DNA from: Planctomycetales bacterium
GTDB lineage: Bacteria; Planctomycetota; Phycisphaerae; SM23-33
Length of the DNA stretch: 53,407 nucleotides
Reading direction: 5' to 3'
Assembly (NCBI GenBank): GCA_030631085.1
Contig: DAOVLV010000001.1
Coordinates: forward strand, 1-53,407
In this document: positions 1 through 53,407 of the stretch, piece by piece
Position numbering within the stretch: position 1 is the stretch's first letter
Layout of the letters: every line of letters begins with the position of its first letter
Notes under the pieces: model-generated
Seen by the model: only the letters and a program-made list of their open reading frames with translations
Told to the model about the DNA's origin: nothing
The model's database searches: none
Position numbers and translations under genes: made by a program

Positions 1-402
1 AACGCTGATAGCGTTCCCGACTACTGTAACGACCTCTGAACCTGCCGTGCCACCAGCAGTATATTCAATAGTAACATCTTCGCCAGTCGAGCCAGTGGCG
101 ACAGCCGTATAAAGAAGATAACCGTTCGCCACAACGCCCGTCTGGAGTATAGCGTACCAATCCGGGTCCTCCGGTATCTCATACTTGCCCGGCGGGATAG
201 AAACTAAAGCGCGATTGGTCGCCGAGAGAGCATTACCGCCGGGCGTCAAAGCCTTTGCAGCCGTGTAAGCGGCCAGAAGATTCGTCCCGTTGGCTACGTC
301 GGTTGCACCTCGCTGGACGATAACCATCGAATCGGGAGCGTAACCGATTTTGTCGGCAGTGACGGCCTCGTTGGGGATTGTTTTTCCGAAACTTTTAATC
401 AT
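1..402 (-). CDS. Phage structural protein (tail or fibre-like), C-terminus cut by window edge
   Basis: Own translation: ATG at 402-400 preceded by GAGGTGA. Reads MIKSFGKTIPNEAVTADKIGYAPDSMVIVQRGATDVANG... and stays open to position 1. Lies downstream of the head genes. Confidence 0.5.
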   Translation of the reverse strand, partial: MIKSFGKTIPNEAVTADKIGYAPDSMVIVQRGATDVANGTNLLAAYTAAKALTPGGNALSATNRALVSIPPGKYEIPEDPDWYAILQTGVVANGYLLYTAVATGSTGEDVTIEYTAGGTAGSEVVTVVGNAISV

Positions 403-410
403 GGCTCACC

Positions 411-731
411 TCACGAGAAAATTCGATAGACAACGCCTTCGCCGTTGGCGCCGACCTTGACATAGACCTTGGCCGCGTCGTCGATTTCGATTTCGACGCC
501 CTCGAAGTTGGTCGGCAGCAATGGCTTGTTCTGCCCCGCCGAGTCGCCGAGGAAGACCGGCTTGGTATTCCCGGCTACCCCGTTGGCGTCGCAGGGAGGG
601 CCGATCCAGACCGACCGGCATGGCGTAGGAACATCTACGAGCGGCTCGGCTGTCGCGGTATCCGCTACGATTTTGGTATCGCCGGGGAACGACTTGGCGG
701 GTGTGATTTCAACGCTGAAAATAGTAGCCAT
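411..731 (-). CDS. Hypothetical structural-module protein (106 aa)
   Basis: ORF track 411..770. Internal ATG at 731 (MATIFSVEITPAK...) sits after the hairpin at 761-779. Same strand and operon as the head genes. Confidence 0.55.
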   Translation of the reverse strand: MATIFSVEITPAKSFPGDTKIVADTATAEPLVDVPTPCRSVWIGPPCDANGVAGNTKPVFLGDSAGQNKPLLPTNFEGVEIEIDDAAKVYVKVGANGEGVVYRIFS

Positions 732-760
732 TTGTATGCTCCTGTTTTTTTTGCAATAAG

Positions 761-779
761 CCCCCCGCATTGCGGGGGG
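761..779. terminator. GC hairpin CCCCCCGC-ATT-GCGGGGGG (C5/G5 hairpin family)
   Basis: Perfect 8-bp stem read directly from the sequence. Sits between two minus-strand genes. Confidence 0.45.
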
Positions 780-793
780 ATTATTCTTCCCGT

Positions 794-1744
794 TTATCCC
801 CCAGCAGTGTTGGGGGTTTGTTGGTCAGTTTTCGGCGGTTCGGCGGCGCTCACCACAGGCGGCTGCGCCGCCGCCAGATGTTCCATCGCCTTTGTCAGGA
901 CATCGGCGGCGTCGGCCTTGACCATTTGCTCACGGTGTCTGGCGTTGGCTTCGTCGTGGCGGGCGGTGTCGGCGTCGGCCTTGTCCTTCCTTGACTGTTT
1001 GCCTTTTTTCGCCGCATACCCCACGCCGCCAAGGCCTAACACACCGAGAACCCAAGGCGTGTATTCTTTCGCCAGAGTAATCCACTCTTGGGCTTCTGAC
1101 TGAGCCTCGACAATTCCCTCGCGGAGTTTTTCAGATACTTCTCCCGCCGTCACCCGATCTGTGGAAATATCACCGGCTATCGCGTTGATCCGATCCGTCT
1201 GCGCCGTTATCGCGTCCACGACCGCCTGATCGGAGTCGGAAATCTGCTTATCGCCGGGGACGGGAATCTCTTGTGTGAACTCTGCGGTCATCTTGCTGAA
1301 TCCGACAATGGCCCCAACCCGCTGGACGATCTCGGCGGAGTTGATTTTCTTTTTGGTCCGGACAAGTTCGGCCAGGTCCGCCATTGCCGCCGCGGTGATC
1401 TCTCCGGCGCGTGCGTAGAGGTCCTTTTTGAGTTTCCAGGCGGCGATCTGTTGTTGTTTCGCTTCCCACGTCCCAGCAGCGGCTGCTATCAGCGGCCCCA
1501 CATCAACGGGGTGTTTCGGTTCCCCTGCGTAGGCTCTAGCCGGAGTGGTTGATTTTGCCAGTATGGTCGCCGCCGCTGAGCCGGGCGGAAAACCAACCCA
1601 AGCACCACCCTTGCCAAGATCGTCGGAGGCCTGGGCGGATTGCTTTTGTTCTTCGGTCGGTGCACGCCGAAGGCCGGAAATCTGCATATCGCATCCGGTC
1701 AGGCTCGCCAGCAGGCCGATGAGAGAGATAATCGTGCGTTTCAT
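794..1744 (-). CDS. Phage lipoprotein with a second, C-proximal TM segment
   Basis: N-terminus MKRTIISLIGLLASLTGC has a lipobox. Long helical middle, TM-like WVLGVLGLGGVGYAA, charged tail. ATGA overlap with the upstream gene. Confidence 0.7.
   Translation of the reverse strand: MKRTIISLIGLLASLTGCDMQISGLRRAPTEEQKQSAQASDDLGKGGAWVGFPPGSAAATILAKSTTPARAYAGEPKHPVDVGPLIAAAAGTWEAKQQQIAAWKLKKDLYARAGEITAAAMADLAELVRTKKKINSAEIVQRVGAIVGFSKMTAEFTQEIPVPGDKQISDSDQAVVDAITAQTDRINAIAGDISTDRVTAGEVSEKLREGIVEAQSEAQEWITLAKEYTPWVLGVLGLGGVGYAAKKGKQSRKDKADADTARHDEANARHREQMVKADAADVLTKAMEHLAAAQPPVVSAAEPPKTDQQTPNTAGG
808..826. terminator. C5/G5 hairpin overlapping the 3' end of the lipoprotein gene
   Basis: CCCCCAGCAGTGTTGGGGG. 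Encodes the final residues ..TPNTAGG of the 794..1744 product. Confidence 0.4.
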
Positions 1745-2034
1745 TTTGTGTCCTTTCCCGAAAGTTGCCCTTTGATTTCGTTGACGGATTCAAGAACTTC
1801 GTCCAGTTTTGTCTCGATGGTTTTCTGTTGTTCGGCTCTGATTTCGACTTCCGTTTTCGTGGCGGTGGCGGCGGTGCTGGTAGCGGCAATGCCAGCCGAA
1901 AGCATCAGGTGGCTGAAAATTAACGCGGCGAACATCGCCAGCAGTATCGTTACCAGTGTCCTGAGCGGAATCACGCGGGTTCCAGGACAGTCCGCACGCC
2001 TCTTGTCGCATTGTTCAACGGTTACATTAGCCAT
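1741..2034 (-). CDS. Type II membrane protein with coiled-coil tail (i-spanin-like topology)
   Basis: ATG at 2034 (MANVTVEQCDKRR..). One TM LVTILLAMFAALIFSHLMLSAGIAA, then EVEIRAEQQKTIETKLDEVLESVNEIKGQL. Confidence 0.55.
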   Translation of the reverse strand: MANVTVEQCDKRRADCPGTRVIPLRTLVTILLAMFAALIFSHLMLSAGIAATSTAATATKTEVEIRAEQQKTIETKLDEVLESVNEIKGQLSGKDTK

Positions 2035-2137
2035 AGGTCGCTCTTTTCCATAATCCGGCTTGCCGGACCGGCGGAGTCCATTCCACCGGCCCGGCCTCCG
2101 GAAGGCTTCTCGGACACGAGAAGAAGCCACGGATTTT

Positions 2138-2194
2138 TAGGCTTCAGGCTTTAGACTGTAGGCTTTAAGGACAGCCTACGGCCTGCAGCCTGTC
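2138..2194. repeat. Tandem heptamer array (AGGCTTY units) whose second half is the complement (AGCCTRC), so it can form a hairpin
   Basis: taggcttcaggctttagactgtaggctttaagg / acagcctacggcctgcagcctgtc, read directly. Confidence 0.7.
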
Positions 2195-2196
2195 AG

Positions 2197-2928
2197 TTAA
2201 GCCGAAGTTACCCAGATGCCGCGTTTCTCGACGCATCGCCAGATACCGGCGGCGGTCGTGCACACCAGGTGCAGGAAGTCGCCGCGAATGGATGTGGCCT
2301 TGGTCAGAAGCGCCGTCTTGGTAGCCGCGATTGTCAGGTTGCCCTGAATCGTCTCGTTACCGTTCAGGTCAACCGTAACCAGTGCACCGGCGTCGGCCAC
2401 GTCGTTGACGACGATCACTTCCATGCCGACAACGCCGACAGGCAGAGTAAGCGTCTTGCCGTCGGCGGTGATGTGAATGACCTTGCCGCTGTGAGTTGCG
2501 GCGACGAAGGTCAGGTCCACGGCGGTCATGATGTGTGCCCTGTGGGGCCAGACCGGAAGGTCCAGGTTGGGCACGTTCAGGCTGAAGAAGCAATCGGTGT
2601 CGGTCGCGGCCAGTGCCTGGTTCAGCGTGCCGACCCAGTAGTCGCCAGCGTTCGCATCGGTCGTGAACGCCCCGGTGCCCGCATCGCCATCGACCGGATC
2701 GCCGTCTTCGTCATAGTAGAGGTTATCGCCGGCGTTGCCGATTACGGCGGCGTTGCGGCCACGACAACTACCCGCAAATAACGGCGCGTGCTTGGCTCCG
2801 ATCCCTACGTTCTCGGCGACTATGCCGACGATACCGCCGATTCTGACCAGCGTTCCGCCACTGATAATGGCCCCGGTCGCATTGGTCATGTCGATATAAA
2901 CGCCATTTGAGTCCAATTCTGCTTTCAT
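2197..2928 (-). CDS. DUF2190-like (capsid decoration/cement-like) protein with C-terminal extension
   Basis: N-terminus ...TGAIISGGTLVRIGGIVGIVAENVGIG... resembles the DUF2190 glycine-rich beta pattern. Lies immediately downstream of the capsid gene. Confidence 0.45.
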   Translation of the reverse strand: MKAELDSNGVYIDMTNATGAIISGGTLVRIGGIVGIVAENVGIGAKHAPLFAGSCRGRNAAVIGNAGDNLYYDEDGDPVDGDAGTGAFTTDANAGDYWVGTLNQALAATDTDCFFSLNVPNLDLPVWPHRAHIMTAVDLTFVAATHSGKVIHITADGKTLTLPVGVVGMEVIVVNDVADAGALVTVDLNGNETIQGNLTIAATKTALLTKATSIRGDFLHLVCTTAAGIWRCVEKRGIWVTSA

Positions 2929-2956
2929 GGTTTTGTCCCTTTCAGTTCAGTGTTTT

Positions 2957-3019
2957 GTAATTCGTAATTCGTAATTTGTAATTCGTTACCAATTACCAGT
3001 TACCAGTTACCAATTACCG
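2957..3019. repeat. Tandem heptamer array (4x GTAATTY, then 5x RTTACCA)
   Basis: gtaattcgtaattcgtaatttgtaattcgttaccaattaccagttaccagttaccaattacc, located between the capsid stop and the next start codon. Confidence 0.8.
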
Positions 3020-3026
3020 ATTTTTA

Positions 3027-5285
3027 TCAGGCTGTATTTTTCTGTGCCGAACGGTATTCCAGCGCGGCGGCTCCGGCGTCGATGAAGATTTGCAGGATTA
3101 CCCCGCCTGCGACGTAGTCCGGGCCGGGGTTGAACCGCGTAACCGTCGGCTGCTGTTTGCTGTTCAGGAACGCCATGCCGATTGCGCCTTGGTTAGGTGC
3201 GCCCGTCAGGTACCAGGTAGTTGCGCTGGCGTTGGCGTGGAAGGCCGTATCGCTGAGACGGCCCTCGATCACAGGGGTAATCGTCTTGCGGTGGACGTTG
3301 GTGTCCCCTTCGGTGGTGTTGTCGCCGCCGCCGTAGCCGAACATTTGGGAACTGTTGAGCAGTTTCAGGCTGGTTCGCTCCAGTTCATCGGGGATCAGCA
3401 GAATCTTCGCGGGTCGGTTGATTCGACGCTTGCCGGCGTTTTTCTGCTGACGGTACTTCCGCTTGGCCGTCGAGAGGTTTTCGTCGTCCAGAGCATTGGA
3501 AGTATTGAGGTTGAGGTGACTGGCCGCATGGAACAGGGCCTTACCGTCCCGCATGGTCGGATTACGAAGCAGCTCGGTATAGGCCAGGTCGCCCAGAAGT
3601 TCCATCGCTTCCTCGCCCATCAGCCTGGCGGTATCGTTCATCAGGCCGAGCGCATCGTCGATGAAGTGCTTACGGGTAATTGCCAGCAACTCGGCATAAG
3701 TACCGATCGAGTAATACTCGCCTTCCTCGACCAGTTTGCCGTGCTTGATCTCGCCGGTGGCCCCGCTTACCTCTTTGAGTCGCCCGTTATGCGCCAACCT
3801 CACGCCGGTGTGTTGCTTAAAATCGCTGGCGGGCATGATCCGGCACCAGTCACGCCAGGTCTGGGCGGCGTTCTCGAATCCGGCCATGACGAACAGGTGA
3901 CCGGTATTGGAGAAAATCAGCGACAGATCGTTCGTGGTAAAGGCCGCCCGGAGCATTTCGTCCCGGTCGGAGGGAACGTCCCGGCGCGCCAGCATGAGAG
4001 CCGTGCGGGCCAGATCGACCATTGTGAGGTCACGGCAAGCCTCGTCGGCGCGGTTGGTAACCTCCTCGCCGTAGGTCCGAAGGATAGCGTCGTCTGCGAG
4101 GCCTTCTCTCATGCAGAGACCCGCCTCGACCATCTGGCGAGTCATCTCGCCGCCGCCGGTGTGGATGGCGGGGCCGGAGATGCTCGGACGATGCTCGCGG
4201 ACGTGCTTGAGGACCTCGGCCCTGGCCAGATCGACCGAAAGCCCGTCAGCGATGCAGCGGGTGATCACGTCGTCGGACACATCCGGTCCGGCGAGTTCGC
4301 GGATCGCGTCGCGCCTTACGGCATCCTCGGCGAGGAGTTCGGCGTTGGCCTCACGACCGGCCCGCTTCAGCATCGCCTTGGCGTCCTCGAAGTTGATCAC
4401 TTGCGGATCACCGGTGTTGCTCCGCTGGACATCGTCGGCGGGGGATTTGTCGGCGGGCGTCTTGTCCGGTTCGACGGGCGGGTCGCTGACCTTACTGCGT
4501 GCGATCTCGTCATCGTAATCTTTCTGCAACGCCGTTCGCTGCACCTCGTCGAGGTCTTCGGCCTTACCGAAGCCCCGTTCCATCAGCCATTCTTCAAAAG
4601 TTTTCATGTTGGATTCCTTTCCTTTTCGAGGCGTTCGGTTAGCCCCATTGTTTTGGTGTCTGTTAATCGCGTCGGGATCGTTTCCGATCGCGCAAATGCT
4701 TACTTCTCTCGGCCGCCACTTTGTGATAACGCGCATGGCCATGTCTTCGGGGGCGGTGTATGTCTGGCCCTGAATCGTCTTGGTTTTGCCGGGTTCTATG
4801 TCGATAGATCGCAGAATCTGTGCGCCGATGCTGTAATCGGTAAGGTGTCCTTCTTCGACCTTCGTGAAGGCCTCTTCGGCGTCGTGTACGGTGGAGTAGT
4901 GGATCGTGGCGGCGATTTTCTTGCCGGATCGCATAAGTCCGCGGCCCGAGCCAAGAACGCCCTTCTGACTGAAGCGTTCATGCGTGTCGAGTAGCGGTAC
5001 CTGTTTGGTCGGAACCATCCCGCTCGCCAGGAGTACACCGACGACTGTTCTGTACGTCCGGCGGTCCAGGTCTATCTGCGGATTTTCTGTGGCGATAATC
5101 GCTTCGACAGTGCGGGCCTCCCTGTTGAGCGTGCTGGGCTTCAGCGTTACGCTTGCGCGCAGGAGACAATCGGCCTTGTCGGGCAGTTCGGCCCTCTGGA
5201 TTACGTCGCCGACGAACTCGCGGACTCTACGCCGCAATGGTTTTGGGTTTCTTGTCGTCTTTGACTTCATCTTCGATTTCCTCAT
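3027..5285 (-). CDS. Prohead protease - scaffold-like linker - major capsid protein fusion
   Basis: N-terminal ~200 aa is HK97-type prohead-protease-like (PLLDTHERFSQKGVLGSG, HLTDYSIGAQI). Acidic helical middle. C-terminal ~310 aa is capsid-like (..GTYAELLAITRKHFIDDALG..). Start may be 5270. Confidence 0.75.
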   Translation of the reverse strand: MRKSKMKSKTTRNPKPLRRRVREFVGDVIQRAELPDKADCLLRASVTLKPSTLNREARTVEAIIATENPQIDLDRRTYRTVVGVLLASGMVPTKQVPLLDTHERFSQKGVLGSGRGLMRSGKKIAATIHYSTVHDAEEAFTKVEEGHLTDYSIGAQILRSIDIEPGKTKTIQGQTYTAPEDMAMRVITKWRPREVSICAIGNDPDAINRHQNNGANRTPRKGKESNMKTFEEWLMERGFGKAEDLDEVQRTALQKDYDDEIARSKVSDPPVEPDKTPADKSPADDVQRSNTGDPQVINFEDAKAMLKRAGREANAELLAEDAVRRDAIRELAGPDVSDDVITRCIADGLSVDLARAEVLKHVREHRPSISGPAIHTGGGEMTRQMVEAGLCMREGLADDAILRTYGEEVTNRADEACRDLTMVDLARTALMLARRDVPSDRDEMLRAAFTTNDLSLIFSNTGHLFVMAGFENAAQTWRDWCRIMPASDFKQHTGVRLAHNGRLKEVSGATGEIKHGKLVEEGEYYSIGTYAELLAITRKHFIDDALGLMNDTARLMGEEAMELLGDLAYTELLRNPTMRDGKALFHAASHLNLNTSNALDDENLSTAKRKYRQQKNAGKRRINRPAKILLIPDELERTSLKLLNSSQMFGYGGGDNTTEGDTNVHRKTITPVIEGRLSDTAFHANASATTWYLTGAPNQGAIGMAFLNSKQQPTVTRFNPGPDYVAGGVILQIFIDAGAAALEYRSAQKNTA

Positions 5286-6843
5286 CCCTGTCTTCGTTGG
5301 TGTGGATGGCTGGTTTTTTCGCCAGCGCCGCCGACGCTTCGTCCGCCGTCAGTCCGAGTTCTTCGGCCTTGCGTTTTCGCTCGGCGGCCAGTTCGAGTCT
5401 TTTCATTTTCACTTTGTTCTCTTTTTCCAGTTGCACTTCCCAATCCCGGCCACGCTCGGCGCATACGTCGATGTAGGTTTCCGAGCCGTTGTGCAGGCTC
5501 TCGGTGATGGCCTTTTGTTCCTTGACCGGATCGCCATGGACTGTCGGCATACGGAAGTACCACTCGGACGTGCGGATGATCTTCCTGACATCGAGGCGGT
5601 TGAGAGGGAAAAGCCACCGGTTGACCCGGCGGGCCTCGTTAAGCCACCGCCCAAAGACGGGCTTGAGTTTTCGGCGGGAATCCCGATTCCGAATCGTCAG
5701 CACGAACAGCAGAAACATCTGGTGATCCAGTCGTCCCGAAGCGAAGTTTTGACCTTTGCTGTCGGCGGCGGCGATGTTGTAAGGCATACCTATGGGTCGG
5801 CCCATTGAACTTTTCCGCTCGCGCATGTACTCGGCATAGGACACCGAGGGCTGTTTGGGATCGAATTGAAACGCGCCGTAACCGGCGGGCATGACCATTC
5901 CGGCATGTCGGGCAAGTTGGATTTCGTCCATCGCCTCCCAGTTCTTCGCATCATCGGCGTCCATCTCGCCGTTGAAAGCGCTGTTTGTCTGGATAACGAA
6001 CGAAATATCGGCGGCGGTCTCGGCGGCGCTCAGGACGGCCAGTGCGTACCGGCGGAGTCCGGCCATCTCCGTCAGGGCCGGGGTGAACCACGGATAGCCG
6101 CGATGCTGGCCCGGCTCGATGGGAACGAACGAGTGGACCATGTCGGCGGCTTCGACGGTCTCGGATTTGCCGTACATCTTCCATGATTTCGCCGACGTGT
6201 CTTTGGGGTGGCCTTTGGAGATGTGGTAACGGACCTTGCGGTTCCGTTCGTCGAATTCGATGCCGTCCTTAATCTTCGAATCGGTGATCCGGTTCCACGG
6301 CGTAGCGAGCCGTTCGGCGGCGATTGTCTGCAAACGGAATTTGACTTGTCCCGGATAATCATGGTCGGTTGTCCAGGTCAAAAAATCCTCGCCGGCCACG
6401 CACTGCTCGCGCACGCCCAGTGACATCAGATCGCCGATGCTGACATCCCGTTCGGCGAAGTCGCAGTCCTCGGCGAAGTCGGCGAATTCGGCCTCGATGA
6501 TCTTATCGAGTTCCGGATCGCCCGTGTGGACCTGAAGAGTCGGTCCGTTGCCGACGACAGCGGTAACGAGCGTGTCGATCATCCCCTTGGCGTTGCCGTT
6601 GTTGCGGGTCTCGTATCGCAGGCGGTCACGGACGACCGGCAGGTCTTCGCTCAATACCGCGCTGAGCGGGCGACCGTTGGCGTCGGTGAAATGTTTATCG
6701 GTAAGCCTGCCGGTCGCGGCGGCGTCGATGCCGGTACGTTCCATTTCGCTGAGCCGGGGCCGCCGGCGGACTTCGACGTGCAGGGGCCGAGAGTCCGCCC
6801 CGAGTATCGGCGAACGTCTGACTATCGGCATTACTTCGTTCAC
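5227..6843 (-). CDS. Portal protein, lambda (gpB) family
   Basis: 538 aa, positioned between gpW-like and protease-capsid. Sequence pattern typical of lambda-family portals. Acidic/Lys-rich C-tail. Confidence 0.8.
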   Translation of the reverse strand: MNEVMPIVRRSPILGADSRPLHVEVRRRPRLSEMERTGIDAAATGRLTDKHFTDANGRPLSAVLSEDLPVVRDRLRYETRNNGNAKGMIDTLVTAVVGNGPTLQVHTGDPELDKIIEAEFADFAEDCDFAERDVSIGDLMSLGVREQCVAGEDFLTWTTDHDYPGQVKFRLQTIAAERLATPWNRITDSKIKDGIEFDERNRKVRYHISKGHPKDTSAKSWKMYGKSETVEAADMVHSFVPIEPGQHRGYPWFTPALTEMAGLRRYALAVLSAAETAADISFVIQTNSAFNGEMDADDAKNWEAMDEIQLARHAGMVMPAGYGAFQFDPKQPSVSYAEYMRERKSSMGRPIGMPYNIAAADSKGQNFASGRLDHQMFLLFVLTIRNRDSRRKLKPVFGRWLNEARRVNRWLFPLNRLDVRKIIRTSEWYFRMPTVHGDPVKEQKAITESLHNGSETYIDVCAERGRDWEVQLEKENKVKMKRLELAAERKRKAEELGLTADEASAALAKKPAIHTNEDRDEEIEDEVKDDKKPKTIAA

Positions 6844-7049
6844 TTGGCGTCTCCATGCGCGAGCGGGACGAGCTTAAATCCCTGTCCGCCGGAACTTGCG
6901 GCCTGCTGCGCTTTGAGGTTTCCGACGGCCGCTATCATGCTGTCGAGCGAGTGATACGTAACCGTCCTGCCGTTCTCGACGACGGACTTGACGCCCGCTT
7001 CGATGGCGGCTTCAAGTGCGCTAATTTGCGATGAAACGCTCATGCTCAC
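6840..7049 (-). CDS. Head-to-tail joining protein, gpW-like
   Basis: 69 aa directly upstream of the portal with a 4-bp overlap. The ..ALEAAIEAG..ENGRTVTYHSLDSMIAAVGNLKAQ pattern aligns with lambda gpW. Confidence 0.65.
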   Translation of the reverse strand: MSMSVSSQISALEAAIEAGVKSVVENGRTVTYHSLDSMIAAVGNLKAQQAASSGGQGFKLVPLAHGDAK

Positions 7050-7069
7050 ATTCCCGTCCCCAAAGAAAA

Positions 7070-7107
7070 AGCCTCCCCCGACTCTGCTAGCAGTCAGAGG
7101 AGGCTTT
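7070..7107. terminator. Bidirectional intrinsic terminator upstream of the late (gpW-portal-capsid) operon
   Basis: AAAAA-GCCTCC...GGAGGC-TTTT, with the stem flanked by an A-run and a T-run. Confidence 0.6.
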
Positions 7108-7235
7108 TAAAAACTTCTGCACAAGTTCACGGCTGGCCGGCCGCGTTCCCTGGGGGCTATTCAGTTTTTCTTACCACACCTTGTTTTTCGTCCCGCCGGG
7201 GATTTATGGCAACAGAAAAATCCCGATTTTGTGAA

Positions 7236-7257
7236 AATCGTCTATATATAGACGATT
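7236..7257. promoter_or_regulatory. Perfect 22-bp AT-rich palindrome AATCGTCTATATATAGACGATT
   Basis: Self-complementary, checked by hand. Lies just downstream of the 7262 gene and upstream of the terminator and late genes. Confidence 0.5.
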
Positions 7258-7261
7258 ATTT

Positions 7262-7570
7262 TCATTCTGACCCCAAATTGTGGCTTGACTGCCACCTCTG
7301 GAGACCGTTCCCGGCCATCTCGACCGTCTCGCCGTGATCGGCCAGGACGTATGGTTCGTCGGCGCTGAAGTAGTGGACGGCTGCCTTGACGCGATCCACG
7401 TCGGTCTTTGGGATTTCATGCCGCCAGGCGGCTTTGAAATCTTTCGGATCGGCAACTCCGGCGAATACTTCGCGGAGTTCGCAGATCGGGAAGCCTCGAT
7501 ATTCATGCGAAGCCTCGTAAATTTCCTCGGCCTTGCTGGGCGCGGGCATTGAAACTGTCGATTTAACCAT
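7262..7570 (-). CDS. Hypothetical protein (102 aa)
   Basis: ORF track entry. Same strand as its neighbours. No recognisable motif. Confidence 0.5.
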   Translation of the reverse strand: MVKSTVSMPAPSKAEEIYEASHEYRGFPICELREVFAGVADPKDFKAAWRHEIPKTDVDRVKAAVHYFSADEPYVLADHGETVEMAGNGLQRWQSSHNLGSE

Positions 7571-7658
7571 TGCTCGAATTTCCTTTGAAAGATTGTTCGG
7601 GCCACGCCCCCGGCTGTGTCACCAGCGCGGGGGCCTTTTTTCGATTGCTAATTTCCAA

Positions 7659-7682
7659 CCCGTCAGGGCTGGCCGTGGCGAG
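7659..7682 (+). repeat. 24-mer CCCGTCAGGGCTGGCCGTGGCGAG, copy 1 of 4
   Basis: Exact match to the copies at 23652, 28161 and (reverse) 24289. Flanked by AATT-type heptamers. Confidence 0.9.
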
Positions 7683-7685
7683 TTG

Positions 7686-8024
7686 TCAATTTTCAATTCG
7701 TTCGTGCGTGTTCACAACCTTTCCGCAATGGCGGCAAACGCGACGACGGCGGATGAATCCATATTTTCTTTCGACCTTTGTGATCTCCCAGGGCCGACCG
7801 TCGGGTGCCCTCAGGTCCCGACAGCCGCATCGCGGACAGACAATCCCCGGTGGAACATCCGCCGTGGCGGACGGCGCTTCAATTTCCAAATGATCATCGC
7901 CTGCCTCGATGGTCTCGACGGCGGTTTTCAGCGTCGCCTTCCGGCGCGTAGTCTTCTTACGAGTCGTTTTCTTCTTTTTTCGGGTTCCGGTCTTCCCGTC
8001 AACGGTCTTTGTTTTTCTTGCCAT
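7686..8024 (-). CDS. Zinc-ribbon protein with Lys-rich N-terminus (Ogr/Delta-like late-regulator candidate)
   Basis: CPRCGC...x..CRHCG four-Cys ribbon. N-terminus KTGTRKKKKTTRKKTTRRK. Confidence 0.5.
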   Translation of the reverse strand: MARKTKTVDGKTGTRKKKKTTRKKTTRRKATLKTAVETIEAGDDHLEIEAPSATADVPPGIVCPRCGCRDLRAPDGRPWEITKVERKYGFIRRRRVCRHCGKVVNTHERIEN

Positions 8025-8727
8025 CCGTGGCGTCCTTCTTTTTCTTTTTACCCTTCGTGGTCTTTGCGGGCTTTGTGGTTCCGGTTTTGGTTTTCCGTTT
8101 CCGTTGCCTTCTCAGTCGTTTGACCTCCTCGGCAGCCAGGCGGATCAGGTCGGAGTCCGTATCGTTCACGTCGTCGGAAAGTTTCAGCGGCTCGATGTAT
8201 GCCTCGATCGCGCCGACCAGGTCGGAGAGTTCGGCGATCTCAATCTCCCGTCTTCGCTCCGCTTCGTCGTGGCTGTCGCCCTCGCCGTTGTCATCCGGAC
8301 TTGTCACGGCGTAGCCTGTTGGCGAAGCCGGATACAGATCGAGCAGTTTGTTAATCTCGCGCTGTGCGATGATTGCGGTCTTGGTGTCCTGGACGCTGAC
8401 GGCCCGCTGGTAACATTCATGAAGCCTCGTCAGGGCGAGGCCCAGTTCGTGATCGCGGTGGTAGTCGGCTGCCCTGGTCAGTTTGGTCTTGGCCGCGTCG
8501 ATTGCCGCATCCACGTCGGCAGGGTCGATGTTCAGTTTGTTCAGGCAGGCGCCGACGATGGACGCCCGGTCCTGAATGTTGCACAGCAACTTGACGATCT
8601 TGTCGATAACGTCAGGGCTCGCCGCGGGCGGATCCGCCGGCATCTCCGTGGGATTATCCCCCGGCAGTGCCGGTCTTCGACCCTGAGGCTCAGACCCGCT
8701 GGGGGGCTTGTTTATTTTGTCAGGCAT
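7999..8727 (-). CDS. Hypothetical helical protein with Lys-rich C-tail
   Basis: ORF 7999..9063 trimmed to the ATG at 8727 (MPDKINKPP..), because the upstream part overlaps the PLD gene. Confidence 0.5.
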   Translation of the reverse strand: MPDKINKPPSGSEPQGRRPALPGDNPTEMPADPPAASPDVIDKIVKLLCNIQDRASIVGACLNKLNIDPADVDAAIDAAKTKLTRAADYHRDHELGLALTRLHECYQRAVSVQDTKTAIIAQREINKLLDLYPASPTGYAVTSPDDNGEGDSHDEAERRREIEIAELSDLVGAIEAYIEPLKLSDDVNDTDSDLIRLAAEEVKRLRRQRKRKTKTGTTKPAKTTKGKKKKKDATDGKKNKDR

Positions 8728-9374
8728 TCTTCCATCCATCCCTTGTGGAATTCGTAGAGTTTGCGGTCGTTGGTGAAGACGTACTGTTCGAGGCGGGGAT
8801 TGGCCGTCAGGTTCGCCGAGCCTTCGACGACCAGCCATGCGTTGCGGTCCGGGTTGGCGGCCAGCAGGACCTTGGCGTGGTTGCGAAAGGCACGGTAACG
8901 CCCACCGCGGGCGCGGATGCCGTCGAGCAGCATCGCATAGACGGCGGTCTCGCGGCGTTTGAAGTACAGCCCCGTCAGGAAGGCGATCTCGCCTATCTTC
9001 CCGGCGTCGGCCAGCGTGAACAATTCCACGGCGTTGGGCCGCGAGAGCGTCCACGTCGAGCAATAAAGCATCTCCGTCCGGCCTATCCAGTCGATGATCT
9101 GCGGTACGAACGTCCAGAAGTCATATTTCGCCGTGCTCACTACGTGGATCGACTCGCCGGGCTCCGGCGGTTGGCCGATTACTTCGGCGAGATGTTGTTT
9201 CTGGCTGATACGCTCGAATCGTCGGCGGGCGGAGACCTTTCGAAGTGTCCGGTCTGCCGGCATGTACTCCGTCTCCAGCCTTCGGCTCTGAGGCTCAGGC
9301 TCGAAGAGCGGATCGGTCGGTGGACCGTCGGCGAGCAGGTCGTCAATCAGGAATTGATCTTCAGTGTCTGTCAT
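8712..9374 (-). CDS. Phospholipase-D-family (HKD) nuclease-like protein
   Basis: HKD motif FRNHAKVLLAANPDRNAWLVVEGSANLT. ATGA overlap with the methylase stop. Confidence 0.7.
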   Translation of the reverse strand: MTDTEDQFLIDDLLADGPPTDPLFEPEPQSRRLETEYMPADRTLRKVSARRRFERISQKQHLAEVIGQPPEPGESIHVVSTAKYDFWTFVPQIIDWIGRTEMLYCSTWTLSRPNAVELFTLADAGKIGEIAFLTGLYFKRRETAVYAMLLDGIRARGGRYRAFRNHAKVLLAANPDRNAWLVVEGSANLTANPRLEQYVFTNDRKLYEFHKGWMEECLTK

Positions 9375-10852
9375 TTCCGTTCGGCCTTTCGTCCTGTCAT
9401 CTTTTCCCAACGCTGGACGATCACATCGCAGTAGAGCGGGTCGATTTCCATCAGGAAAGCCCGCCGCTTGGCGTGTTCGGCGGCGATAAGCGTCGAGCCG
9501 CTGCCTCCGAAAAGGTCCAGGACGTTCTCGCCGGGCTTGGACGAATACCGCATCGCGCGGACCGCCAGTTCGACGGGCTTTTCGGTCAGGTGGACCATCT
9601 TCTGTGAGGCAACTTTTTTGACCGTCCAGACGTCGGCAGGCCTGCGCCCGGGACGACCCACCAGGCGGAAATCGCCGACCCGGTCAACGAGGATATCCAG
9701 GAGGGTTTCGTTTTCTTTGCGGGTTGCGGCCATGCACTTCGAAGGTAATTCAATCGCGGTATTCGGCAACGGGACGGGTTTCGCCGTGGAGCACGGATCG
9801 ACGCGCCAGACGTCGCGGGCGTTCATGAATCGCGGGTTGAACCAGTGGGCCGCGCCGCTCCGCCAGCCGTAGAAGCACCACTCGTGATCGCCCATGAAAT
9901 CCTTGCGCGTCAGGACGGGGTGGCCCTTGACCCAGATAATCGCCTGGGAAAAGCGAAGTTCGCTCTCGACCAGGGCCGATGGGTAGTTGGCGACGTTGGC
10001 GTAGCCGCCCCAGATGTAAAAGGACCGGCCAGGCTCCAAGACACGACTGATCTGGCCGAACCAAGCCCGTAGCAGGTGGGCGAACTGTTCGTCGCTGACA
10101 AAATCGTTTTCAAGCGGACGATCCTTAGCGCGGAGTTTTTTCGTCGTAGCGCGTTTCTCGCCCTGGCGGGCTACGTCGAAGGATTGGTTTGGCATCAGTT
10201 TCTTGCCGGCGGCCGCCAGTGCGTTGTTGCTTCTCGGTTCCACGTTGACGTTGTAGGGCGGATCGGTATTGACCAGTTGAATCTTCTCACCGTCCAGCAG
10301 GCGGTCCAGATCAGCGGCCGCGGCGCTGTCGCCGCACAGCAGCCGGTGGGCACCGAGAATCCAAAGATCGCCCGGCTTTGTGATCGCCTCGTCGGGCTGG
10401 GCTGGCACGTCATCGATCCCCGGCGGCATTTCGTCAGGCAGGCTTTCATCCAGCAGCCGCTTCACATCGTCGTCATCAAAACCCGTCGCGGCGAACAGGC
10501 CAGCGTCCTCGGCCCGCAATTCTTGCAAAAGAGATATCAAGGCCTCATCGTTCCACTTGGCAAGTTCGGCCGTGCGGTTGTCGGCTACTGCGAAGGCCTT
10601 CGCGTCCGGACCGGTCAGGCCCGTCACCACCGTCGTGATCGACTTCCAGCCGAGCCGCCTGGCGGCAAGGTACATCGCGTTGCCGGCGAGGATTTCTCCA
10701 GCGGGGTTTATGATAATTGGTTTTTGCTGACCGAACCGCTTCAGGGAAGCCGCTATCGCCTTGATGTTCCGTTCGTCGTGCATGCGGATGTTCGCCGAGG
10801 CGGGTTTGATCGCAGACAGGACGGTTGTTTTCATCCGATTCATGGTGGTCAT
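9371..10852 (-). CDS. ParB-like N-terminal domain fused to an N6/N4 DNA methyltransferase
   Basis: ParB-like ..QQKPIIINPAGEILAGNAMYLAARRLGW. TDPPYN and LDLFGGSGST motifs. ATGA overlap with the terminase stop. Confidence 0.85.
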   Translation of the reverse strand: MTTMNRMKTTVLSAIKPASANIRMHDERNIKAIAASLKRFGQQKPIIINPAGEILAGNAMYLAARRLGWKSITTVVTGLTGPDAKAFAVADNRTAELAKWNDEALISLLQELRAEDAGLFAATGFDDDDVKRLLDESLPDEMPPGIDDVPAQPDEAITKPGDLWILGAHRLLCGDSAAAADLDRLLDGEKIQLVNTDPPYNVNVEPRSNNALAAAGKKLMPNQSFDVARQGEKRATTKKLRAKDRPLENDFVSDEQFAHLLRAWFGQISRVLEPGRSFYIWGGYANVANYPSALVESELRFSQAIIWVKGHPVLTRKDFMGDHEWCFYGWRSGAAHWFNPRFMNARDVWRVDPCSTAKPVPLPNTAIELPSKCMAATRKENETLLDILVDRVGDFRLVGRPGRRPADVWTVKKVASQKMVHLTEKPVELAVRAMRYSSKPGENVLDLFGGSGSTLIAAEHAKRRAFLMEIDPLYCDVIVQRWEKMTGRKAERK

Positions 10853-12984
10853 CCTTTCATTCGCTTCTGTCTTTGCAGATCGGAGAGTCGCATTCTCTTT
10901 TTTCCGGCCGGGGGTTGGCGCTTGGCCGGTTTGCCGTCGGCGGTCTGTTTGGCGGCCGGGACGGCGACGGTTTTCATGCCGCAAATCGACGCGGCGACAC
11001 AACAGGCGTAAGTCGTATCAAACCAGTGGTTCTCCCGGCGGATACGCTTCCACAGCCAGACGTCGCCCCTGCCGGGCTTGTATTCGTGCGTCCATATCTC
11101 GGCGGTGATCTGTCGGGCGTAGTTGCGATGTTCGACTGCGTTTTCGATCGCGCCGAACAAGAGCAGCGAACCGGGGCGACCGGGATCAGCCAGCAGACCC
11201 GTATGGACGAAGTTCTTCCAGTAATCCGAGTCCATGTTGTACAGCCACGCCTTGTGACTCGGCTGGAAGGTGGCGAACCAGTGATTGCCGAGTTTGCGGC
11301 CGTGGCCACGCTTGGCGGGGTGACGGTAATGGCCCTGGCCGCCGGTGCCGAAGCCTTTCGACGCACGATAGATTTTGCCGGGACTGGACCGGACGAATTC
11401 ATAGACCGGCGTGTCCATCGAACTCCGGGCGTAGCCCGCATCGACCAGCGCCAAGTCAAGATGCCGCATCTCGCCGGTGTCGGCGTCGGGCCAGCCGTCG
11501 GCGGCCATGTCGCGGAACTCGCACAATGCCGCAAGGATCGCGTCCTGGACGGCGGCGAGATTTTCCGGGTCCTCCAGGTTGCCGACCAGGGGCGAATGGA
11601 CCCGGATCACGCCGTAATCGATAATCAGGCTGGCCGAACGCTTCCATGCCATCACGGTCCAGTGGACCGCCCGCCCGCCGACGTCCAGCCCGGCCGTCAG
11701 GTAATCGGCCTCCGGTGTAACCGTCCCGCGATCCCGGCCGCTGCATCGCTTCATTACCGTTTGGGCGTTGATGTCGATCAGTTCGGCGACGTGGCCGAGC
11801 GGCGGGATGTTTTGGTATTCACTGTTGAAGTGAGACCAGTCGGTATCGGCGATGAAGTCATAACAAAATTGAAGGGCTGAGACCTGCTTGGCGCTGCCGT
11901 CGGGCATTTCGGTCGGGTCGAAACGATAGGGATTGGAAACAACGGCCCCGGCATCCATCGCCCGTCGATTCGCCAGGTAGTATTTGTGGGCCTTCCTGCC
12001 TGACTTGTCGCCTTTTAGAACACCGTCCTGCCGGAGTTCCATGTACCTGGTCCACATGTCCTCGCGGTCGGGTTTCTGGACCAGGAGTTTTCGGCGTGTG
12101 CCGTCCCATGCGGGCTTGACCTTCGGATCGGTGAACTTGTCGGCCAGGCAGTTGGCGGCGATGATTGTGCAGGTGTAGAGGATGGCGATGCTCTTTTCGC
12201 CGCCGAGGCCCACGATGTCCGACTCAATAATCCTCTCACGCTTCTCGATCTCGACGGGGCTGTGGGCCGTCTCGTCGGTTTCCGGGTCGTCGATCAGCAC
12301 AAGATCGGGCCGCTGGCCCCGGAAATTCATCCCGCGAATCGTTCCCTCAATGCCGCGCGACGTGATCATGGCACCGGATGCGGACGACCCGGCCACGACC
12401 GGCAGGCGAATCACATCGCCGGTCCATTTGAGGTGAGTCCGCCGACCGGCGACCGTCTGGGCACTCGCCCGCTGGCTGGCCCCGGCCAGAGCGTGGATCG
12501 GGGTGCAGATTTCAGGGAAGTCCTCTGCGAGCTGATCGTTTCGCTCAAATTCGGCACGGATGTTTTCGAGGTTGTCATCCGCCTCCCTGGCATTGGCACC
12601 GATGATCACAACGAAACGCCGAAAGCCATAGACAATCGCGTAGATAGTCAGACACCGGAGAAGGGAGGTTTTACCTTCCTTGCGTGGCGCGGTCTCCGCT
12701 TTCCATCCGCCGAATTGCAGGCGATCTATGAATTCCTTGATGATGCTTCGCTGATTCGACGTAAAGGCATTGAAAAAAATGATAGGGAAGTAGGTCTTTA
12801 GAAACAGGGCTGGGTCTTTTTCGCATCGACGGCGGCGACGGGGGTTGCAAACGGGAGGGATAACGAGGTCCCGTCCCGCCGCTCGTTTGCGAGCCATCAG
12901 CGCGCGTTGACTGGCTCGCTCGCGGTCCAGAGAGGCCACCGCAGCGTGGCTTTGTTTGGCTCGTTTTCGTAAGTCTTTACCCAT
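10849..12984 (-). CDS. Terminase large subunit
   Basis: 711 aa. Walker A-like APRKEGKTS, Walker B-like PDLVLIDDPE. Large C-terminal nuclease-size domain. First gene of the packaging/head block. Confidence 0.8.
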   Translation of the reverse strand: MGKDLRKRAKQSHAAVASLDRERASQRALMARKRAAGRDLVIPPVCNPRRRRRCEKDPALFLKTYFPIIFFNAFTSNQRSIIKEFIDRLQFGGWKAETAPRKEGKTSLLRCLTIYAIVYGFRRFVVIIGANAREADDNLENIRAEFERNDQLAEDFPEICTPIHALAGASQRASAQTVAGRRTHLKWTGDVIRLPVVAGSSASGAMITSRGIEGTIRGMNFRGQRPDLVLIDDPETDETAHSPVEIEKRERIIESDIVGLGGEKSIAILYTCTIIAANCLADKFTDPKVKPAWDGTRRKLLVQKPDREDMWTRYMELRQDGVLKGDKSGRKAHKYYLANRRAMDAGAVVSNPYRFDPTEMPDGSAKQVSALQFCYDFIADTDWSHFNSEYQNIPPLGHVAELIDINAQTVMKRCSGRDRGTVTPEADYLTAGLDVGGRAVHWTVMAWKRSASLIIDYGVIRVHSPLVGNLEDPENLAAVQDAILAALCEFRDMAADGWPDADTGEMRHLDLALVDAGYARSSMDTPVYEFVRSSPGKIYRASKGFGTGGQGHYRHPAKRGHGRKLGNHWFATFQPSHKAWLYNMDSDYWKNFVHTGLLADPGRPGSLLLFGAIENAVEHRNYARQITAEIWTHEYKPGRGDVWLWKRIRRENHWFDTTYACCVAASICGMKTVAVPAAKQTADGKPAKRQPPAGKKRMRLSDLQRQKRMKG

Positions 12985-13306
12985 AACTAACTAACAGAGT
13001 CGAAAGGTAGGTGAGCGAACTTTCCAATCTGCCATAATGGCAGTTGGTAGTACCTTTAACCCCTTGGGGGCAAATGGTGGGGTTTTCGTCCCCTTGCCTA
13101 TCTTAACGGTGGTGGTCCAAAAAAGGCGCAATTTGCGCTTGTTGCATTTTGGCAAACTAACAGGATGCGCGCACAAAACCCCGAATGAAGGGAATTTCCA
13201 TAAGTCCCGTTTGCGGCAGGTGTTAGTATTTAAGGCCAAACACCCGAAAACCTGAAATATGCTTAACATAAGTCCCATTCTCGTTACCTTCGCTCTCCAT
13301 AGCGAT
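12985..13306. other. AT-rich non-coding spacer between integrase and terminase (candidate cos/pac and/or att-related DNA)
   Basis: No convincing ORF. Near-palindromes GCCATAATGGC and GCGCAATTTGCGC. Weak tRNA-like traces (CAGTTGGTAG, GGGGTTTTCGTCCCC). Confidence 0.4.
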
Positions 13307-14230
13307 TTACAGCCCATTTACGACGCTGCTGGCGATGTCCACGGCCACGCCTCTCACCCGGTCAAAGTAGATTTGCAAGGTGTTCAGGTTCGCATGTCGG
13401 CTGAACTTCTGGACGTCTGCAAGGCTGTGGCCCAGCAGGATCGCGTCGGTGATTGCCGTGTGCCTCAGGCCGTGGGGCGTGGTCTTGCAGCCGATAGCCT
13501 TACTTAGCGCCACCACAATGGAATACAATCCGGTAGCGCCAAGTCGCTCGCGCCCGCAAGCCCGGCTGAGCGTGTAGAACAGTGGCCCATCGTCATGGCC
13601 TCGCTGGGACATCCACGCCGCGACCGCCTCGGCTACCAGCAGGGGCATGTCGATCCACTCTCTTTCGACGCGGCCCTTGCCGATTACGCTCAGCGCCGGT
13701 CGTTTCAGGTCCACGTTTTCGACGTCCAGTTCAACGACCTCGCCCCTTCGCAGGGCAAGCCCGTAGAGCAGGTACAGGATCGCCGTATCCCGGTAGCCTT
13801 TCAGCCCGCCTTGGGCCTTGGCGAATTCAATCATTCTGCGGACGTTCGACCGACCCGGCCCGGTCGAATCCCTCAGTGGCTGTGTCGGCAGTGGTTTGAT
13901 CGTCAGCGACCACGCGATTATCCCGATGTTCCGGGCCGTGGAGGTCAGTGATCGGAGCGTTGCCAGTCGCCGGTTGATTGTGGCGGCGGCCGAGCGTTCC
14001 CGCAGGTGGGCGCGGTAGAGGCTGGCCAGTTCGTAGGCCTGGCCGTTCCCGCCTCCGATGAGTTCGGCCACCGCGCCGTCCACCGTCTTGGCGCTGAGAA
14101 AATCCGCGAATCGCCGAAGGTCCGTCCGGTAGGCCTGGGCGGTGAGTCGGCCCTTACCGGTCAGGAAGATTTTTAATAGCCGCTTGGCGTCGGCTGTTGA
14201 TGCTTTTCGTTTTCTTTTTCGCGTCGCCAT
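13307..14230 (-). CDS. Tyrosine recombinase / phage integrase
   Basis: ..LALRRGEVVEL.., HGLRHTAITDA, SRHANLNTLQIYFD (R..HxxR..H..Y). Start taken at the ATG at 14230 (MATRKRKRK). Confidence 0.85.
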   Translation of the reverse strand: MATRKRKRKASTADAKRLLKIFLTGKGRLTAQAYRTDLRRFADFLSAKTVDGAVAELIGGGNGQAYELASLYRAHLRERSAAATINRRLATLRSLTSTARNIGIIAWSLTIKPLPTQPLRDSTGPGRSNVRRMIEFAKAQGGLKGYRDTAILYLLYGLALRRGEVVELDVENVDLKRPALSVIGKGRVEREWIDMPLLVAEAVAAWMSQRGHDDGPLFYTLSRACGRERLGATGLYSIVVALSKAIGCKTTPHGLRHTAITDAILLGHSLADVQKFSRHANLNTLQIYFDRVRGVAVDIASSVVNGL

Positions 14231-14255
14231 TCTCAATTTCCGATTTATGACAGTG

Positions 14256-14702
14256 TTACTGTCGCTTCGACGCCTTCGCAGTCGCAGTCGGGTGTTCCGT
14301 TTGATGGGTTTCCGGTTTCGGGTCGAGCCAGCCGCCGACAATCCATTCGGGATAGGGCCAAGAATATCTGTCGGCGTATCGGAAGTTTTGGAAACCTTTC
14401 ATCGGGACAGGGGTGATCCACTGCCAAGACTTTGCATCCATGAAAATATAGCAGCCATCGAGCCATTGGCGTCCGGTCGTGTCGCATTGGATGCCGTCTC
14501 TATGACGCACTCGCTTGACGATAGCAAAGCCCCGGATGTAGCCGTCTTCGACGTAATAGACTTTGTCCCCCACGCCGATGTCGGGATATTGATTGCTGTT
14601 GAATCGTCGGAAGTATTCACCACCACCGGCGGCGATGCAGTCGGCGGCCTCTTGTGCGGCGGCTTTCATCTGTGATTTCGGTGTCGTTACGATGATGTCC
14701 AT
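14256..14702 (-). CDS. Hypothetical protein (possibly PUA/ASCH-like fold)
   Basis: 148 aa. The GDKVYYVEDGYIRGFAIV pattern is only weakly suggestive. Confidence 0.5.
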   Translation of the reverse strand: MDIIVTTPKSQMKAAAQEAADCIAAGGGEYFRRFNSNQYPDIGVGDKVYYVEDGYIRGFAIVKRVRHRDGIQCDTTGRQWLDGCYIFMDAKSWQWITPVPMKGFQNFRYADRYSWPYPEWIVGGWLDPKPETHQTEHPTATAKASKRQ

Positions 14703-14742
14703 TTGATTTACTCCTCTGCGTTCTCTGTGATCTCTGTGGTTA

Positions 14743-15774
14743 TCAGCCCATCACCTCGATGGTCGTTTTTTCGTAATCCAGCCAAGCGGCATGGGCGGCT
14801 TGGCGGTGGATTATGTCGGGGGCTTTCATGTGCGGAAATTGTCGGCATACCTGATCGCGATAACGCTCGCGATCCTGCCATTCAAGATTGAGGTAATGGT
14901 CCATCTTGGCCTGTTCGAGTTCGGTCTTTTCGGCCTGTTCGGCGGCTTGGGCTTGTGTTTGGGCTATTTTTTTACGCGCGGCGTTGACGGTTCGGTCGAG
15001 GTCGGCGAGATATTGCATCACCGTCCCGTGTCCGAGGCACGACCATCGCTTCGCTGCGCGGTACTTTTCAGCTCCACGCAGGACTTCCGCGTCGATTCGC
15101 TCGAGCGCGGCCCGGTCGCCGTCGTCGAATTCGCGGCGGATGTCGGCTTTCCATTTCGCCGGCAGTTTTTTCCCGAAGGCCGTTCCGTGGGCGATGTCGA
15201 TTTGCTGGACAATCTGTTTTTTTGTGGTCTTCGGAGAAAATCCGTTACCCCCGCTTTCTGCTTTTTCCCCGTTGGGGGTAGGGGGAGTACTTCTTTCAGT
15301 ACAGATACAGTACTTAGAGTCGCATTTTGCTACCACTTCCGGTAGCATTTTGCTACCGGTCGAGTGGCATTCTGCTACCGGTAGCATTTTGCTACTGGTA
15401 GCATTTTGCGACTGCTTTTCGGTAGGTTCTTTTGATGGATTTTCTCCCGATTCGGCGTCGGTTTTTTCGTCGATCTGGCCCACCTGTGGTTGCAGGATTC
15501 GGTAGAGATTCGGTTTGCCCAGCGATTGGCGCAGCACGACGATCAGTTTCGCGGATTCGAGGGCGGCGATTGCTCGCAGAACGGTATCGCGTGACAATCC
15601 CGTCCATTGGCTCAGGCGGGTCATGGATGGCCATACGTCGGTCCCGTTGGGTCCGAGGTGGGCCGCCAGTGCCATCCATACGAGTTTGGCCGACGCCGCC
15701 AGTGTCGGATCGCGGAGAATCACATCAGGCAATGACGAATATCGTCCCGGCTCGAATAGTTCATTTCTTTTCAT
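14743..15774 (-). CDS. Winged-helix DNA-binding protein, replication-initiator-like
   Basis: N-terminus ..SAKLVWMALAAHLGPNG..WPSMTRLSQWTGLSRDTVLRAIAALESAKLIVV is a typical phage O/DnaD-like wHTH. Confidence 0.55.
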   Translation of the reverse strand: MKRNELFEPGRYSSLPDVILRDPTLAASAKLVWMALAAHLGPNGTDVWPSMTRLSQWTGLSRDTVLRAIAALESAKLIVVLRQSLGKPNLYRILQPQVGQIDEKTDAESGENPSKEPTEKQSQNATSSKMLPVAECHSTGSKMLPEVVAKCDSKYCICTERSTPPTPNGEKAESGGNGFSPKTTKKQIVQQIDIAHGTAFGKKLPAKWKADIRREFDDGDRAALERIDAEVLRGAEKYRAAKRWSCLGHGTVMQYLADLDRTVNAARKKIAQTQAQAAEQAEKTELEQAKMDHYLNLEWQDRERYRDQVCRQFPHMKAPDIIHRQAAHAAWLDYEKTTIEVMG

Positions 15775-15799
15775 CGTTTTCGCGTCCTTGCGTTTTTGC

Positions 15800-15826
15800 C
15801 AAGTCCCAAGTCCCTAATCCCTGTCC
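15800..15826. repeat. Tandem heptamer array (CAAGTCC/CTAATCC type)
   Basis: caagtcccaagtccctaatccctgtccg. Spans the radical SAM stop and the spacer before the next ATG. Confidence 0.7.
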
Positions 15827-16734
15827 GCCAAGGCCATCGGTCCGGCGACTTCTGAAAATAAAAACCCGGTGCATTCTTGCTTGTTTATTTCCGGGGTTTT
15901 TGATCGGCTATAAAGGATCGTGCGACGTCGGTAAGGACGGAGCAATTGCTTCCATGCCAGCGATTCGATTCTTACCTTGGAATCATCGTGTTGGTAGTAC
16001 ATCGGGAACGGCGTAGCGTTTATCGAAAGAATCCAATCGAGGCGCTGACCGGCCTTTCTGATTGTGTCGCCTGGGTATCCGACCAGGACGTAACAGGTGA
16101 TTTTTCGGAGACTCCGGCTGTCGGACCATCCGGTTGTTTCGCGGATAATTTTGACGGCCCGTTCGACGTGGCCCTTTTGGCAAGGTCGGTCGTAGGCGGT
16201 GAATAGCGACTCGATTCGCAGGGTCGCCAGTTTTCGCGCGAACCACGGCTGTAATCGGCGCGCTTCCAGACCACCGGCGAAAATGATCGGATGCCGCTGG
16301 CGGGCGAGCATGTTCAAAACCGATTCGATGTGTGGTCTTGGACAGGCGAGGATGTTATTATCCTGAAGGTTCCACCCGTCGCGGATCCGGAGCGTTCGGA
16401 TAGGGCCTTCGCGTTTTGGTACCAAACAGAAATTGCAACGGTTTGGACATCCGCGACTTGTAATAGTGTAACCTGATTTCAGGTACATCCCCGGCTCGAA
16501 ATCCCCTGCATGGTCGCCGAAAGCCGGCCCTCCCATTCTTACGCAATCGCCATAGATGAGTCGCCATGCGTTGTAGAGATATTGGGCCTTGGGAACGTCC
16601 CACGTAAACGTCACCGACACGTGAACCTCGTCAGCGTCGGGATGGTTCAGGGGTGGCTCGCCGACGAAGGCAAATTCATCGTCAGGCGTGGCCGCTGTCC
16701 GGCGCGGAAACACTCTGATTATTTTACTTATCAT
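15814..16734 (-). CDS. Radical SAM enzyme, subfamily unknown
   Basis: CPNRCNFC (Cx3Cx2C) about 95 aa from the N-terminus. 306 aa. Confidence 0.7.
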   Translation of the reverse strand: MISKIIRVFPRRTAATPDDEFAFVGEPPLNHPDADEVHVSVTFTWDVPKAQYLYNAWRLIYGDCVRMGGPAFGDHAGDFEPGMYLKSGYTITSRGCPNRCNFCLVPKREGPIRTLRIRDGWNLQDNNILACPRPHIESVLNMLARQRHPIIFAGGLEARRLQPWFARKLATLRIESLFTAYDRPCQKGHVERAVKIIRETTGWSDSRSLRKITCYVLVGYPGDTIRKAGQRLDWILSINATPFPMYYQHDDSKVRIESLAWKQLLRPYRRRTILYSRSKTPEINKQECTGFLFSEVAGPMALADRD

Positions 16735-17101
16735 TTCTCTGCGTTCTCTGTGGCTTTGGTCGTATCTTGGGCTTTGAGTGCGTCGGGGGCGGTTTTATGC
16801 CGCCGCGTTTGATCTTCCCCTCGGCGAGCGTTGTGTAATCCCCCAGCGGTGCTGGGGGTTTGTTGGTAAGCCCCCGGCACTGTCGGGGGATTTTGCTCCA
16901 GCAGATCAGCCCGTGGATCGCCAGTATGAAGAATATCGCATCGCGCACGGCCAGTGCCGTCATCCCTGCGTGAATGTGCAGGCCCGCCGACAGGAGGTTC
17001 GAGACCATCCATACCGCGAAGCACGCCCGTCGCCGGTGGTTGTTGAGGACGACGCCGGTTATGGCGATGATGGTTACTGTCCAGCCGATGATTTCGGTCA
17101 T
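16724..17101 (-). CDS. Small 3-TM membrane protein (weak PnuC-like half-transporter resemblance)
   Basis: ATG at 17101 with ATGA coupling. TMs IIGWTVTIIAITGVVL, CFAVWMVSNLLSAGL, AIFFILAIHGLICW. The tail is encoded by two hairpins. Confidence 0.5.
   Translation of the reverse strand: MTEIIGWTVTIIAITGVVLNNHRRRACFAVWMVSNLLSAGLHIHAGMTALAVRDAIFFILAIHGLICWSKIPRQCRGLTNKPPAPLGDYTTLAEGKIKRGGIKPPPTHSKPKIRPKPQRTQRNDK
16840..16889. terminator. Two tandem C5/G5 hairpins (16840-16858, 16871-16889)
   Basis: CCCCCAGCGGTGCTGGGGG and CCCCCGGCACTGTCGGGGG. Confidence 0.45.
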
Positions 17102-17937
17102 TGGGGTTTTTCCTTCCGTTGGTCTCGAAAAGTACTTTGGACTGCGATCTGTTTTCGGATTTCTTCCAGTGTCGCCACTTGCTTCTGGAGGTAGTCCGGT
17201 AATTTGTCGAATCCGAACCACCTCAGTATTTCGGTCAATGTTTTGTCGGCGTGAGCGGATTCGCCCGTCAGGGCCTCAAGTAAGGCCCTGATTATGTCGT
17301 GTATTCGCGCGACCTTGCGGTCGTTTGTTTCCCTCGCGTTGTATGCCCGTCGTAACTCGCGCAGGGCCTTGTACCGTGTGCGATGATCCCGGCGGATAGC
17401 GACTTGGGCGATGAAGTTGGCCACGTCGCCCGGATGCTGTGGATATACCTTTATGGCCCAAGTTCGATGGACTTTCATGAGCCGTTCTCCGTTCTTGCTC
17501 ATAGCCAAACCGATCCATCCCCTTGGGATTTCTTCCTTATCGAGAAGCCCGGTCGGATACGCCAAGTAGCACAAGTGGGCTGGCGGGTGCGGGTTATTGA
17601 ATTTGCGTTGTTCGTCCTTGGTAAAGTCGGAGCGACTGATTTTCACCTCCACGAGGGCCGTAAGCAATGGGCCGTAGCGGAAGTCAATTTCCCGATATTC
17701 CTGCAACCCTCCGCTGATCAGTTTGAGTTTTTTTGCTTCGGTCGGTGTGGGGTAAATGAATGAGGCCACATCTGCGATCCATTTGCCAGCGACCGGGACC
17801 TCGGTTTCGACGGGCTTGAATCCCATCCTGTCAAGATGGTCCACCGCCACTGCCGTGATCCTGTGGGTCAGGGGCGTCTTGTTTTTATCGAGTTCGGCCC
17901 CGTCCTGCACCGGCGATGTTTTCTCTACAATGGCCAT
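17098..17937 (-). CDS. MmcB-like PD-(D/E)xK nuclease family protein
   Basis: ..GKWIADVASFIY.. and ..LVEVKISRSDFTKD.. match the D...E-x-K layout of MmcB-type proteins. Confidence 0.5.
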   Translation of the reverse strand: MAIVEKTSPVQDGAELDKNKTPLTHRITAVAVDHLDRMGFKPVETEVPVAGKWIADVASFIYPTPTEAKKLKLISGGLQEYREIDFRYGPLLTALVEVKISRSDFTKDEQRKFNNPHPPAHLCYLAYPTGLLDKEEIPRGWIGLAMSKNGERLMKVHRTWAIKVYPQHPGDVANFIAQVAIRRDHRTRYKALRELRRAYNARETNDRKVARIHDIIRALLEALTGESAHADKTLTEILRWFGFDKLPDYLQKQVATLEEIRKQIAVQSTFRDQRKEKPQ

Positions 17938-18516
17938 TCAGCCCGCCCGCCTTGCGGCTCGTTCTTCGCGGATGTCCTTAATCGTGATTTTGTACCGGTG
18001 TTTTATTTTGTTGGCGTAGGGGTCTTTCTCTGTCTGGGGATGATAGGAGCACGCGACGAGGTGGCTGCCGTCCTTGGCGAAAGTCGTTACCGTGACCATT
18101 TCGCCGTTCCACCCGAATGTAAAGCCTACCGCCAGGCGGCCGCGCTTACGTAGCCACGCACGAGGGACGCGGTGCTGCCACTCCGGCGGATCAACCCCGT
18201 CGGCGATAAATGGCTTCCGACCCTTCCACGCCTCGAAACTCTGCGCCGCTGATATGTTATCTGTAACCACGGCCAGCATGTAAAAACCCTCTGCGAGCCC
18301 ACCGTCCATACCGCACCAGCGGTTCATCCGGTACTTTTTCAGAATTGCCGCGAAGTCTCCGGGGTCGAATCTCATGCCTGAATCAATCGCCAGCGATAAG
18401 GCCGACGCCATGGACCGATTTAATCTGTCCCATGAAAATCCTGTAACAGCAACGCTGTTTTTCCAAACAATATCAAGCAACTGGATCGCCGGTGATGGTT
18501 CTTTTTTGTTGGTCAT
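17938..18516 (-). CDS. Hypothetical protein (192 aa)
   Basis: ORF track entry, abutting its neighbours without gaps. Confidence 0.55.
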   Translation of the reverse strand: MTNKKEPSPAIQLLDIVWKNSVAVTGFSWDRLNRSMASALSLAIDSGMRFDPGDFAAILKKYRMNRWCGMDGGLAEGFYMLAVVTDNISAAQSFEAWKGRKPFIADGVDPPEWQHRVPRAWLRKRGRLAVGFTFGWNGEMVTVTTFAKDGSHLVACSYHPQTEKDPYANKIKHRYKITIKDIREERAARRAG

Positions 18517-20067
18517 TTAAACAGCCACTTCCTTTCTTCTAGCGGCGGAATAATTCGCCTTTACCAAGACCTCAGCGAGTTCGGGGCAGACTGAATTTCC
18601 GATTGCGGAAATCTGTCTGTATTTCGGTCCCGTCAACCGGCACCGAGAAGCGAACCGGCCCATCTGGGCGCGTTTCAGTTCATCCGGCTGGAGCATTCGC
18701 AGGCCGATGTCGATGATCTGATATTCGATGCCCGCGACCGTCACCAGGCCGTAGCGGGCGCGGGCGGTAATTGTGTCCAACGGTCTGTCAACCGGTTGGT
18801 CCTGGCCGCCGTTGCTGTAGTATTTCACGAGGAACGCCCGGACCTCGGCGAGGTGATAGCCACCGGCTGTGATCGTCGGCATGGGGCCGTTCATCGCCTG
18901 GCCGTGCTCGCACGTCCCGCGATACTTGGTCAGGAAGGCTGTACATAATCCGGTTTTATTTACATCCGCCGTTGCTGTTGGCGCGGGTCGGTTTGGGGAT
19001 TGTCCGATGGATTGACCGAACCATCGCGTGAGAAAAGCCGAGACGAGCGCATGGCGACCGCCGGTGGTGACTGTGTGGAGCGGGTCGCGCAGATCGGCTG
19101 AATGCGAGCCGTGATTATTCTTAAGCAGCCACGCCGGTATGAGGTCCGGCACCACCAGGCCGTGGGCGTCGCGGGAGGCGGTGATCGTCCTGAACGGTTC
19201 GTTCAATCCCTGGCCCCGAAATTCCTTGCCGCTGTGGTTTATAGTTACGATGAACGGCTCTTTTGCCTCTATCACGTATTTCCGCAGGCCGTTGGCGATC
19301 CGTCGCATCGTGTTGTCGGCCAGTGGTCTGCGAACGCCGACCTTCCGGGCCTCGGTGTCCGTCAGGAAGATGCTGTGGCAGGGTATTGACCAATCGATGC
19401 ACTCGGCTGCGGTGTGGTATGGTTTCGCACGGTCCGGCCCGTGCGAGCGTTCCGGCCAGGTTATCGGTTCGTTGTCGCAGCGGGCAACGAGGAACAGCCT
19501 GGACCGTGACGTCGGCGCTCCGTAGTCAGCGGCGTTCAATACTCTCCATTCGACGTCGTAGCCGTGTCCGCGAATCTGCCGAATGAAACTGTCGAAGGTG
19601 TGGCCCTTCCGGTCGGTGTCGATGCTGTTGTCGGCCCGCAGCGGCCCCCAGCCCTGGAACTCCTCGACGTTCTCCAGAATCACGATGCGGGGGCGGACCA
19701 TCGCCATCCATCGCAGGACGACCCACGCAAGGCCACGGATACGCTTTTCGACGGGCTTGCCGCCCTTGGCCTTGGAAAAGTGTTTGCAGTCGGGGGAGGC
19801 CCATAGCAGCCCGACCGGACGGCCCCTGGTTGCGTGTAGCGGGTTGACGTCCCATATGTTCTCGCAGTAGTGAAGCGTCCGTGGGTGATTCAGTTTGTGC
19901 ATCTCGATGGCGTAGGTGTCGTGGTTGATTGCAATGTCAACCGGTCTGCCGAGGGCGGCCTCGATGCCGAGCGACGCCCCGCCCGCCCCTGCGAACGAAT
20001 CGATTATGAGTTCATGGCCGTCGCTGGCCAGATCGCCCACCAGTTGTTCAGGCTGGAATAATTTCAT
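18517..20067 (-). CDS. DNA (cytosine-5)-methyltransferase
   Basis: FAGAGGASLG (motif I), ASPDCKHFS (IV), ILENVEEF (VI), APTSRSRLFLVA (VIII), GNSVCP (X). Confidence 0.9.
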   Translation of the reverse strand: MKLFQPEQLVGDLASDGHELIIDSFAGAGGASLGIEAALGRPVDIAINHDTYAIEMHKLNHPRTLHYCENIWDVNPLHATRGRPVGLLWASPDCKHFSKAKGGKPVEKRIRGLAWVVLRWMAMVRPRIVILENVEEFQGWGPLRADNSIDTDRKGHTFDSFIRQIRGHGYDVEWRVLNAADYGAPTSRSRLFLVARCDNEPITWPERSHGPDRAKPYHTAAECIDWSIPCHSIFLTDTEARKVGVRRPLADNTMRRIANGLRKYVIEAKEPFIVTINHSGKEFRGQGLNEPFRTITASRDAHGLVVPDLIPAWLLKNNHGSHSADLRDPLHTVTTGGRHALVSAFLTRWFGQSIGQSPNRPAPTATADVNKTGLCTAFLTKYRGTCEHGQAMNGPMPTITAGGYHLAEVRAFLVKYYSNGGQDQPVDRPLDTITARARYGLVTVAGIEYQIIDIGLRMLQPDELKRAQMGRFASRCRLTGPKYRQISAIGNSVCPELAEVLVKANYSAARRKEVAV

Positions 20068-21200
20068 TCAAACATCCCGCCTTCCGTTTTCTTGTCTGTG
20101 TAGCTCGGCCCGTTGATCAACAGCACTTCCGGGGCAACGTCCGCCGTCCCGCCTCGCTTGTTTTGTGTGCTCAAAGCCTTGTGGCGGTAGCATTTGACCT
20201 TTGTCCAGCGAGGGGGGGAATGCGCGGGTTTTGTAAATGTCCCCTTTTCTGTCGATATGGCGACAATTTCATCAACAGAATCCGGCAAGCGACTGTTCGC
20301 CAATTCCTTCTGTATACGAATACTTACGGCGTCTTTTGAGTCCGTTTCGTCGTAATAAACAGTTAGTTTGCCATCTTTGAAAAAGGTTTTTTCGACTCCC
20401 TCAAGTTTATCAATGCGGTCGGTTATATTTGTTTTTCCCTTCCACTTCTCGGTGGGGTAGAATTCGTCGAGGCGGGGATCGTCGTAATAGGAAACGACCA
20501 CGCGGGCTTTTTTAAATCGCCAAAGAAGCACCGACAGGCGAGCGTGATCCTCGGCCTCGAAGTCGTGGATGTACTTCGCGCCTTTGGTCAGGTACGGAGG
20601 ATCGACGTAGATCGCCGTGCCGCCCTCGTCGGCGATTTTTCCAATCAGTTCCAGACCGTCCTTGCAGAGAATCGTTACCTCGCGCATCCGTCGCCGCCAG
20701 GCGGGGATCGAATCGATAGCCGAGGCCCATCGTTTGGCCGCGTGGCCACCGTTCTGCGTGTAGCGGGCGCAGAACCCCTGATTGTAGGATTGCGTCCCTG
20801 TAACGCCGTTTCTGCCGAGCCACGACGCGATGAAGTAGTAGTAAGCCCACAGGAGAGGGTCCGGCGTCGTTCCATTCGTTTTGTATCGTTTGACGCTTTC
20901 GGTTGCCTGGCGGAACAGAGATTCATGGCACAGCGTCCGTTTCAGATGTCTGTATAGTTCCGGGGCGAGGTACGGATCCCGAATTACGCAGGCGAGATTT
21001 ATCAAGTCGTTGTTCAGGTCGTTGACCGTCTCGGAGGTGGATTTGGGCTTGCCTAACAGGACGGCCATCGAACCGCAGAACGGCTCCCAGTAGGATCGGT
21101 GCTCTCCGAGTTCGGCGACGATGCGCGGAGCCATCGTCCGCTTGCCGCCGAACCAGGGCGCTATCGCTTTGATCTTCGGTATGTTTGTATCCGTCGCCAT
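20064..21200 (-). CDS. Dam-type (D12 class) N6-adenine DNA methyltransferase with C-terminal extension
   Basis: APWFGGKRTMAPRI, EPFCGSMAV, IYVDPPYL. Confidence 0.85.
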   Translation of the reverse strand: MATDTNIPKIKAIAPWFGGKRTMAPRIVAELGEHRSYWEPFCGSMAVLLGKPKSTSETVNDLNNDLINLACVIRDPYLAPELYRHLKRTLCHESLFRQATESVKRYKTNGTTPDPLLWAYYYFIASWLGRNGVTGTQSYNQGFCARYTQNGGHAAKRWASAIDSIPAWRRRMREVTILCKDGLELIGKIADEGGTAIYVDPPYLTKGAKYIHDFEAEDHARLSVLLWRFKKARVVVSYYDDPRLDEFYPTEKWKGKTNITDRIDKLEGVEKTFFKDGKLTVYYDETDSKDAVSIRIQKELANSRLPDSVDEIVAISTEKGTFTKPAHSPPRWTKVKCYRHKALSTQNKRGGTADVAPEVLLINGPSYTDKKTEGGMFE

Positions 21201-21211
21201 CCGTGGCTATT

Positions 21212-21248
21212 CAATCTCCAATTGTCAATTGCCAATTGAAAATTGAGA
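21212..21248. repeat. Tandem heptamer array (CAATTGN)
   Basis: caatctccaattgtcaattgccaattgaaaattgaga, immediately upstream of the dam-like ATG. Confidence 0.8.
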
Positions 21249-21374
21249 TTCCTCCCACTTTTTTCCGCATTGCCAGCAATGCCGGACCTTTACGCCGGTC
21301 TTGCTGTCTCGCCTGGCCTGGACGAATTCAAAGCCGCATCGCGGGCAGGTACGGAATTTGGGATGAGGGTTCAT
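21225..21374 (-). CDS. Small zinc-ribbon protein (49 aa)
   Basis: Own translation: MNPHPKFRTCPRCGFEFVQARRDSKTGVKVRHCWQCGKKWEESQFSIGN. Below the ORF-track size cut-off. The tail runs into the heptamer array. Confidence 0.4.
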   Translation of the reverse strand: MNPHPKFRTCPRCGFEFVQARRDSKTGVKVRHCWQCGKKWEESQFSIGN

Positions 21375-21389
21375 GTTTTTGCCATGCCG

Positions 21390-21575
21390 TTATTCCGGCG
21401 GGCGGAGAAGGAAATCACGACGGCGAATGTGGCGGACAAAGCGGAGAATCGCCCGCCCGCAGTCGTGCTTTCGTGTGTAGCCTTGCCCGCCGTCGGCGAC
21501 GATGCGTCTGTTACGATGCTTCGCGTGCCAGTACCATAGTCCGCTTTTGCCTTGGGAAGTTTCAAACGTGATCAT
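21390..21575 (-). CDS. YegP/DUF1508-like protein
   Basis: ..KSGLWYWHAKHRNRRIVADGGQGYTRKHDCGRAI.. matches the DUF1508 repeat pattern. Confidence 0.6.
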   Translation of the reverse strand: MITFETSQGKSGLWYWHAKHRNRRIVADGGQGYTRKHDCGRAILRFVRHIRRRDFLLRPPE

Positions 21576-21576
21576 C

Positions 21577-21843
21577 TTAATGCTCCTTCTTTTTTAGGTT
21601 CACAAACCGGTCAATCACATGGTGATAAGCCTTTGGTCCCATTCGTCGAAATTCCGCCGTCGGAATCTTGTCAAAGAGCGGGCGGAATATCATTTTGGCC
21701 CCCTCGTGCATCATTTGCGAAAACTCCTCAAGCGTCATTTGCGGATATTTGGTCTGTAAATCTCGTAGGATTTCCGAAAGGCACGCTTCCATCGCCTCGT
21801 AGAGACCTTTGTTGAATACATCTTGTTTGGTCAACGCTCTCAC
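21577..21843 (-). CDS. Hypothetical protein (88 aa)
   Basis: ORF track entry. Helical, no motif. Confidence 0.5.
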   Translation of the reverse strand: MRALTKQDVFNKGLYEAMEACLSEILRDLQTKYPQMTLEEFSQMMHEGAKMIFRPLFDKIPTAEFRRMGPKAYHHVIDRFVNLKKKEH

Positions 21844-21858
21844 TTCGTCCTCTGTGGC

Positions 21859-21893
21859 CTAGTTCCTGGTCCCTAATCCCCAGTCCCTGTCTG
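21859..21893. repeat. Tandem heptamer array (CTAGTCC type)
   Basis: ctagttcctggtccctaatccccagtccctgtctg. Confidence 0.7.
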
Positions 21894-22814
21894 CAAAGGC
21901 ATCTCGTTCCATTCGCGCCCGGCGTGCAGTCGCCCGGCTTTTTTCTTTCCGATGCGGAAAGAGCAGGTTCCGTCGGGCCATTCATGAATATGCGTTATCC
22001 ACGGATGCTCGGTGATACAATCGCCAAGCGGCAACGCCCGAATCATTGCCTTCGGTATCTGCGAATCGTGTATCCACGCTCCCCATTGCTTGAAGAAGAA
22101 CGGCACGTTTGCGGCAACGCACTGGTCACGGACGCCTCGCGCCCAGGCCGGGTCCATCGGTCTCGCGCCCGGGCCTGTCTCACCGCCGACGATTACCCAA
22201 TCGAGCATTCGTAGCGTGTCCTCGGTTAGTTTGATTCCCGCCAGCATCGGTTCGATGGAAACAAATCTCATCACCGCAGGCGTATTTTTCAGGTGCGCAA
22301 TCCGCTCGTAGCATTCGGGAGATTCGACGGTAACGCCAAGCCAGACGTTCGGGAGTGGCCAAGTAGCGTCTTGCACGGGCACGTTAGCGGCGTAGCGATA
22401 ATCGGGAGCAACTCTTTCGGGGTCAAATAAGTAATTTTTGTTACGAGGGACATACCACCGTATAAACTTTCGCATTCTCGCAGGTCGTTTTGTGAGTATC
22501 TGAAAAATGTGTCGTGGGCAAATGGCTGCGACGGCGATAATCCGCTCGATGAACTCAAATGGCACATCATCATGAAACAGGTCGCCCATTGAGCATACGA
22601 AAATCATCCGGGGCTTTTTCCACCGGAGCGGTTGGTCCAGTCGGTCGGGGTGGAGCGTAACGGCGAACCCGTTCTCGTAGCCTGGCGTCCCCATCCCCTG
22701 CAAACGTTTCGCCATGCGCTTGGCGTAGCAGTTGGCGCAGCCTTCGGAGACTGGCGTACAGCCGGTTACAGGGTTCCAGGATGAGTCCGTCCATTCGATT
22801 TTGGTTTTGCTCAT
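21873..22814 (-). CDS. Gp37/Gp68 (DUF5131) family phage protein
   Basis: ATG at 22814. MSKTKIEWTDSSWNPVTGCTPVSEGCANCYA is the hallmark N-terminus of DUF5131. Confidence 0.8.
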   Translation of the reverse strand: MSKTKIEWTDSSWNPVTGCTPVSEGCANCYAKRMAKRLQGMGTPGYENGFAVTLHPDRLDQPLRWKKPRMIFVCSMGDLFHDDVPFEFIERIIAVAAICPRHIFQILTKRPARMRKFIRWYVPRNKNYLFDPERVAPDYRYAANVPVQDATWPLPNVWLGVTVESPECYERIAHLKNTPAVMRFVSIEPMLAGIKLTEDTLRMLDWVIVGGETGPGARPMDPAWARGVRDQCVAANVPFFFKQWGAWIHDSQIPKAMIRALPLGDCITEHPWITHIHEWPDGTCSFRIGKKKAGRLHAGREWNEMPLQTGTGD

Positions 22815-22826
22815 GGTCGCTTCCCT

Positions 22827-22863
22827 CAATTGCCAATTGTCAATTGTCAATTGGCAATTGAAA
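22827..22863. repeat. Tandem heptamer array (CAATTGN)
   Basis: caattgccaattgtcaattgtcaattggcaattgaaa, immediately upstream of the DUF5131 ATG. Confidence 0.8.
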
Positions 22864-22867
22864 ATCC

Positions 22868-23089
22868 CTAATCCCCATCCGTATTCGACGGGTCCTGTTT
22901 CATCGCCCAGTTCTGTGCCTGGTCTGTCGAGCACCAGGCAGTGATCGCGTCTTTCAGCCCTGGCGGGAGTCGATCTTCGTCGTCGAATTCCGGCCAGACC
23001 TCTACGTGGGGTCCGCCATTCTCGGCGACGATGCTGATCTGGATTGCGAGGCCGCCAACGTCGATTTTGTCCCGATACGTATGAGTCAT
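22868..23089 (-). CDS. Hypothetical protein (73 aa)
   Basis: ATG at 23089 (MTHTYRDKIDVGG..), downstream of a hairpin. Confidence 0.45.
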   Translation of the reverse strand: MTHTYRDKIDVGGLAIQISIVAENGGPHVEVWPEFDDEDRLPPGLKDAITAWCSTDQAQNWAMKQDPSNTDGD

Positions 23090-23108
23090 TTCGCTCGCTC
23101 CTTGTAAG

Positions 23109-23170
23109 CCCCCGGCATTGCCGGGGGATTCTTCTGCCAATCGCGGGTTATCCCCCAGCGGTGCTGGGGG
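23109..23170. terminator. Two C5/G5 hairpins (23109-23127, 23152-23170)
   Basis: CCCCCGGCATTGCCGGGGG and CCCCCAGCGGTGCTGGGGG. The second encodes ..TPSTAGG at the end of 23148..24062. Confidence 0.45.
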
Positions 23171-24062
23171 TTTGTTTATCCAGCATGATTTGCACCTGGT
23201 CGGTCATTATTCGCTCTTTACCGTTGACGACGACGACCTGGCCTTCGTAGCCACGCCACAAATCGGTCGGGTGAGGGCCTCGGTTTCTGATCGGGCCTGC
23301 GTAGTGGGTGCCCGTTATCGTCAGCCGCCACGCCTCGGCGGTCTTGGGGCCGTCCTCGGTGCCGTCGCTGGCGGTTATGGTGTAAAAGCACTTGTCGTGC
23401 TCAAAGGCTCTGACCTCAGCGGGCTTGTCGTCTGTGGCCTCGGCCAGTTCCGGCGCGCAGTAGTAATCGAAAAGGGATTTATCCTTCGGCAGTTTGATCG
23501 CCGACGCGGGGATTTCCCGAATGCTCGCTTGGTAGGCTTCGATGGCCTGTTGGTTTTTCCGCCTCTCCCAGAAGGCCGCCAGCGCGTCCTCGATGTGGTC
23601 GGCGGCCTTGGCGCCGATACCCGGAATATGGACCAAGTCAAACTGGTCGGACCCGTCAGGGCTGGCCGTGGCGAGGGCCGTTTTGTCGGCCATCTCGCCG
23701 ATAGTCTCGATCCCGGCGTTGGCGAGTTTCGCCAGTACCGCCGGTTTGATGATCGGGTCGGTCAGTTCGCTCAGGTGGATTATCCGCCAGCCGTCCTGTT
23801 CGGTTTCCGGTATTCCGGTATTCCCGTCCTCCGGTCTGTCAAACAACGGCAGCGAGCCGTCGCGGATAAAATCGCCCAAGTCAAGAATCCGGCCCTCCCG
23901 CATATCCTTGGCCTCTTTGAGACTTTCCTTCCGGTCATAGACTATCTTTGTCGCCTCGTCGATCCCCGCCTGTTTGAGCCGGATGATTTTTAAACGTTCG
24001 GCCAGGACGTGATCGGTTTCGGCGTCGCAGGCCTGCCCCGTGGGGGATTGTGTGTCTGTCAT
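23148..24062 (-). CDS. Hypothetical protein with helix-hairpin-helix-like segment
   Basis: ATG at 24062 (MTDTQSPTG..). Contains ..LVHIPGIGAKAADHIEDAL.. and one copy of the 24-mer (ALATASPDG). Confidence 0.55.
   Translation of the reverse strand: MTDTQSPTGQACDAETDHVLAERLKIIRLKQAGIDEATKIVYDRKESLKEAKDMREGRILDLGDFIRDGSLPLFDRPEDGNTGIPETEQDGWRIIHLSELTDPIIKPAVLAKLANAGIETIGEMADKTALATASPDGSDQFDLVHIPGIGAKAADHIEDALAAFWERRKNQQAIEAYQASIREIPASAIKLPKDKSLFDYYCAPELAEATDDKPAEVRAFEHDKCFYTITASDGTEDGPKTAEAWRLTITGTHYAGPIRNRGPHPTDLWRGYEGQVVVVNGKERIMTDQVQIMLDKQTPSTAGG
23652..23675 (+). repeat. 24-mer copy 2 of 4 (inside a CDS)
   Basis: Exact CCCGTCAGGGCTGGCCGTGGCGAG. Confidence 0.9.
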
Positions 24063-24077
24063 GTCGCTTCGCTCCTT

Positions 24078-24112
24078 CGATTTCCAATTTTCGATTTCTG
24101 ATTGAACAATTG
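24078..24112. repeat. Tandem heptamer array (CGATTTC/CAATTTT)
   Basis: tcgatttccaattttcgatttctgattgaacaattg, upstream of the ATG at 24062. Confidence 0.7.
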
Positions 24113-24288
24113 CGGCGGACAGGATTTGCACCTGTCTTGGGCTGGGCTGGTGATGCGTGTCCTCGCCCCGGCCTGAACTTGCATCGAGTGAGTACGCAAC
24201 AGGCCCGATGCTCATTACTCGTTACGCCTTGCCGTAGCCGCCGCCGCACTATTTGGTTATTCGGTTCCCGGTCCTTCCGGTAATCCGG

Positions 24289-24312
24289 CTCGCCACGGCC
24301 AGCCCTGACGGG
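24289..24312 (-). repeat. 24-mer copy 3 of 4 (inverted orientation)
   Basis: Plus strand reads CTCGCCACGGCCAGCCCTGACGGG, the exact reverse complement. Confidence 0.9.
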
Positions 24313-24329
24313 TATTCCGGTCTTTCCAC

Positions 24330-24403
24330 TAGCAGGGCCGGGAGTCGAACCCGGGGATTTTCTGGTAATGAGCCAGACGAGCCGCCGTTGCTCCATCCCT
24401 GCG
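24330..24403 (-). tRNA. tRNA-like gene, anticodon CAT (Met or Ile2 type), non-canonical
   Basis: Hand-folded minus strand. T arm CCGGG-TTCGACT-CCCGG, anticodon arm TCTGG-CTCATTA-CCAGA, D stem GAGC/GCTC, acceptor CGCAGGG/CCCTGCT with a 1:72 C-U mismatch. One extra nt after the acceptor, a 6-nt variable loop, U at position 37. Confidence 0.5.
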
Positions 24404-24502
24404 ATAATTGGGCTGGCGTGGCCGGGATTGAGACGGTCCCTTATTCAAGGACTCGTACCCGGCGCGGCTTATCGCACGGACACGGCAGCCCCGAGAGGTT
24501 TT

Positions 24503-25072
24503 TTAATCGCCTGCCGGCGGATCGTCCGACTCGCCGTCGTCACCGTCGTCGCCGTCGTCGCCGTCACCGGCTGGCGGGGTTTCCTCGCCGTCGCCTTCGT
24601 CGTCATCCGGTACGGTCCGCTCGCTGGCGGCTTCGACCGTCATCTCGCCTGTCAGTTCCGGCGGGACCGTGTCGTTCGCCTGGAAGGTTTTGAGGACCGG
24701 CGGCGTCGATGGGTTTCCGGCGTTGTCGATCACTATCAGCGACAGATCGACCTGTGAACCTTCGGCGGCCTCGACGTCGACGGTCTCGGCTTTCGGGTCA
24801 AGTTCGATGGTCTCGACCATCTCAAGTTTCCCGTCGGCGTCGGTACTGCGATTGATCGTCAGCACCTTCTTTACCACGTCGCCGGAGGGGCTCTCCGGCA
24901 GACCCACTTTGTAAGTCAAAATATCCATGCCGTTTTCCTTTCTTTCTGATACGGCTATCACGAATCTAAAAGGCCCGACGGTCGGGCGTTTTTCTCTGAA
25001 AATCCGATAAGTAATCCACGCGCCTACGACGGCGATTGCGAAGATCAAAATTACCGTGATTATGGTTTCCAT
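24503..25072 (-). CDS. Membrane-anchored protein with acidic Asp/Gly-rich tail
   Basis: N-terminal TM METIITVILIFAIAVVGAWITY, beta-rich middle, tail DGDDGDDGDDGESDD. Alternative start at 24928. Confidence 0.5.
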   Translation of the reverse strand: METIITVILIFAIAVVGAWITYRIFREKRPTVGPFRFVIAVSERKENGMDILTYKVGLPESPSGDVVKKVLTINRSTDADGKLEMVETIELDPKAETVDVEAAEGSQVDLSLIVIDNAGNPSTPPVLKTFQANDTVPPELTGEMTVEAASERTVPDDDEGDGEETPPAGDGDDGDDGDDGESDDPPAGD

Positions 25073-25086
25073 GTCTGGTTCCTTAT

Positions 25087-25105
25087 CCCCCGGCGTTGCC
25101 GGGGG
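25087..25105. terminator. C5/G5 hairpin
   Basis: CCCCCGGCGTTGCCGGGGG. Confidence 0.45.
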
Positions 25106-25187
25106 CTTGTTTTCCCTAATCCCTACGACCTATCCCCTTTCAGCCAGGCTGCGAGTGTCGGCAGCCCGAAGCAAACCGTTACGATCA

Positions 25188-25448
25188 TCACAACGAGAAA
25201 CTGTTCCATAAGAGTCCCTTTCTTACTTGGATTGGCGGGTCGGGTTCACCACGGCGTAGTCCCCTGGGGGACGAAGCCGGGATGTTTACTTCGATTGCCA
25301 CGGCGTAGGCCCCGGCGTCGTCGCGCCGATAGACTCCGTATCCGCCGCCTGTCCGCGTGGAGTTTCTGACGGCTTGGCGAATGTCGCGGATCAGTTCGTC
25401 GGCGTCGGCGCGGCTGGTGATTTTCAGTATGGCTGCCGGGCGGCTCAC
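25188..25448 (-). CDS. Hypothetical protein (86 aa)
   Basis: ORF track entry. 4-bp overlap with the upstream gene. Confidence 0.45.
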   Translation of the reverse strand: MSRPAAILKITSRADADELIRDIRQAVRNSTRTGGGYGVYRRDDAGAYAVAIEVNIPASSPRGLRRGEPDPPIQVRKGLLWNSFSL

Positions 25449-26104
25449 GCTTTGTCCTCCGTGGGAGCGGGCGAGCCGGTTTCCGGATCAGCGATTACAG
25501 ATTGCGGGTGTGGATTTCCCGGTGTCGGCGGTCGGCAGCCATCCCCCTGCGGTGCAGGGGGTTTATTGAACAGATCCGCGTGTTCTTTTCGGAACGTTTT
25601 TATCCGGTTGACCATATCCTTGGTGATGCGAGATATGATGTTGGGACAGTGGTGATAAACTTCGTTGAAAGTGATCCGTCCGTCGATGATGTCCAATGCC
25701 AGTATGTAGGAAAGGGTTTGATCGGTGGCGATAATGAGTTTGCGGATGGTGTCAATATTATCGTCTAACGCCTGATACTGCTGGCGGATTTCTTCGCGGC
25801 ATTGTCCCGGACTTTTGGGGTGGGCGTGGCGTTTCGATTCGGCCGGGAATCTCTCGCGGACTTCTTCGAAGAGTGATTTGTACTGTTTCGGGCAGGGCGT
25901 CTCACCGTCGACCAGGCGGGCCAGCATCCGTTTGCAGGCCGCTTCGGTCCGATGAAGGTCAACGGCTATCGGTCCTAATTTCCATCCGTCCCGCAACTGA
26001 TTCAACAGGCACCCTATCTCCCATTCGCCCCAGTGCGTATTGGTCTTGCTTGTCCGGGCGCAGCCTGTCGGCTCCGCCGGGTCCTGATTCCGTTCCGTGT
26101 CCAT
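25445..26104 (-). CDS. Hypothetical protein with Myb/SANT-like N-terminal helix-turn-helix
   Basis: HWGEWEIGCLLNQLRDGWKLGPIAVDLHRTEAACKRML. A C5/G5 hairpin (25543-25561) lies inside its 3' part. Confidence 0.5.
   Translation of the reverse strand: MDTERNQDPAEPTGCARTSKTNTHWGEWEIGCLLNQLRDGWKLGPIAVDLHRTEAACKRMLARLVDGETPCPKQYKSLFEEVRERFPAESKRHAHPKSPGQCREEIRQQYQALDDNIDTIRKLIIATDQTLSYILALDIIDGRITFNEVYHHCPNIISRITKDMVNRIKTFRKEHADLFNKPPAPQGDGCRPPTPGNPHPQSVIADPETGSPAPTEDKA
25543..25561. terminator. C5/G5 hairpin (within the 25445..26104 reading frame)
   Basis: CCCCCTGCGGTGCAGGGGG. Confidence 0.35.
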
Positions 26105-26123
26105 GTCCGAGTCCTTTCTGTTT

Positions 26124-26199
26124 CACGAATTACACGAATCACTACGAATTTCACAAATTACGAATTACGAATTACTGATTACGATTCACTAATTACTGA
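26124..26199. repeat. Tandem heptamer array (ACGAATT/ACTGATT)
   Basis: cacgaattacacgaatcactacgaatttcacaaattacgaattacgaattactgattacgattcactaattactga. Confidence 0.8.
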
Positions 26200-26542
26200 C
26201 AGCCAAACTTCCATTCAAAAACCCTTCACGTTTGAGAAATCGTTTCGCGGCGGTGTTTGTTTTCCGTCCGCAGGCCCGCCGGAGATTTTCGACGATTATC
26301 GGTCTGGCTTGGTCAAGTGCGTTTCGTCGGCGGTTGAATCTCCGCAGGGCCTGCCGTGAGGTGTAGCGGCATCGCCCGATCAGCGTGGTCTCCAGGAATA
26401 TCCTTACATTTTTCGGTGAATAACCCTTCGTGGCCCATCGCCAGACGGTTGAGAAGTTGACTTTTTTGCCGTTCCTTCTCGGCAGTTTGTCCGGGACGTC
26501 TTTTATTGCGATCCCGCAGTCCGGGTCCGCTTCAATCTCCAT
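26189..26542 (-). CDS. DUF1580-like small DNA-binding protein
   Basis: ATG at 26542 (MEIEADPDCGIAIKDVPDKLPRRNGKKVNFSTVWRWATKG..), an excisionase/HTH-like pattern common in Planctomycetota. Confidence 0.5.
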   Translation of the reverse strand: MEIEADPDCGIAIKDVPDKLPRRNGKKVNFSTVWRWATKGYSPKNVRIFLETTLIGRCRYTSRQALRRFNRRRNALDQARPIIVENLRRACGRKTNTAAKRFLKREGFLNGSLAVSN

Positions 26543-26553
26543 CGCTACGCGAC

Positions 26554-26588
26554 TGATTATTGTGGATTGCGGATTGTGGATTGCGGAT
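26554..26588. repeat. Tandem heptamer array (TGYGGAT x4 plus one degenerate unit)
   Basis: tgattattgtggattgcggattgtggattgcggat, between the stop at 26593 and the ATG at 26542. Confidence 0.85.
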
Positions 26589-26592
26589 TGAG

Positions 26593-27246
26593 TCATTTGC
26601 AGCCCTCTTCGATCTGGTCGATAACGGTGTCGATTTCGGATTCCAGTTTTGGACACTCCCGCATCAGGTCTGCCAGTTCCGGCCTGCCGTCCTTCACTGC
26701 CTCGTCGAGGTTATGTTCAACCTGCCGCCAGCGGCGGACTTTCAGGAGTGTATCCCGCATCGTCGGAGCGAGTGCGATAAGGCGGGCGTTGGCTTCGGCG
26801 GTTTTTATTGTGGTGGGCCAATTCGCAACCTTGGGAAACGTGGTAAATGCTATTTCCTGCTTTGTGCCTTGGACGTCGGCGACAATGCAATTTTTAATTC
26901 CAGCGCGGTTGTTGTCGATACTCCACGGCCCCAGCGTGTGTTTCGCTTCGCTACCCGTCAAAATTGAACGCTCATCATCCGTCAATGACCGACCGATGCT
27001 GCTTTCAAGGACCTTAATTTCCGATTGGTTCATTTTTTTGTCGCCTAGTCCCAAGTCCCTAGTCCCTATCTGTTCTTCTATCCGGTCGATAACGGCGTTG
27101 ATTTCGGCCTCCAGCGATTCGCCTTCGGCGAGCAATGTCGCTCGTTTCGGTGAGTCGATTCTGCTTATGCGGATTTTGTGTTCGACCTTTTGTAATCGCC
27201 GGACTTTCAGGAGGGTCTCCCGCATCGTTGTGGCGGATTCGCTCAT
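26593..27246 (-). CDS. Hypothetical protein with duplicated terminal module (possibly two genes: 27246 onward and 27033..26593)
   Basis: MRETLLKVRRLQKVEH..EAEINAVIDRIEEQ near the N-terminus recurs as MRDTLLKVRRWRQVEH..ESEIDTVIDQIEEG at the C-terminus. An in-frame heptamer array precedes the internal ATG at 27033. Confidence 0.5.
   Translation of the reverse strand: MSESATTMRETLLKVRRLQKVEHKIRISRIDSPKRATLLAEGESLEAEINAVIDRIEEQIGTRDLGLGDKKMNQSEIKVLESSIGRSLTDDERSILTGSEAKHTLGPWSIDNNRAGIKNCIVADVQGTKQEIAFTTFPKVANWPTTIKTAEANARLIALAPTMRDTLLKVRRWRQVEHNLDEAVKDGRPELADLMRECPKLESEIDTVIDQIEEGCK
27045..27072. repeat. Tandem heptamer array (CTAGTCC type), in frame inside the ORF
   Basis: ctagtcccaagtccctagtccctatctg. 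Confidence 0.75.
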
Positions 27247-27614
27247 CTCTGCGCCCTCCGCGTCTCTGTGGCCATGTGTTTCTGGATTTGTCGCCAGTAT
27301 TCCAGCGTTGCGGTTTTCCGGTCCCCGGTCGGTCCGCCGTTGTGAATTCGTGCGAGTGTTTTCAGATCGCACCGTTTCAGTGCGACTGAGCAGTGCCTTT
27401 GCCAGTACCACAACATGATTTGCTCGCAGTGCGGGCGCGAATAGACGAGCGTGTTGTAGTCCCAGTCCACGTTGCCTTGCTCGCATCCGTCTTGCCAGTA
27501 CGCCCGTCCGATGTGGTATGGTCCTTTGGACAACCCTTCATCACCGATCAGGACCTTTCCGTCGTAGGATTCTTCGGTGCGGATCGCGGCGAAGAAGTTT
27601 CGTTCCTTTAGCAA
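27243..27614 (-). CDS. Destabilase / i-type-lysozyme-like endolysin candidate
   Basis: ..AIRTEESYDGKVLIGDEGLSKGPYHIGRAYWQDGC.. resembles the destabilase core (E-S ... GPYQI..YW.DC). Minimal start is the TTG at 27614. The open frame extends to 28205 across repeats. Confidence 0.6.
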   Translation of the reverse strand: MLKERNFFAAIRTEESYDGKVLIGDEGLSKGPYHIGRAYWQDGCEQGNVDWDYNTLVYSRPHCEQIMLWYWQRHCSVALKRCDLKTLARIHNGGPTGDRKTATLEYWRQIQKHMATETRRAQR

Positions 27615-27645
27615 TGGGCAATTGGAAATCGGCAATTGAAAATCG
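27611..27645. repeat. Tandem heptamer array (GCAATTG/GAAATCG)
   Basis: gcaatgggcaattggaaatcggcaattgaaaatcg. Confidence 0.8.
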
Positions 27646-28047
27646 GCCAGGGCCGGGGGTCGCCGCGGCGACCGGGCGAAGTGGGGGGTATCCTCGCCTT
27701 TTCCCGGCCCCGGGTTTGACAGACCGTGGACCGGATTACCGTTTTTACCTTTTCGGCATTCCGGCAATAAGGAAGCCGAGGCGAGGGGAGGAGTAAGGAA
27801 CCCCCCGCCCCGGCCATGCGGTGCCGGCTGCTCGGACCGGACTTTTTCCGGCAGAAGTAGGAAGGTCTGCCGGTTTTCCGTCAGGCGGAGGGAGACCTGG
27901 CGGGCGTTGATTTCCAATTTAGAAAAACAACATGGACGGGTTGAGGCAGTCGCATCCCCCGTCCGCGCCGAAGCGCCTTCGTCCGGGCTCCCCGTCATAG
28001 CGGCTGCCAACCGTGACGGATCCTCGCCTCTCTGGGTTATTTGTTTT
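27646..28047. ncRNA. Candidate structured non-coding region (strand unresolved)
   Basis: Nested stems GGGCCGGG/CCCGGCCC enclosing GGTCGCCGCGGCGACC and GGCGA..TCGCC. CCGGCAGA-N10-TCTGCCGG followed by TTTT on the plus strand. GGACGGG/CCCGTCC, GCGC-CGAA-GCGC, CCGTCA/TGACGG. Confidence 0.3.
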
Positions 28048-28082
28048 TCAATCGGAAATTGGAAATTGGAAATCGAAAATTG
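28048..28082. repeat. Tandem heptamer array (GAAATTG/GAAATCG)
   Basis: tcaatcggaaattggaaattggaaatcgaaaattg. Confidence 0.8.
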
Positions 28083-28160
28083 GGAGGCCATGAAGCCAAC
28101 GACGAACCACGCGGCCGCCAAGGCCACCGTCCCGGTCCATGTACGTTTTTCAATCGGCAA

Positions 28161-28184
28161 CCCGTCAGGGCTGGCCGTGGCGAG
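28161..28184 (+). repeat. 24-mer copy 4 of 4, flanked by GGCAATC heptamers
   Basis: Exact CCCGTCAGGGCTGGCCGTGGCGAG, with caatcggcaa on the left and ggcaatcggcaatcggcaatt on the right. Confidence 0.9.
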
Positions 28185-28206
28185 TTGGCAATCGGCAATC
28201 GGCAAT

Positions 28207-28455
28207 TTAATATTCCCTGTAATTTCCTGTTTCCGGGTCGAAGTCGCCGTGGCGGGTTTCGGCGAGGCGGAAGCATATCAACTCCGGTTCGGCTGGTGGT
28301 CCCAGACCAGCGGCGAGATTTTCGCCTTTGAGGTACGGGTCTTCGATTTCCTTACCTTCGCAAACGCCCCAGCAGCCTTCGTACTCCTGGCATATCCGGC
28401 ATTGTTCGTATATCAGCCGGATCACCCGTCGCGTTGTTTGTGTCGCGGTCAACAT
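28207..28455 (-). CDS. Hypothetical Cys-rich protein (82 aa)
   Basis: ORF track entry. Abuts the upstream gene with no gap. Confidence 0.45.
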   Translation of the reverse strand: MLTATQTTRRVIRLIYEQCRICQEYEGCWGVCEGKEIEDPYLKGENLAAGLGPPAEPELICFRLAETRHGDFDPETGNYREY

Positions 28456-28842
28456 CTAATAAGCCCCCTGCACTGCCGGGGGATTTTTTCGTTTCACGGC
28501 CACCCATGCGCATCCGCTTTCGGCGGGCCACGGCCCGCTGTGGAGCGTGTTGTAAAATTTTTCCTGTCCGGGTTTCAGTTCTCCGGTCCGGTAGTCGAGC
28601 GGGCTTTCCATTCGTCCCGTGCGAAAATCGACGTGGCACAGCGGCAGTTCATTTGGATCGGATTTATCTCTGGCCTTGACGCCGGGGCAGGCGTGTCGGT
28701 TGTGTCCGAGGAAGCGATCACAGGTGAAGCAGGCCAGGTTACACGGATTGACGATCCGCCCGGCGAGGTCGCGCCGGTCGAGCATTCGCCCGATAGGTCG
28801 TTTGGCTTCGCGTGCCCGTCTTCTCCTCTGCGTCTTCGACAT
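28456..28842 (-). CDS. Hypothetical Cys/His-rich protein (128 aa)
   Basis: ORF track entry. CNLACFTCDRFLGHNRHAC. The last codons (NPPAVQGAY) are encoded by hairpin 28464-28482. Confidence 0.5.
   Translation of the reverse strand: MSKTQRRRRAREAKRPIGRMLDRRDLAGRIVNPCNLACFTCDRFLGHNRHACPGVKARDKSDPNELPLCHVDFRTGRMESPLDYRTGELKPGQEKFYNTLHSGPWPAESGCAWVAVKRKNPPAVQGAY
28464..28482. terminator. C5/G5 hairpin
   Basis: CCCCCTGCACTGCCGGGGG followed by ATTTTTT on the plus strand. Confidence 0.45.
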
Positions 28843-28939
28843 CAGTCCGTTTCCCTTTGTTGTTTTTTCTTGTCAGGTCGGCCCGGCCGTGGTCCAATCC
28901 GTTTTTGGAACCACCGAAAAACAGAAAGGAACCACGACC

Positions 28940-29128
28940 ATGGCCGATAAGATTCAGAACGACTGTCGTCAGATACTTTTGCAGGTCGAGCAGATGCGGG
29001 AGTTACTTGACAAGAATGATTTTGCAAATCCTGATTCGGTGAAAGGTGCAATTCGACATTTATTGTCATTTCACAGGAGGTCGTTTGTGGTATTGGAATC
29101 TCTAGCCGAAAAGGTGGAGAACCTTTAG
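28940..29128 (+). CDS. Small helical hypothetical protein (62 aa)
   Basis: ATG at 28940 (MADKIQNDCRQILLQVEQMRELLDKND..). Competes with an antisense ORF, so low certainty. Confidence 0.35.
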   Translation: MADKIQNDCRQILLQVEQMRELLDKNDFANPDSVKGAIRHLLSFHRRSFVVLESLAEKVENL

Positions 29129-29209
29129 GCAGGTTTTTCATGGCCTTTGATATTGCGCACTGCGTGGCGAACGCCTGGAGTTCGCGCTCTCCTTCTACGA
29201 TGGCCTGAT

Positions 29210-29647
29210 CTATTCGGTCCCACGACATGCGACTGCCTCCTTTCCCGGCTTCGTCCTTTGAGGACTCCGCCGTGGTAAATCTTCCTTCACAGATTCGCGT
29301 TTTCGTGATACACTGTTTTTGCACTTCATGGAGGATTTTCTATTCGCCCCACGGACGGTTTTTTTACTCGTCGCTCGCGTTGTGATCGGCGAGTCCGCCG
29401 GGACGGTTACGTCCGCTTCGGGAATGACAATGTCCGTCAAGGGAACGCCGAGGGCGAAAGCGATTTTGCTCACGGTTGTCCGGCTTGGGCGGGTTCGGGT
29501 GGTTGCCGGATTCATGGCACGCCAGACGGTTGCGGTTCCGAGGTTGGCTTCGGATGCAAGTTTTTCATCCGTCCAGCCCTTTTCAATCTGTGTTCTACGG
29601 AGTTTCGCTATGTTGTATTCGTTCAGCATAATGACCGTTTCTTTCAT
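29210..29647 (-). CDS. XRE-family HTH regulator (cI-like candidate)
   Basis: ..KLRRTQIEKGWTDEKLASEANLGTATVWRAMN.. Divergent from a second XRE gene. Confidence 0.65.
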   Translation of the reverse strand: MKETVIMLNEYNIAKLRRTQIEKGWTDEKLASEANLGTATVWRAMNPATTRTRPSRTTVSKIAFALGVPLTDIVIPEADVTVPADSPITTRATSKKTVRGANRKSSMKCKNSVSRKRESVKEDLPRRSPQRTKPGKEAVACRGTE

Positions 29648-29761
29648 TGTTCCGAATGATTGTATTAGGTATATCGAACGTGTCAATCGTTTTTCTTCAT
29701 TTTTTTTCATATTTTTTCACGGAGGCTGACAGGTCTTTTCGGTCTGATTAAAATACCGGTA
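29648..29761. promoter_or_regulatory. Divergent promoter/operator region of the XRE pair
   Basis: AT-rich 114-bp spacer between back-to-back HTH genes. Operators not resolved. Confidence 0.4.
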
Positions 29762-30184
29762 ATGATAGGCATGGCAGAAAAGTTACAGCAGTTGCGCGGC
29801 GGGAGATCGTATTCTTCGATTGCCCGTGAAGTAGACTGCTCGACGAACGCTATCCGTGATCTGGAAGCCAGAAGGACTAGCGATCCAAGCGTTCGGCTGA
29901 TCGGTCGATTGGCCGAGTTGTATTCCGTCACCGTAGATTGGCTTATCGATGATTCTGTCGGTTGGCCTCCGCCGGAGACGCCGGAGCAATCCGCCGAGGT
30001 GATTGTCCGCGAGGCGTTGACGGGCGCGGGTCTGGCAGGAAAATTGAACGAAGAGGAGCGGAAATTACTGGCTCGGTATCGGGCGTTGAACCCGCTACGG
30101 AAGCCGAAACTCGAAGGCTTCATCGAAGGCCTCGGCGGTGATTCTGATCGCCGGACCGACAATAACCCTCAACCGCAGGTGTAA
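29762..30184 (+). CDS. XRE-family HTH regulator (cro/antirepressor-side candidate)
   Basis: ..LQQLRGGRSYSSIAREVDCSTNAIRDLEARR..LAELYSVTVDWLI.. Confidence 0.7.
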   Translation: MIGMAEKLQQLRGGRSYSSIAREVDCSTNAIRDLEARRTSDPSVRLIGRLAELYSVTVDWLIDDSVGWPPPETPEQSAEVIVREALTGAGLAGKLNEEERKLLARYRALNPLRKPKLEGFIEGLGGDSDRRTDNNPQPQV

Positions 30185-30186
30185 CA

Positions 30187-30594
30187 ATGCGAATTCCGGT
30201 AATGTCTCTGTTGCTGTTTATGTTTGTCCTTCCCGCCGGGTGTACGCCTCCGGCGGCGGGAACGAACGAGATTACAGCCCGGACGTTTCACGTGCTCCGC
30301 GTTATCGACGGAGACACTTTTCGGATACGTTACGACGGCGATGTAACCAGCGTTCGCATCTGGGGCATTGACGCCCCGGAGAAAAATACCCCTGCTGGAC
30401 CGGCAGCGACTGAAGCACTGAGGTGGCTGATTGACGACCACGACGTCCGGCTGGTCTTCTGTGCGACTCGTAAGCGGGACAATTTTGGTCGGTTGCTCGC
30501 CCGCGTTTTTGTGGACGACAAAGAGGTCGGCCCTGAACTGATCCGGTCAGGCCATGCGTCCCCATACGGTTCGTCAAAGAGAAAATCAAAATGA
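30187..30594 (+). CDS. Thermonuclease (SNase-like) lipoprotein
   Basis: Signal plus lipobox MRIPVMSLLLFMFVLPAGC. VIDGDTFRIRYDG..VRIWGIDAPE..RDNFGRLLARV. Confidence 0.8.
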   Translation: MRIPVMSLLLFMFVLPAGCTPPAAGTNEITARTFHVLRVIDGDTFRIRYDGDVTSVRIWGIDAPEKNTPAGPAATEALRWLIDDHDVRLVFCATRKRDNFGRLLARVFVDDKEVGPELIRSGHASPYGSSKRKSK

Positions 30595-31433
30595 TTGATT
30601 ACAAATGTCCAAAGTGTGGAGCGTCGATGAGCAGCCCGGACTCTCTGGCCGGTCAGTCGGACACCTGTCCGGCCTGTGGGAACATTTGTAACATCCCTGA
30701 GCGTCGGAGCGTCGTTTGGATCGCCCGTGTTTATGACAAGGTGGGGGTAATAGCAAAACGGACCGGCGGCTTTTGTTCTCGACGCTGGAAACTGGTTACT
30801 GTTGTCGGCGTGAATCTGATTTTGTTGACGAGTTTTCTTTCGTGGTTCCTTCCCGACTGGCTCCCTCGACCGGTGGTAACGTTTGAGACGCCATCGAAGG
30901 TTCAGGCGAAGGCTGCCGAGGGTCTTTTCCCGCCCCGTGCGGAACTGGCGAAGATTCTGGCCGAGCACGGTTACTATCCGGCCTTGTCGGAGCCGACATC
31001 GGGCATTCTGCGAGGTCGTCATCTCTGGGAGTATTTGTACGTCATAGACATTAATCGCCCATCTTGGGCTCACGTATCGGTATGGTGCCCGCTGGACGAC
31101 AAGGGAAAGGTTATTGCAATATCAACAAGTGTTTCCTCGCCGATGATAGCGGAATTTAGTGGTGCTCTAAATGGTCCTGAATGCGAAGCGGTCGCTTTTG
31201 CTCATTACAATAAGATGCCCAAGGTCCTCGATGCGCTGTCTTCGATTTCCCTGGACGTCGAAAAACATGATTTCAAAGGTGCGTCGATGCGTCAAGTCGG
31301 CGATCAGGAAATTTTGGAAACATCACTTCACGGGAATGGTTTCGAACTCGAAGTAATGGGCAGGTTTGTCACCAAAAGGAAGGATATGCTTTTGGGAATG
31401 AATTTGATTTTGAAGGATAAATCCTGGCGGTGA
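30591..31433 (+). CDS. Zinc-ribbon membrane protein, function unknown
   Basis: YKCPKCGASM...CPACGN, then TM LVTVVGVNLILLTSFLSWFL. Confidence 0.55.
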   Translation: MIDYKCPKCGASMSSPDSLAGQSDTCPACGNICNIPERRSVVWIARVYDKVGVIAKRTGGFCSRRWKLVTVVGVNLILLTSFLSWFLPDWLPRPVVTFETPSKVQAKAAEGLFPPRAELAKILAEHGYYPALSEPTSGILRGRHLWEYLYVIDINRPSWAHVSVWCPLDDKGKVIAISTSVSSPMIAEFSGALNGPECEAVAFAHYNKMPKVLDALSSISLDVEKHDFKGASMRQVGDQEILETSLHGNGFELEVMGRFVTKRKDMLLGMNLILKDKSWR

Positions 31434-31567
31434 GGTACAGACTTTTCGGTCTTGTTACGGCGTAATCCTGTAATTTTACGAGATTTCACGCCTACCTATG
31501 CAAACGGTCGGCGATTTTGATAACTGGATACTTGCACAGATGTTACGACGATGGAGCGTGCCTTCCG

Positions 31568-31615
31568 GCGTGCATGGCATGCAGAAGGTCAGGGGTTCGA
31601 ATCCCCTCGCCTCCA
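31568..31615 (+). tRNA. tRNA-Ala(GGC) 3' fragment only (anticodon loop to discriminator): att-core remnant
   Basis: GCGTGCATGGCATGCAGAAGGTCAGGGGTTCGAATCCCCTCGCCTCCA closely parallels the E. coli tRNA-Ala(GGC) 3' half. No D arm or matching 5' acceptor strand upstream. Confidence 0.7.
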
Positions 31616-31650
31616 GTCTTCGTTCGCCGTTCTTACGGCGAACGAAGACT
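31615..31650 (+). terminator. Perfect 15-bp-stem hairpin after the tRNA fragment
   Basis: AGTCTTCGTTCGCCG-TTCTTA-CGGCGAACGAAGACT. Confidence 0.6.
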
Positions 31651-31765
31651 GCAAGTCTGTTCTGTTCGATAAAACAGCGCCGAACGGCAAGCCGACTCTC
31701 GCGGTCGGCTCGCCGTTCGGCGATGTTGTTGGGAAGATATAACGGAAAAGCGGAGTTACATACCC

Positions 31766-32587
31766 ATGTCAAAACTCGAAATAGGTGTTCTTGTTCCTTT
31801 GACCGACTCGCCGGCTGATGAGATTCGCAAGGTGGCGGATTTCGGCCTGCACAGTTGCCAGGTTTGCACGTGGGATCCGGCGATGTACACGGACGCAATC
31901 GGCCAGGCCTTGACGGAAGCGGCCGAGCAGAACGGCGTAAATATCACGACCCTCTGGGCGGGCTATCCAGGCCCGTGCGTGTGGAATTTCATCGACGGGC
32001 CGAAGACCATCGGGCTGGTCCCGCCGGAATATCGCGCGATGCGAGTCGAGGCGCTCCAGCAGGCAGCCCGCTTCGCCGCGAAATTCAAGTTGCCGGCGAT
32101 TACCACGCATGCCGGATTCATCCCCGAAGACCCCAACGACCCCGACTTCGCCGGAACGGTCGATGCGCTCCGGCAGGTCGTCGATGTCTGCAGCGAGGGC
32201 CGGATTGATTTCTGCTTCGAGACCGGCCAGGAGACGCCCGTAACGCTTCTGCGGACGATCGAGCGGCTTGGGGGCGACAATGTCGGCATCAACCTGGACA
32301 CCGCCAATCTGATTCTCTACGGTAAGGCCAATCCCGCCGACGCCCTGGACGTTTTCGGGCGATACGTCCGCGACGTTCACGCCAAGGACGGCCTGTATCC
32401 GACCGGGGGCGACGAACTCGGCAAACAAGTTCCGCTGGGCCAGGGCAAGGTCGATTTCCCGCTGGTGATTTCCAAACTCAAAGTGCTTGGATACAGCGGG
32501 ACGCTGACGATAGAGCGTGAAATTTCAGGCCCGCAGCAAATCGCCGACATAAAGGCCGCCGTCGAATACCTCCTGCCGATGTGCTGA
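31766..32587 (+). CDS. Sugar phosphate isomerase/epimerase (xylose-isomerase-like TIM barrel)
   Basis: 273 aa. ..ITTHAGFIPEDPNDP.., ..FCFETGQETP.., ..INLDTANLILYG.., ..HAKDG.., ..LTIEREI.. Confidence 0.8.
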   Translation: MSKLEIGVLVPLTDSPADEIRKVADFGLHSCQVCTWDPAMYTDAIGQALTEAAEQNGVNITTLWAGYPGPCVWNFIDGPKTIGLVPPEYRAMRVEALQQAARFAAKFKLPAITTHAGFIPEDPNDPDFAGTVDALRQVVDVCSEGRIDFCFETGQETPVTLLRTIERLGGDNVGINLDTANLILYGKANPADALDVFGRYVRDVHAKDGLYPTGGDELGKQVPLGQGKVDFPLVISKLKVLGYSGTLTIEREISGPQQIADIKAAVEYLLPMC

Positions 32588-32749
32588 AACATCGCCCAGC
32601 CATTCGAATGCTGGGCTTTGTGCAGGGTGCCATGCTTTCGCCCGAAGCGCAGCGTAGGGCGTAAGCATGTTGTGGTACAACTCATGCCTACACGCTCCGC
32701 TTCCCATAGGGACACTACGTGTCGCTGCGCGTGAAGGCATGGCACCCGC

Positions 32750-32913
32750 CCCAACACCTCCCTTGCCATCAGAGACCTGGCCGATTACCATCTTCGCGTC
32801 CCTTCAATATGAGGATGACTTCAATGATCTCTCGCGTACACAGTTCTATTTTGCAGGGTATCGACGCCGTTGCCGGCGAGGTCGAAGCCGACGTCGCTCG
32901 CGGCGGACTGGGC
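32750..32913 (+). repeat. 164-bp direct repeat, copy 1 (comM upstream region plus first 35 codons)
   Basis: Aligns without gaps to 35485-35648 at a constant offset of 2735, with 8 mismatches by my count. Confidence 0.9.
32809..32913 (+). pseudogene. comM: Orphan comM 5' fragment (35 codons), then unrelated sequence
   Basis: [35 protein letters not shown] is identical in protein to the start of the real comM copy. Confidence 0.8.
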
Positions 32914-33032
32914 ATGGATACTGAGGGATTCGCCCCATCTGGCTTCGCGGACGCTACGGTCCAGGCAGATTCGGGAACTTTCTCTTCGTACAGCCGTCTA
33001 ATGGGGTAATGGGCAAAGGGAAGGATCACATA

Positions 33033-35465
33033 ATGCGTCAGTTGTGCACGATGATTTCGGCATTGGCGGTAACCGCGGCGCTGCTTGTCGGCGGATGCGG
33101 AAATGCGCTGGCGGAGAATACCCCGGTCGCGCCGCAAGCGCTGGATCAGGTGGAGCGACTGATGGCGGCAGGCGAATACGAGGCCTGCCTTACGCTTATC
33201 GAACAATGGCAGAAGGACATTCTGTCCGACCCCAGCCTGCGGATGAGCGTGTGGGAAATCGACTTCATGGGGTCGGAGGTCGTTCATGCATTAGTCGGCA
33301 GCAGCCACTTGTACTTCACGTATCATGCGTCCAACTCAAATCGTAATGCGCCGGGCATGAAACCGACGTTAGAGCTGGTCAAGCCAAGCCGACATTCGGA
33401 CTGGCGATACGTGGTGGTGTGTGTGGACGCCCGGACAGGTCGCATTCTGTGGTCGCGTCCGTTTGGCGGGTCAAGCCGTTTGGCGGTGGATCCGGCGACA
33501 GATACGCTCTACCTTCTCGGCAACGACGCCATTGTGGCCCTTAGCCCCGACGGGGCCGAACCCATGGTGCGACCCCTCGTTCAGAAGGGGAAGGTGATTG
33601 GCCTGCTGACAAAGTCGGGTATCACGGTGTCGGCGCCGCACGGGCTGAGGACGGACTGGAATCGCGATTCGGTCAGTCTGTACTGCACAACGACGCGGTC
33701 GCTGGTTGCAGCAAATCTGCGGGAGCGAGTGACGCTGAGTCCTGATGAAAGCAAACGGCTGGTGCTTTCGACGGGCAATCATCACGGCTTCGACAACAAC
33801 CTGATTTGCCAAACGACGAGAGGGAAGCACCTCTGGTCGTTCCAGGTTGCCGGCTTGAGGTCCCCCTGCATGCCGCAGTTCTACAAGGGCGACGTCATAT
33901 GGATGTCCGGCACTACGGTGCAAAAGGGACAGGTGGTCAGGCTGGACGGCCAGACGGGCAAAATGGTGTGGAAGACCGTACTGCCCAACGGGGCGTACAA
34001 GCCGAGCGACCACCAGCTTAAAGGCGGCGGCTACGCCTGGGACGATTGGGATGCTCTGATGTCCATTGGGGATGGTCGTCGGCTTCTGGCCATCGACGGC
34101 ACGGGCCGGCTGTTTTTCCTGGATGGGGCAACGGGGAAGATTCTCAGGACAGCCAGACTGATGGAGACGCATCTTTGCGCGCCGACCGAAGTGGGCGAGC
34201 TGATGGTATTTTGCGGCCACGACGGCGCGCGGGCAGTGCCCAAGTCCGCATTGATGGAACCGGGGAAGCAGCGGTTGGATGAACGCGGAGTCCTGGTGCT
34301 CAAGGCGCGCTGCCTGGTGGCGCTCGGACGGTTGAAGGAGGCATTGTCGTCGCTGGATTACGTGCTTGCCCGCGACGAGGACTGTGCCGAGGCATGGCGA
34401 GTCAGGGCGGAAGTCTGTGGTCGCCAGGGCAATCGGCTCGAGCAGTCGTTCAGCCTTTGCCGCTATGCGCAACTGGCGGGCCGGAAGGAACTGCCGGAAC
34501 TGCGCGACCTGTGTGGACTGCTGCGGCTCATTCCGTTGGGAAGCCGACCAGCGTGGCAGATGGTGGACGTGGGCGGACGAGAGGTCTACGTAGGTACGCA
34601 ACGTGGGGACTTGTGGGCGGTCTGGCCGGAAAGCCTGGAAACCCGAGTGGTCCAGAGTCGTGAGAAAGAAATATACGGTTTGTCGGGGAGCGTTCGACTT
34701 TCGTTTTGCGCACTGACGGGGGGGACGCTTACGGATGCAAAGGCAAGAAGCAATCCCACAGAACCAACCGAAGCGCCGGAAGCATGGTTTAACGAACGGG
34801 GAGTCGATGGCCCGACGGTCTTCTTTCGCGACAAGTATTACCGTCCGCTCGGCGGTGGCAAAGTTCGCATCTGGGACGGACAGGAGATGGTCGAACGGGA
34901 ATCATCTCTGAAAGGCATTAAAGAGTGGAAGATATATGTGTCGCCATCAGGCCCGCTGGGATACGGAATGGGCGGCGTCTATGCCCTTGACGGCGACCTG
35001 TGCCCCACGCGCATGCTGATTGAGCCACGTGCTGCGGGTCGGAAAGTGGAGCAGTGCCGTGTGATTTCCGTACGCAACGTCGGCGATTCGTTGGGACTGG
35101 TTGTTCAGACAAGCAAAGGGGCATACCTGCAAGTCTATGGCAGAACCGACGGTAGAATGCGCAAGGAGGTGTATCTGGGAAAGTGGCTTTCGTCGTGGTG
35201 CTACTCTCCGCAGTTCCTGGTGCTGGGCGACGGGTACCTGTTCAGTGACCGGCAGTTGACCTGGGTCAGCGGGCGAGCGGGCGGATCCGTCTGGCGGTTC
35301 GGCCCCCCTGTCAGCCATACGGAGAAAGGGAGAGAGTGGTGGCGGTACTTCGGCGACCCCGTGCTCCGCGATGGCAAACTGTTGGTGGTCGCACTGGACG
35401 GTTGGCTCTACGCGTTTGACATCGCGCACATCATCAATACCAAGCCAACGGATCCCCACAAGTGA
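33033..35465 (+). CDS. PQQ-like beta-propeller repeat lipoprotein with TPR-like segment
   Basis: MRQLCTMISALAVTAALLVGGC lipobox. Recurrent ..G(K/R)I(L/V)W.. blades (GRILWSRPFGG, GKMVWKTVLPNG, GKILRTARL). Confidence 0.7.
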   Translation: MRQLCTMISALAVTAALLVGGCGNALAENTPVAPQALDQVERLMAAGEYEACLTLIEQWQKDILSDPSLRMSVWEIDFMGSEVVHALVGSSHLYFTYHASNSNRNAPGMKPTLELVKPSRHSDWRYVVVCVDARTGRILWSRPFGGSSRLAVDPATDTLYLLGNDAIVALSPDGAEPMVRPLVQKGKVIGLLTKSGITVSAPHGLRTDWNRDSVSLYCTTTRSLVAANLRERVTLSPDESKRLVLSTGNHHGFDNNLICQTTRGKHLWSFQVAGLRSPCMPQFYKGDVIWMSGTTVQKGQVVRLDGQTGKMVWKTVLPNGAYKPSDHQLKGGGYAWDDWDALMSIGDGRRLLAIDGTGRLFFLDGATGKILRTARLMETHLCAPTEVGELMVFCGHDGARAVPKSALMEPGKQRLDERGVLVLKARCLVALGRLKEALSSLDYVLARDEDCAEAWRVRAEVCGRQGNRLEQSFSLCRYAQLAGRKELPELRDLCGLLRLIPLGSRPAWQMVDVGGREVYVGTQRGDLWAVWPESLETRVVQSREKEIYGLSGSVRLSFCALTGGTLTDAKARSNPTEPTEAPEAWFNERGVDGPTVFFRDKYYRPLGGGKVRIWDGQEMVERESSLKGIKEWKIYVSPSGPLGYGMGGVYALDGDLCPTRMLIEPRAAGRKVEQCRVISVRNVGDSLGLVVQTSKGAYLQVYGRTDGRMRKEVYLGKWLSSWCYSPQFLVLGDGYLFSDRQLTWVSGRAGGSVWRFGPPVSHTEKGREWWRYFGDPVLRDGKLLVVALDGWLYAFDIAHIINTKPTDPHK

Positions 35466-35484
35466 TACAGCCGGGCAGGTTCTG

Positions 35485-35648
35485 CCCAACACCTCCCTTG
35501 CCATCAGAGGCCGAGCGGATTACCATCTTCGCGTCCCTTCAATATGAGGATGACTTCAATGATCTCTCGCGTGCACAGTTCTATTTTACAGGGTATCGAC
35601 GCCGTTGCCGGCGAGGTCGAAGCCGACGTCGCTCGTGGCGGGCTGGGC
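35485..35648 (+). repeat. 164-bp direct repeat, copy 2 (attached to the comM body)
   Basis: See copy 1. Confidence 0.9.
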
Positions 35649-36290
35649 GAGTTGAAACTCGTAGGCCTGGCGGACACTGCCGTCAAGGAATCCGTCTCGC
35701 GCATCCAGGCTGCACTTCGCAACAGCGGATACCGCTGGCCCGGACCTAAAGTAACAATAAATCTCGCACCGGCCGATGTGAAGAAAGACTCGGCTGCGTT
35801 CGATTTGCCGATTGCCCTGGCTGTCATGCAGGCAGGCGGGATGTTCGCCAGCGAGACGTGCGACGATTTTCTCGTCGTCGGAGAACTCGCCCTGGACGGA
35901 CGCGTCCGAGCGGTCAAAGGCGCGCTGGCCACAGCAATGCTCGCACGCCGGTTGGAGAAGCGCGGGTTAATTTGCCCGGCTGACAATGCCGCCGAAGCCG
36001 CCGTCGTCGAAGGAATAGAAGTCATACCGGTAAGTTTCCTCACCGAAGCTGTCGGGTTCCTGACCGGCGAATTGTCGATTGAACCGGCTGACGTGGACCT
36101 TGGAGAGATTTTCAAGACTGCCAGTCGGTACGAGGTTGATTTCGCCGACGTTCGCGGGCAGGAATCGGCCAAGCGGGCATTGACCGTCGCAGCCGCGGGG
36201 CATCACAATATATTAATGATAGGACCGCCGGGAGCGGGTAAGACCATGCTGGCCAAGCGGATACCAATGCTTTTTGTAATTACAATATAA
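35544..36290 (+). pseudogene. comM: comM/yifB (Mg-chelatase-like AAA+ competence protein), N-terminal part, interrupted after Walker A
   Basis: Lon-like N-domain, [15 protein letters not shown], then MLFVITI-stop from island DNA. The likely true start is the ATG at 35559 (MISRVHS). Confidence 0.85.
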
Positions 36291-36463
36291 CCCTTCCGAC
36301 TGGTATGCTGGACCATTTAGTCGGCGTGGCATAGCACCGCATAGATTTTGTGTAGGCGCAAACGAGGGGCGTAGTATAATGTCAGTCAAATTGTCCGGTA
36401 GCATAGCCGGGCAGACATTATCTGGTATTTCAGAGTGTGGGCTTGGAAATCAAGGAGTTCGTA

Positions 36464-36928
36464 ATGACGGATAACGACAATTCCCAAAAAAGAGAATCAG
36501 ACTCGTCAAAAACCGGAGAGCATCTACCTGTCTTATCAAATAAACAGTTCATCCAACTTGGCAGCAATATCGCTCATGTGGACTTGACGGGGCTAACAGA
36601 ACAACAGATTCAAGAACTCAAGGCCAAGCACGCTAATACGATGATCGAGACGAACAAGAGGGCTGCTGAACTTGTCACCGATGTCAAGATATTGAGGGAA
36701 TCGTTGAGCACAATGGCGGGTGCGGCTAACGAGGTTGCCTCTCAAGAAGGGCAGTCGATTACCATCACACAGCGGCAAAAGAATGCTCTTGGGAATACGG
36801 AAATCATCATCGGGAATACGGATGCTGCTCAGAGAGGAAAACTAGGCCGCGACACGACAATGATCTGGTTTGGCCTAGCGATAGTGATCATCATCGCCAT
36901 AGTGATAATCGCTGTAACTCGCGGGTAG
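36464..36928 (+). CDS. Tail-anchored coiled-coil membrane protein, unknown function
   Basis: ATG at 36464 with AAGGAG 8 nt upstream. C-terminal TM MIWFGLAIVIIIAIVIIAV. Confidence 0.6.
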   Translation: MTDNDNSQKRESDSSKTGEHLPVLSNKQFIQLGSNIAHVDLTGLTEQQIQELKAKHANTMIETNKRAAELVTDVKILRESLSTMAGAANEVASQEGQSITITQRQKNALGNTEIIIGNTDAAQRGKLGRDTTMIWFGLAIVIIIAIVIIAVTRG

Positions 36929-36935
36929 ATATATC

Positions 36936-37238
36936 ATGCGTAAGTTCACAGTGGAGATCACAGAATCTACTGATATTGTGGCCACCCTAGGTAGGCTGAA
37001 GGGCGACTGTCTTTCTCACACTACATCACAGGACGGTCTGGAGGGCTTCCTCCATCAAGCCGAGACTGTTATTCATAACTTCACAGATCGGGGCAAAGAG
37101 GTAGCAGCAATCGGTGGTCAATTCAGGGCTTCGCGGACGCTCAAAAATCCTGACTACAAGATCGTCATCAACGCGGTCTTTGGTTGTGGGCCTCCGTCGC
37201 TGCTTGGCAAGTTGCGTTCGCTCTTTACTCGTCGGTGA
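36936..37238 (+). CDS. Hypothetical protein (100 aa)
   Basis: ORF track entry. 7-nt gap after the previous gene. Confidence 0.5.
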   Translation: MRKFTVEITESTDIVATLGRLKGDCLSHTTSQDGLEGFLHQAETVIHNFTDRGKEVAAIGGQFRASRTLKNPDYKIVINAVFGCGPPSLLGKLRSLFTRR

Positions 37239-37249
37239 GGAAGACACGG

Positions 37250-38065
37250 ATGGCACGTCGTTACGGTTACAACTCCCGCAATTATGGCTATGAGCGAGCA
37301 ATGCAACACATTCGTGAGGCAGAAGAGTTGTCGATGGAATTGGGCGGAACGGATGAGGATGTCAAACAGTACTTCTTCTCCCTGTCGGGTCAAGACCTAA
37401 AATCCATCCTTGATGCTTACGAAGCACAGAATGGATATGATGCACGTGAGTATGCTGAAAAAACCATGTGGAAGTGGCAGTCTGGCCGCGTGAAGATGAG
37501 TGGCTTGGTTGCTGGTCGGCTATTTGGGCTACTGCCACCCCGGATGCCGTTTCAGGTGAAGTACAATCTTGTCAGCACACTGTGGGAGAAGTACAGCCCC
37601 CGCTCAATCAAGCGAATCCGAATCGGTCCTGATGCACAGGTCCAGGAGATTGCTTCTGCCGTCGAATCACACCTTCTTGAGGCTGTGGTGCACTACAAGA
37701 TCCCCGACCCTCTTGAACGAAGATTCCATTGGCTATCGTCTGGGGATGTTGATGTTCAGCAACAACTGCTAAATCATTTCCTCGATATTGAGAGATCGCT
37801 TATCGTCAAGGGGACGCGGGAACGGCTGCCCGTGTTGCTAAAGCATCTTCGTCAGCATGGAGCAATCACACAAAGGCTCAGCCATAAGATCAAGATCGGC
37901 GAGCACCAACTCGAACTATACTTCGACCCTAAAGCGAGCGGACTTCAGTTCGAGGACCCCACGGCTATTCGCCTGTCGAAACATTCCGATCGGGATGTGG
38001 GATGTATGATAATGACCATAATCATATTTGTGATTATCATAATAATTGCCATCATGTCCTGGTGA
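37250..38065 (+). CDS. Tail-anchored membrane protein (271 aa), unknown function
   Basis: ATG at 37250 with GAGGAAG upstream. C-terminal TM CMIMTIIIFVIIIIIAIM. Confidence 0.6.
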   Translation: MARRYGYNSRNYGYERAMQHIREAEELSMELGGTDEDVKQYFFSLSGQDLKSILDAYEAQNGYDAREYAEKTMWKWQSGRVKMSGLVAGRLFGLLPPRMPFQVKYNLVSTLWEKYSPRSIKRIRIGPDAQVQEIASAVESHLLEAVVHYKIPDPLERRFHWLSSGDVDVQQQLLNHFLDIERSLIVKGTRERLPVLLKHLRQHGAITQRLSHKIKIGEHQLELYFDPKASGLQFEDPTAIRLSKHSDRDVGCMIMTIIIFVIIIIIAIMSW

Positions 38066-38761
38066 GAGTGTCGGCAATCCGCGAAAGGGCTTGATCCACG
38101 AAACGGGCTGTGTAGTCGGGATTGTAGTTGGCTGCTGGCCTTGCCATATTCCGGCCTTGCTCACCTTGGCCTTTTGCTCCACCTCCAAGTATTCCTCTAC
38201 GCGGCTAAACGGATATTTCGGATAGGCTCTAGCCAAGCCTTCACTTATCATCACCAGCCCAAAGTCCCGACCATCCGGTAATTCGATATAGACTAGCAAG
38301 CGTTTGTAAGTACCCCACTTCCCATGCTTCGGGTCCGGGTCGTATTGAATCTTGACGGTTTTGTCTTGTAGCAATTCTTTCGCACGGGCTGACGCTTCGG
38401 GGCCGAATGGCTGCACAGGCTTGAAGGGGTGAACCGTTTCCGGCGTATCAATACCTACGATGCGAACCTTGAGCGGGCCAGTGTCGGTGTCTATCTGGAT
38501 AGTGTCGCCATCCGTTACTGCAATGACTTTATGCAGACTGTTATCAGGCGGGGCAATTCGCTGCTTGACGCTGAGCGGTTGCTTTTGAAGTGGGGCCGGT
38601 TGCTCTTGGGGCTTTGGTGTGGGTTCTATATGCCGTGCTTGCTCAAGTTCCCGAACCCGCTCCGACAAAATGATTACACGGAAAGATGAAAACAGGACGC
38701 CCGCCGTGAGTAAGGACAAACACAATACCAAGGCTATATTCTTTCGCATAGGGCGGCTCAT
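37916..38761 (-). CDS. Membrane-anchored thermonuclease (SNase-like)
   Basis: N-terminal TM NIALVLCLSLLTAGVLFSSF. VTDGDTIQIDTD..VRIVGIDTPE..WGTYKRLLVYI. The 3' end overlaps the convergent gene by 150 nt. Confidence 0.8.
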   Translation of the reverse strand: MSRPMRKNIALVLCLSLLTAGVLFSSFRVIILSERVRELEQARHIEPTPKPQEQPAPLQKQPLSVKQRIAPPDNSLHKVIAVTDGDTIQIDTDTGPLKVRIVGIDTPETVHPFKPVQPFGPEASARAKELLQDKTVKIQYDPDPKHGKWGTYKRLLVYIELPDGRDFGLVMISEGLARAYPKYPFSRVEEYLEVEQKAKVSKAGIWQGQQPTTIPTTQPVSWIKPFRGLPTLSPGHDGNYYDNHKYDYGHYHTSHIPIGMFRQANSRGVLELKSARFRVEV

Positions 38762-39066
38762 CTAGGGGGATTGCAAACACTACACGGGCGGTAACGTTTC
38801 TTGGCTTCGCTCAGGGGCATCGGGATTTTCGACTTACTCAAATACCGACAGCCTGCACGATGATAGCACTTGCCACTCCGTGTAACATAGACAGTAATCT
38901 CTTGGGTTCCAGAATCCGAATTATCCTCTTGTTGATCGGTGCCTCTTACCGATGGCGTGTTGGACGATCCGCTCTGATCTTCGCTCCGTAATCCATAATA
39001 AAGACCGGCTCCGATCAGTGAAGCACAGACAACAGCGACGATTGGCCAAACGAGTTTGTTTTGCAT
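38758..39066 (-). CDS. Small membrane protein with C-terminal Cys/His 'sunset'-type metal-binding motif
   Basis: TM WPIVAVVCASLIGAGLYYGL. ..VYVTRSGKCYHRAGCRYL...YRPCSVCNP. Confidence 0.6.
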   Translation of the reverse strand: MQNKLVWPIVAVVCASLIGAGLYYGLRSEDQSGSSNTPSVRGTDQQEDNSDSGTQEITVYVTRSGKCYHRAGCRYLSKSKIPMPLSEAKKRYRPCSVCNPPR

Positions 39067-39205
39067 TATCTATCCCCTTTCCCCGACCAATATGCCGGTA
39101 GGGTCATTGTTGCACGTGAAACTGCCAAGGTCAAGAAATAGCACCTTGACCAAGGTGTTGCATCGAGGTAGCCTGCCGGGTGCGCAGATACAAAAGGGAA
39201 AGAAT

Positions 39206-39970
39206 GTGAGCACGAAAGACAAAAGCCTAATCATCGTTGTGCTGGTCTTGGTATGCGTGGCGGTCATAATTTGGGGCCATCACCGATTGGAATTGCTTCT
39301 CTTGGTGGCGTTCCTAGCACCTCTTACCGTCATTCACGTAGGCTCCATGGCTCTAGTGAGCACCTGTTGTTGGGGCATAGCCATCGAACGCCTATCTATC
39401 TTCTACGGAGGTCCGTTGTGCCGCTTTAACGTCAGAGGTATTCCCATCGAGATCGGTTACTTACCCATAGGCGGCTCAATAACATTCCGGCGTTACGACG
39501 ATGGTACAACCTCCAACGATGGCTTTAGGAACTATGACCACTTTCACCCATGGCAACGGTTGGTGATAATTCTGAGCGGGCCTTCGCTGCTTCTTCTTTT
39601 GGGCTGCGCGCTGATCGGGAGCAAGAGTCTTGTTGAAACCGTGCAAAGGTTCTACCCGACCTTCGTGGCGGGAACGATGTCTCCTGGTAGCGATGGCGTG
39701 AGCACATTAGCGGCTTACCTGAGTCTATTAGAGCATGGTAATTATCAGATTGCCTTCGGACTTCTTGCAGTTGTCCTAGCCGTGCTGAACCTATTGCCAC
39801 TCCCAACCATGAATGGGGGAGAGGCATTGATGGAACTCACTCAGATGTTGAACAGGCGTAGGTTCGCGCCTAAGATGGTCGTGGCATTGCGGGTTGTTTC
39901 GATAGTAATCCACTGTGTCATCGCAGCCGCATGGGCATTTTCGCTGATCCTCTTGCTGTTTTTCCATTGA
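39206..39970 (+). CDS. M50 (site-2 protease)-like membrane protein with degenerate active site
   Basis: RseP-like ..IERLSIFYGGPL..IGYLPIGGSITF.. and NLLPLPTMNGG. The HExxH position reads HVGSM and the LDG Asp is Asn. Start is the GTG at 39206 or the ATG at 39092. Confidence 0.55.
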   Translation: MSTKDKSLIIVVLVLVCVAVIIWGHHRLELLLLVAFLAPLTVIHVGSMALVSTCCWGIAIERLSIFYGGPLCRFNVRGIPIEIGYLPIGGSITFRRYDDGTTSNDGFRNYDHFHPWQRLVIILSGPSLLLLLGCALIGSKSLVETVQRFYPTFVAGTMSPGSDGVSTLAAYLSLLEHGNYQIAFGLLAVVLAVLNLLPLPTMNGGEALMELTQMLNRRRFAPKMVVALRVVSIVIHCVIAAAWAFSLILLLFFH

Positions 39971-40023
39971 CCGGCAGGACTTGTGATAGGCTCTGCCGGG
40001 TTTTTGTATTCATTCCCGAAGCC

Positions 40024-40551
40024 TTACACCTCTGTATATTGTGCAGTTCCCGCCATCGAGAAACCACGCAACGAAGAATCCGCAACTTTTTTAAATACCT
40101 CAGGCGGTACACTGACAGTGGCCACCCAGCAACCCGCCGATATTTTTTCGCCCCTATAAGTAATTTCCGAATCCGTTACAAAACTTTCGACCACTCGACA
40201 GGTAGTATCGTGTTCATGCTGGAGTTTAACAATTCCACCGTTCGCTAACCAACTGGCACTACCTTTTTTCAGTTCCTCGAAATCGGAAATATAGTCGTTC
40301 TGGGCGTCGGTGTTTTCCGGGTTGCCCAAACAATAAACGCAGCCCGATAATTCGTGCATCTCGCCATTTTTCCGTATGTCGAAGAATCCGCCGCCCGACT
40401 TCTCAAATTCTATTTCGTTATCATCGTCAATTTCTAAAACGATACCCGCATCGGCGAAGATATATTTCAAAACCTCGTTGGTCGTATTGCATCCCGGAAT
40501 ATCGACATATCCCTCTGCATCGCTGGTCAATTCTAAAGTTGTATTTGTCAT
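40024..40551 (-). CDS. XkdF-like (phage-associated, protease-like) protein
   Basis: C-terminal half ..LQHEHDTTCRVVESFVTD..AGCWVATVSVPPEVFKKV..LRGFSMAGTA resembles the XkdF family pattern. Confidence 0.45.
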   Translation of the reverse strand: MTNTTLELTSDAEGYVDIPGCNTTNEVLKYIFADAGIVLEIDDDNEIEFEKSGGGFFDIRKNGEMHELSGCVYCLGNPENTDAQNDYISDFEELKKGSASWLANGGIVKLQHEHDTTCRVVESFVTDSEITYRGEKISAGCWVATVSVPPEVFKKVADSSLRGFSMAGTAQYTEV

Positions 40552-40568
40552 AATTTATTTCCCCTAAT

Positions 40569-40724
40569 TTAATTCGCCGGATCGCCCCGGCCTGTCAATC
40601 GCTCAAACGTCTCGGATGCTTCTTCGCTATCCCAAGTTTTTATTTCCACGCCGGATCGAAACACTCGAAGCCGACAACAATCCCGGCGTAGTTCCAACTC
40701 ATTATTTTTTTGTATAGTCTTCAT
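40569..40724 (-). CDS. Possible small ORF (51 aa)
   Basis: Own translation: MKTIQKNNELELRRDCCRLRVFRSGVEIKTWDSEEASETFERLTGRGDPAN. Sits just upstream of the XkdF-like gene. Confidence 0.3.
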   Translation of the reverse strand: MKTIQKNNELELRRDCCRLRVFRSGVEIKTWDSEEASETFERLTGRGDPAN

Positions 40725-40733
40725 ATAATTATC

Positions 40734-40750
40734 TATACGAAATTCGTATA
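40734..40750. promoter_or_regulatory. 17-bp palindrome TATACGAAATTCGTATA in an AT-rich promoter region
   Basis: Self-complementary around the central base. 10 nt upstream of the small ORF start. Confidence 0.45.
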
Positions 40751-41008
40751 ATTGGTTTGTATATCTCTAACGCACTCAAACTTTCAACACGTATCAAAGT
40801 ACCTATATGCCTTAAAAGTTGCTTACAACGTATCCTGCAAAGCCCTGCACAGTGATATAAGGTAGTTCGCTAACCTGTTATATTCGGCATTTTGTCCGTC
40901 TGCTGGTATATTGACATTCTTGGTGTATTTCACCGCTTAAAAAAACAGGAGGCTCGGCATTTTCTGATTGCCAAGTCTCCTTTCAATTTTGATAATTTGT
41001 ATCTTGTC

Positions 41009-41620
41009 TTACTTGACCGCCTCAATAATTTTATGCACGGTAGGCCAACTCAATTCCTCTGCCCTTGCGATAGCGGCTTTGCTGATACCCTTGTCGTACA
41101 TATCCAGTATTCGGTTGATCCGTCTTGTACTCACCATTGACCAACCTTTTTGACTTCCACCCCATTTTTTGCCCGCTGCTTTGGCTACCTCGATACCGGC
41201 CTTTTGTCTTTGACGCCTTACGGCATTTTCAAACTCGGCGAACACTGCCAATATCCCGGCTATCATTTTGCCGCTGATGCTGTCAAGATCGACGCCCTCC
41301 GTTACCGATACCAGCCGGATACCCCTTTTGTGCATCCTGTCGAACAGGTTAGCGGCGTCTTTGAGGGAACGACTCAACCTATCCAGTCGCCAACAGATAA
41401 CGGCACTGACCTTGCCCTTGTCGATAGCCTGTTGTAGTTTTTTCCATTCTGGCCTGTTGTTAGTTGTGCCACTAGCCTTGTCGGAATACCACTTTAGGTT
41501 TTCTATCCCGCTGGCCTTCGCCCATGCCCTTATCGCCTTACGTTGCAGCCTGTCATTTTGCTCTACCGTGCTGCATCTCACGTAGGCTGCTGTAATGTTT
41601 CCCGTCTTTTCTTTCGCCAT
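41009..41620 (-). CDS. Small serine recombinase (resolvase/invertase) with C-terminal HTH
   Basis: AAYVRCSTVEQN (catalytic Ser), ..VICWRLDRLSRS.., ..FAEFENAVRRQRQKAGI.., C-terminus ..ISKAAIARAEELSWPTVHKI. AAGGAG RBS. Confidence 0.85.
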   Translation of the reverse strand: MAKEKTGNITAAYVRCSTVEQNDRLQRKAIRAWAKASGIENLKWYSDKASGTTNNRPEWKKLQQAIDKGKVSAVICWRLDRLSRSLKDAANLFDRMHKRGIRLVSVTEGVDLDSISGKMIAGILAVFAEFENAVRRQRQKAGIEVAKAAGKKWGGSQKGWSMVSTRRINRILDMYDKGISKAAIARAEELSWPTVHKIIEAVK

Positions 41621-41813
41621 GATATGCTCCTTTCGGTTGATAGCCTGTATCACAGCGTTTATTATAACCCTAAATTGTCTTGTGTAAAAGATATTTTATA
41701 GGTTTTGCATAAATTATCTTTCGTGTGCTCTATCATATTCCCTTGCAATAACGGCTTTTTGGCCTTTTTCCGCACGCCAGTTTCAAACGACATGACTTTT
41801 TAGGGTTTTGATT

Positions 41814-42767
41814 CTATCCGATCTGGCCTCCAAAACCTTTGTCCGGGTCTAAAGACTTCCAACAGGAATCGCCGCCAGACGCTATCACACCGCCAACGGA
41901 GGAAAATTCGTTCCTACGAATCGGAAGTGTGGTAGGTGTTATCATTACTTTTCGTAATCCGGCCTCTATCAAGTCAAGCCCGCATTTTGGACATTCATTC
42001 AAGTTCCCGGATACCTCGAAACCGCATCGACATTTTACAGGCTGGCCGATATTCGATAATGCGGACTCGGCGGAAGTGCTGGAAAAGGTAACAGCATCCC
42101 GCCTGTCGCCCGCTTCGTTTGGTATAGGTATCTGGTCATGCTCGGTAGGTTCGTCCTGTACGGCTAATCCTGCAACGTCCTCGGTGGTGTTTTGAGGTGG
42201 TCTAGGCACGTTGCTGATGATGTTGATAATTTTGTCGTCGCTTCCTTCACCTTTGCTTTCCGATAACCGCTCCAACTGACTTAATAATTGACTAATTGCC
42301 GCAATGGAATCGGGCTTGGCTTTGGCTGCCAGTCGTTTGATAGCCCGGCGGAGTTCCTGCTTTAATTCTGATAAAGATACCTCGGTTTGTTCATCGTCCC
42401 CGGCCCCTTCTGGCTCTTGTGATCTGTTGCCGCGTCCGGGTCCGCCGGGGTTATTTTTGCAGAATTTTCCATCCGGTCCATGTAAGGGATGTTTTTCTTC
42501 AATGTTTATAATATCTTCGTTAGGCGTGTCGGAATTATTAGGTGTCGAAAATGCTTTATCCCCCTCTTGTCTTTTTTTATCTTTACTACCTTCTACCTTT
42601 GAAGTTTCATCGTTTTCTTTGTCGTTTTTCCTACCGTCTTTTTCTACGTTTTTCCATTCACGTCTTTTTGATGTTCTAGGATGTTTCATATTGCTTTTTC
42701 CCCCATACATTCCCCGTCGGATGCCAGCATCGAAAGTTGTTTCTGGTTGCTGTTCTTTTCTTTCCAA
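41814..42767 (-). CDS. Charged hypothetical protein with C-terminal zinc ribbon
   Basis: CRCGFEVSGNLNECPKCG. Lys/Glu-rich N-terminal half. Confidence 0.5.
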   Translation of the reverse strand: MERKEQQPETTFDAGIRRGMYGGKSNMKHPRTSKRREWKNVEKDGRKNDKENDETSKVEGSKDKKRQEGDKAFSTPNNSDTPNEDIINIEEKHPLHGPDGKFCKNNPGGPGRGNRSQEPEGAGDDEQTEVSLSELKQELRRAIKRLAAKAKPDSIAAISQLLSQLERLSESKGEGSDDKIINIISNVPRPPQNTTEDVAGLAVQDEPTEHDQIPIPNEAGDRRDAVTFSSTSAESALSNIGQPVKCRCGFEVSGNLNECPKCGLDLIEAGLRKVMITPTTLPIRRNEFSSVGGVIASGGDSCWKSLDPDKGFGGQIG

Positions 42768-42937
42768 ACTTTAGGGCTGCTGTTGGCGTGTATCCCCGTA
42801 GTCGGTGGATCGCTCGCCCCTCACGTATCGCTTGGCGATCCAGTCTGGTCAAACCGTTTTGATCTTCCATTTTTGCTTCCCCCTGTTTCCCCATTTTTTC
42901 AGTTCATCAAAATTATAAAATATAAAAAGCAATAAAT

Positions 42938-43037
42938 AAGTGGGTAAGTGGTTCAAGTGGTTAGAAACGACTTTTTGCCTTAAGCGCGCTCTTAAGGGTA
43001 AAACCTGTTTTCAGTCAATTATGCCACTTACCCACTT
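42938..43037. repeat. Iteron-like AAGTGG hexamers (3 direct, 2 inverted) around the CTTAAG-CGCGC-TCTTAAG palindrome: candidate island origin
   Basis: AAGTGG at 42938, 42946 and 42955. CCACTT at 43024 and 43032. 14-bp arms AAGTGGGTAAGTGG/CCACTTACCCACTT. Confidence 0.45.
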
Positions 43038-45318
43038 ACTTTCCGGCGTGCCCCAACGGTTCATCGGTTATATGCGCCCATTCAGGCTTCAGTCCGATAC
43101 CCGCAAAGGCCATTCTTTGCTTTCCGCTAATAACTAACTGCTTGCTTGTAATGTTTTCGATCCGGCGTATCTGTTCGTACAAAACTTTCCGACTCATCGT
43201 GTATCTCTCGCCCGCCTCTTTCGCCCACCACAAATAAGCGTGGTACATATCCGGCTGGGCTATTTTTTTATCCTTGCCGGTTTCGCAATACATATCCAAA
43301 AATTCGGCAAGTTTGTTTTCTTCATCCTGATATTGCCTTGTCGCGTGCTTGACGGATTCCGGCGAAATTAACCCATACTGCTGCCACAATAAGCAACCCT
43401 CCACGGCCCACCTTAAAACGCCCGGCCATTCTTTTTTCAGTTTATCGAGCAGTTGATGATCCTGTTTTTCCAGTGCTACGGTAACGCCGAAGTCGATGAG
43501 CCTGATACGCCGCCAAATAGCATGGGATGATTCACTGATATTGGGCTTGTTGTTTGTAACCAAAACAGTTTTACAAATTCGCGGAAACTCAAAGTAGTCC
43601 CTGTGCATATACCGTCCCTTGAGAGTCGCGTCGCCGGTCAGTTCCTTTACCCGCTGCACTTTCATACGCCCGCCTTGCTCGGTTTCGGATGCCACGATAA
43701 GACGTTTTCCGAAAAGGTCGGCTATCTCGGTCGGGTGCTCATCAAACCTTTTCACAGTCAACAGGTGTGGTGGTGCTTTGCTTGCATAGTCGCCCATGTA
43801 GCCGAGAACCGTATCAAGGAACGTGCTCTTTCCGTTCGCCCCCGTCCCGTAAAAGATAGGTAGTATCTGCTCCGATATATCTCCAGTGAGAAAAATACCA
43901 GTTAGCCGCTGGAGGTAGTCTATCAACTCATCATCACCATCCATTATTTCGCCGATGAATTTTAGCCATAGCGAACTTTTTATATTGGGGTCATATTCGA
44001 CCGGGGCCAGTTTCGTGATAAAGTCAGTGGGCCTGTGTTTTCCAATTTCGCCCGTGCGTAGATCAACGGTTCCGTTCTGACAATTGAACAACCAAGTGTT
44101 TGCATCGAAAGACGCTGCGGGCGTTGCAAGTTCGCCTTTGGCTAACTCCATGAGTGCTTTAATCCGTCGCTCATTTTCAGAACTTGCTGCCCACTTTGCT
44201 GTTTTCTGTCGCTTGGTATCGTCGGGTTCATGCGCCGCGATGGTGTACCACGTCCGTACCGTCCGCTTGGCGAATTGCTGCACCTGTCGAATAGTATCTT
44301 TTTTCCACCGTGATCCGTCCCATATGAGCCACTTGCCCCATTGTTCACACCAAAGCACCTCGTCCCTGTACAATGCTGCGAAAAGTTCCGCGTTACCCGT
44401 GTCGGTCTGATTAAAACTGCTGTGATGTTCTGCCGGATACCGCTCCATCCCTTGAGCAATGGTTTCGATCTCACTGTCCGGTATGCTAGACGGGTCTTCG
44501 CACAGAGAGTTTTTTGAACCGAGTAAAACCTTACCAATGGTCTCCGTCTCCATACCCAGTTGCCCGCGCAAGAAACCCGCCAGCCGTGTAAGCCCGTCGT
44601 TGCGTTCGCCGACTGGTATTTTTTCATTCGTTCCGTCCGTTTCGGTTAGTGTTTCAACGTCTTGTTTTTTACTCTCAATTAATTTGGCAAGTAACCATTT
44701 TGGGGCTACCAAAACGTCTTGTGTATCTGGCGTACCGCGATACCAGTCGTAATGTCTGTTGCTTACGTGCAGGCTGTACGGCGCAACGACATAGCCGCCG
44801 TCGGCTTTCACGTCAACGCCCTTACCAAGAGCGTTTGCACGGCTCTTTACATTCCCGCCAGGATGCCGAAAGTAAAAGTGCGTTCCACCACTGCCCGTTA
44901 TTGACTGCAAGGTCTTTGGCAGTCGGCCATTGTTGTTTTCGATTTCGTCTAGTGTATCTTCACCACCATTACGCGGATCAATATCGAGCACCATAAGGCC
45001 GGATACTTTACCTGTCGCTATACCGATGTTTGCGTTGGGCCATTTTTCCCACCATTTTTTTATATCCCTCTGATCGGTGGTAGCGTCTTTCAGTCCGTGC
45101 ATAGTTCGCGGATGCTTGCCGGGGCTGTTGCAGCCACGTTTTCCACAAGCACATTTTCCGTCGTCTATCTCATAGATCGGAAGTACCTGCCAGCCTTGTT
45201 GTGCATATTCTAAAGCCACCTTAACTTTGCTTTGCCCTATTCGTTCTGCCCTGATTCTTTCAAATTCACTCTCAATAAAACCAAGTCGCCTCTGCTTTTT
45301 CTCACTTACATTTACCAT
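43036..45318 (-). CDS. Bifunctional primase-polymerase (PrimPol) / D5-P4-type helicase
   Basis: ..GWQVLPIYEI..CACGKRGCNSPGKHP.., ..LMVLDIDPRNGG.., Walker A GTGANGKSTF. 760 aa. Confidence 0.85.
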   Translation of the reverse strand: MVNVSEKKQRRLGFIESEFERIRAERIGQSKVKVALEYAQQGWQVLPIYEIDDGKCACGKRGCNSPGKHPRTMHGLKDATTDQRDIKKWWEKWPNANIGIATGKVSGLMVLDIDPRNGGEDTLDEIENNNGRLPKTLQSITGSGGTHFYFRHPGGNVKSRANALGKGVDVKADGGYVVAPYSLHVSNRHYDWYRGTPDTQDVLVAPKWLLAKLIESKKQDVETLTETDGTNEKIPVGERNDGLTRLAGFLRGQLGMETETIGKVLLGSKNSLCEDPSSIPDSEIETIAQGMERYPAEHHSSFNQTDTGNAELFAALYRDEVLWCEQWGKWLIWDGSRWKKDTIRQVQQFAKRTVRTWYTIAAHEPDDTKRQKTAKWAASSENERRIKALMELAKGELATPAASFDANTWLFNCQNGTVDLRTGEIGKHRPTDFITKLAPVEYDPNIKSSLWLKFIGEIMDGDDELIDYLQRLTGIFLTGDISEQILPIFYGTGANGKSTFLDTVLGYMGDYASKAPPHLLTVKRFDEHPTEIADLFGKRLIVASETEQGGRMKVQRVKELTGDATLKGRYMHRDYFEFPRICKTVLVTNNKPNISESSHAIWRRIRLIDFGVTVALEKQDHQLLDKLKKEWPGVLRWAVEGCLLWQQYGLISPESVKHATRQYQDEENKLAEFLDMYCETGKDKKIAQPDMYHAYLWWAKEAGERYTMSRKVLYEQIRRIENITSKQLVISGKQRMAFAGIGLKPEWAHITDEPLGHAGK

Positions 45319-45339
45319 TTTCTTTTCTCCACGAAAATT

Positions 45340-45393
45340 TTAGCCACGGGCGAAAGCCAAGCCGTGGAGTGCTCACTCCCGACCCGTGGCTAA
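45340..45393. promoter_or_regulatory. Nested hairpin between the 86-aa gene and the primase gene
   Basis: TTAGCCACGGG...CCCGTGGCTAA (11 bp) enclosing GGAGTG-CT-CACTCC. TTTTCTCCACG direct repeat on both sides. Confidence 0.45.
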
Positions 45394-45456
45394 TACTGAC
45401 TGTTGCTATTTTTCTCCACGTCATTTTGTTCATCAATTTATTATATTGAGTTGCTC

Positions 45457-45717
45457 TTAATTTTTTGAAAATTGATATGCCGAAAAATGCTGTCGTAACC
45501 TCTCGATAAGCAATTCCACCGGCAATTTTAATCGCCGTGCCACCACTGCCAATTTCTTACCTCTCATAATTAAATTGCAGGCCGCTTGATATTTCTTCGA
45601 CAGGCTTTGCATATCCATTTCAAAATGTAAATCATTGGAAAAGTCTGGTGTGTCCTTCTGATAAAGAATTCGACAGGTCGGCTGTTCATCATTTTTATTC
45701 ATTTTGTAATTCCCCAT
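45457..45717 (-). CDS. Hypothetical protein (86 aa)
   Basis: ORF track entry. Confidence 0.45.
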   Translation of the reverse strand: MGNYKMNKNDEQPTCRILYQKDTPDFSNDLHFEMDMQSLSKKYQAACNLIMRGKKLAVVARRLKLPVELLIERLRQHFSAYQFSKN

Positions 45718-45807
45718 TTTGGTTTGGCAGAGCAGAGCGGGGACGGTCAGAAACCCAGAAGAAAAGGAAAGAACCGCCCCCGCCTACAGGAGAAGCACTC
45801 ACGAAGA

Positions 45808-46239
45808 TTAATAACTAGACGTACTCGACCACTTCGGGTCGGAGCCGTGTGCAATTAAGACCGCCGTTATTTTGGAATCACCTTCGCCGTCGTACTCGAT
45901 ATTGATGAATCGCTTTGTGCCGATCACCAAGAAAACGTAAAGTCCATCCGCCGTTATCGAGAACGTATCATCCGAGACTGTTACCTCCGACGCGCTCATG
46001 CCGATGTTTTGTATAAGTTGGCATCGGTTCGACGAACTGGCCGAAAAGCCTGTCTCGTGGCTTGAATGCAAAGAGACATTACTGACGCCGGTCGTTCCCT
46101 TATCGACGGACAAAACCAATGTTGCATCGCCGTCATTTTGAATTGAATCAAATTCCGTTCCGCTAATGTCCGAAGAATTTGCTGCTGTAACGTTGTTCAA
46201 CAAAATCGCCGGGTTGTTTCCTGCTAAAATTTCTCTCAT
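45808..46239 (-). CDS. Hypothetical beta-rich protein (143 aa)
   Basis: ORF track entry. Confidence 0.5.
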   Translation of the reverse strand: MREILAGNNPAILLNNVTAANSSDISGTEFDSIQNDGDATLVLSVDKGTTGVSNVSLHSSHETGFSASSSNRCQLIQNIGMSASEVTVSDDTFSITADGLYVFLVIGTKRFINIEYDGEGDSKITAVLIAHGSDPKWSSTSSY

Positions 46240-46292
46240 TTTTTCATTCCTTAAAAAATTCCTAAACTACATTAATTCCTAAAATTAAATTC

Positions 46293-46517
46293 CTAAATAC
46301 TTACTTTCCGAAATAGAGGTCTAGCCCCCGACGCTTTTGCTCTCTCGCTATCTGGCCCAAAAATGTCATACTCCTTTTGTGTAACCCGGAAAGGCGGGTC
46401 GGCTTCTAGGCTTGGCCCAGCACCGTGGAAACTTTCACCAGTTCGCTTGCACTTCCAATAGCACATCGGCTCCATAGCCACCAAAATTCCGCCATCAACT
46501 TCCAATTCTTTTCCCAT
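46293..46517 (-). CDS. Hypothetical protein (74 aa)
   Basis: ORF track entry. Confidence 0.45.
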   Translation of the reverse strand: MGKELEVDGGILVAMEPMCYWKCKRTGESFHGAGPSLEADPPFRVTQKEYDIFGPDSERAKASGARPLFRKVSI

Positions 46518-46528
46518 TTTTTACTCTC

Positions 46529-47494
46529 CTAAATTGAGGGCATCGCCCAATAAATTTCCTGTGGTTTCACCCCGCACGATTCGTCGGCGGAAGTGTAAAA
46601 ACTTTGTAGTGATTCTCTTAAAGCCTTTTTTGTGTTAAGTAGTTCGGCATCGTCAAACCGACGGTCGTCGAGGTTTGATAAGACCTCTTGTATCTGCCGG
46701 ACTTTCCCCCAGAGCGACTTGCCTTTGGCAGTATTTCGGAATGACTTGACCGCCTCTCGATGCTCTGAAATATATTGCTCTCGCTCCTTGGCGGCCTTGT
46801 CCTTTTCCGTCTTGACTTGTTCGCGTTGCTCGGATGTTGATTCGTAGTTAAAGGTGTCCCGGACGGAATCAACAAAGGTCTCGATTTGCACTTTTGTAAT
46901 AAGCCCCCGAATGCCCGCCGGGTCGTAGGCGTGATCGGAACGAACTGTCAGCCCTGCCCGATTCAGTTCCTTGATTTCGGTTTGGTAGTTCTTGTAGAGT
47001 TCAAAAGTTTTGCTCAATTCCTTGCCCATCGCTTCCGCAGCATCGACGGCTTTTTCAAAATGCTTTTGCTGACGATTTCCGAGTTTCTTTAGTTTGCCCG
47101 CACGGTCGTACAAGGTACAAAGCCGTTCGACGATTTCTGGTAAGGCTTCGACAAACGCCTCTGACTGCCACTGAAGGATTTCTAATTCGTTTTTACGCTC
47201 GACAATTTCGTCCAATTGTGGCGGGCGTACTGGCCGACCTCGCGGGCTGCCGCCGTCCCGTATTCGGTCGTAGGTGTGATGCAGGACATGCTCTTTGGCC
47301 TCCGCACGTTTAGATTTCTCAAAGTCGGGGAAGGTCTTTATGCCGTCGGTGTACTTATACCACTGCCGACATCCTGGGCGAATCTTGTCGGGGTGGTTCT
47401 TTACAAACTGCCGCAAGGCATCCCCGGCCTTCCGCTGGTCGAGCAATTCGTCGATGAGTTTTTCGGGTGGTACTGTAAATTGTTTTTCTGTCAT
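46529..47494 (-). CDS. Hypothetical helical protein (321 aa)
   Basis: ORF track entry. First gene of the leftward island operon. Confidence 0.55.
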   Translation of the reverse strand: MTEKQFTVPPEKLIDELLDQRKAGDALRQFVKNHPDKIRPGCRQWYKYTDGIKTFPDFEKSKRAEAKEHVLHHTYDRIRDGGSPRGRPVRPPQLDEIVERKNELEILQWQSEAFVEALPEIVERLCTLYDRAGKLKKLGNRQQKHFEKAVDAAEAMGKELSKTFELYKNYQTEIKELNRAGLTVRSDHAYDPAGIRGLITKVQIETFVDSVRDTFNYESTSEQREQVKTEKDKAAKEREQYISEHREAVKSFRNTAKGKSLWGKVRQIQEVLSNLDDRRFDDAELLNTKKALRESLQSFYTSADESCGVKPQEIYWAMPSI

Positions 47495-47826
47495 TTTTCT
47501 ATATCTCCATCTTAAAAAGAAAAGGCGAAACCATCGGCCTTCTGGCCAACAGGTCCGCCTTCTTTGTCGAGCAAATTCCGTTTGGGAATTTCTGACCCAG
47601 CAAGGTCTAATTTTTTAAAAGAAGGGTTGAATTACCCGCCCTTCTTAAAGGATTATATAGTTTTCGTCAGAAAAACTTGTTAATTTTTTACACGATTTCG
47701 ACGATATTGAGCAAGTTTTACTACCAATAACCGCGTTTCGCCCTTTGTTTATATGGCTTTTCTCGACGCATAAATAAATTTTATTTTTATCTTTGTTTTC
47801 GATGATTTGGCACTATAATTGCTAAT

Positions 47827-47921
47827 GCGATGAATATACGATACTCCCAAAATGGCTTTGCCCTTCGGTTCGGCGAATCACTTCCTATGGTTGTGTATTC
47901 ATCGCAACCGGGCCGAAGGGC
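47827..47921. promoter_or_regulatory. Interleaved inverted repeats (A-B-A'-B') upstream of the recombinase gene
   Basis: A GCGATGAATA 47827-36 / A' TATTCATCGC 47896-905. B GCCCTTCGG 47860-68 / B' CCGAAGGGC 47913-21. Confidence 0.4.
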
Positions 47922-47999
47922 TTCAATTTCTACGCTGTACTATCACGAGTATTAATAAGTTTTTTCGCCGCCACCGGTATAATAACTAGGAGTAAAGCG

Positions 48000-50003
48000 A
48001 TGATCAAAACGCAGAAATTAAACAAGACCAGTTGCCTTACCGCTTGGTTGCTGACACGAGTCAGTTCCGAAGGTCAAGAGGAGGGCGAAGGCCCAGACGC
48101 CCAACTCCATAGCATCACACTGTCCGCTGAACGAGAAGGGTACACACCAAAGAATTGTAAGGTGGTGCAGGAAACAATTAGCGGATTCACCGAAAGAATC
48201 GAAGACCGTCCTTTATTGTCGAAAGCGTTAGATAGTGCAAAGGCCGGCGACTGTTTCTTTTGGGACAAGTCTGACCGTATGGCCCGCGACCGTATGGCGA
48301 AGGAAAGCATCATTCGCTTGATGCAACGTAAGGGACTGCGGTGTTTCGTGGGGGGGCTAGAGTTCGTCCTGTCGGATGAAACGCAAGTAGCCTTCCTATG
48401 TATGCAAGGAATCTTCGACCACCTCGCCGGAAGACAGTTAGTCGCCCGCATGGTGGACGGCAAAGCATCGCGTCGCCGTAAGGGGTTCATAATTGATTCG
48501 CAGGCCTCTTACGGTTTTGACTACATTAAAAATGAAGACCCGGCCTTGCGGACATTCCTCATTAACAAACAGGAAGCCAACGTGCTCCGCGAAATCATAT
48601 CTCGCGTTATCGACCTTAATCAGTCGATGAATCAAATAGCCAACTGGCTGAATGACAGTAGCATCCCGCCGAAGTCAGCCAAGCGGTGGAGTTCTGCAAG
48701 TCTGTGCTATATTTTGCGAAACCCCATCTTGACCGGCAAGGTAATGTCTGGACGCAACCGATACGAAAAAGACTCGGAAACTGGAAAGACAAAACGTATA
48801 ACGACACCACGTAGCGAATGGAAAGTTTTCAAGGAACTGCCTGACAGAATTATTGATGAAGATACATTCAACAGACTGCAACAAATTCTTGACTCTCGGA
48901 TACCGGCTCATCGACGTAAAGATAAAAAACCATCGGGGACTATGCAAAGCCGGAACGTCAAGGAGAATGACCAACGGATATTGAGGGACTTGTTATTTTG
49001 TAATTCGTGTGCCCGCTATGAAGGTGGAACCATACGCAGGTCAAAGATGGTTCCGGCACAAGGAGCCAGCCCCAAAGATGCTTTTTATGCTTGCTACTGG
49101 CGGCGAACTTCCGACAACAAGCGTAAAATGGCAGATAGGGAAAAATGCCGAATGCCATACATCCCGGCTAGTGAGGTTGAAGGGCTGGCAATGGAATACG
49201 TCAAGCGGATATTCCTTGACCCGAAATCAGTTTTGGAAAGCCTATTGACCGACAAGTCAATACAAGGTGAACTCATAGCGGCTGAAAAGCAACTAGCGTC
49301 CACCGAATCCAAACTTCACAAAACCAACCGTCGAATCGAAAAGACCCTTGACCAGATGCTCGACACGGAATCGGAACAGCGGAAACGCTCTCTTGATGAA
49401 AGCCTTGCTCGATATGAAAAAGAACGGGACGACTTGGAGGCCTACAAGTCCGGTCAGATGCGGGATGTTGAACGGTTACACCAGATGGTAGGGCGGGCCG
49501 ATCTGTTGAAAGATGCTGCTGACGACCTTGCAGGTATCAGGGCGGTGGCTGAAAAGGTGATAGACGAATTGAACACGGAACAGAAAAAACGATTGTTGAG
49601 AATAATTGCAAACCGAGCACAGTTTGCCATATCATTCCTTAAAGGCCGGGCAGGATATGTACTTGATGAATCCGTTGCCGCCGGTAAGTACGAAAGCAGG
49701 ATCGAGGCCGATGCCGATGGAGAGAATCCGATTGTCAATACCTACAAAGAAATCGGCAAAGCCCATTTTTCATTCCGCCCAAAGTCGCACGTACCAAAAT
49801 TCAGCGGCTGGCGGCTTGACCTTGCAGGAAATATCAAACCGTCGGAAATCATTGAAGGGCTGGCCCAGTTTGCCCGCGAAATTAGACCAAAGGTTTTCGC
49901 AAAGTACGCGAAAGACCAAGAGAAACATCCTCACAAGTCATATAAGAGTTACAAAACTGGCCCCGTCGATATTACCGCCCCTGACGCCGGACGAATCGCT
50001 TGA
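48000..50003 (+). CDS. Large serine recombinase (integrase of the island)
   Basis: ..LLTRVSSEGQ.. catalytic Ser, recombinase domain, Cys cluster CNSCARYEGG..YACYW, long coiled coil. TATAAT 47978-83 and AGGAG RBS. The last 12 codons lie in comM DNA. Confidence 0.9.
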   Translation: MIKTQKLNKTSCLTAWLLTRVSSEGQEEGEGPDAQLHSITLSAEREGYTPKNCKVVQETISGFTERIEDRPLLSKALDSAKAGDCFFWDKSDRMARDRMAKESIIRLMQRKGLRCFVGGLEFVLSDETQVAFLCMQGIFDHLAGRQLVARMVDGKASRRRKGFIIDSQASYGFDYIKNEDPALRTFLINKQEANVLREIISRVIDLNQSMNQIANWLNDSSIPPKSAKRWSSASLCYILRNPILTGKVMSGRNRYEKDSETGKTKRITTPRSEWKVFKELPDRIIDEDTFNRLQQILDSRIPAHRRKDKKPSGTMQSRNVKENDQRILRDLLFCNSCARYEGGTIRRSKMVPAQGASPKDAFYACYWRRTSDNKRKMADREKCRMPYIPASEVEGLAMEYVKRIFLDPKSVLESLLTDKSIQGELIAAEKQLASTESKLHKTNRRIEKTLDQMLDTESEQRKRSLDESLARYEKERDDLEAYKSGQMRDVERLHQMVGRADLLKDAADDLAGIRAVAEKVIDELNTEQKKRLLRIIANRAQFAISFLKGRAGYVLDESVAAGKYESRIEADADGENPIVNTYKEIGKAHFSFRPKSHVPKFSGWRLDLAGNIKPSEIIEGLAQFAREIRPKVFAKYAKDQEKHPHKSYKSYKTGPVDITAPDAGRIA

Positions 50004-50856
50004 GACGACACGGATTTATTCCGCACGCGGGTTGCTCGCGCCGGCCCAATCGCTGATGGCGATCAGGCCGGTGCGCACGCCGCACCATTCGACTTCGTCG
50101 GCTGCGCTGGTCGGCGGCGGCATCATCCCCCAGCCGGGGGAAATCTCGCTCGCGCACCACGGCGTGCTGTTCCTCGACGAACTGCCGGAATTCACGCGCG
50201 CCACGCTGGAGATGATCCGCCAGCCGCTGGAAGACCGATGGGTAACGATTCCGCGCGTTCATTCGACGCTGAAATTCCCAGCCGCGATTATGCTGGTCGC
50301 GGCGATGAACCCGTGTCCGTGTGGATATTTCACTGATCCGAAGCGGCAATGCAAGTGTTCGCCGGTGGTGATTGAGCGGTATTTATCGCGGATTTCCGGG
50401 CCTTTGATTGACAGGATTGACATTCACATCGAGGTCCCGCCGGTGCCTTGGCGACAACTCCGAGGCGACACCGACGGCCTGTCCAGCGCGGACATGCGTG
50501 AGCAAGTCCTAGCCGCCCGCCAGGTTCAGCGCAACCGTTTTTCTGTTTCTTCTTCCCAAGTCCCTAGTCCCACTCGTCAGGGCGGAGCCTGCCGTAGCCC
50601 GGAGTCCCTAGTCCCTTCATCCACTACGACAAATGCCACCATGTCGAGCAAGCAGGTCCGCCAATTCTGCAAACTCGACTCTGCCGGCGAGACGTTGCTC
50701 AAACAGGCAATGACCGAACTAGGCCTCTCAGCCCGCGCGCACGACAAGGTCCTACGCATCGCCCGCACCATTGCCGATATCGAAGGTGAAGAAAACATCC
50801 AATCGCATCATTTGGCAGAAGCGATACAATATCGAAAACTGGACAGAAGATTGTAG
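49966..50856 (+). pseudogene. comM: comM/yifB C-terminal part
   Basis: SILPPLTPDESLETTRIYS.., Walker B HHGVLFLDELPEF, ..PCPCGY..CKC.., ..LSARAHDKVLRIARTIADIEG..HLAEAIQYR. Confidence 0.85.
50557..50617. repeat. Heptamer-flanked GC-core element inserted in frame in comM
   Basis: caagtccctagtccc-actcgtcagggcggagcctgccgtagcccg-gagtccctagtccc. Encodes SQVPSPTRQGGACRSPESLVPS. Confidence 0.7.
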
Positions 50857-50881
50857 CGCAGAAACATAATTAGGATTAGGC

Positions 50882-52258
50882 ATGTCTAAAAATAAGGACG
50901 TTCGCAACGATCTGAAAGCGTATTTTCAGAAGATAGAAACATTATCTGTCCCCCATGAAACCCAATGGGTTAGTATTCGTCCCTGCCCACCGCTGTTCCC
51001 CAAATCGACTCAAGGTTTGATTGTAATCAAATACTCGGGCGAGAAACTTTTAATCCTCGGATGGTTCGGTCATCCATCATCCTGTTTGCTTCAATTTCCT
51101 CGAACATTCACCGCGTTGAAAGGAAAACTGGAAAATGGAGTAAGTGTTTCCTTGGAGCCATCCTATTCTATAGACTCCAAATTATATTGTGATAAGAACC
51201 CTCACCTTCAACTGTTTGCCTTTAGGCTTAGGAAACTAATCGTGGGCTCTCCTAGAAAGCTAGCTTCTCAAGCAACCTTTCGACTTGTCAACTTTGACTT
51301 AGAAATCGGGAATATCAGGAAGACAAAGACTGGTTACAGGAACTATCCACCGCTCTTGCGGTTCAAGCATGTGAATACCACATTTGTCGTCCGCGGAACG
51401 TCGAAGCCCAACCGTGATCCCCATGCTCCAGAATCTCAATATCATCTCTCGTCAAAATTGACTATAACTGCCAAAAGACCCCGGCCTTGGAAGGAACTTC
51501 AAGATGAGGGGTGGAAGATAACCAACCTGTTATCTTTGGCTTCTGCTAACCGTGTCGGGTATCTGGATATTGAATTTAGACCTGTGGGGATGGCAAAACC
51601 TTGGTCTATTGCTTATGACAGGTCTGTACCTCCCAATAAATCACGGCATGGTACAGTAACCTTTGGTACTGTATGCTTCTCCCTGACACGTATGTACCTG
51701 CCACGACTTCTGAAATGTGGAATTAAAAATATTGAAAACGCTCATTCAAACTACGGGTTTTTTCTTGCACTTCGACATTGGATCAACGCTCAGCATAGCA
51801 CAATCATACAAGAGAAATTGACCTCGTTATTCCAAGGATTTGAGACGTGTATGTCAGTTTTTAGAGCATCTGGGAATAAGATACCTTTGACGAGAAACGA
51901 GGCGGAAGAAAAGGCTTACCAATGGCTTATGAGCATTATGAAAGAAAAGTCTCCAAACAAACGCATTCGTATCACCTTAGAGCAATTGTTTAAAAGACCA
52001 CCCAGAGCCAAAACGGAAACACTACCGACACTCCTTGACTCATTGGGGTTGAAGGCGGATTTAGGATTCTGGGTGCGCAGAACGGACATGTTTCATCGTG
52101 GCGATATTAATAGGGACATTGGATTATCTGCTGTTGCCCAACACATGAAAGAAGCGGACGATCTCCTTGCCAGAATTCTATTGAGGAGCGTGGGCTATTC
52201 TGGAAAATATTTCCGCCTTGACACCGATGGATGGCCATGCGAAGGAAAGATACCTTAA
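50882..52258 (+). CDS. Rx4H-motif protein, HEPN/ApeA-like candidate (458 aa)
   Basis: C-terminal helical region with FWVRRTDMFHRGD (R-x4-H). AT-rich. Starts 25 nt after the comM stop. Confidence 0.4.
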   Translation: MSKNKDVRNDLKAYFQKIETLSVPHETQWVSIRPCPPLFPKSTQGLIVIKYSGEKLLILGWFGHPSSCLLQFPRTFTALKGKLENGVSVSLEPSYSIDSKLYCDKNPHLQLFAFRLRKLIVGSPRKLASQATFRLVNFDLEIGNIRKTKTGYRNYPPLLRFKHVNTTFVVRGTSKPNRDPHAPESQYHLSSKLTITAKRPRPWKELQDEGWKITNLLSLASANRVGYLDIEFRPVGMAKPWSIAYDRSVPPNKSRHGTVTFGTVCFSLTRMYLPRLLKCGIKNIENAHSNYGFFLALRHWINAQHSTIIQEKLTSLFQGFETCMSVFRASGNKIPLTRNEAEEKAYQWLMSIMKEKSPNKRIRITLEQLFKRPPRAKTETLPTLLDSLGLKADLGFWVRRTDMFHRGDINRDIGLSAVAQHMKEADDLLARILLRSVGYSGKYFRLDTDGWPCEGKIP

Positions 52259-52362
52259 CCTAAAGGCTGATGGCATGGTCGCGGTGTTTGTGACCACGTT
52301 TGTGTTCACCGGGGTCACAGCATCCGGCAAATCCAACCCGCCGAGTATAAAGGAAAAAGAAT

Positions 52363-52956
52363 ATGCTAGAGAATGAATTACACAGGGAAGAGAATATGAA
52401 ATTGCAGCTTATTAAAGATGCTCATACGTATTTGGAAGGGCGTATCAAGTTTGTTGATACTAAGGCAAGCTTTTTTATGGCAGTCCTGGGTGGTTTCTTT
52501 GCGATCATCGCTCTTTCGGCAAAAGAAATGTTATTATCAGTAGGTGCGAAAAGTGTGTCACCGACGATTGAGATTGGGTTTTACCTCCTGATGATCGTAA
52601 CCTTTCTTTTGGTGATCATAACGGTATGCTGTTTATTACAAACTATCCGACCCACAAGAAAATTTCTGCATATGACAATGGAGGTAAAACACACATCTGG
52701 CAAAGCACAGCATGTTATGTGGCCAAGTAAAGAAGGAGGTTGGCCCCAAGATCCAACGGATTTCGAAAAAAGAATTCAATCGCTTGATACGAATGGAATA
52801 TTAGCAAACTATGAGGAAACACTTTATGTGAGTCTTCAACTGATAAGGAATGTCTACAATCGTTATCGCGTTGCTGCTTTATTAATGAAATTTACCGTTG
52901 TGGTGAGCGGATCTCTTTTCTTCGCACTTCTTATTCTAAAACTGATAGGCGTCTAA
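52363..52956 (+). CDS. DUF5706/PycTM-like multi-TM protein
   Basis: ..LEGRIKFVDTKASFFMAVLGGFFAIIAL.., second TM IGFYLLMIVTFLLVIITVCCLL, C-terminal TM VVVSGSLFFALLILKLIGV. Confidence 0.5.
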   Translation: MLENELHREENMKLQLIKDAHTYLEGRIKFVDTKASFFMAVLGGFFAIIALSAKEMLLSVGAKSVSPTIEIGFYLLMIVTFLLVIITVCCLLQTIRPTRKFLHMTMEVKHTSGKAQHVMWPSKEGGWPQDPTDFEKRIQSLDTNGILANYEETLYVSLQLIRNVYNRYRVAALLMKFTVVVSGSLFFALLILKLIGV

Positions 52957-53074
52957 CCAAGTAGGGCGGGGCAACTCGTGCTACGTAGTAAACTATGTCG
53001 CAGAGTAGCATCGGCCCGCGGAACAAAATCGGAAACAATACAATTTTGTCATGGAAACCTAGGAGAAACAAATT

Positions 53075-53407
53075 ATGAAATGTCCGGCGTGTGGTAGAGA
53101 GTTGGTGGAAATGGTGGCTGGGAGTGTTACTGTTGATGTGTGCAAGGGCGGGTGCGGGGGCGTTTGGTTCGATAACTTCGAGTTGCAGAAGGTCGATAAT
53201 CAGAGCGAATCGGCCGGCGAGGCCCTGCTGGATGTCGAACGGGACGAAAACGTCCGCGTGGACCACGAGGCCCGCAAGAAATGCCCGAAGTGCGACGACC
53301 TTGTAATGATGCGGCATTTCTCCGGCGTCAAGAAGGAAGTCGAGGTCGATGAATGCCCCGGCTGTGGGGGCTTCTGGCTTGACTTCGGCGAGTTGGCGCA
53401 GATTCGC
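53075..53407 (+). CDS. TFIIB-type zinc-ribbon (zf-TFIIB) protein, two repeats, 3' end cut by window
   Basis: Own translation: MKCPACGRELVEM..VDVCKGGCGGVWFDNFEL...CPKCDDLVMM..VDECPGCGGFWLDFGELAQI. AGGAGA RBS. High GC. Confidence 0.7.
   Translation, partial: MKCPACGRELVEMVAGSVTVDVCKGGCGGVWFDNFELQKVDNQSESAGEALLDVERDENVRVDHEARKKCPKCDDLVMMRHFSGVKKEVEVDECPGCGGFWLDFGELAQIR

Follow-up and report, generated by a model that had tools for sequence, protein, structure and literature searches.

An integrative element with a large serine recombinase splits comM in an uncultured Phycisphaerae bacterium

What kind of DNA separates the two halves of a gene whose pieces still fit together, and what put it there? 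These questions are raised by a window of 53,407 nucleotides (the whole stretch of DNA analysed here) from an uncultured Phycisphaerae bacterium (Planctomycetota), in which a YifB/ComM gene is split, precisely and with clean resolution, by a 13.7-kb mobile element. We consider it very probable that the insert is a non-viral integrative element, placed in chromosomal comM by its own large serine recombinase (LSR) through attP x attB recombination.

A cleanly resolved split in comM

35544..36265, plus strand: comM 5' fragment (YifB-family AAA+ helicase), with the Lon-like/ChlI N-domain and Walker A
36266..49964, no strand: inserted element, 13,699 bp, delimited by GC drop, junctions and contig ends
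49965..50856, plus strand: comM 3' fragment, residues 242-537, with Walker B, the sensor/Arg-finger region and Mg_chelatase_C

In the integrated state the 5' frame runs past the junction into MLFVITI and a stop at 36288-36290, and the fragment is annotated in the NCBI contig as a 243-aa ChlI/Mg_chelatase product; since the alignments to orthologues begin at residue 5-6, translation may really begin at the ATG at 35559. The 3' frame picks up again at SILPPLTPDESLE, lacks its own start codon at the junction and ends in a stop at 50854-50856. GC content is 0.43-0.52 inside the insert as against about 0.60 in the flanks, and a megablast search of phage and plasmid collections found no match to the element.

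Joining 35544-36265 to 49965-50856 gives 1614 stop-free nucleotides, that is, a ComM of 537 aa, so the frame is restored in silico as expected upon excision of a gene-interrupting element. The joined protein scores 573.7 bits on the full-length family model TIGR00368 (YifB family; cutoff 362.4) in a single unbroken match through the junction; its orthologues have the Pfam architecture PF13541/PF01078/PF13335. Aligned to intact Planctomycetota/Phycisphaerae proteins, it is up to 89% identical over 99% of its length and gap-free in residues 225-260, and each half is 90-96% identical to intact orthologues. The motif spacing before -[ST][IV]LPPLT around the junction is unchanged in 70 related genomes. 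The original prediction of an island interrupting comM is thus borne out, as is its proposed check that relatives carry an intact gene: comM is uninterrupted in all of the best 80 GTDB loci. Its coordinates needed correction. The split had been placed exactly after Walker A, and it lies seven codons downstream of that motif (GPPGAGKT, residues 227-234), between P241 and S242; the best-supported boundaries are 36266-49964, one base to the left of the 36267-49965 first proposed. The empty site GATACC/GTCGAT, suggested earlier for PCR, is the right one.

Attachment sites and the large serine recombinase

36236..36295, plus strand: attL, with comM-derived left arm, CC crossover dinucleotide at 36264-36265 and island-derived right arm AATGCTTTTTGTAATTACAATATAA
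49933..49994, plus strand: attR, with island-derived left arm ..ATATAAGAGTTACAAAACTGGCC, CC core at 49963-49964 and comM-derived right arm
48000..50003, plus strand: LSR, 667 aa, facing outward at the right end (PF07508 71.9 bits, PF00239 47.4 bits)
41009..41653, minus strand: small serine recombinase of resolvase/invertase type with HTH, 203-214 aa (PF00239 136 bits plus HTH_7)

The only sequence that both junctions share is the 2-bp CC. The empty comM site joins GCGGATACC|GTCGATATT, and the reconstructed sites are attP = ACAAGTCATATAAGAGTTACAAAACTGGCCCCAATGCTTTTTGTAATTACAATATAACCCTT and attB = CGGGTAAGACCATGCTGGCCAAGCGGATACCGTCGATATTACCGCCCCTGACGCCGGACGA. The dyad of attP is centred exactly on CC, with 16 of 30 positions matching; the 16 neighbouring centres (offsets of 1-8 bases) give 2-12 matches, and the background frequency of at least 16 matches is 0.00095. 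Dyad symmetry of attB is weak (8/29). The locus thus has the att architecture of LSR elements: short sites with an imperfect dyad around a dinucleotide kept in both attL and attR.

Judged from its sequence and its predicted fold, the 667-aa protein is a genuine LSR, as had been claimed. Its catalytic domain scores above the PF00239 cutoff of 23.3 bits, and R20, S22 (the nucleophile, in the R-x-S-x-x-Q motif), Q26, R70, R93 and R96 are invariant in the subfamily alignment. The recombinase domain, which in LSRs comes after the long alpha-E helix, is present too: the PF07508 match (cutoff 21.1) covers residues 191-300 and aligns to residues 152-308 of the SPbeta integrase. Further along comes the zinc-ribbon domain with its embedded coiled-coil: the cysteines C334, C337, C365 and C383 are invariant, and in the AF2 model (pLDDT 77) residues 332-353 form beta-hairpins and residues 418-522 long helices; PF13408 is matched in relatives of the LSR and not in the 667-aa protein itself. 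Foldseek aligns the model over 498-587 columns with the SPbeta integrase (9dxd/9dxh; E 1e-17), Bxb1 (6.6e-15) and PhiC31 (1.9e-13), at low TM-scores (0.2-0.4), as flexible linkers in a multi-domain protein would lead one to expect. Even the best structural match, the SPbeta integrase, is only 16-19% identical in sequence. In a search of 1.8 billion representatives the closest relative was 36% identical, and the closest relatives have targets other than comM; one of them (31% identity) lies end to end with a URO-D gene 3' fragment, in the same layout.

The LSR gene abuts and overlaps attR: its frame ends at 50003, 39 nt past the junction, so that the last 13 codons lie within comM 3' DNA, and excision would, by computation, yield a 677-aa ORF whose tail differs. 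It is not the only integrase-type gene of the island, as had been supposed, given the small serine recombinase at 41009-41653 (203 aa in public annotations), which could in principle contribute. Nevertheless, the LSR, and not the small recombinase, probably performed the insertion. That the locus is an assembly chimera, or that a transposase or the small recombinase made the insertion in an AbaR/Tn7-like or IS607-like manner, is very improbable. In Acinetobacter, Tn7-like (AbaR) islands are known to target comM (PMC11441513), and the small recombinase has weak similarity to the IS607 family. However, the NCBI, ENA and Logan assemblies and the window have identical sequence at both junctions, and the small recombinase gene lies well inside the island, 4.7 kb from its left end and 8.3 kb from its right end, whereas the LSR gene reaches into attR. 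The scanned island ORFs include no DDE or Tns-type gene and no TnsABC-like domains, and the junctions share a 2-bp core only, in place of the 5-bp target duplication that, with terminal inverted repeats, marks AbaR/Tn7-like islands.

In the mechanism that we favour, the LSR would recognise an element sequence of about 50 bp, in which imperfect inverted arms that contain TTACAAAA flank the CC dinucleotide, together with a target in comM whose CC forms the first two bases of the invariant proline codon just 3' of Walker A. It would cut both sites at CC, rotate the half-sites and religate them into attL and attR, each with one CC. ComM would not be made in the integrated state, because Walker A is parted from the rest of the AAA+ module.

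Alleles in the sample

The ends of public contigs bear on whether the site is always occupied. An ENA contig corresponds exactly to window 36211-50017, the island plus 55 nt of flank on either side, and a Logan contig of 13,757 bp, with its start computed as 36236 and its end as 49992, carries the island plus 30 nt on either side; the NCBI contig likewise ends at 49992. The ENA and Logan contigs have no terminal overlap. Breaks 30 nt and 55 nt beyond both junctions, in two public assemblies of one sample, are the pattern expected from graph branching at 36265|36266 and 49962|49963 when an uninterrupted comM allele is present, and they imply that such an allele coexists with the element, a presence/absence polymorphism within the sample. 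The alternative allele would come from the same population, because flank identity extends over at least 55 nt on each side and relatives are only about 80% identical in DNA. An uninfected sub-population could be its source.

Of the junctions that the original prediction proposed to look for, the empty attB is therefore implied by the contig ends, although an exact attB search of JGI metagenomes gave no match, nor did a look-up for any protein product that begins at the junction; the circular attP junction was not found, and the contig ends speak against an abundant attP form. The polymorphism in this sample is the one observation that points to reversibility of the element. Excision may occur and would need a directionality factor; no known family of such factors was recognised among the island ORFs. 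The element was found in just a single sample (SAMN18200500/SRR13892600) and thus provides no second, independent insertion event.

A fixed, decaying remnant that no longer excises, with comM a pseudogene in this strain, would account for the missing attP junction and directionality factor and for the presence of the integrated form alone in four assemblies. We regard this as unlikely, since the LSR, the PrimPol gene and the two halves of comM are intact, with no sign of decay, the att arms retain their symmetry, and the contig ends point to an uninterrupted allele in the same population.

Island genes and relation to known elements

36437..38065, plus strand: three orphan genes, the first encoding 154-163 aa with a C-terminal hydrophobic anchor; no family match
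36936-37238, plus strand: orphan, 100 aa; no family match
37250-38065, plus strand: orphan, 271 aa, C-terminal hydrophobic anchor; no family match
37916-38761, minus strand: membrane-anchored staphylococcal-nuclease-like protein, 281 aa (PF00565 76.9 bits)
38758-39066, minus strand: 102-aa membrane protein with C-terminal Cys-rich motif, upstream of the nuclease-like gene (phrog_14556)
39056..39970, plus strand: M50-family (site-2-type) membrane metalloprotease (PF02163 54.4 bits)
40024..40551, minus strand: XkdF-like serine-protease domain protein, 175 aa (PF14550 46.9 bits; phrog_3017 head maturation protease, E 1e-18)
41814..42767, minus strand: 317-aa orphan, acidic/basic low-complexity, with C-terminal CxC..CxxC zinc-ribbon-like motif; no family match
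42934..43041, no strand: iteron-like palindrome with four AAGTGGKT copies and 54-nt arms that are 72% complementary, at the 3' end of the PrimPol gene
43036..45318, minus strand: bifunctional PrimPol/D5_N/P4-type helicase replicase, 760 aa (PF09250 163 bits, PF08706 114 bits, PF19263)
45457..47494, minus strand: operon of four genes running leftward, divergent from the LSR gene; no reliable family match
46529-47494, minus strand: helical orphan of that operon, 321 aa
45808-46239, minus strand: all-beta orphan of that operon, 143 aa (AF2 model of low confidence, pLDDT 48)
within 45457..47494, minus strand: a 74-aa protein and an 81-86-aa protein with possible HTH
47826..47906, plus strand: long hairpin/palindrome (17-bp stem, z = -3.3) in the 505-bp intergenic region that separates the LSR gene from the divergent operon

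The three orphans in 36437..38065 have no Pfam, PHROG or PADLOC match, and PADLOC lists the nuclease-like protein as an 'SNc+LTD' candidate (E 2e-24). The replicase scores 274 bits on TIGR01613, and its nearest homologues are 45-50% identical. The excised element would replicate through this PrimPol-helicase, probably from the adjacent iteron palindrome, a candidate replication origin or operator, and the small serine recombinase would probably act as a multimer resolvase; the hairpin before the LSR gene is a candidate regulatory site. Pfam and PHROGs found no capsid or terminase gene in the island, in agreement with the original prediction, and no portal gene either, so the element is not a complete tailed phage. 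The XkdF-like protein is its sole phage-morphogenesis-like gene.

Such a gene set invites comparison with phage satellites of the P4/PICI kind, which, like other integrative plasmid-like elements, combine an integrase, a PrimPol/D5-type replicase and a putative origin with a lack of virion genes. As a satellite, the island would excise and replicate by its PrimPol-helicase on helper induction and be packaged in helper capsids, with comM a mere attachment site. One example of a helper would be the tailed prophage that lies 12 kb upstream on this contig, from window position 1 to about 24 kb, with a protease-capsid fusion, a lambda-type portal and a GpA terminase; the integrase, primase-helicase, divergent control region and XkdF-like protease domain of the island would all fit. 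We consider this reading unlikely. Comparison of island and prophage gave no DNA match of at least 16 nt, and hence no common cos/pac-like sequence, and among the proteins only a weak SNase-like match outside the prophage core; measured against this prophage, the island thus has no helper-matched packaging signal. No small terminase, capsid-size, capsid-redirection or interference gene was recognised in it, half of it is given over to membrane, nuclease and protease genes that known satellites do not typically carry, its integrase is a serine and not a tyrosine recombinase, and the best match in IMG/VR is a 37%-identical primase.

Parallels to the island include gene-interrupting serine-integrase elements such as Listeria A118/phi10403S in comK, Bacillus SPbeta in spsM and skin in sigK, whose excisions have been shown experimentally, are developmentally or infection regulated and have known directionality factors. 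The comM island resembles them in having its LSR at the element border and in precise ORF restoration (in silico for the island), and comK is also competence-related; excision is demonstrated in those systems, whereas in the comM island it is postulated, with no recognised directionality factor. YifB homologues are present also in non-competent bacteria, and we know of no documentation of natural transformation for this host lineage. In Vibrio and Acinetobacter, a role of ComM in transformation branch migration has been demonstrated (PMC6158740). AbaR/Tn6019-type islands share with the comM island the target gene and a proposed benefit, that impaired transformation prevents their replacement (PMC11441513, PMC7508600). 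In contrast to the serine integrase and 2-bp core seen here, they use Tn7-like transposition with a 5-bp duplication, and they break comM elsewhere, near residue 286-293 of the alignment. By analogy with other phyla, from which the original prediction of a switch-off of transformation also derives, loss of ComM may lower transformation in this host and shield the element from replacement through recombination with the empty allele.

The original prediction implied more novelty than the literature allows, since both LSR insertion in Mg-chelatase/ComM genes and the idea of competence disruption are already published (PMC10083194; PMC9203015). Durrant et al. (Nat Biotechnol 2022) found Mg-chelatase/ComM homologues to be the target of 12.4% of site-specific LSRs and proposed that such elements limit further gene transfer by disrupting competence (PMC10083194). 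The likeness is at the gene-family level, an LSR-carried insertion inside the coding sequence of a ComM/Mg-chelatase homologue, but that catalogue comes from isolate genomes, whereas the host here is uncultured and its LSR is at most 36% identical to any of the 1.8 billion representatives searched. The sr1WO group of phage WO integrates in the Wolbachia Mg-chelatase gene, likewise with a serine recombinase at the element end, flanking magnesium chelatase halves and an attB reconstructed from the joined flanks (PMC9203015); WO, however, is a complete tailed phage, the comM island has no structural genes, and within the comparisons made the two recombinases show no close kinship. In the Acetoanaerobium phage ANDSL2_ph1 (PP197248.1) the LSR 3' end also overlaps comM-derived sequence. 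This is a complete phage with an LSR only 21% identical, and it carries a comM fragment of residues 173-360, which indicates a site near residue 360.

A bolder interpretation would make the island a novel, capsid-less, self-replicating Planctomycetota element, joining a deeply divergent serine integrase, which has an additional conserved C-terminal domain, to a PrimPol-helicase replicon and a membrane-anchored nuclease/M50-protease module, and switching DNA uptake on and off at the population level by toggling between the comM site and the excised state. We think this distinctly unlikely; were it true, the element might spread in membrane vesicles or through hijack of the neighbouring prophage, and the secreted nuclease might be a second block to incoming DNA. 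Mg-chelatase/ComM genes are the commonest known LSR target, and the integrative element in comM is one more example, of interest for its Planctomycetota host and its very divergent integrase.

Interruption of comM and the recombination site

The comM gene in the window is split by an insert of lower GC content (0.43-0.52, against about 0.60 in the flanks). Its 5' part opens at 35544 on the + strand and reads into MLFVITI and a stop inside the island, the stop ending at 36290, while the frame picks up again at 49965/49966 with SILPPLTPDESLETTRIYS and stays open until the stop at 50854-50856. When 35544-36265 is joined to 49965-50856, a 537-aa product without stops results, which scores 573.7 bits (cutoff 362.4) on the NCBIfam model TIGR00368, 'YifB family Mg chelatase-like AAA ATPase'. 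Residues 10-435 match profile positions 1-425 unbroken, and this single continuous stretch means that the join carries no indel. A search of 5.8 billion proteins aligned 99% of the length of the restored ComM, at up to 89% identity, with intact proteins from Planctomycetota/Phycisphaerae MAGs. Identity to the five closest orthologues is 90-96% for each half, residues 225-260 align with these five without gaps, and the motif -[ST][IV]LPPLT after the Walker A stretch keeps the same spacing in 70 related genomes. The split lies seven codons past Walker A (residues 227-234), at junction P241|S242. The original prediction, in which an island interrupts comM and its removal restores the reading frame, is borne out. 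This is a genuine feature with exact limits and a clear mechanism.

The left and right junctions, attL and attR, have just the dinucleotide CC in common (36264-65 and 49963-64). With CC taken as the crossover core, the island comprises 36266-49964 (13,699 bp), the empty comM site attB reads ...AAGCGGATA-CC-GTCGATATTACC... (junction stretch GCCAAGCGGATACCGTCGATATTACCGCC), and the site of the circular element, attP, reads ...GAGTTACAAAACTGGCC-CC-AATGCTTTTTGTAATTAC... (junction stretch GTTACAAAACTGGCCCCAATGCTTTTTGTAATTAC). The reconstructed attP has 16 of 30 positions in dyad symmetry, centred exactly on CC, and TTACAAAA is present in both arms; 16 neighbouring centres, at offsets of 1-8 bases, give 2-12 symmetric positions, and across the island as a whole a value of 16 is attained at only 0.095% of positions. 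Symmetry of attB is weak (8/29). The CC core forms bases 1-2 of a proline codon which does not vary among relatives; a recombinase would meet this target in comM conserved across hosts.

The recombinase and its relatives

The integrase gene lies at the right end of the island:
48000-50003, outward-facing: large serine recombinase (LSR), 667 aa, last 13 codons within comM 3' DNA

Pfam assigns its product a Resolvase (47.4 bits) and a Recombinase (71.9 bits) domain. When the protein is aligned with its ten nearest relatives, R20, S22, Q26, R70, R93 and R96 are invariant, as are four cysteines (334, 337, 365 and 383). Modelled with AlphaFold on this alignment (mean pLDDT 77), the protein shows zinc-ribbon hairpins and a long coiled coil (418-522), and in the PDB the model is matched best by the full-length integrases of SPbeta, Bxb1 and PhiC31 (E 1e-17 to 2e-13; 498-587 aligned columns). 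Because of these domains, invariant residues and fold matches, the 667-aa protein is a true large serine recombinase, and the outward-facing enzyme that had been proposed for the right end stands. We consider it very probable that it inserted the mobile element at the CC core in comM.

The LSR reading frame crosses attR (48000-50003 and 36266-36299), so that its C-terminal tail differs between the two states of the element: the integrated form has 667 aa and ends ...KTGPVDITAPDAGRIA, and a circular form would have 677 aa with another ending. Relatives do not conserve this tail, and the model gives it low confidence. The subfamily has a further C-terminal segment in common, the conserved GWRL...G..P at about residues 590-645.

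The closest match to it in 1.84 billion representative proteins is 36% identical, and just 12 score below 1e-30; judged by its sequence, the LSR is an outlier among large serine recombinases. Except for the LSR itself, no further copy above 36% identity was found. A scan of IMG/VR gave no match with the LSR and only a 37% relative with the island's PrimPol, whose homologues reach at most 50% identity, and nothing in the phage and plasmid collections matched the island by megablast.

We considered whether targeting of comM is a trait of the LSR subfamily and rejected this, as none of the four relatives examined in their contigs adjoins comM. One of the four, 31% identical to the LSR (contig L097, 1107-3393; ENA ERZ27254231 k141_765136), directly adjoins the final third of a URO-D-family gene, in the same end-on, gene-interrupting layout at another target. 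Eight nt past its recombinase gene comes a 116-aa ORF that matches only positions 245-344 of the 346-position URO-D profile; besides the comM island, this is a second gene-interrupting insertion with an outward-facing integrase. Two further contigs, L005 and L096 (ENA and Logan, carrying the LSR relatives P0123 and P0126), end within 49 nt and 9 nt of the recombinase stop codon. Such breaks just past the integrase, as at the comM island, may reflect polymorphic junctions there too.

Gene content of the island and its neighbourhood

The island has no recognisable capsid, portal, terminase or tail gene. In its right module, a leftward operon diverges from the LSR gene over a 505-bp intergenic region, and the left module consists mostly of membrane proteins.

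Genes of the island other than the large serine recombinase
Right module, leftward: helical orphan, 321 aa
Right module, leftward: 74-aa ORF
Right module, leftward: all-beta orphan, 143 aa (structure model pLDDT 48, too poor for fold search)
Right module, leftward: possible HTH protein, 81-86 aa
Right module, leftward: PrimPol/D5_N/P4-type helicase, 760 aa
Right module: zinc-ribbon orphan, 317 aa
Right module, 41009-41653: small serine recombinase (PF00239, 136 bits)
Right module: XkdF-like protease-domain protein
Left module: two tail-anchored orphans
Left module: SNase-family nuclease, N-terminally anchored
Left module: small Cys-rich membrane protein
Left module: M50 protease

Between the PrimPol 3' end and the next gene lies a 108-bp iteron-like palindrome (42934-43041; 54-nt arms, 72% complementary), which holds four of the five AAGTGGKT motifs in the window and is a candidate origin or operator. 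A 17-bp-stem hairpin or palindrome at 47826-47906 is situated in the divergent control region, some 95 nt before the LSR start codon; its folding z-score is -3.3 and it matches no Rfam family. Neither tRNA nor Rfam families were found in the island, and promoter and terminator scans of it gave chance level. Defence annotation of the cargo returned just a candidate 'SNc+LTD' match and a weak AbiEii-like match. The simplest roles would be multimer resolvase for the small serine recombinase and replication origin for the 108-bp palindrome, and we read the element as integrative, self-replicating and plasmid-like or satellite-like.

If the island is a satellite, a candidate helper is at hand in the same window, where a tailed prophage that runs off the left end reaches to about 24 kb (1-24404).

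Features of the prophage
3027-5285, - strand: protease-capsid fusion
5227-6843, - strand: lambda-type portal
9371-11002, 18517-20067 and 20064-21200: three DNA methylases
10849-12984, - strand: GpA-type large terminase
13307-14341, - strand: tyrosine integrase, oddly mid-element
14743-15774, - strand: O-like replication initiator
21873-22934, - strand: DUF5131
24329-24404: tRNA-Met

Nothing connects the two, however: island and prophage have no common DNA of at least 16 nt and no common structural or packaging protein.

Between the prophage and the host genes, a lower-GC stretch (29-31.5 kb) holds a weak second SNase-like similarity (30349-30567; 31% over 83 aa to the island nuclease). Directly downstream of comM, a low-GC stretch (50882-53407; 0.43) encodes two proteins and may be a small defence islet. 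One, of 458 aa, is weakly similar to the ApeA N-terminal domain (E 6.6e-5, short of the Pfam cutoff); the other, of 197 aa, is a PycTM-like membrane protein (PADLOC E 2.5e-9). In relatives this position is taken by Zn-ribbon/HD-domain genes or an IS200 transposase.

We also considered a hybrid protein without Walker A, given that the comM 3' frame extends upstream through 120 open codons of the island (49606-49965), where it overlaps the LSR gene in its +1 frame. Open runs of at least 100 codons make up 3 of 206 in alternative frames of island genes; since runs of that length are not rare in the island, this frame is not remarkable and probably reflects chance, and the hybrid was rejected.

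Probable site polymorphism and relation to known systems

Besides the window, the island is present base for base in three other public assemblies from one sample (SAMN18200500 / SRR13892600).

Other assemblies carrying the island
NCBI MAG contig, Phycisphaerae bacterium GCA_023133135.1: window 32610-49992, one SNP at 35759
ENA scaffold, 13,807 bp: exactly window 36211-50017
Logan contig, 13,757 bp: ends at 49992

The difference at 35759 is the sole one from the NCBI contig JAGLXD010000157.1 over 16,957 shared bases and points either to microdiversity among strains of the source sample or to differing consensus calls.

The ENA and Logan lengths equal the island plus 55 nt and 30 nt, respectively, of comM flank on both sides, counted from 36265|36266 and 49962|49963. 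The ENA scaffold has no terminal overlap and is therefore not a circle. Logan contigs are built from k=31 unitigs; the largest default k of metaSPAdes is 55, and the contigs of that assembler include the k-mer at a branching vertex. Symmetric, k-dependent ends are the de Bruijn graph pattern for a flank that continues in two ways at the junction. On this indirect evidence, a second allele would join comM-left and comM-right to something other than the island, most simply to each other in an uninterrupted comM. The contig ends fit an empty site reading CC-G and not CC-A, the junction that would follow from the original coordinates, 36267-49965; these correctly put the insert in comM, and its boundaries had to be revised. 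The island contig does not stop inside the island, as an abundant circular attP form would make it; excision and a never-infected sub-population both fit the contig ends. The perfect identity of at least 55 nt on each side places the second allele in the same population, since even the nearest relatives reach only about 80% DNA identity. Neither exact attB (R for the ambiguous base) nor the left end of the island had a match in JGI metagenome contigs, exact attP had none in IMG/VR, and a look-up found no ComM C-fragment product starting at the junction on record.

A survey of thousands of LSR elements (Durrant et al., PMC10083194) reported Mg-chelatase/ComM homologues as the target of 12.4% of site-specific LSRs, found competence functions to be the most enriched LSR target pathway and proposed an evolved strategy in which competence disruption limits further horizontal transfer. 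In the sr1WO group of Wolbachia phage WO, a serine recombinase integrates into a host Mg-chelatase gene (PMC9203015). In Gram-negative bacteria, ComM acts as the branch-migration helicase during natural transformation (PMC6158740), and AbaR islands that disrupt comM by a Tn7-like mechanism gain persistence from the transformation defect (PMC11441513). A mechanism of the latter kind was excluded for the present island, which has no transposition genes and a shared core of only 2 bp. The mechanism and rationale first put forward for this island are in essence already published (PMC10083194, PMC9203015). Acetoanaerobium phage ANDSL2_ph1 (PP197248.1, 15550-17710) carries a comM fragment, residues 173-360 ending AAMNPCPC, convergent with the 546-aa LSR gene of the phage with a 41-nt overlap, which suggests that this phage brings a replacement piece of its own comM target.

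New here are the host phylum, the very divergent integrase with its inferred att pair, the unusual gene content and the evidence for polymorphism. The latter illustrates that an empty-site allele can emerge from contig ends of differently built public assemblies, without reads. The nucleotide-resolved attP/attB pair belongs to an integrase without close relatives and could serve as a candidate orthogonal genome-engineering tool. The island leaves the understanding of such systems unchanged; it adds an uncultured Planctomycetota lineage to the hosts in which serine-integrase elements are known to enter comM, and the insertion agrees with the view that such elements gain protection by impairing the recombination of incoming DNA.

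Follow-up and report, generated by a model that had tools for sequence, protein, structure and literature searches.

Downstream of comM in a Planctomycetales bacterium, an AT-rich islet carries two genes, one for a protein with a HEPN-type motif and one for a protein resembling the PycTM membrane effectors. Do the two work together as one defence system, or do they merely stand side by side? With about even confidence, we lean towards two defence-type genes that are stacked and act independently, rather than towards a coupled HEPN-3TM system. The stretch analysed, here called the window, is 53,407 nt of the forward strand of contig DAOVLV010000001.1 (assembly GCA_030631085.1).

Borders, composition and origin of the islet

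The islet spans 50857-53074 (~2.1 kb) and holds two ORFs on the same strand, ORF1 (458 aa) and ORF2 (197 aa). Its GC content is 0.431, versus 0.595 in the adjoining part of comM and 0.583 in the zinc-ribbon gene on the other side. GC3 is 0.43 in ORF1 and 0.38 in ORF2, versus 0.68 and 0.73 in the flanking genes. An AT-richer block with two same-strand ORFs between the comM stop and the zinc-ribbon gene had been proposed in the initial annotation, and its coordinates and lengths proved exact (GC 0.43 versus 0.58-0.60).

That the islet follows comM is correct in part, as the Mg_chelatase domains end at 50856, but only the 3′ part of the gene is found there. A serine-recombinase element of 13.7 kb interrupts comM, whose 5′ part lies at 35562-36263. 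When an approximate E. coli ComM sequence was used as tblastn query, residues 221-495 matched the 3′ part and residues 3-230 matched 35562-36263. Only 25 bases separate the comM stop from the first codon of ORF1, too few to hold a separate promoter, and no promoter-like site was found there. On the right, the islet is closed off by a zinc-ribbon gene of high GC and host type. No direct repeats flanking the islet were found, and phage genes and a mobile element lie near it on the contig. By its composition the islet is foreign, probably horizontally acquired DNA.

The idea that the comM flank is a hotspot for such genes was not borne out as a general one. In a synteny check, none of 80 comM loci had a homologue of ORF1, ORF2 or the zinc-ribbon gene, and a downstream GC drop of the islet's size was seen at only 2 of 65 comM loci in other bacteria.

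Table 1 Features of the islet and its flanks (window positions)
Feature	Position	Strand	Remarks
comM 3′ part (Mg-chelatase-like AAA+ competence gene)	49915..50856	+	Left border of the islet; Mg_chelatase E 9.5e-68, Mg_chelatase_C E 4.4e-31
Spacer, comM stop to ORF1 start, 25 bases	50857..50881	+	AGGA ~9 bases 5′ of ATG
ORF1, 458 aa, divergent ApeA-like HEPN protein, predicted abortive-infection RNase	50882..52258	+	
ORF1 N-terminal half, residues 1-270, beta-rich, putative sensor/regulatory domain resembling ApeA_NTD1	50882..51691	+	AlphaFold2 strands and a Pfam score below cut-off
ORF1 C-terminal helical domain, residues ~273-440, predicted HEPN Apea-like type	51698..52201	+	AlphaFold2 helices 273-436 and hhalign
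Codons R400-T-D-M-F-H405, predicted catalytic Rx4H motif	52079..52096	+	R400 and H405 invariant in alignment A2
Spacer, ORF1 to ORF2, 104 bases	52259..52362	+	Terminator-like hairpin 52276-52296; AAGGA ribosome-binding site before ORF2
ORF2, 197 aa, predicted PycTM / pJV1-SpdB3-family three-transmembrane protein, no cyclase partner	52363..52956	+	PADLOC and PF18967
ORF2 hydrophobic segment 1, residues 33-60	52459..52542	+	Kyte-Doolittle scan
ORF2 hydrophobic segment 2, residues 64-98	52552..52656	+	Kyte-Doolittle scan
ORF2 hydrophobic segment 3, residues 169-197	52867..52953	+	Kyte-Doolittle scan
Zinc-ribbon gene, high-GC, partial (off the contig end)	53075..53407	+	Right border of the islet; Zn_ribbon_TFIIB E 3e-22, two copies

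ORF1 and the ApeA-type HEPN proteins

ApeA is a single-protein HEPN tRNase anti-phage system, in which a doughnut oligomer, activated by ligand, cuts tRNAs in their anticodon loops and infection is aborted (bioRxiv 10.64898/2026.01.26.701840). Remote homology places ORF1 among the Apea-like HEPN proteins, though it passes no curated threshold. Its N-terminal half alone matches the Pfam profile ApeA_NTD1 (PF18862) at residues 184-239 with 24.7 bits (E 1.9e-5; 23.0 bits with the whole protein), the curated cut-off being 25.5 bits, and for the homologue P0002 a match of 18.4 bits falls on the same part of the profile. The HEPN_Apea profile (PF18739) has no match in ORF1, P0002 or P0004. The link of ORF1 to HEPN_Apea is transitive only, because it goes by hhalign from the close family of ORF1 to the P0007/P0006/P0008 group (probability 98%, E 2.3e-13, 209 columns), in which P0007 scores above the HEPN_Apea cut-off (28.4 versus 24.4 bits). 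HEPN_Apea is also the best or joint-best match for P0008, P0010, P0006 and an Ensifer plasmid HEPN protein.

The predicted catalytic motif lies in the stretch FWVRRTDMFHRGD (residues 396-408). R400 and H405, as well as E321, are invariant in alignment A2 of five homologues with 17-42% identity, and the Ensifer protein has the same motif context, RNEIVHRGEI. Homologues do not share a second Rx4-6H site of ORF1; the bare Rx4-6H pattern is not significant, because overlapping matches occur at two ORF1 sites. With the invariant R400x4H405 in a region that is helical in the model, the sub-threshold ApeA_NTD1 score and the hhalign result, both the HEPN/ApeA-like assignment, as remote homology, and the Rx4H motif in a helical C-terminal region hold as first proposed.

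Structure and defence libraries added less. The AlphaFold2 model of ORF1 (pLDDT 68, pTM 0.57) places strands between residues 26 and 245 and helices at 273-436. The suggested check by structure and profile gave the above link with hhalign, but Foldseek with this pLDDT 68 model returned no HEPN/ApeA or other match in PDB and BFVD at E <= 0.001. Sequence searches against PDB chains brought no meaningful match and did not hit the ApeA cryo-EM chains. The suggested PADLOC check found ORF1 unmatched at E <= 1, despite ApeA being in the library; P0002, P0006, P0007 and P0008 were unmatched at E <= 10, and the one match for P0004 was a weak one to Avs1b (E 0.063). NCBIfam and PHROGs yielded nothing useful.

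ORF1 resembles ApeA in being one protein in the range of ~450-600 aa with a non-catalytic N-terminal region and a predicted C-terminal HEPN domain with Rx4H, in its remote but consistent similarity to the HEPN_Apea and ApeA_NTD1 profiles, and in having homologues that are solitary or in defence-type neighbourhoods. It differs in falling below both curated cut-offs with no PADLOC model, and in being shorter (458 aa versus at least 583 residues in Ec2ApeA). In the model its N-terminal half is rich in beta strands, whereas ApeA proteins with cryo-EM structures are described as mainly helical, carrying a catenin-like N-terminal domain and a PafA-like Mid domain (bioRxiv 10.64898/2026.01.26.701840); ApeA-NTD1 has been described as beta-rich (Anantharaman 2013).

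The ORF1 family is very small, with six representatives among 1.84 billion clusters in a full HMMER search. A word-indexed search of 5.8 billion proteins returned ORF1 itself and P0002 only, and a search with a five-sequence profile added P0008 alone. Nothing was found when alignments of the family were searched against genome, metagenome and viral contigs, or by tblastn against plasmids with ORF1 and P0006 as queries. Around relatives of ORF1 lie NERD, TIR-like, DUF262 and patatin genes, the usual company of defence genes.

ORF2 and the PycTM family

PycTM and PucTM have been described as 3TM effectors (bioRxiv 10.64898/2026.08.12.744502). By remote homology, ORF2 is a member of the PycTM / pJV1-SpdB3 3TM family (PF18967), in agreement with its initial annotation as DUF5706/PycTM-like. 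In the PADLOC check proposed there, three PycTM models match, namely PDLC02364 (E 2.5e-9, residues 10-180), PDLC02365 (E 1.7e-7) and PDLC02363 (E 2.2e-7). PF18967 is listed for ORF2 in a precomputed table, but hmmscan against a Pfam copy did not return it, even with sub-sequences, so that the two sources conflict. The F/V-D-T-K-A signature followed by a transmembrane helix and two more was found as claimed: FVDTKA occupies residues 30-35, running straight into segment 1, and a soluble loop (residues 99-168) precedes the third segment. A small protein in which an N-terminal helix is joined by three hydrophobic segments and this loop, ORF2 fits the description of EcPucTM.

On the other hand, ORF2 differs from PycTM and PucTM in being very divergent, unmatched in NCBIfam as well as in the Pfam copy. 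Among 5.8 billion proteins it has no close homologue, matching only itself, and nothing was found in viral and metagenome scans or by tblastn against plasmids. Its model is all-helical with low confidence, and Foldseek with this low-confidence model gave no PDB match at E <= 0.001. ORF2 also differs in its partner, a HEPN protein rather than a cyclase. The 51 ORFs of the 53-kb contig yielded 24 Pfam families, none of them a cyclase domain, in accord with the earlier claim that no cyclase is present, which is shown for this contig only. The neighbours of ORF2 are comM, ORF1 and the zinc-ribbon gene, with no class III nucleotide cyclase (PycC/PucC) adjacent.

ORF2 could be a cyclic-nucleotide-gated effector of Pycsar or Pucsar type whose cyclase acts in trans or has been lost, with ORF1 as an unrelated neighbour. 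The matches to three PycTM models agree with this, several cyclases are reported in some Pycsar loci, and the contig stops 450 bases past the islet, leaving only 53 kb of the genome visible. However, the described Pycsar and Pucsar effectors adjoin their cyclase, the islet closes at a host-type gene, and ORF2 is highly divergent, with no close relative among 5.8 billion proteins. We consider it quite unlikely.

Both genes could instead be non-defence debris of a mobile element, either a HEPN-type toxin gene with an SpdB3-like membrane protein or genes in decay. The PycTM family takes its name from SpdB3, the plasmid-spread protein of pJV1, and proteins like SpdB3 serve actinomycete plasmids in spreading, so its members exist outside defence loci. 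In addition, neither protein passes a curated threshold in the libraries run, and a mobile element and phage genes are close by. Yet neither ORF is broken or truncated when set against its homologues or profile, the predicted catalytic R and H of ORF1 persist at identities of 17-42%, and the relatives of ORF1 keep company with defence-type genes. Debris seems very unlikely.

Pairing of the two genes and its meaning

The shared strand, the similar low GC and a spacer of only 104 bases with no detected promoter would be compatible with co-acquisition and co-transcription of ORF1 and ORF2, and hence with coupling. No sigma-70-like promoter was found in the spacer, and there was no Rfam match. The number of sites like its terminator-like hairpin is not above chance, and the spacer fold is not significant (z -1.3).

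We conceived of coupling as a two-gene, cyclase-free system in which the ApeA-like protein would sense infection and switch on the 3TM pore, so that RNA and membrane would both be hit. The switch could be a product of a metal-independent HEPN RNase (2′,3′-cyclic-phosphate nucleotides or short RNAs) or direct contact. Such a system would suit the spacer, in which no promoter-like site was found and ORF2 has its own ribosome-binding site, the similar foreign GC of the two genes, and the gene order, which is kept in the metagenome contig L090. It would also suit that PycTM-type proteins are otherwise signal-gated effectors, the usual signal generator being missing here, and that ApeA itself is gated by small nucleotide ligands.

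The neighbourhoods of ORF1 homologues, from which co-occurrence was judged, speak against it. Adjacency of ORF1 and ORF2 is found in this population only, as L090 is 99.8% identical to the window. P0004 and P0002 are the two nearest homologues with readable context and the only two informative loci. P0004 stands alone between truA and an aminotransferase fragment (GC 0.56 versus 0.67-0.69 in the flanks), and P0002 is a solitary, low-GC gene followed by 300 gene-free bases; neither adjoins a PycTM-like or membrane-protein gene, and the proposed co-occurrence of the two families was not seen at these two loci. ApeA works alone. P0004 and P0002 are solitary, and ORF1 has a same-strand neighbour 104 bases away. 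HEPN-PycTM coupling is not described in the literature found by full-text search. Taken together, we regard the coupled system as unlikely; its fuller form, a new cyclase-free module with the HEPN protein as both sensor and signal source and with RNA-cleavage products or contact gating a PycTM-family pore, is very improbable.

A small-TM partner conserved among Apea-like HEPN proteins was also considered. The remote homologue P0008 has a gene for a 73-aa tail-anchored protein upstream, but P0007, 72% identical to P0008, lacks it, and the candidate was rejected. An immune gene of phage-inducible chromosomal islands (PICIs), HEPN-TM, is comparable as far as a review describes it, in that HEPN and a membrane element occur in a mobile-DNA context; in the window they are separate genes, with a TM part of the PycTM family (PMC12948488).

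Because the nearest ORF1 homologues with readable context are solitary and the pair is confined to one population, stacking is favoured over coupling. The initial annotation had left the choice between an unreported pairing and two stacked genes; the latter is preferred, and the pairing recurs only in the nearly identical contig.

As two stacked genes, the islet may work as follows. We infer a defence role for both proteins. ORF1 would act on its own as an ApeA-type RNase of abortive infection, with a beta-rich N-terminal half that would sense an infection cue and release the C-terminal HEPN domain. This domain would dimerise, forming from R400 and H405 a composite active site that cuts RNA. 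By analogy with ApeA, the predicted targets are tRNA anticodon loops, whose cleavage would halt growth in the infected cell. For ORF2 the analogy is with PycTM and the EcPucTM hexamer: it would form an inner-membrane assembly that damages membrane integrity upon activation.

The evidence against independently acting defence-type genes includes the mediocre ORF1 model, the tiny homologue sample and the mostly helical nature of the characterised ApeA proteins, whose N-terminal region is of another kind.

As it stands, the islet is a modest extension of known families, with no new principle and no proven new two-gene system. Were the two genes coupled, which is not the favoured reading, it would be a new wiring of a Pycsar effector, with an RNase in place of the cyclase. 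If ORF1 is active, the idea of ApeA-type HEPN tRNases extends to a very rare, divergent branch with a beta-rich N-terminal domain. Such a branch would be missed by current defence finders and would offer a new sensor domain in Planctomycetota, a phylum in which phage defence has been little studied. ORF2 would represent a PycTM-family pore minus its cyclase, and with it comes the question how orphan effectors of this kind are gated.

Composition and borders of the islet

The two-ORF block that the initial annotation described between comM and a zinc-ribbon gene was borne out, with both ORFs as described. Islet GC is 0.431, compared with 0.595 in the comM part and 0.583 in the zinc-ribbon gene, and third-position GC is 0.43 in ORF1 and 0.38 in ORF2, where the genes on either side have 0.68 and 0.73. 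A GC drop of at least 0.15 in the 2.1 kb after comM was found at only two of 65 comM loci of other bacteria. Because of this contrast and this rarity, the islet is a real compositional anomaly, and its DNA was most likely acquired. Flanking direct repeats, which would mark arrival, were not found.

Features of the islet and the split comM gene
Feature	Position	Strand	Description
comM, 5′ part	35562-36263		
Large serine recombinase gene	48000-50003		667 aa
comM, 3′ part (left border)	about 49915-50856		stop at 50856; Mg_chelatase E 9.5e-68 and Mg_chelatase_C E 4.4e-31 (Pfam)
Islet	50857-53074		
ORF1	50882-52258	+	458 aa
ORF2	52363-52956	+	197 aa
Zinc-ribbon gene (right border)	start 53075		runs off contig; two Zn_ribbon_TFIIB units

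The gene adjoining the islet is comM by sequence, as first annotated, but only the 3′ part of a split gene. The insert between the two parts (~13.7 kb, GC 0.48) ends in the recombinase gene, whose final codons extend into comM-derived sequence in a different frame. It looks like a small integrative element targeting comM (region 35544-50856), and the islet lies beyond the comM stop, outside the insert. Seen from the insert, the 3′ part of comM was placed at 49915-50844. That the islet is debris of a mobile element with no role in defence is improbable, the least probable of our readings.

Phage-type Pfam families were detected in window 1-35500, without assignment to individual ORFs: a lambda-family portal, a capsid, a terminase gpA nuclease and a cement protein, together with Prim-Pol/D5 primase, a tyrosine integrase and more than one DNA methylase. 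A prophage distinct from the comM insert may lie left of comM, and some of the families could be inside the insert.

The proposal of a comM-flank hotspot was not supported as a general feature, as relatives of the islet genes were found at 0 of 80 comM loci and large post-comM GC drops are uncommon. Drops of 0.18-0.22 directly after comM, larger than the window's, were seen in the 2 kb downstream at L086 and L079, loci of Algoriphagus boritolerans and a Mucilaginibacter MAG. The closest ComM relatives come from Planctomycetales MAGs (64% identity) and the window also encodes a DUF1580 protein, so the host is probably a planctomycete, one for which the genome collection has no close representative species.

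ORF1 and the ApeA-type proteins

ORF1, which has no hydrophobic segment, has ApeA_NTD1 as its sole Pfam match, at 23.0 bits (E 6.6e-5, residues 184-239) with the whole protein and 24.7 bits with the N-terminal half by itself. No curated Pfam cut-off is reached by ORF1, those of ApeA_NTD1 and HEPN_Apea being 25.5 and 24.4 bits. P0002, a homologue 40% identical to ORF1, scores 18.4 bits for ApeA_NTD1 at the same profile positions. For ORF1, the PADLOC and Foldseek checks that the initial annotation called for came back empty: PADLOC models gave no meaningful match to ORF1 or its relatives, and neither Foldseek with the ORF1 model (pLDDT 68) against PDB and BFVD nor sequence searches of PDB chains matched ORF1.

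The family is extremely rare. In a word-indexed search, 5.8 billion proteins yielded nothing beyond ORF1 itself and P0002, and with full HMMER over 1.84 billion cluster representatives the hits numbered six, namely ORF1, P0002, P0004 (about 34-35% identical to ORF1), the 91-aa fragment P0005, and the remote P0006 (E 8e-8) and P0007 (E 5e-4). P0007 passes the HEPN_Apea cut-off (28.4 bits), and for P0006, the remote Apea-like HEPN protein P0008, and P0010, HEPN_Apea is the best or joint-best match, below cut-off. When an alignment of the close family was compared with one of the P0007/P0006/P0008 group, the profiles matched at 98% probability (E 2.3e-13, 209 columns), the aligned columns spanning the entire C-terminal half of the ORF1 family, motif included. 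tblastn with P0007 led to an Ensifer adhaerens plasmid protein annotated 'HEPN domain-containing protein' (HEPN_Apea 21.4 bits), where the motif context is VRNEIVHRGEI...GYSGRY versus RRTDMFHRGDI...GYSGKY in ORF1. This P0007-group relative (WP_252161567.1, 405 aa) is encoded on conjugative plasmid pC (NZ_CP098810.1, L091 568-5645), where a DUF262 gene and a gene for a patatin-like phospholipase precede it, and the locus may be another defence cluster.

R400, H405 and E321 are invariant in a five-sequence alignment, in which ORF1's other Rx4-6H site, R298...H305, is unconserved. The AlphaFold2 model from this alignment (pLDDT 68, pTM 0.57) has strands within residues 26-245 and helices within 273-436, a layout agreeing with the published picture (PMC3710099) of ApeA-NTD1 as a mainly beta-stranded domain joined to the Apea HEPN domain. 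Judged by profile and model, ORF1 is a putative divergent relative of the ApeA_NTD1 plus HEPN_Apea architecture, itself below every curated cut-off; the initial HEPN/ApeA-like reading is upheld, as remote homology, by the invariant Rx4H and the profile link, but not by any curated match.

Studied ApeA proteins combine a catenin-like N-terminal domain and a PafA-like Mid domain with a split HEPN, and they assemble into doughnut-shaped decamers or dodecamers. They cleave tRNA in the anticodon loop and respond to small activating ligands, e.g. 5′-phosphorylated deoxydinucleotides (bioRxiv 10.64898/2026.01.26.701840). They are larger than ORF1 and described as predominantly helical. ORF1 is set apart from this experimentally defined group, with no membership assigned; by analogy, it may work like them.

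ORF2 and the missing cyclase

The PycTM-like reading of ORF2 was supported by three separate PADLOC models for PycTM (E 2.5e-9 for residues 10-180, 1.7e-7 and 2.2e-7) and three hydrophobic segments (residues 33-60, 64-98 and 169-197). FVDTKA closes the N-terminal helix, and some 70 residues ahead of the third segment form a soluble loop. The protein collection's precomputed table lists PF18967 (PycTM) for ORF2 with no weakness mark; hmmscan against the Pfam copy gave no PF18967 match with ORF2 whole or as three sub-sequences, even at E <= 10, and NCBIfam and PHROGs gave nothing significant. No search route retrieved a homologue, the search of 5.8 billion proteins giving only ORF2 itself.

PycTM/PucTM are three-transmembrane proteins of the pJV1-SpdB3 family beside a class III cyclase; cCMP/cUMP or cGMP activates them, and their action is to damage the membrane, EcPucTM being a hexamer with TM2 lining a channel (PMC11224242; bioRxiv 10.64898/2026.08.12.744502). 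ORF2 fits this family in topology and profile but is very divergent. The adjacent cyclase that defines Pycsar is absent: the immediate neighbours are comM, ORF1 and the zinc-ribbon gene, and, as first annotated, no cyclase domain occurs among 24 Pfam families (E <= 1e-5) in 51 ORFs of the 53-kb contig, the only part of the genome visible. A distant cyclase serving ORF2, or a degraded Pycsar locus of which it is a remnant, is a doubtful explanation.

Possible linkage of the two genes

The ORF1-ORF2 pair recurs solely on an independent metagenome contig, L090 (ENA ERZ23498665), which, being 99.8% identical to the window, represents the same population. L090 1-2656 aligns with window 50466-53121 with five differences, all in ORF1 and three of them protein-changing (T78A, F357S, S364I), versus none in the comM tail, ORF2 and spacers, counts too small to infer selection.

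A coupled HEPN-3TM module is unlikely, if somewhat less so than a distant or lost cyclase. The two genes share strand and a similar foreign composition, lie 104 bases apart, and have no detected sigma-70-like promoter in the spacer; the terminator-like hairpin directly 3′ of the ORF1 stop does not differ significantly from chance, Rfam had no match in the locus, and co-transcription is possible. Against coupling, the pair is known from one population and the two closest ORF1 homologues are solitary. The P0004 gene (L009 1660-3006, 15.9-kb contig) stands alone, with truA on one side and an aminotransferase fragment on the other, and, with GC of 0.56 versus 0.67-0.69 in its flanks, is a single-gene low-GC islet. 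The P0002 gene (L001 278-1633, 1.9-kb contig; GC 0.56 versus 0.62-0.64) has no ORF within 300 bases downstream. Both are low-GC genes in high-GC genomes. The family appears to travel one gene at a time, and ORF1-side homologues give no evolutionary signal of linkage. Among the remote homologues, the low-GC (0.33) P0008 locus (L002 184-3693; also L003-L007) looks like a defence-island setting: a gene for a tail-anchored membrane protein of 73 aa lies 24 bases upstream, a conserved 100-aa gene follows downstream, and a NERD-domain gene and a weak TIR-like gene are also neighbours. The 73-aa gene is absent from the 73 bases available upstream of P0007, which is 72% identical to P0008.

Between the two alternatives first offered, stacked stand-alone genes are favoured over coupling. 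With about even confidence, we prefer to read the region as a small islet of acquired DNA that stacks two divergent genes of defence type. ORF1 would be an ApeA-like HEPN RNase working on its own and presumably aborting infection by cutting RNA with R400/H405, and ORF2 an orphan PycTM-family membrane protein. The HEPN-PycTM pairing is without report in the literature searched, yet conservation lends it no support. Both islet genes are new, very divergent variants of known families, and ORF1 escapes current detection models.
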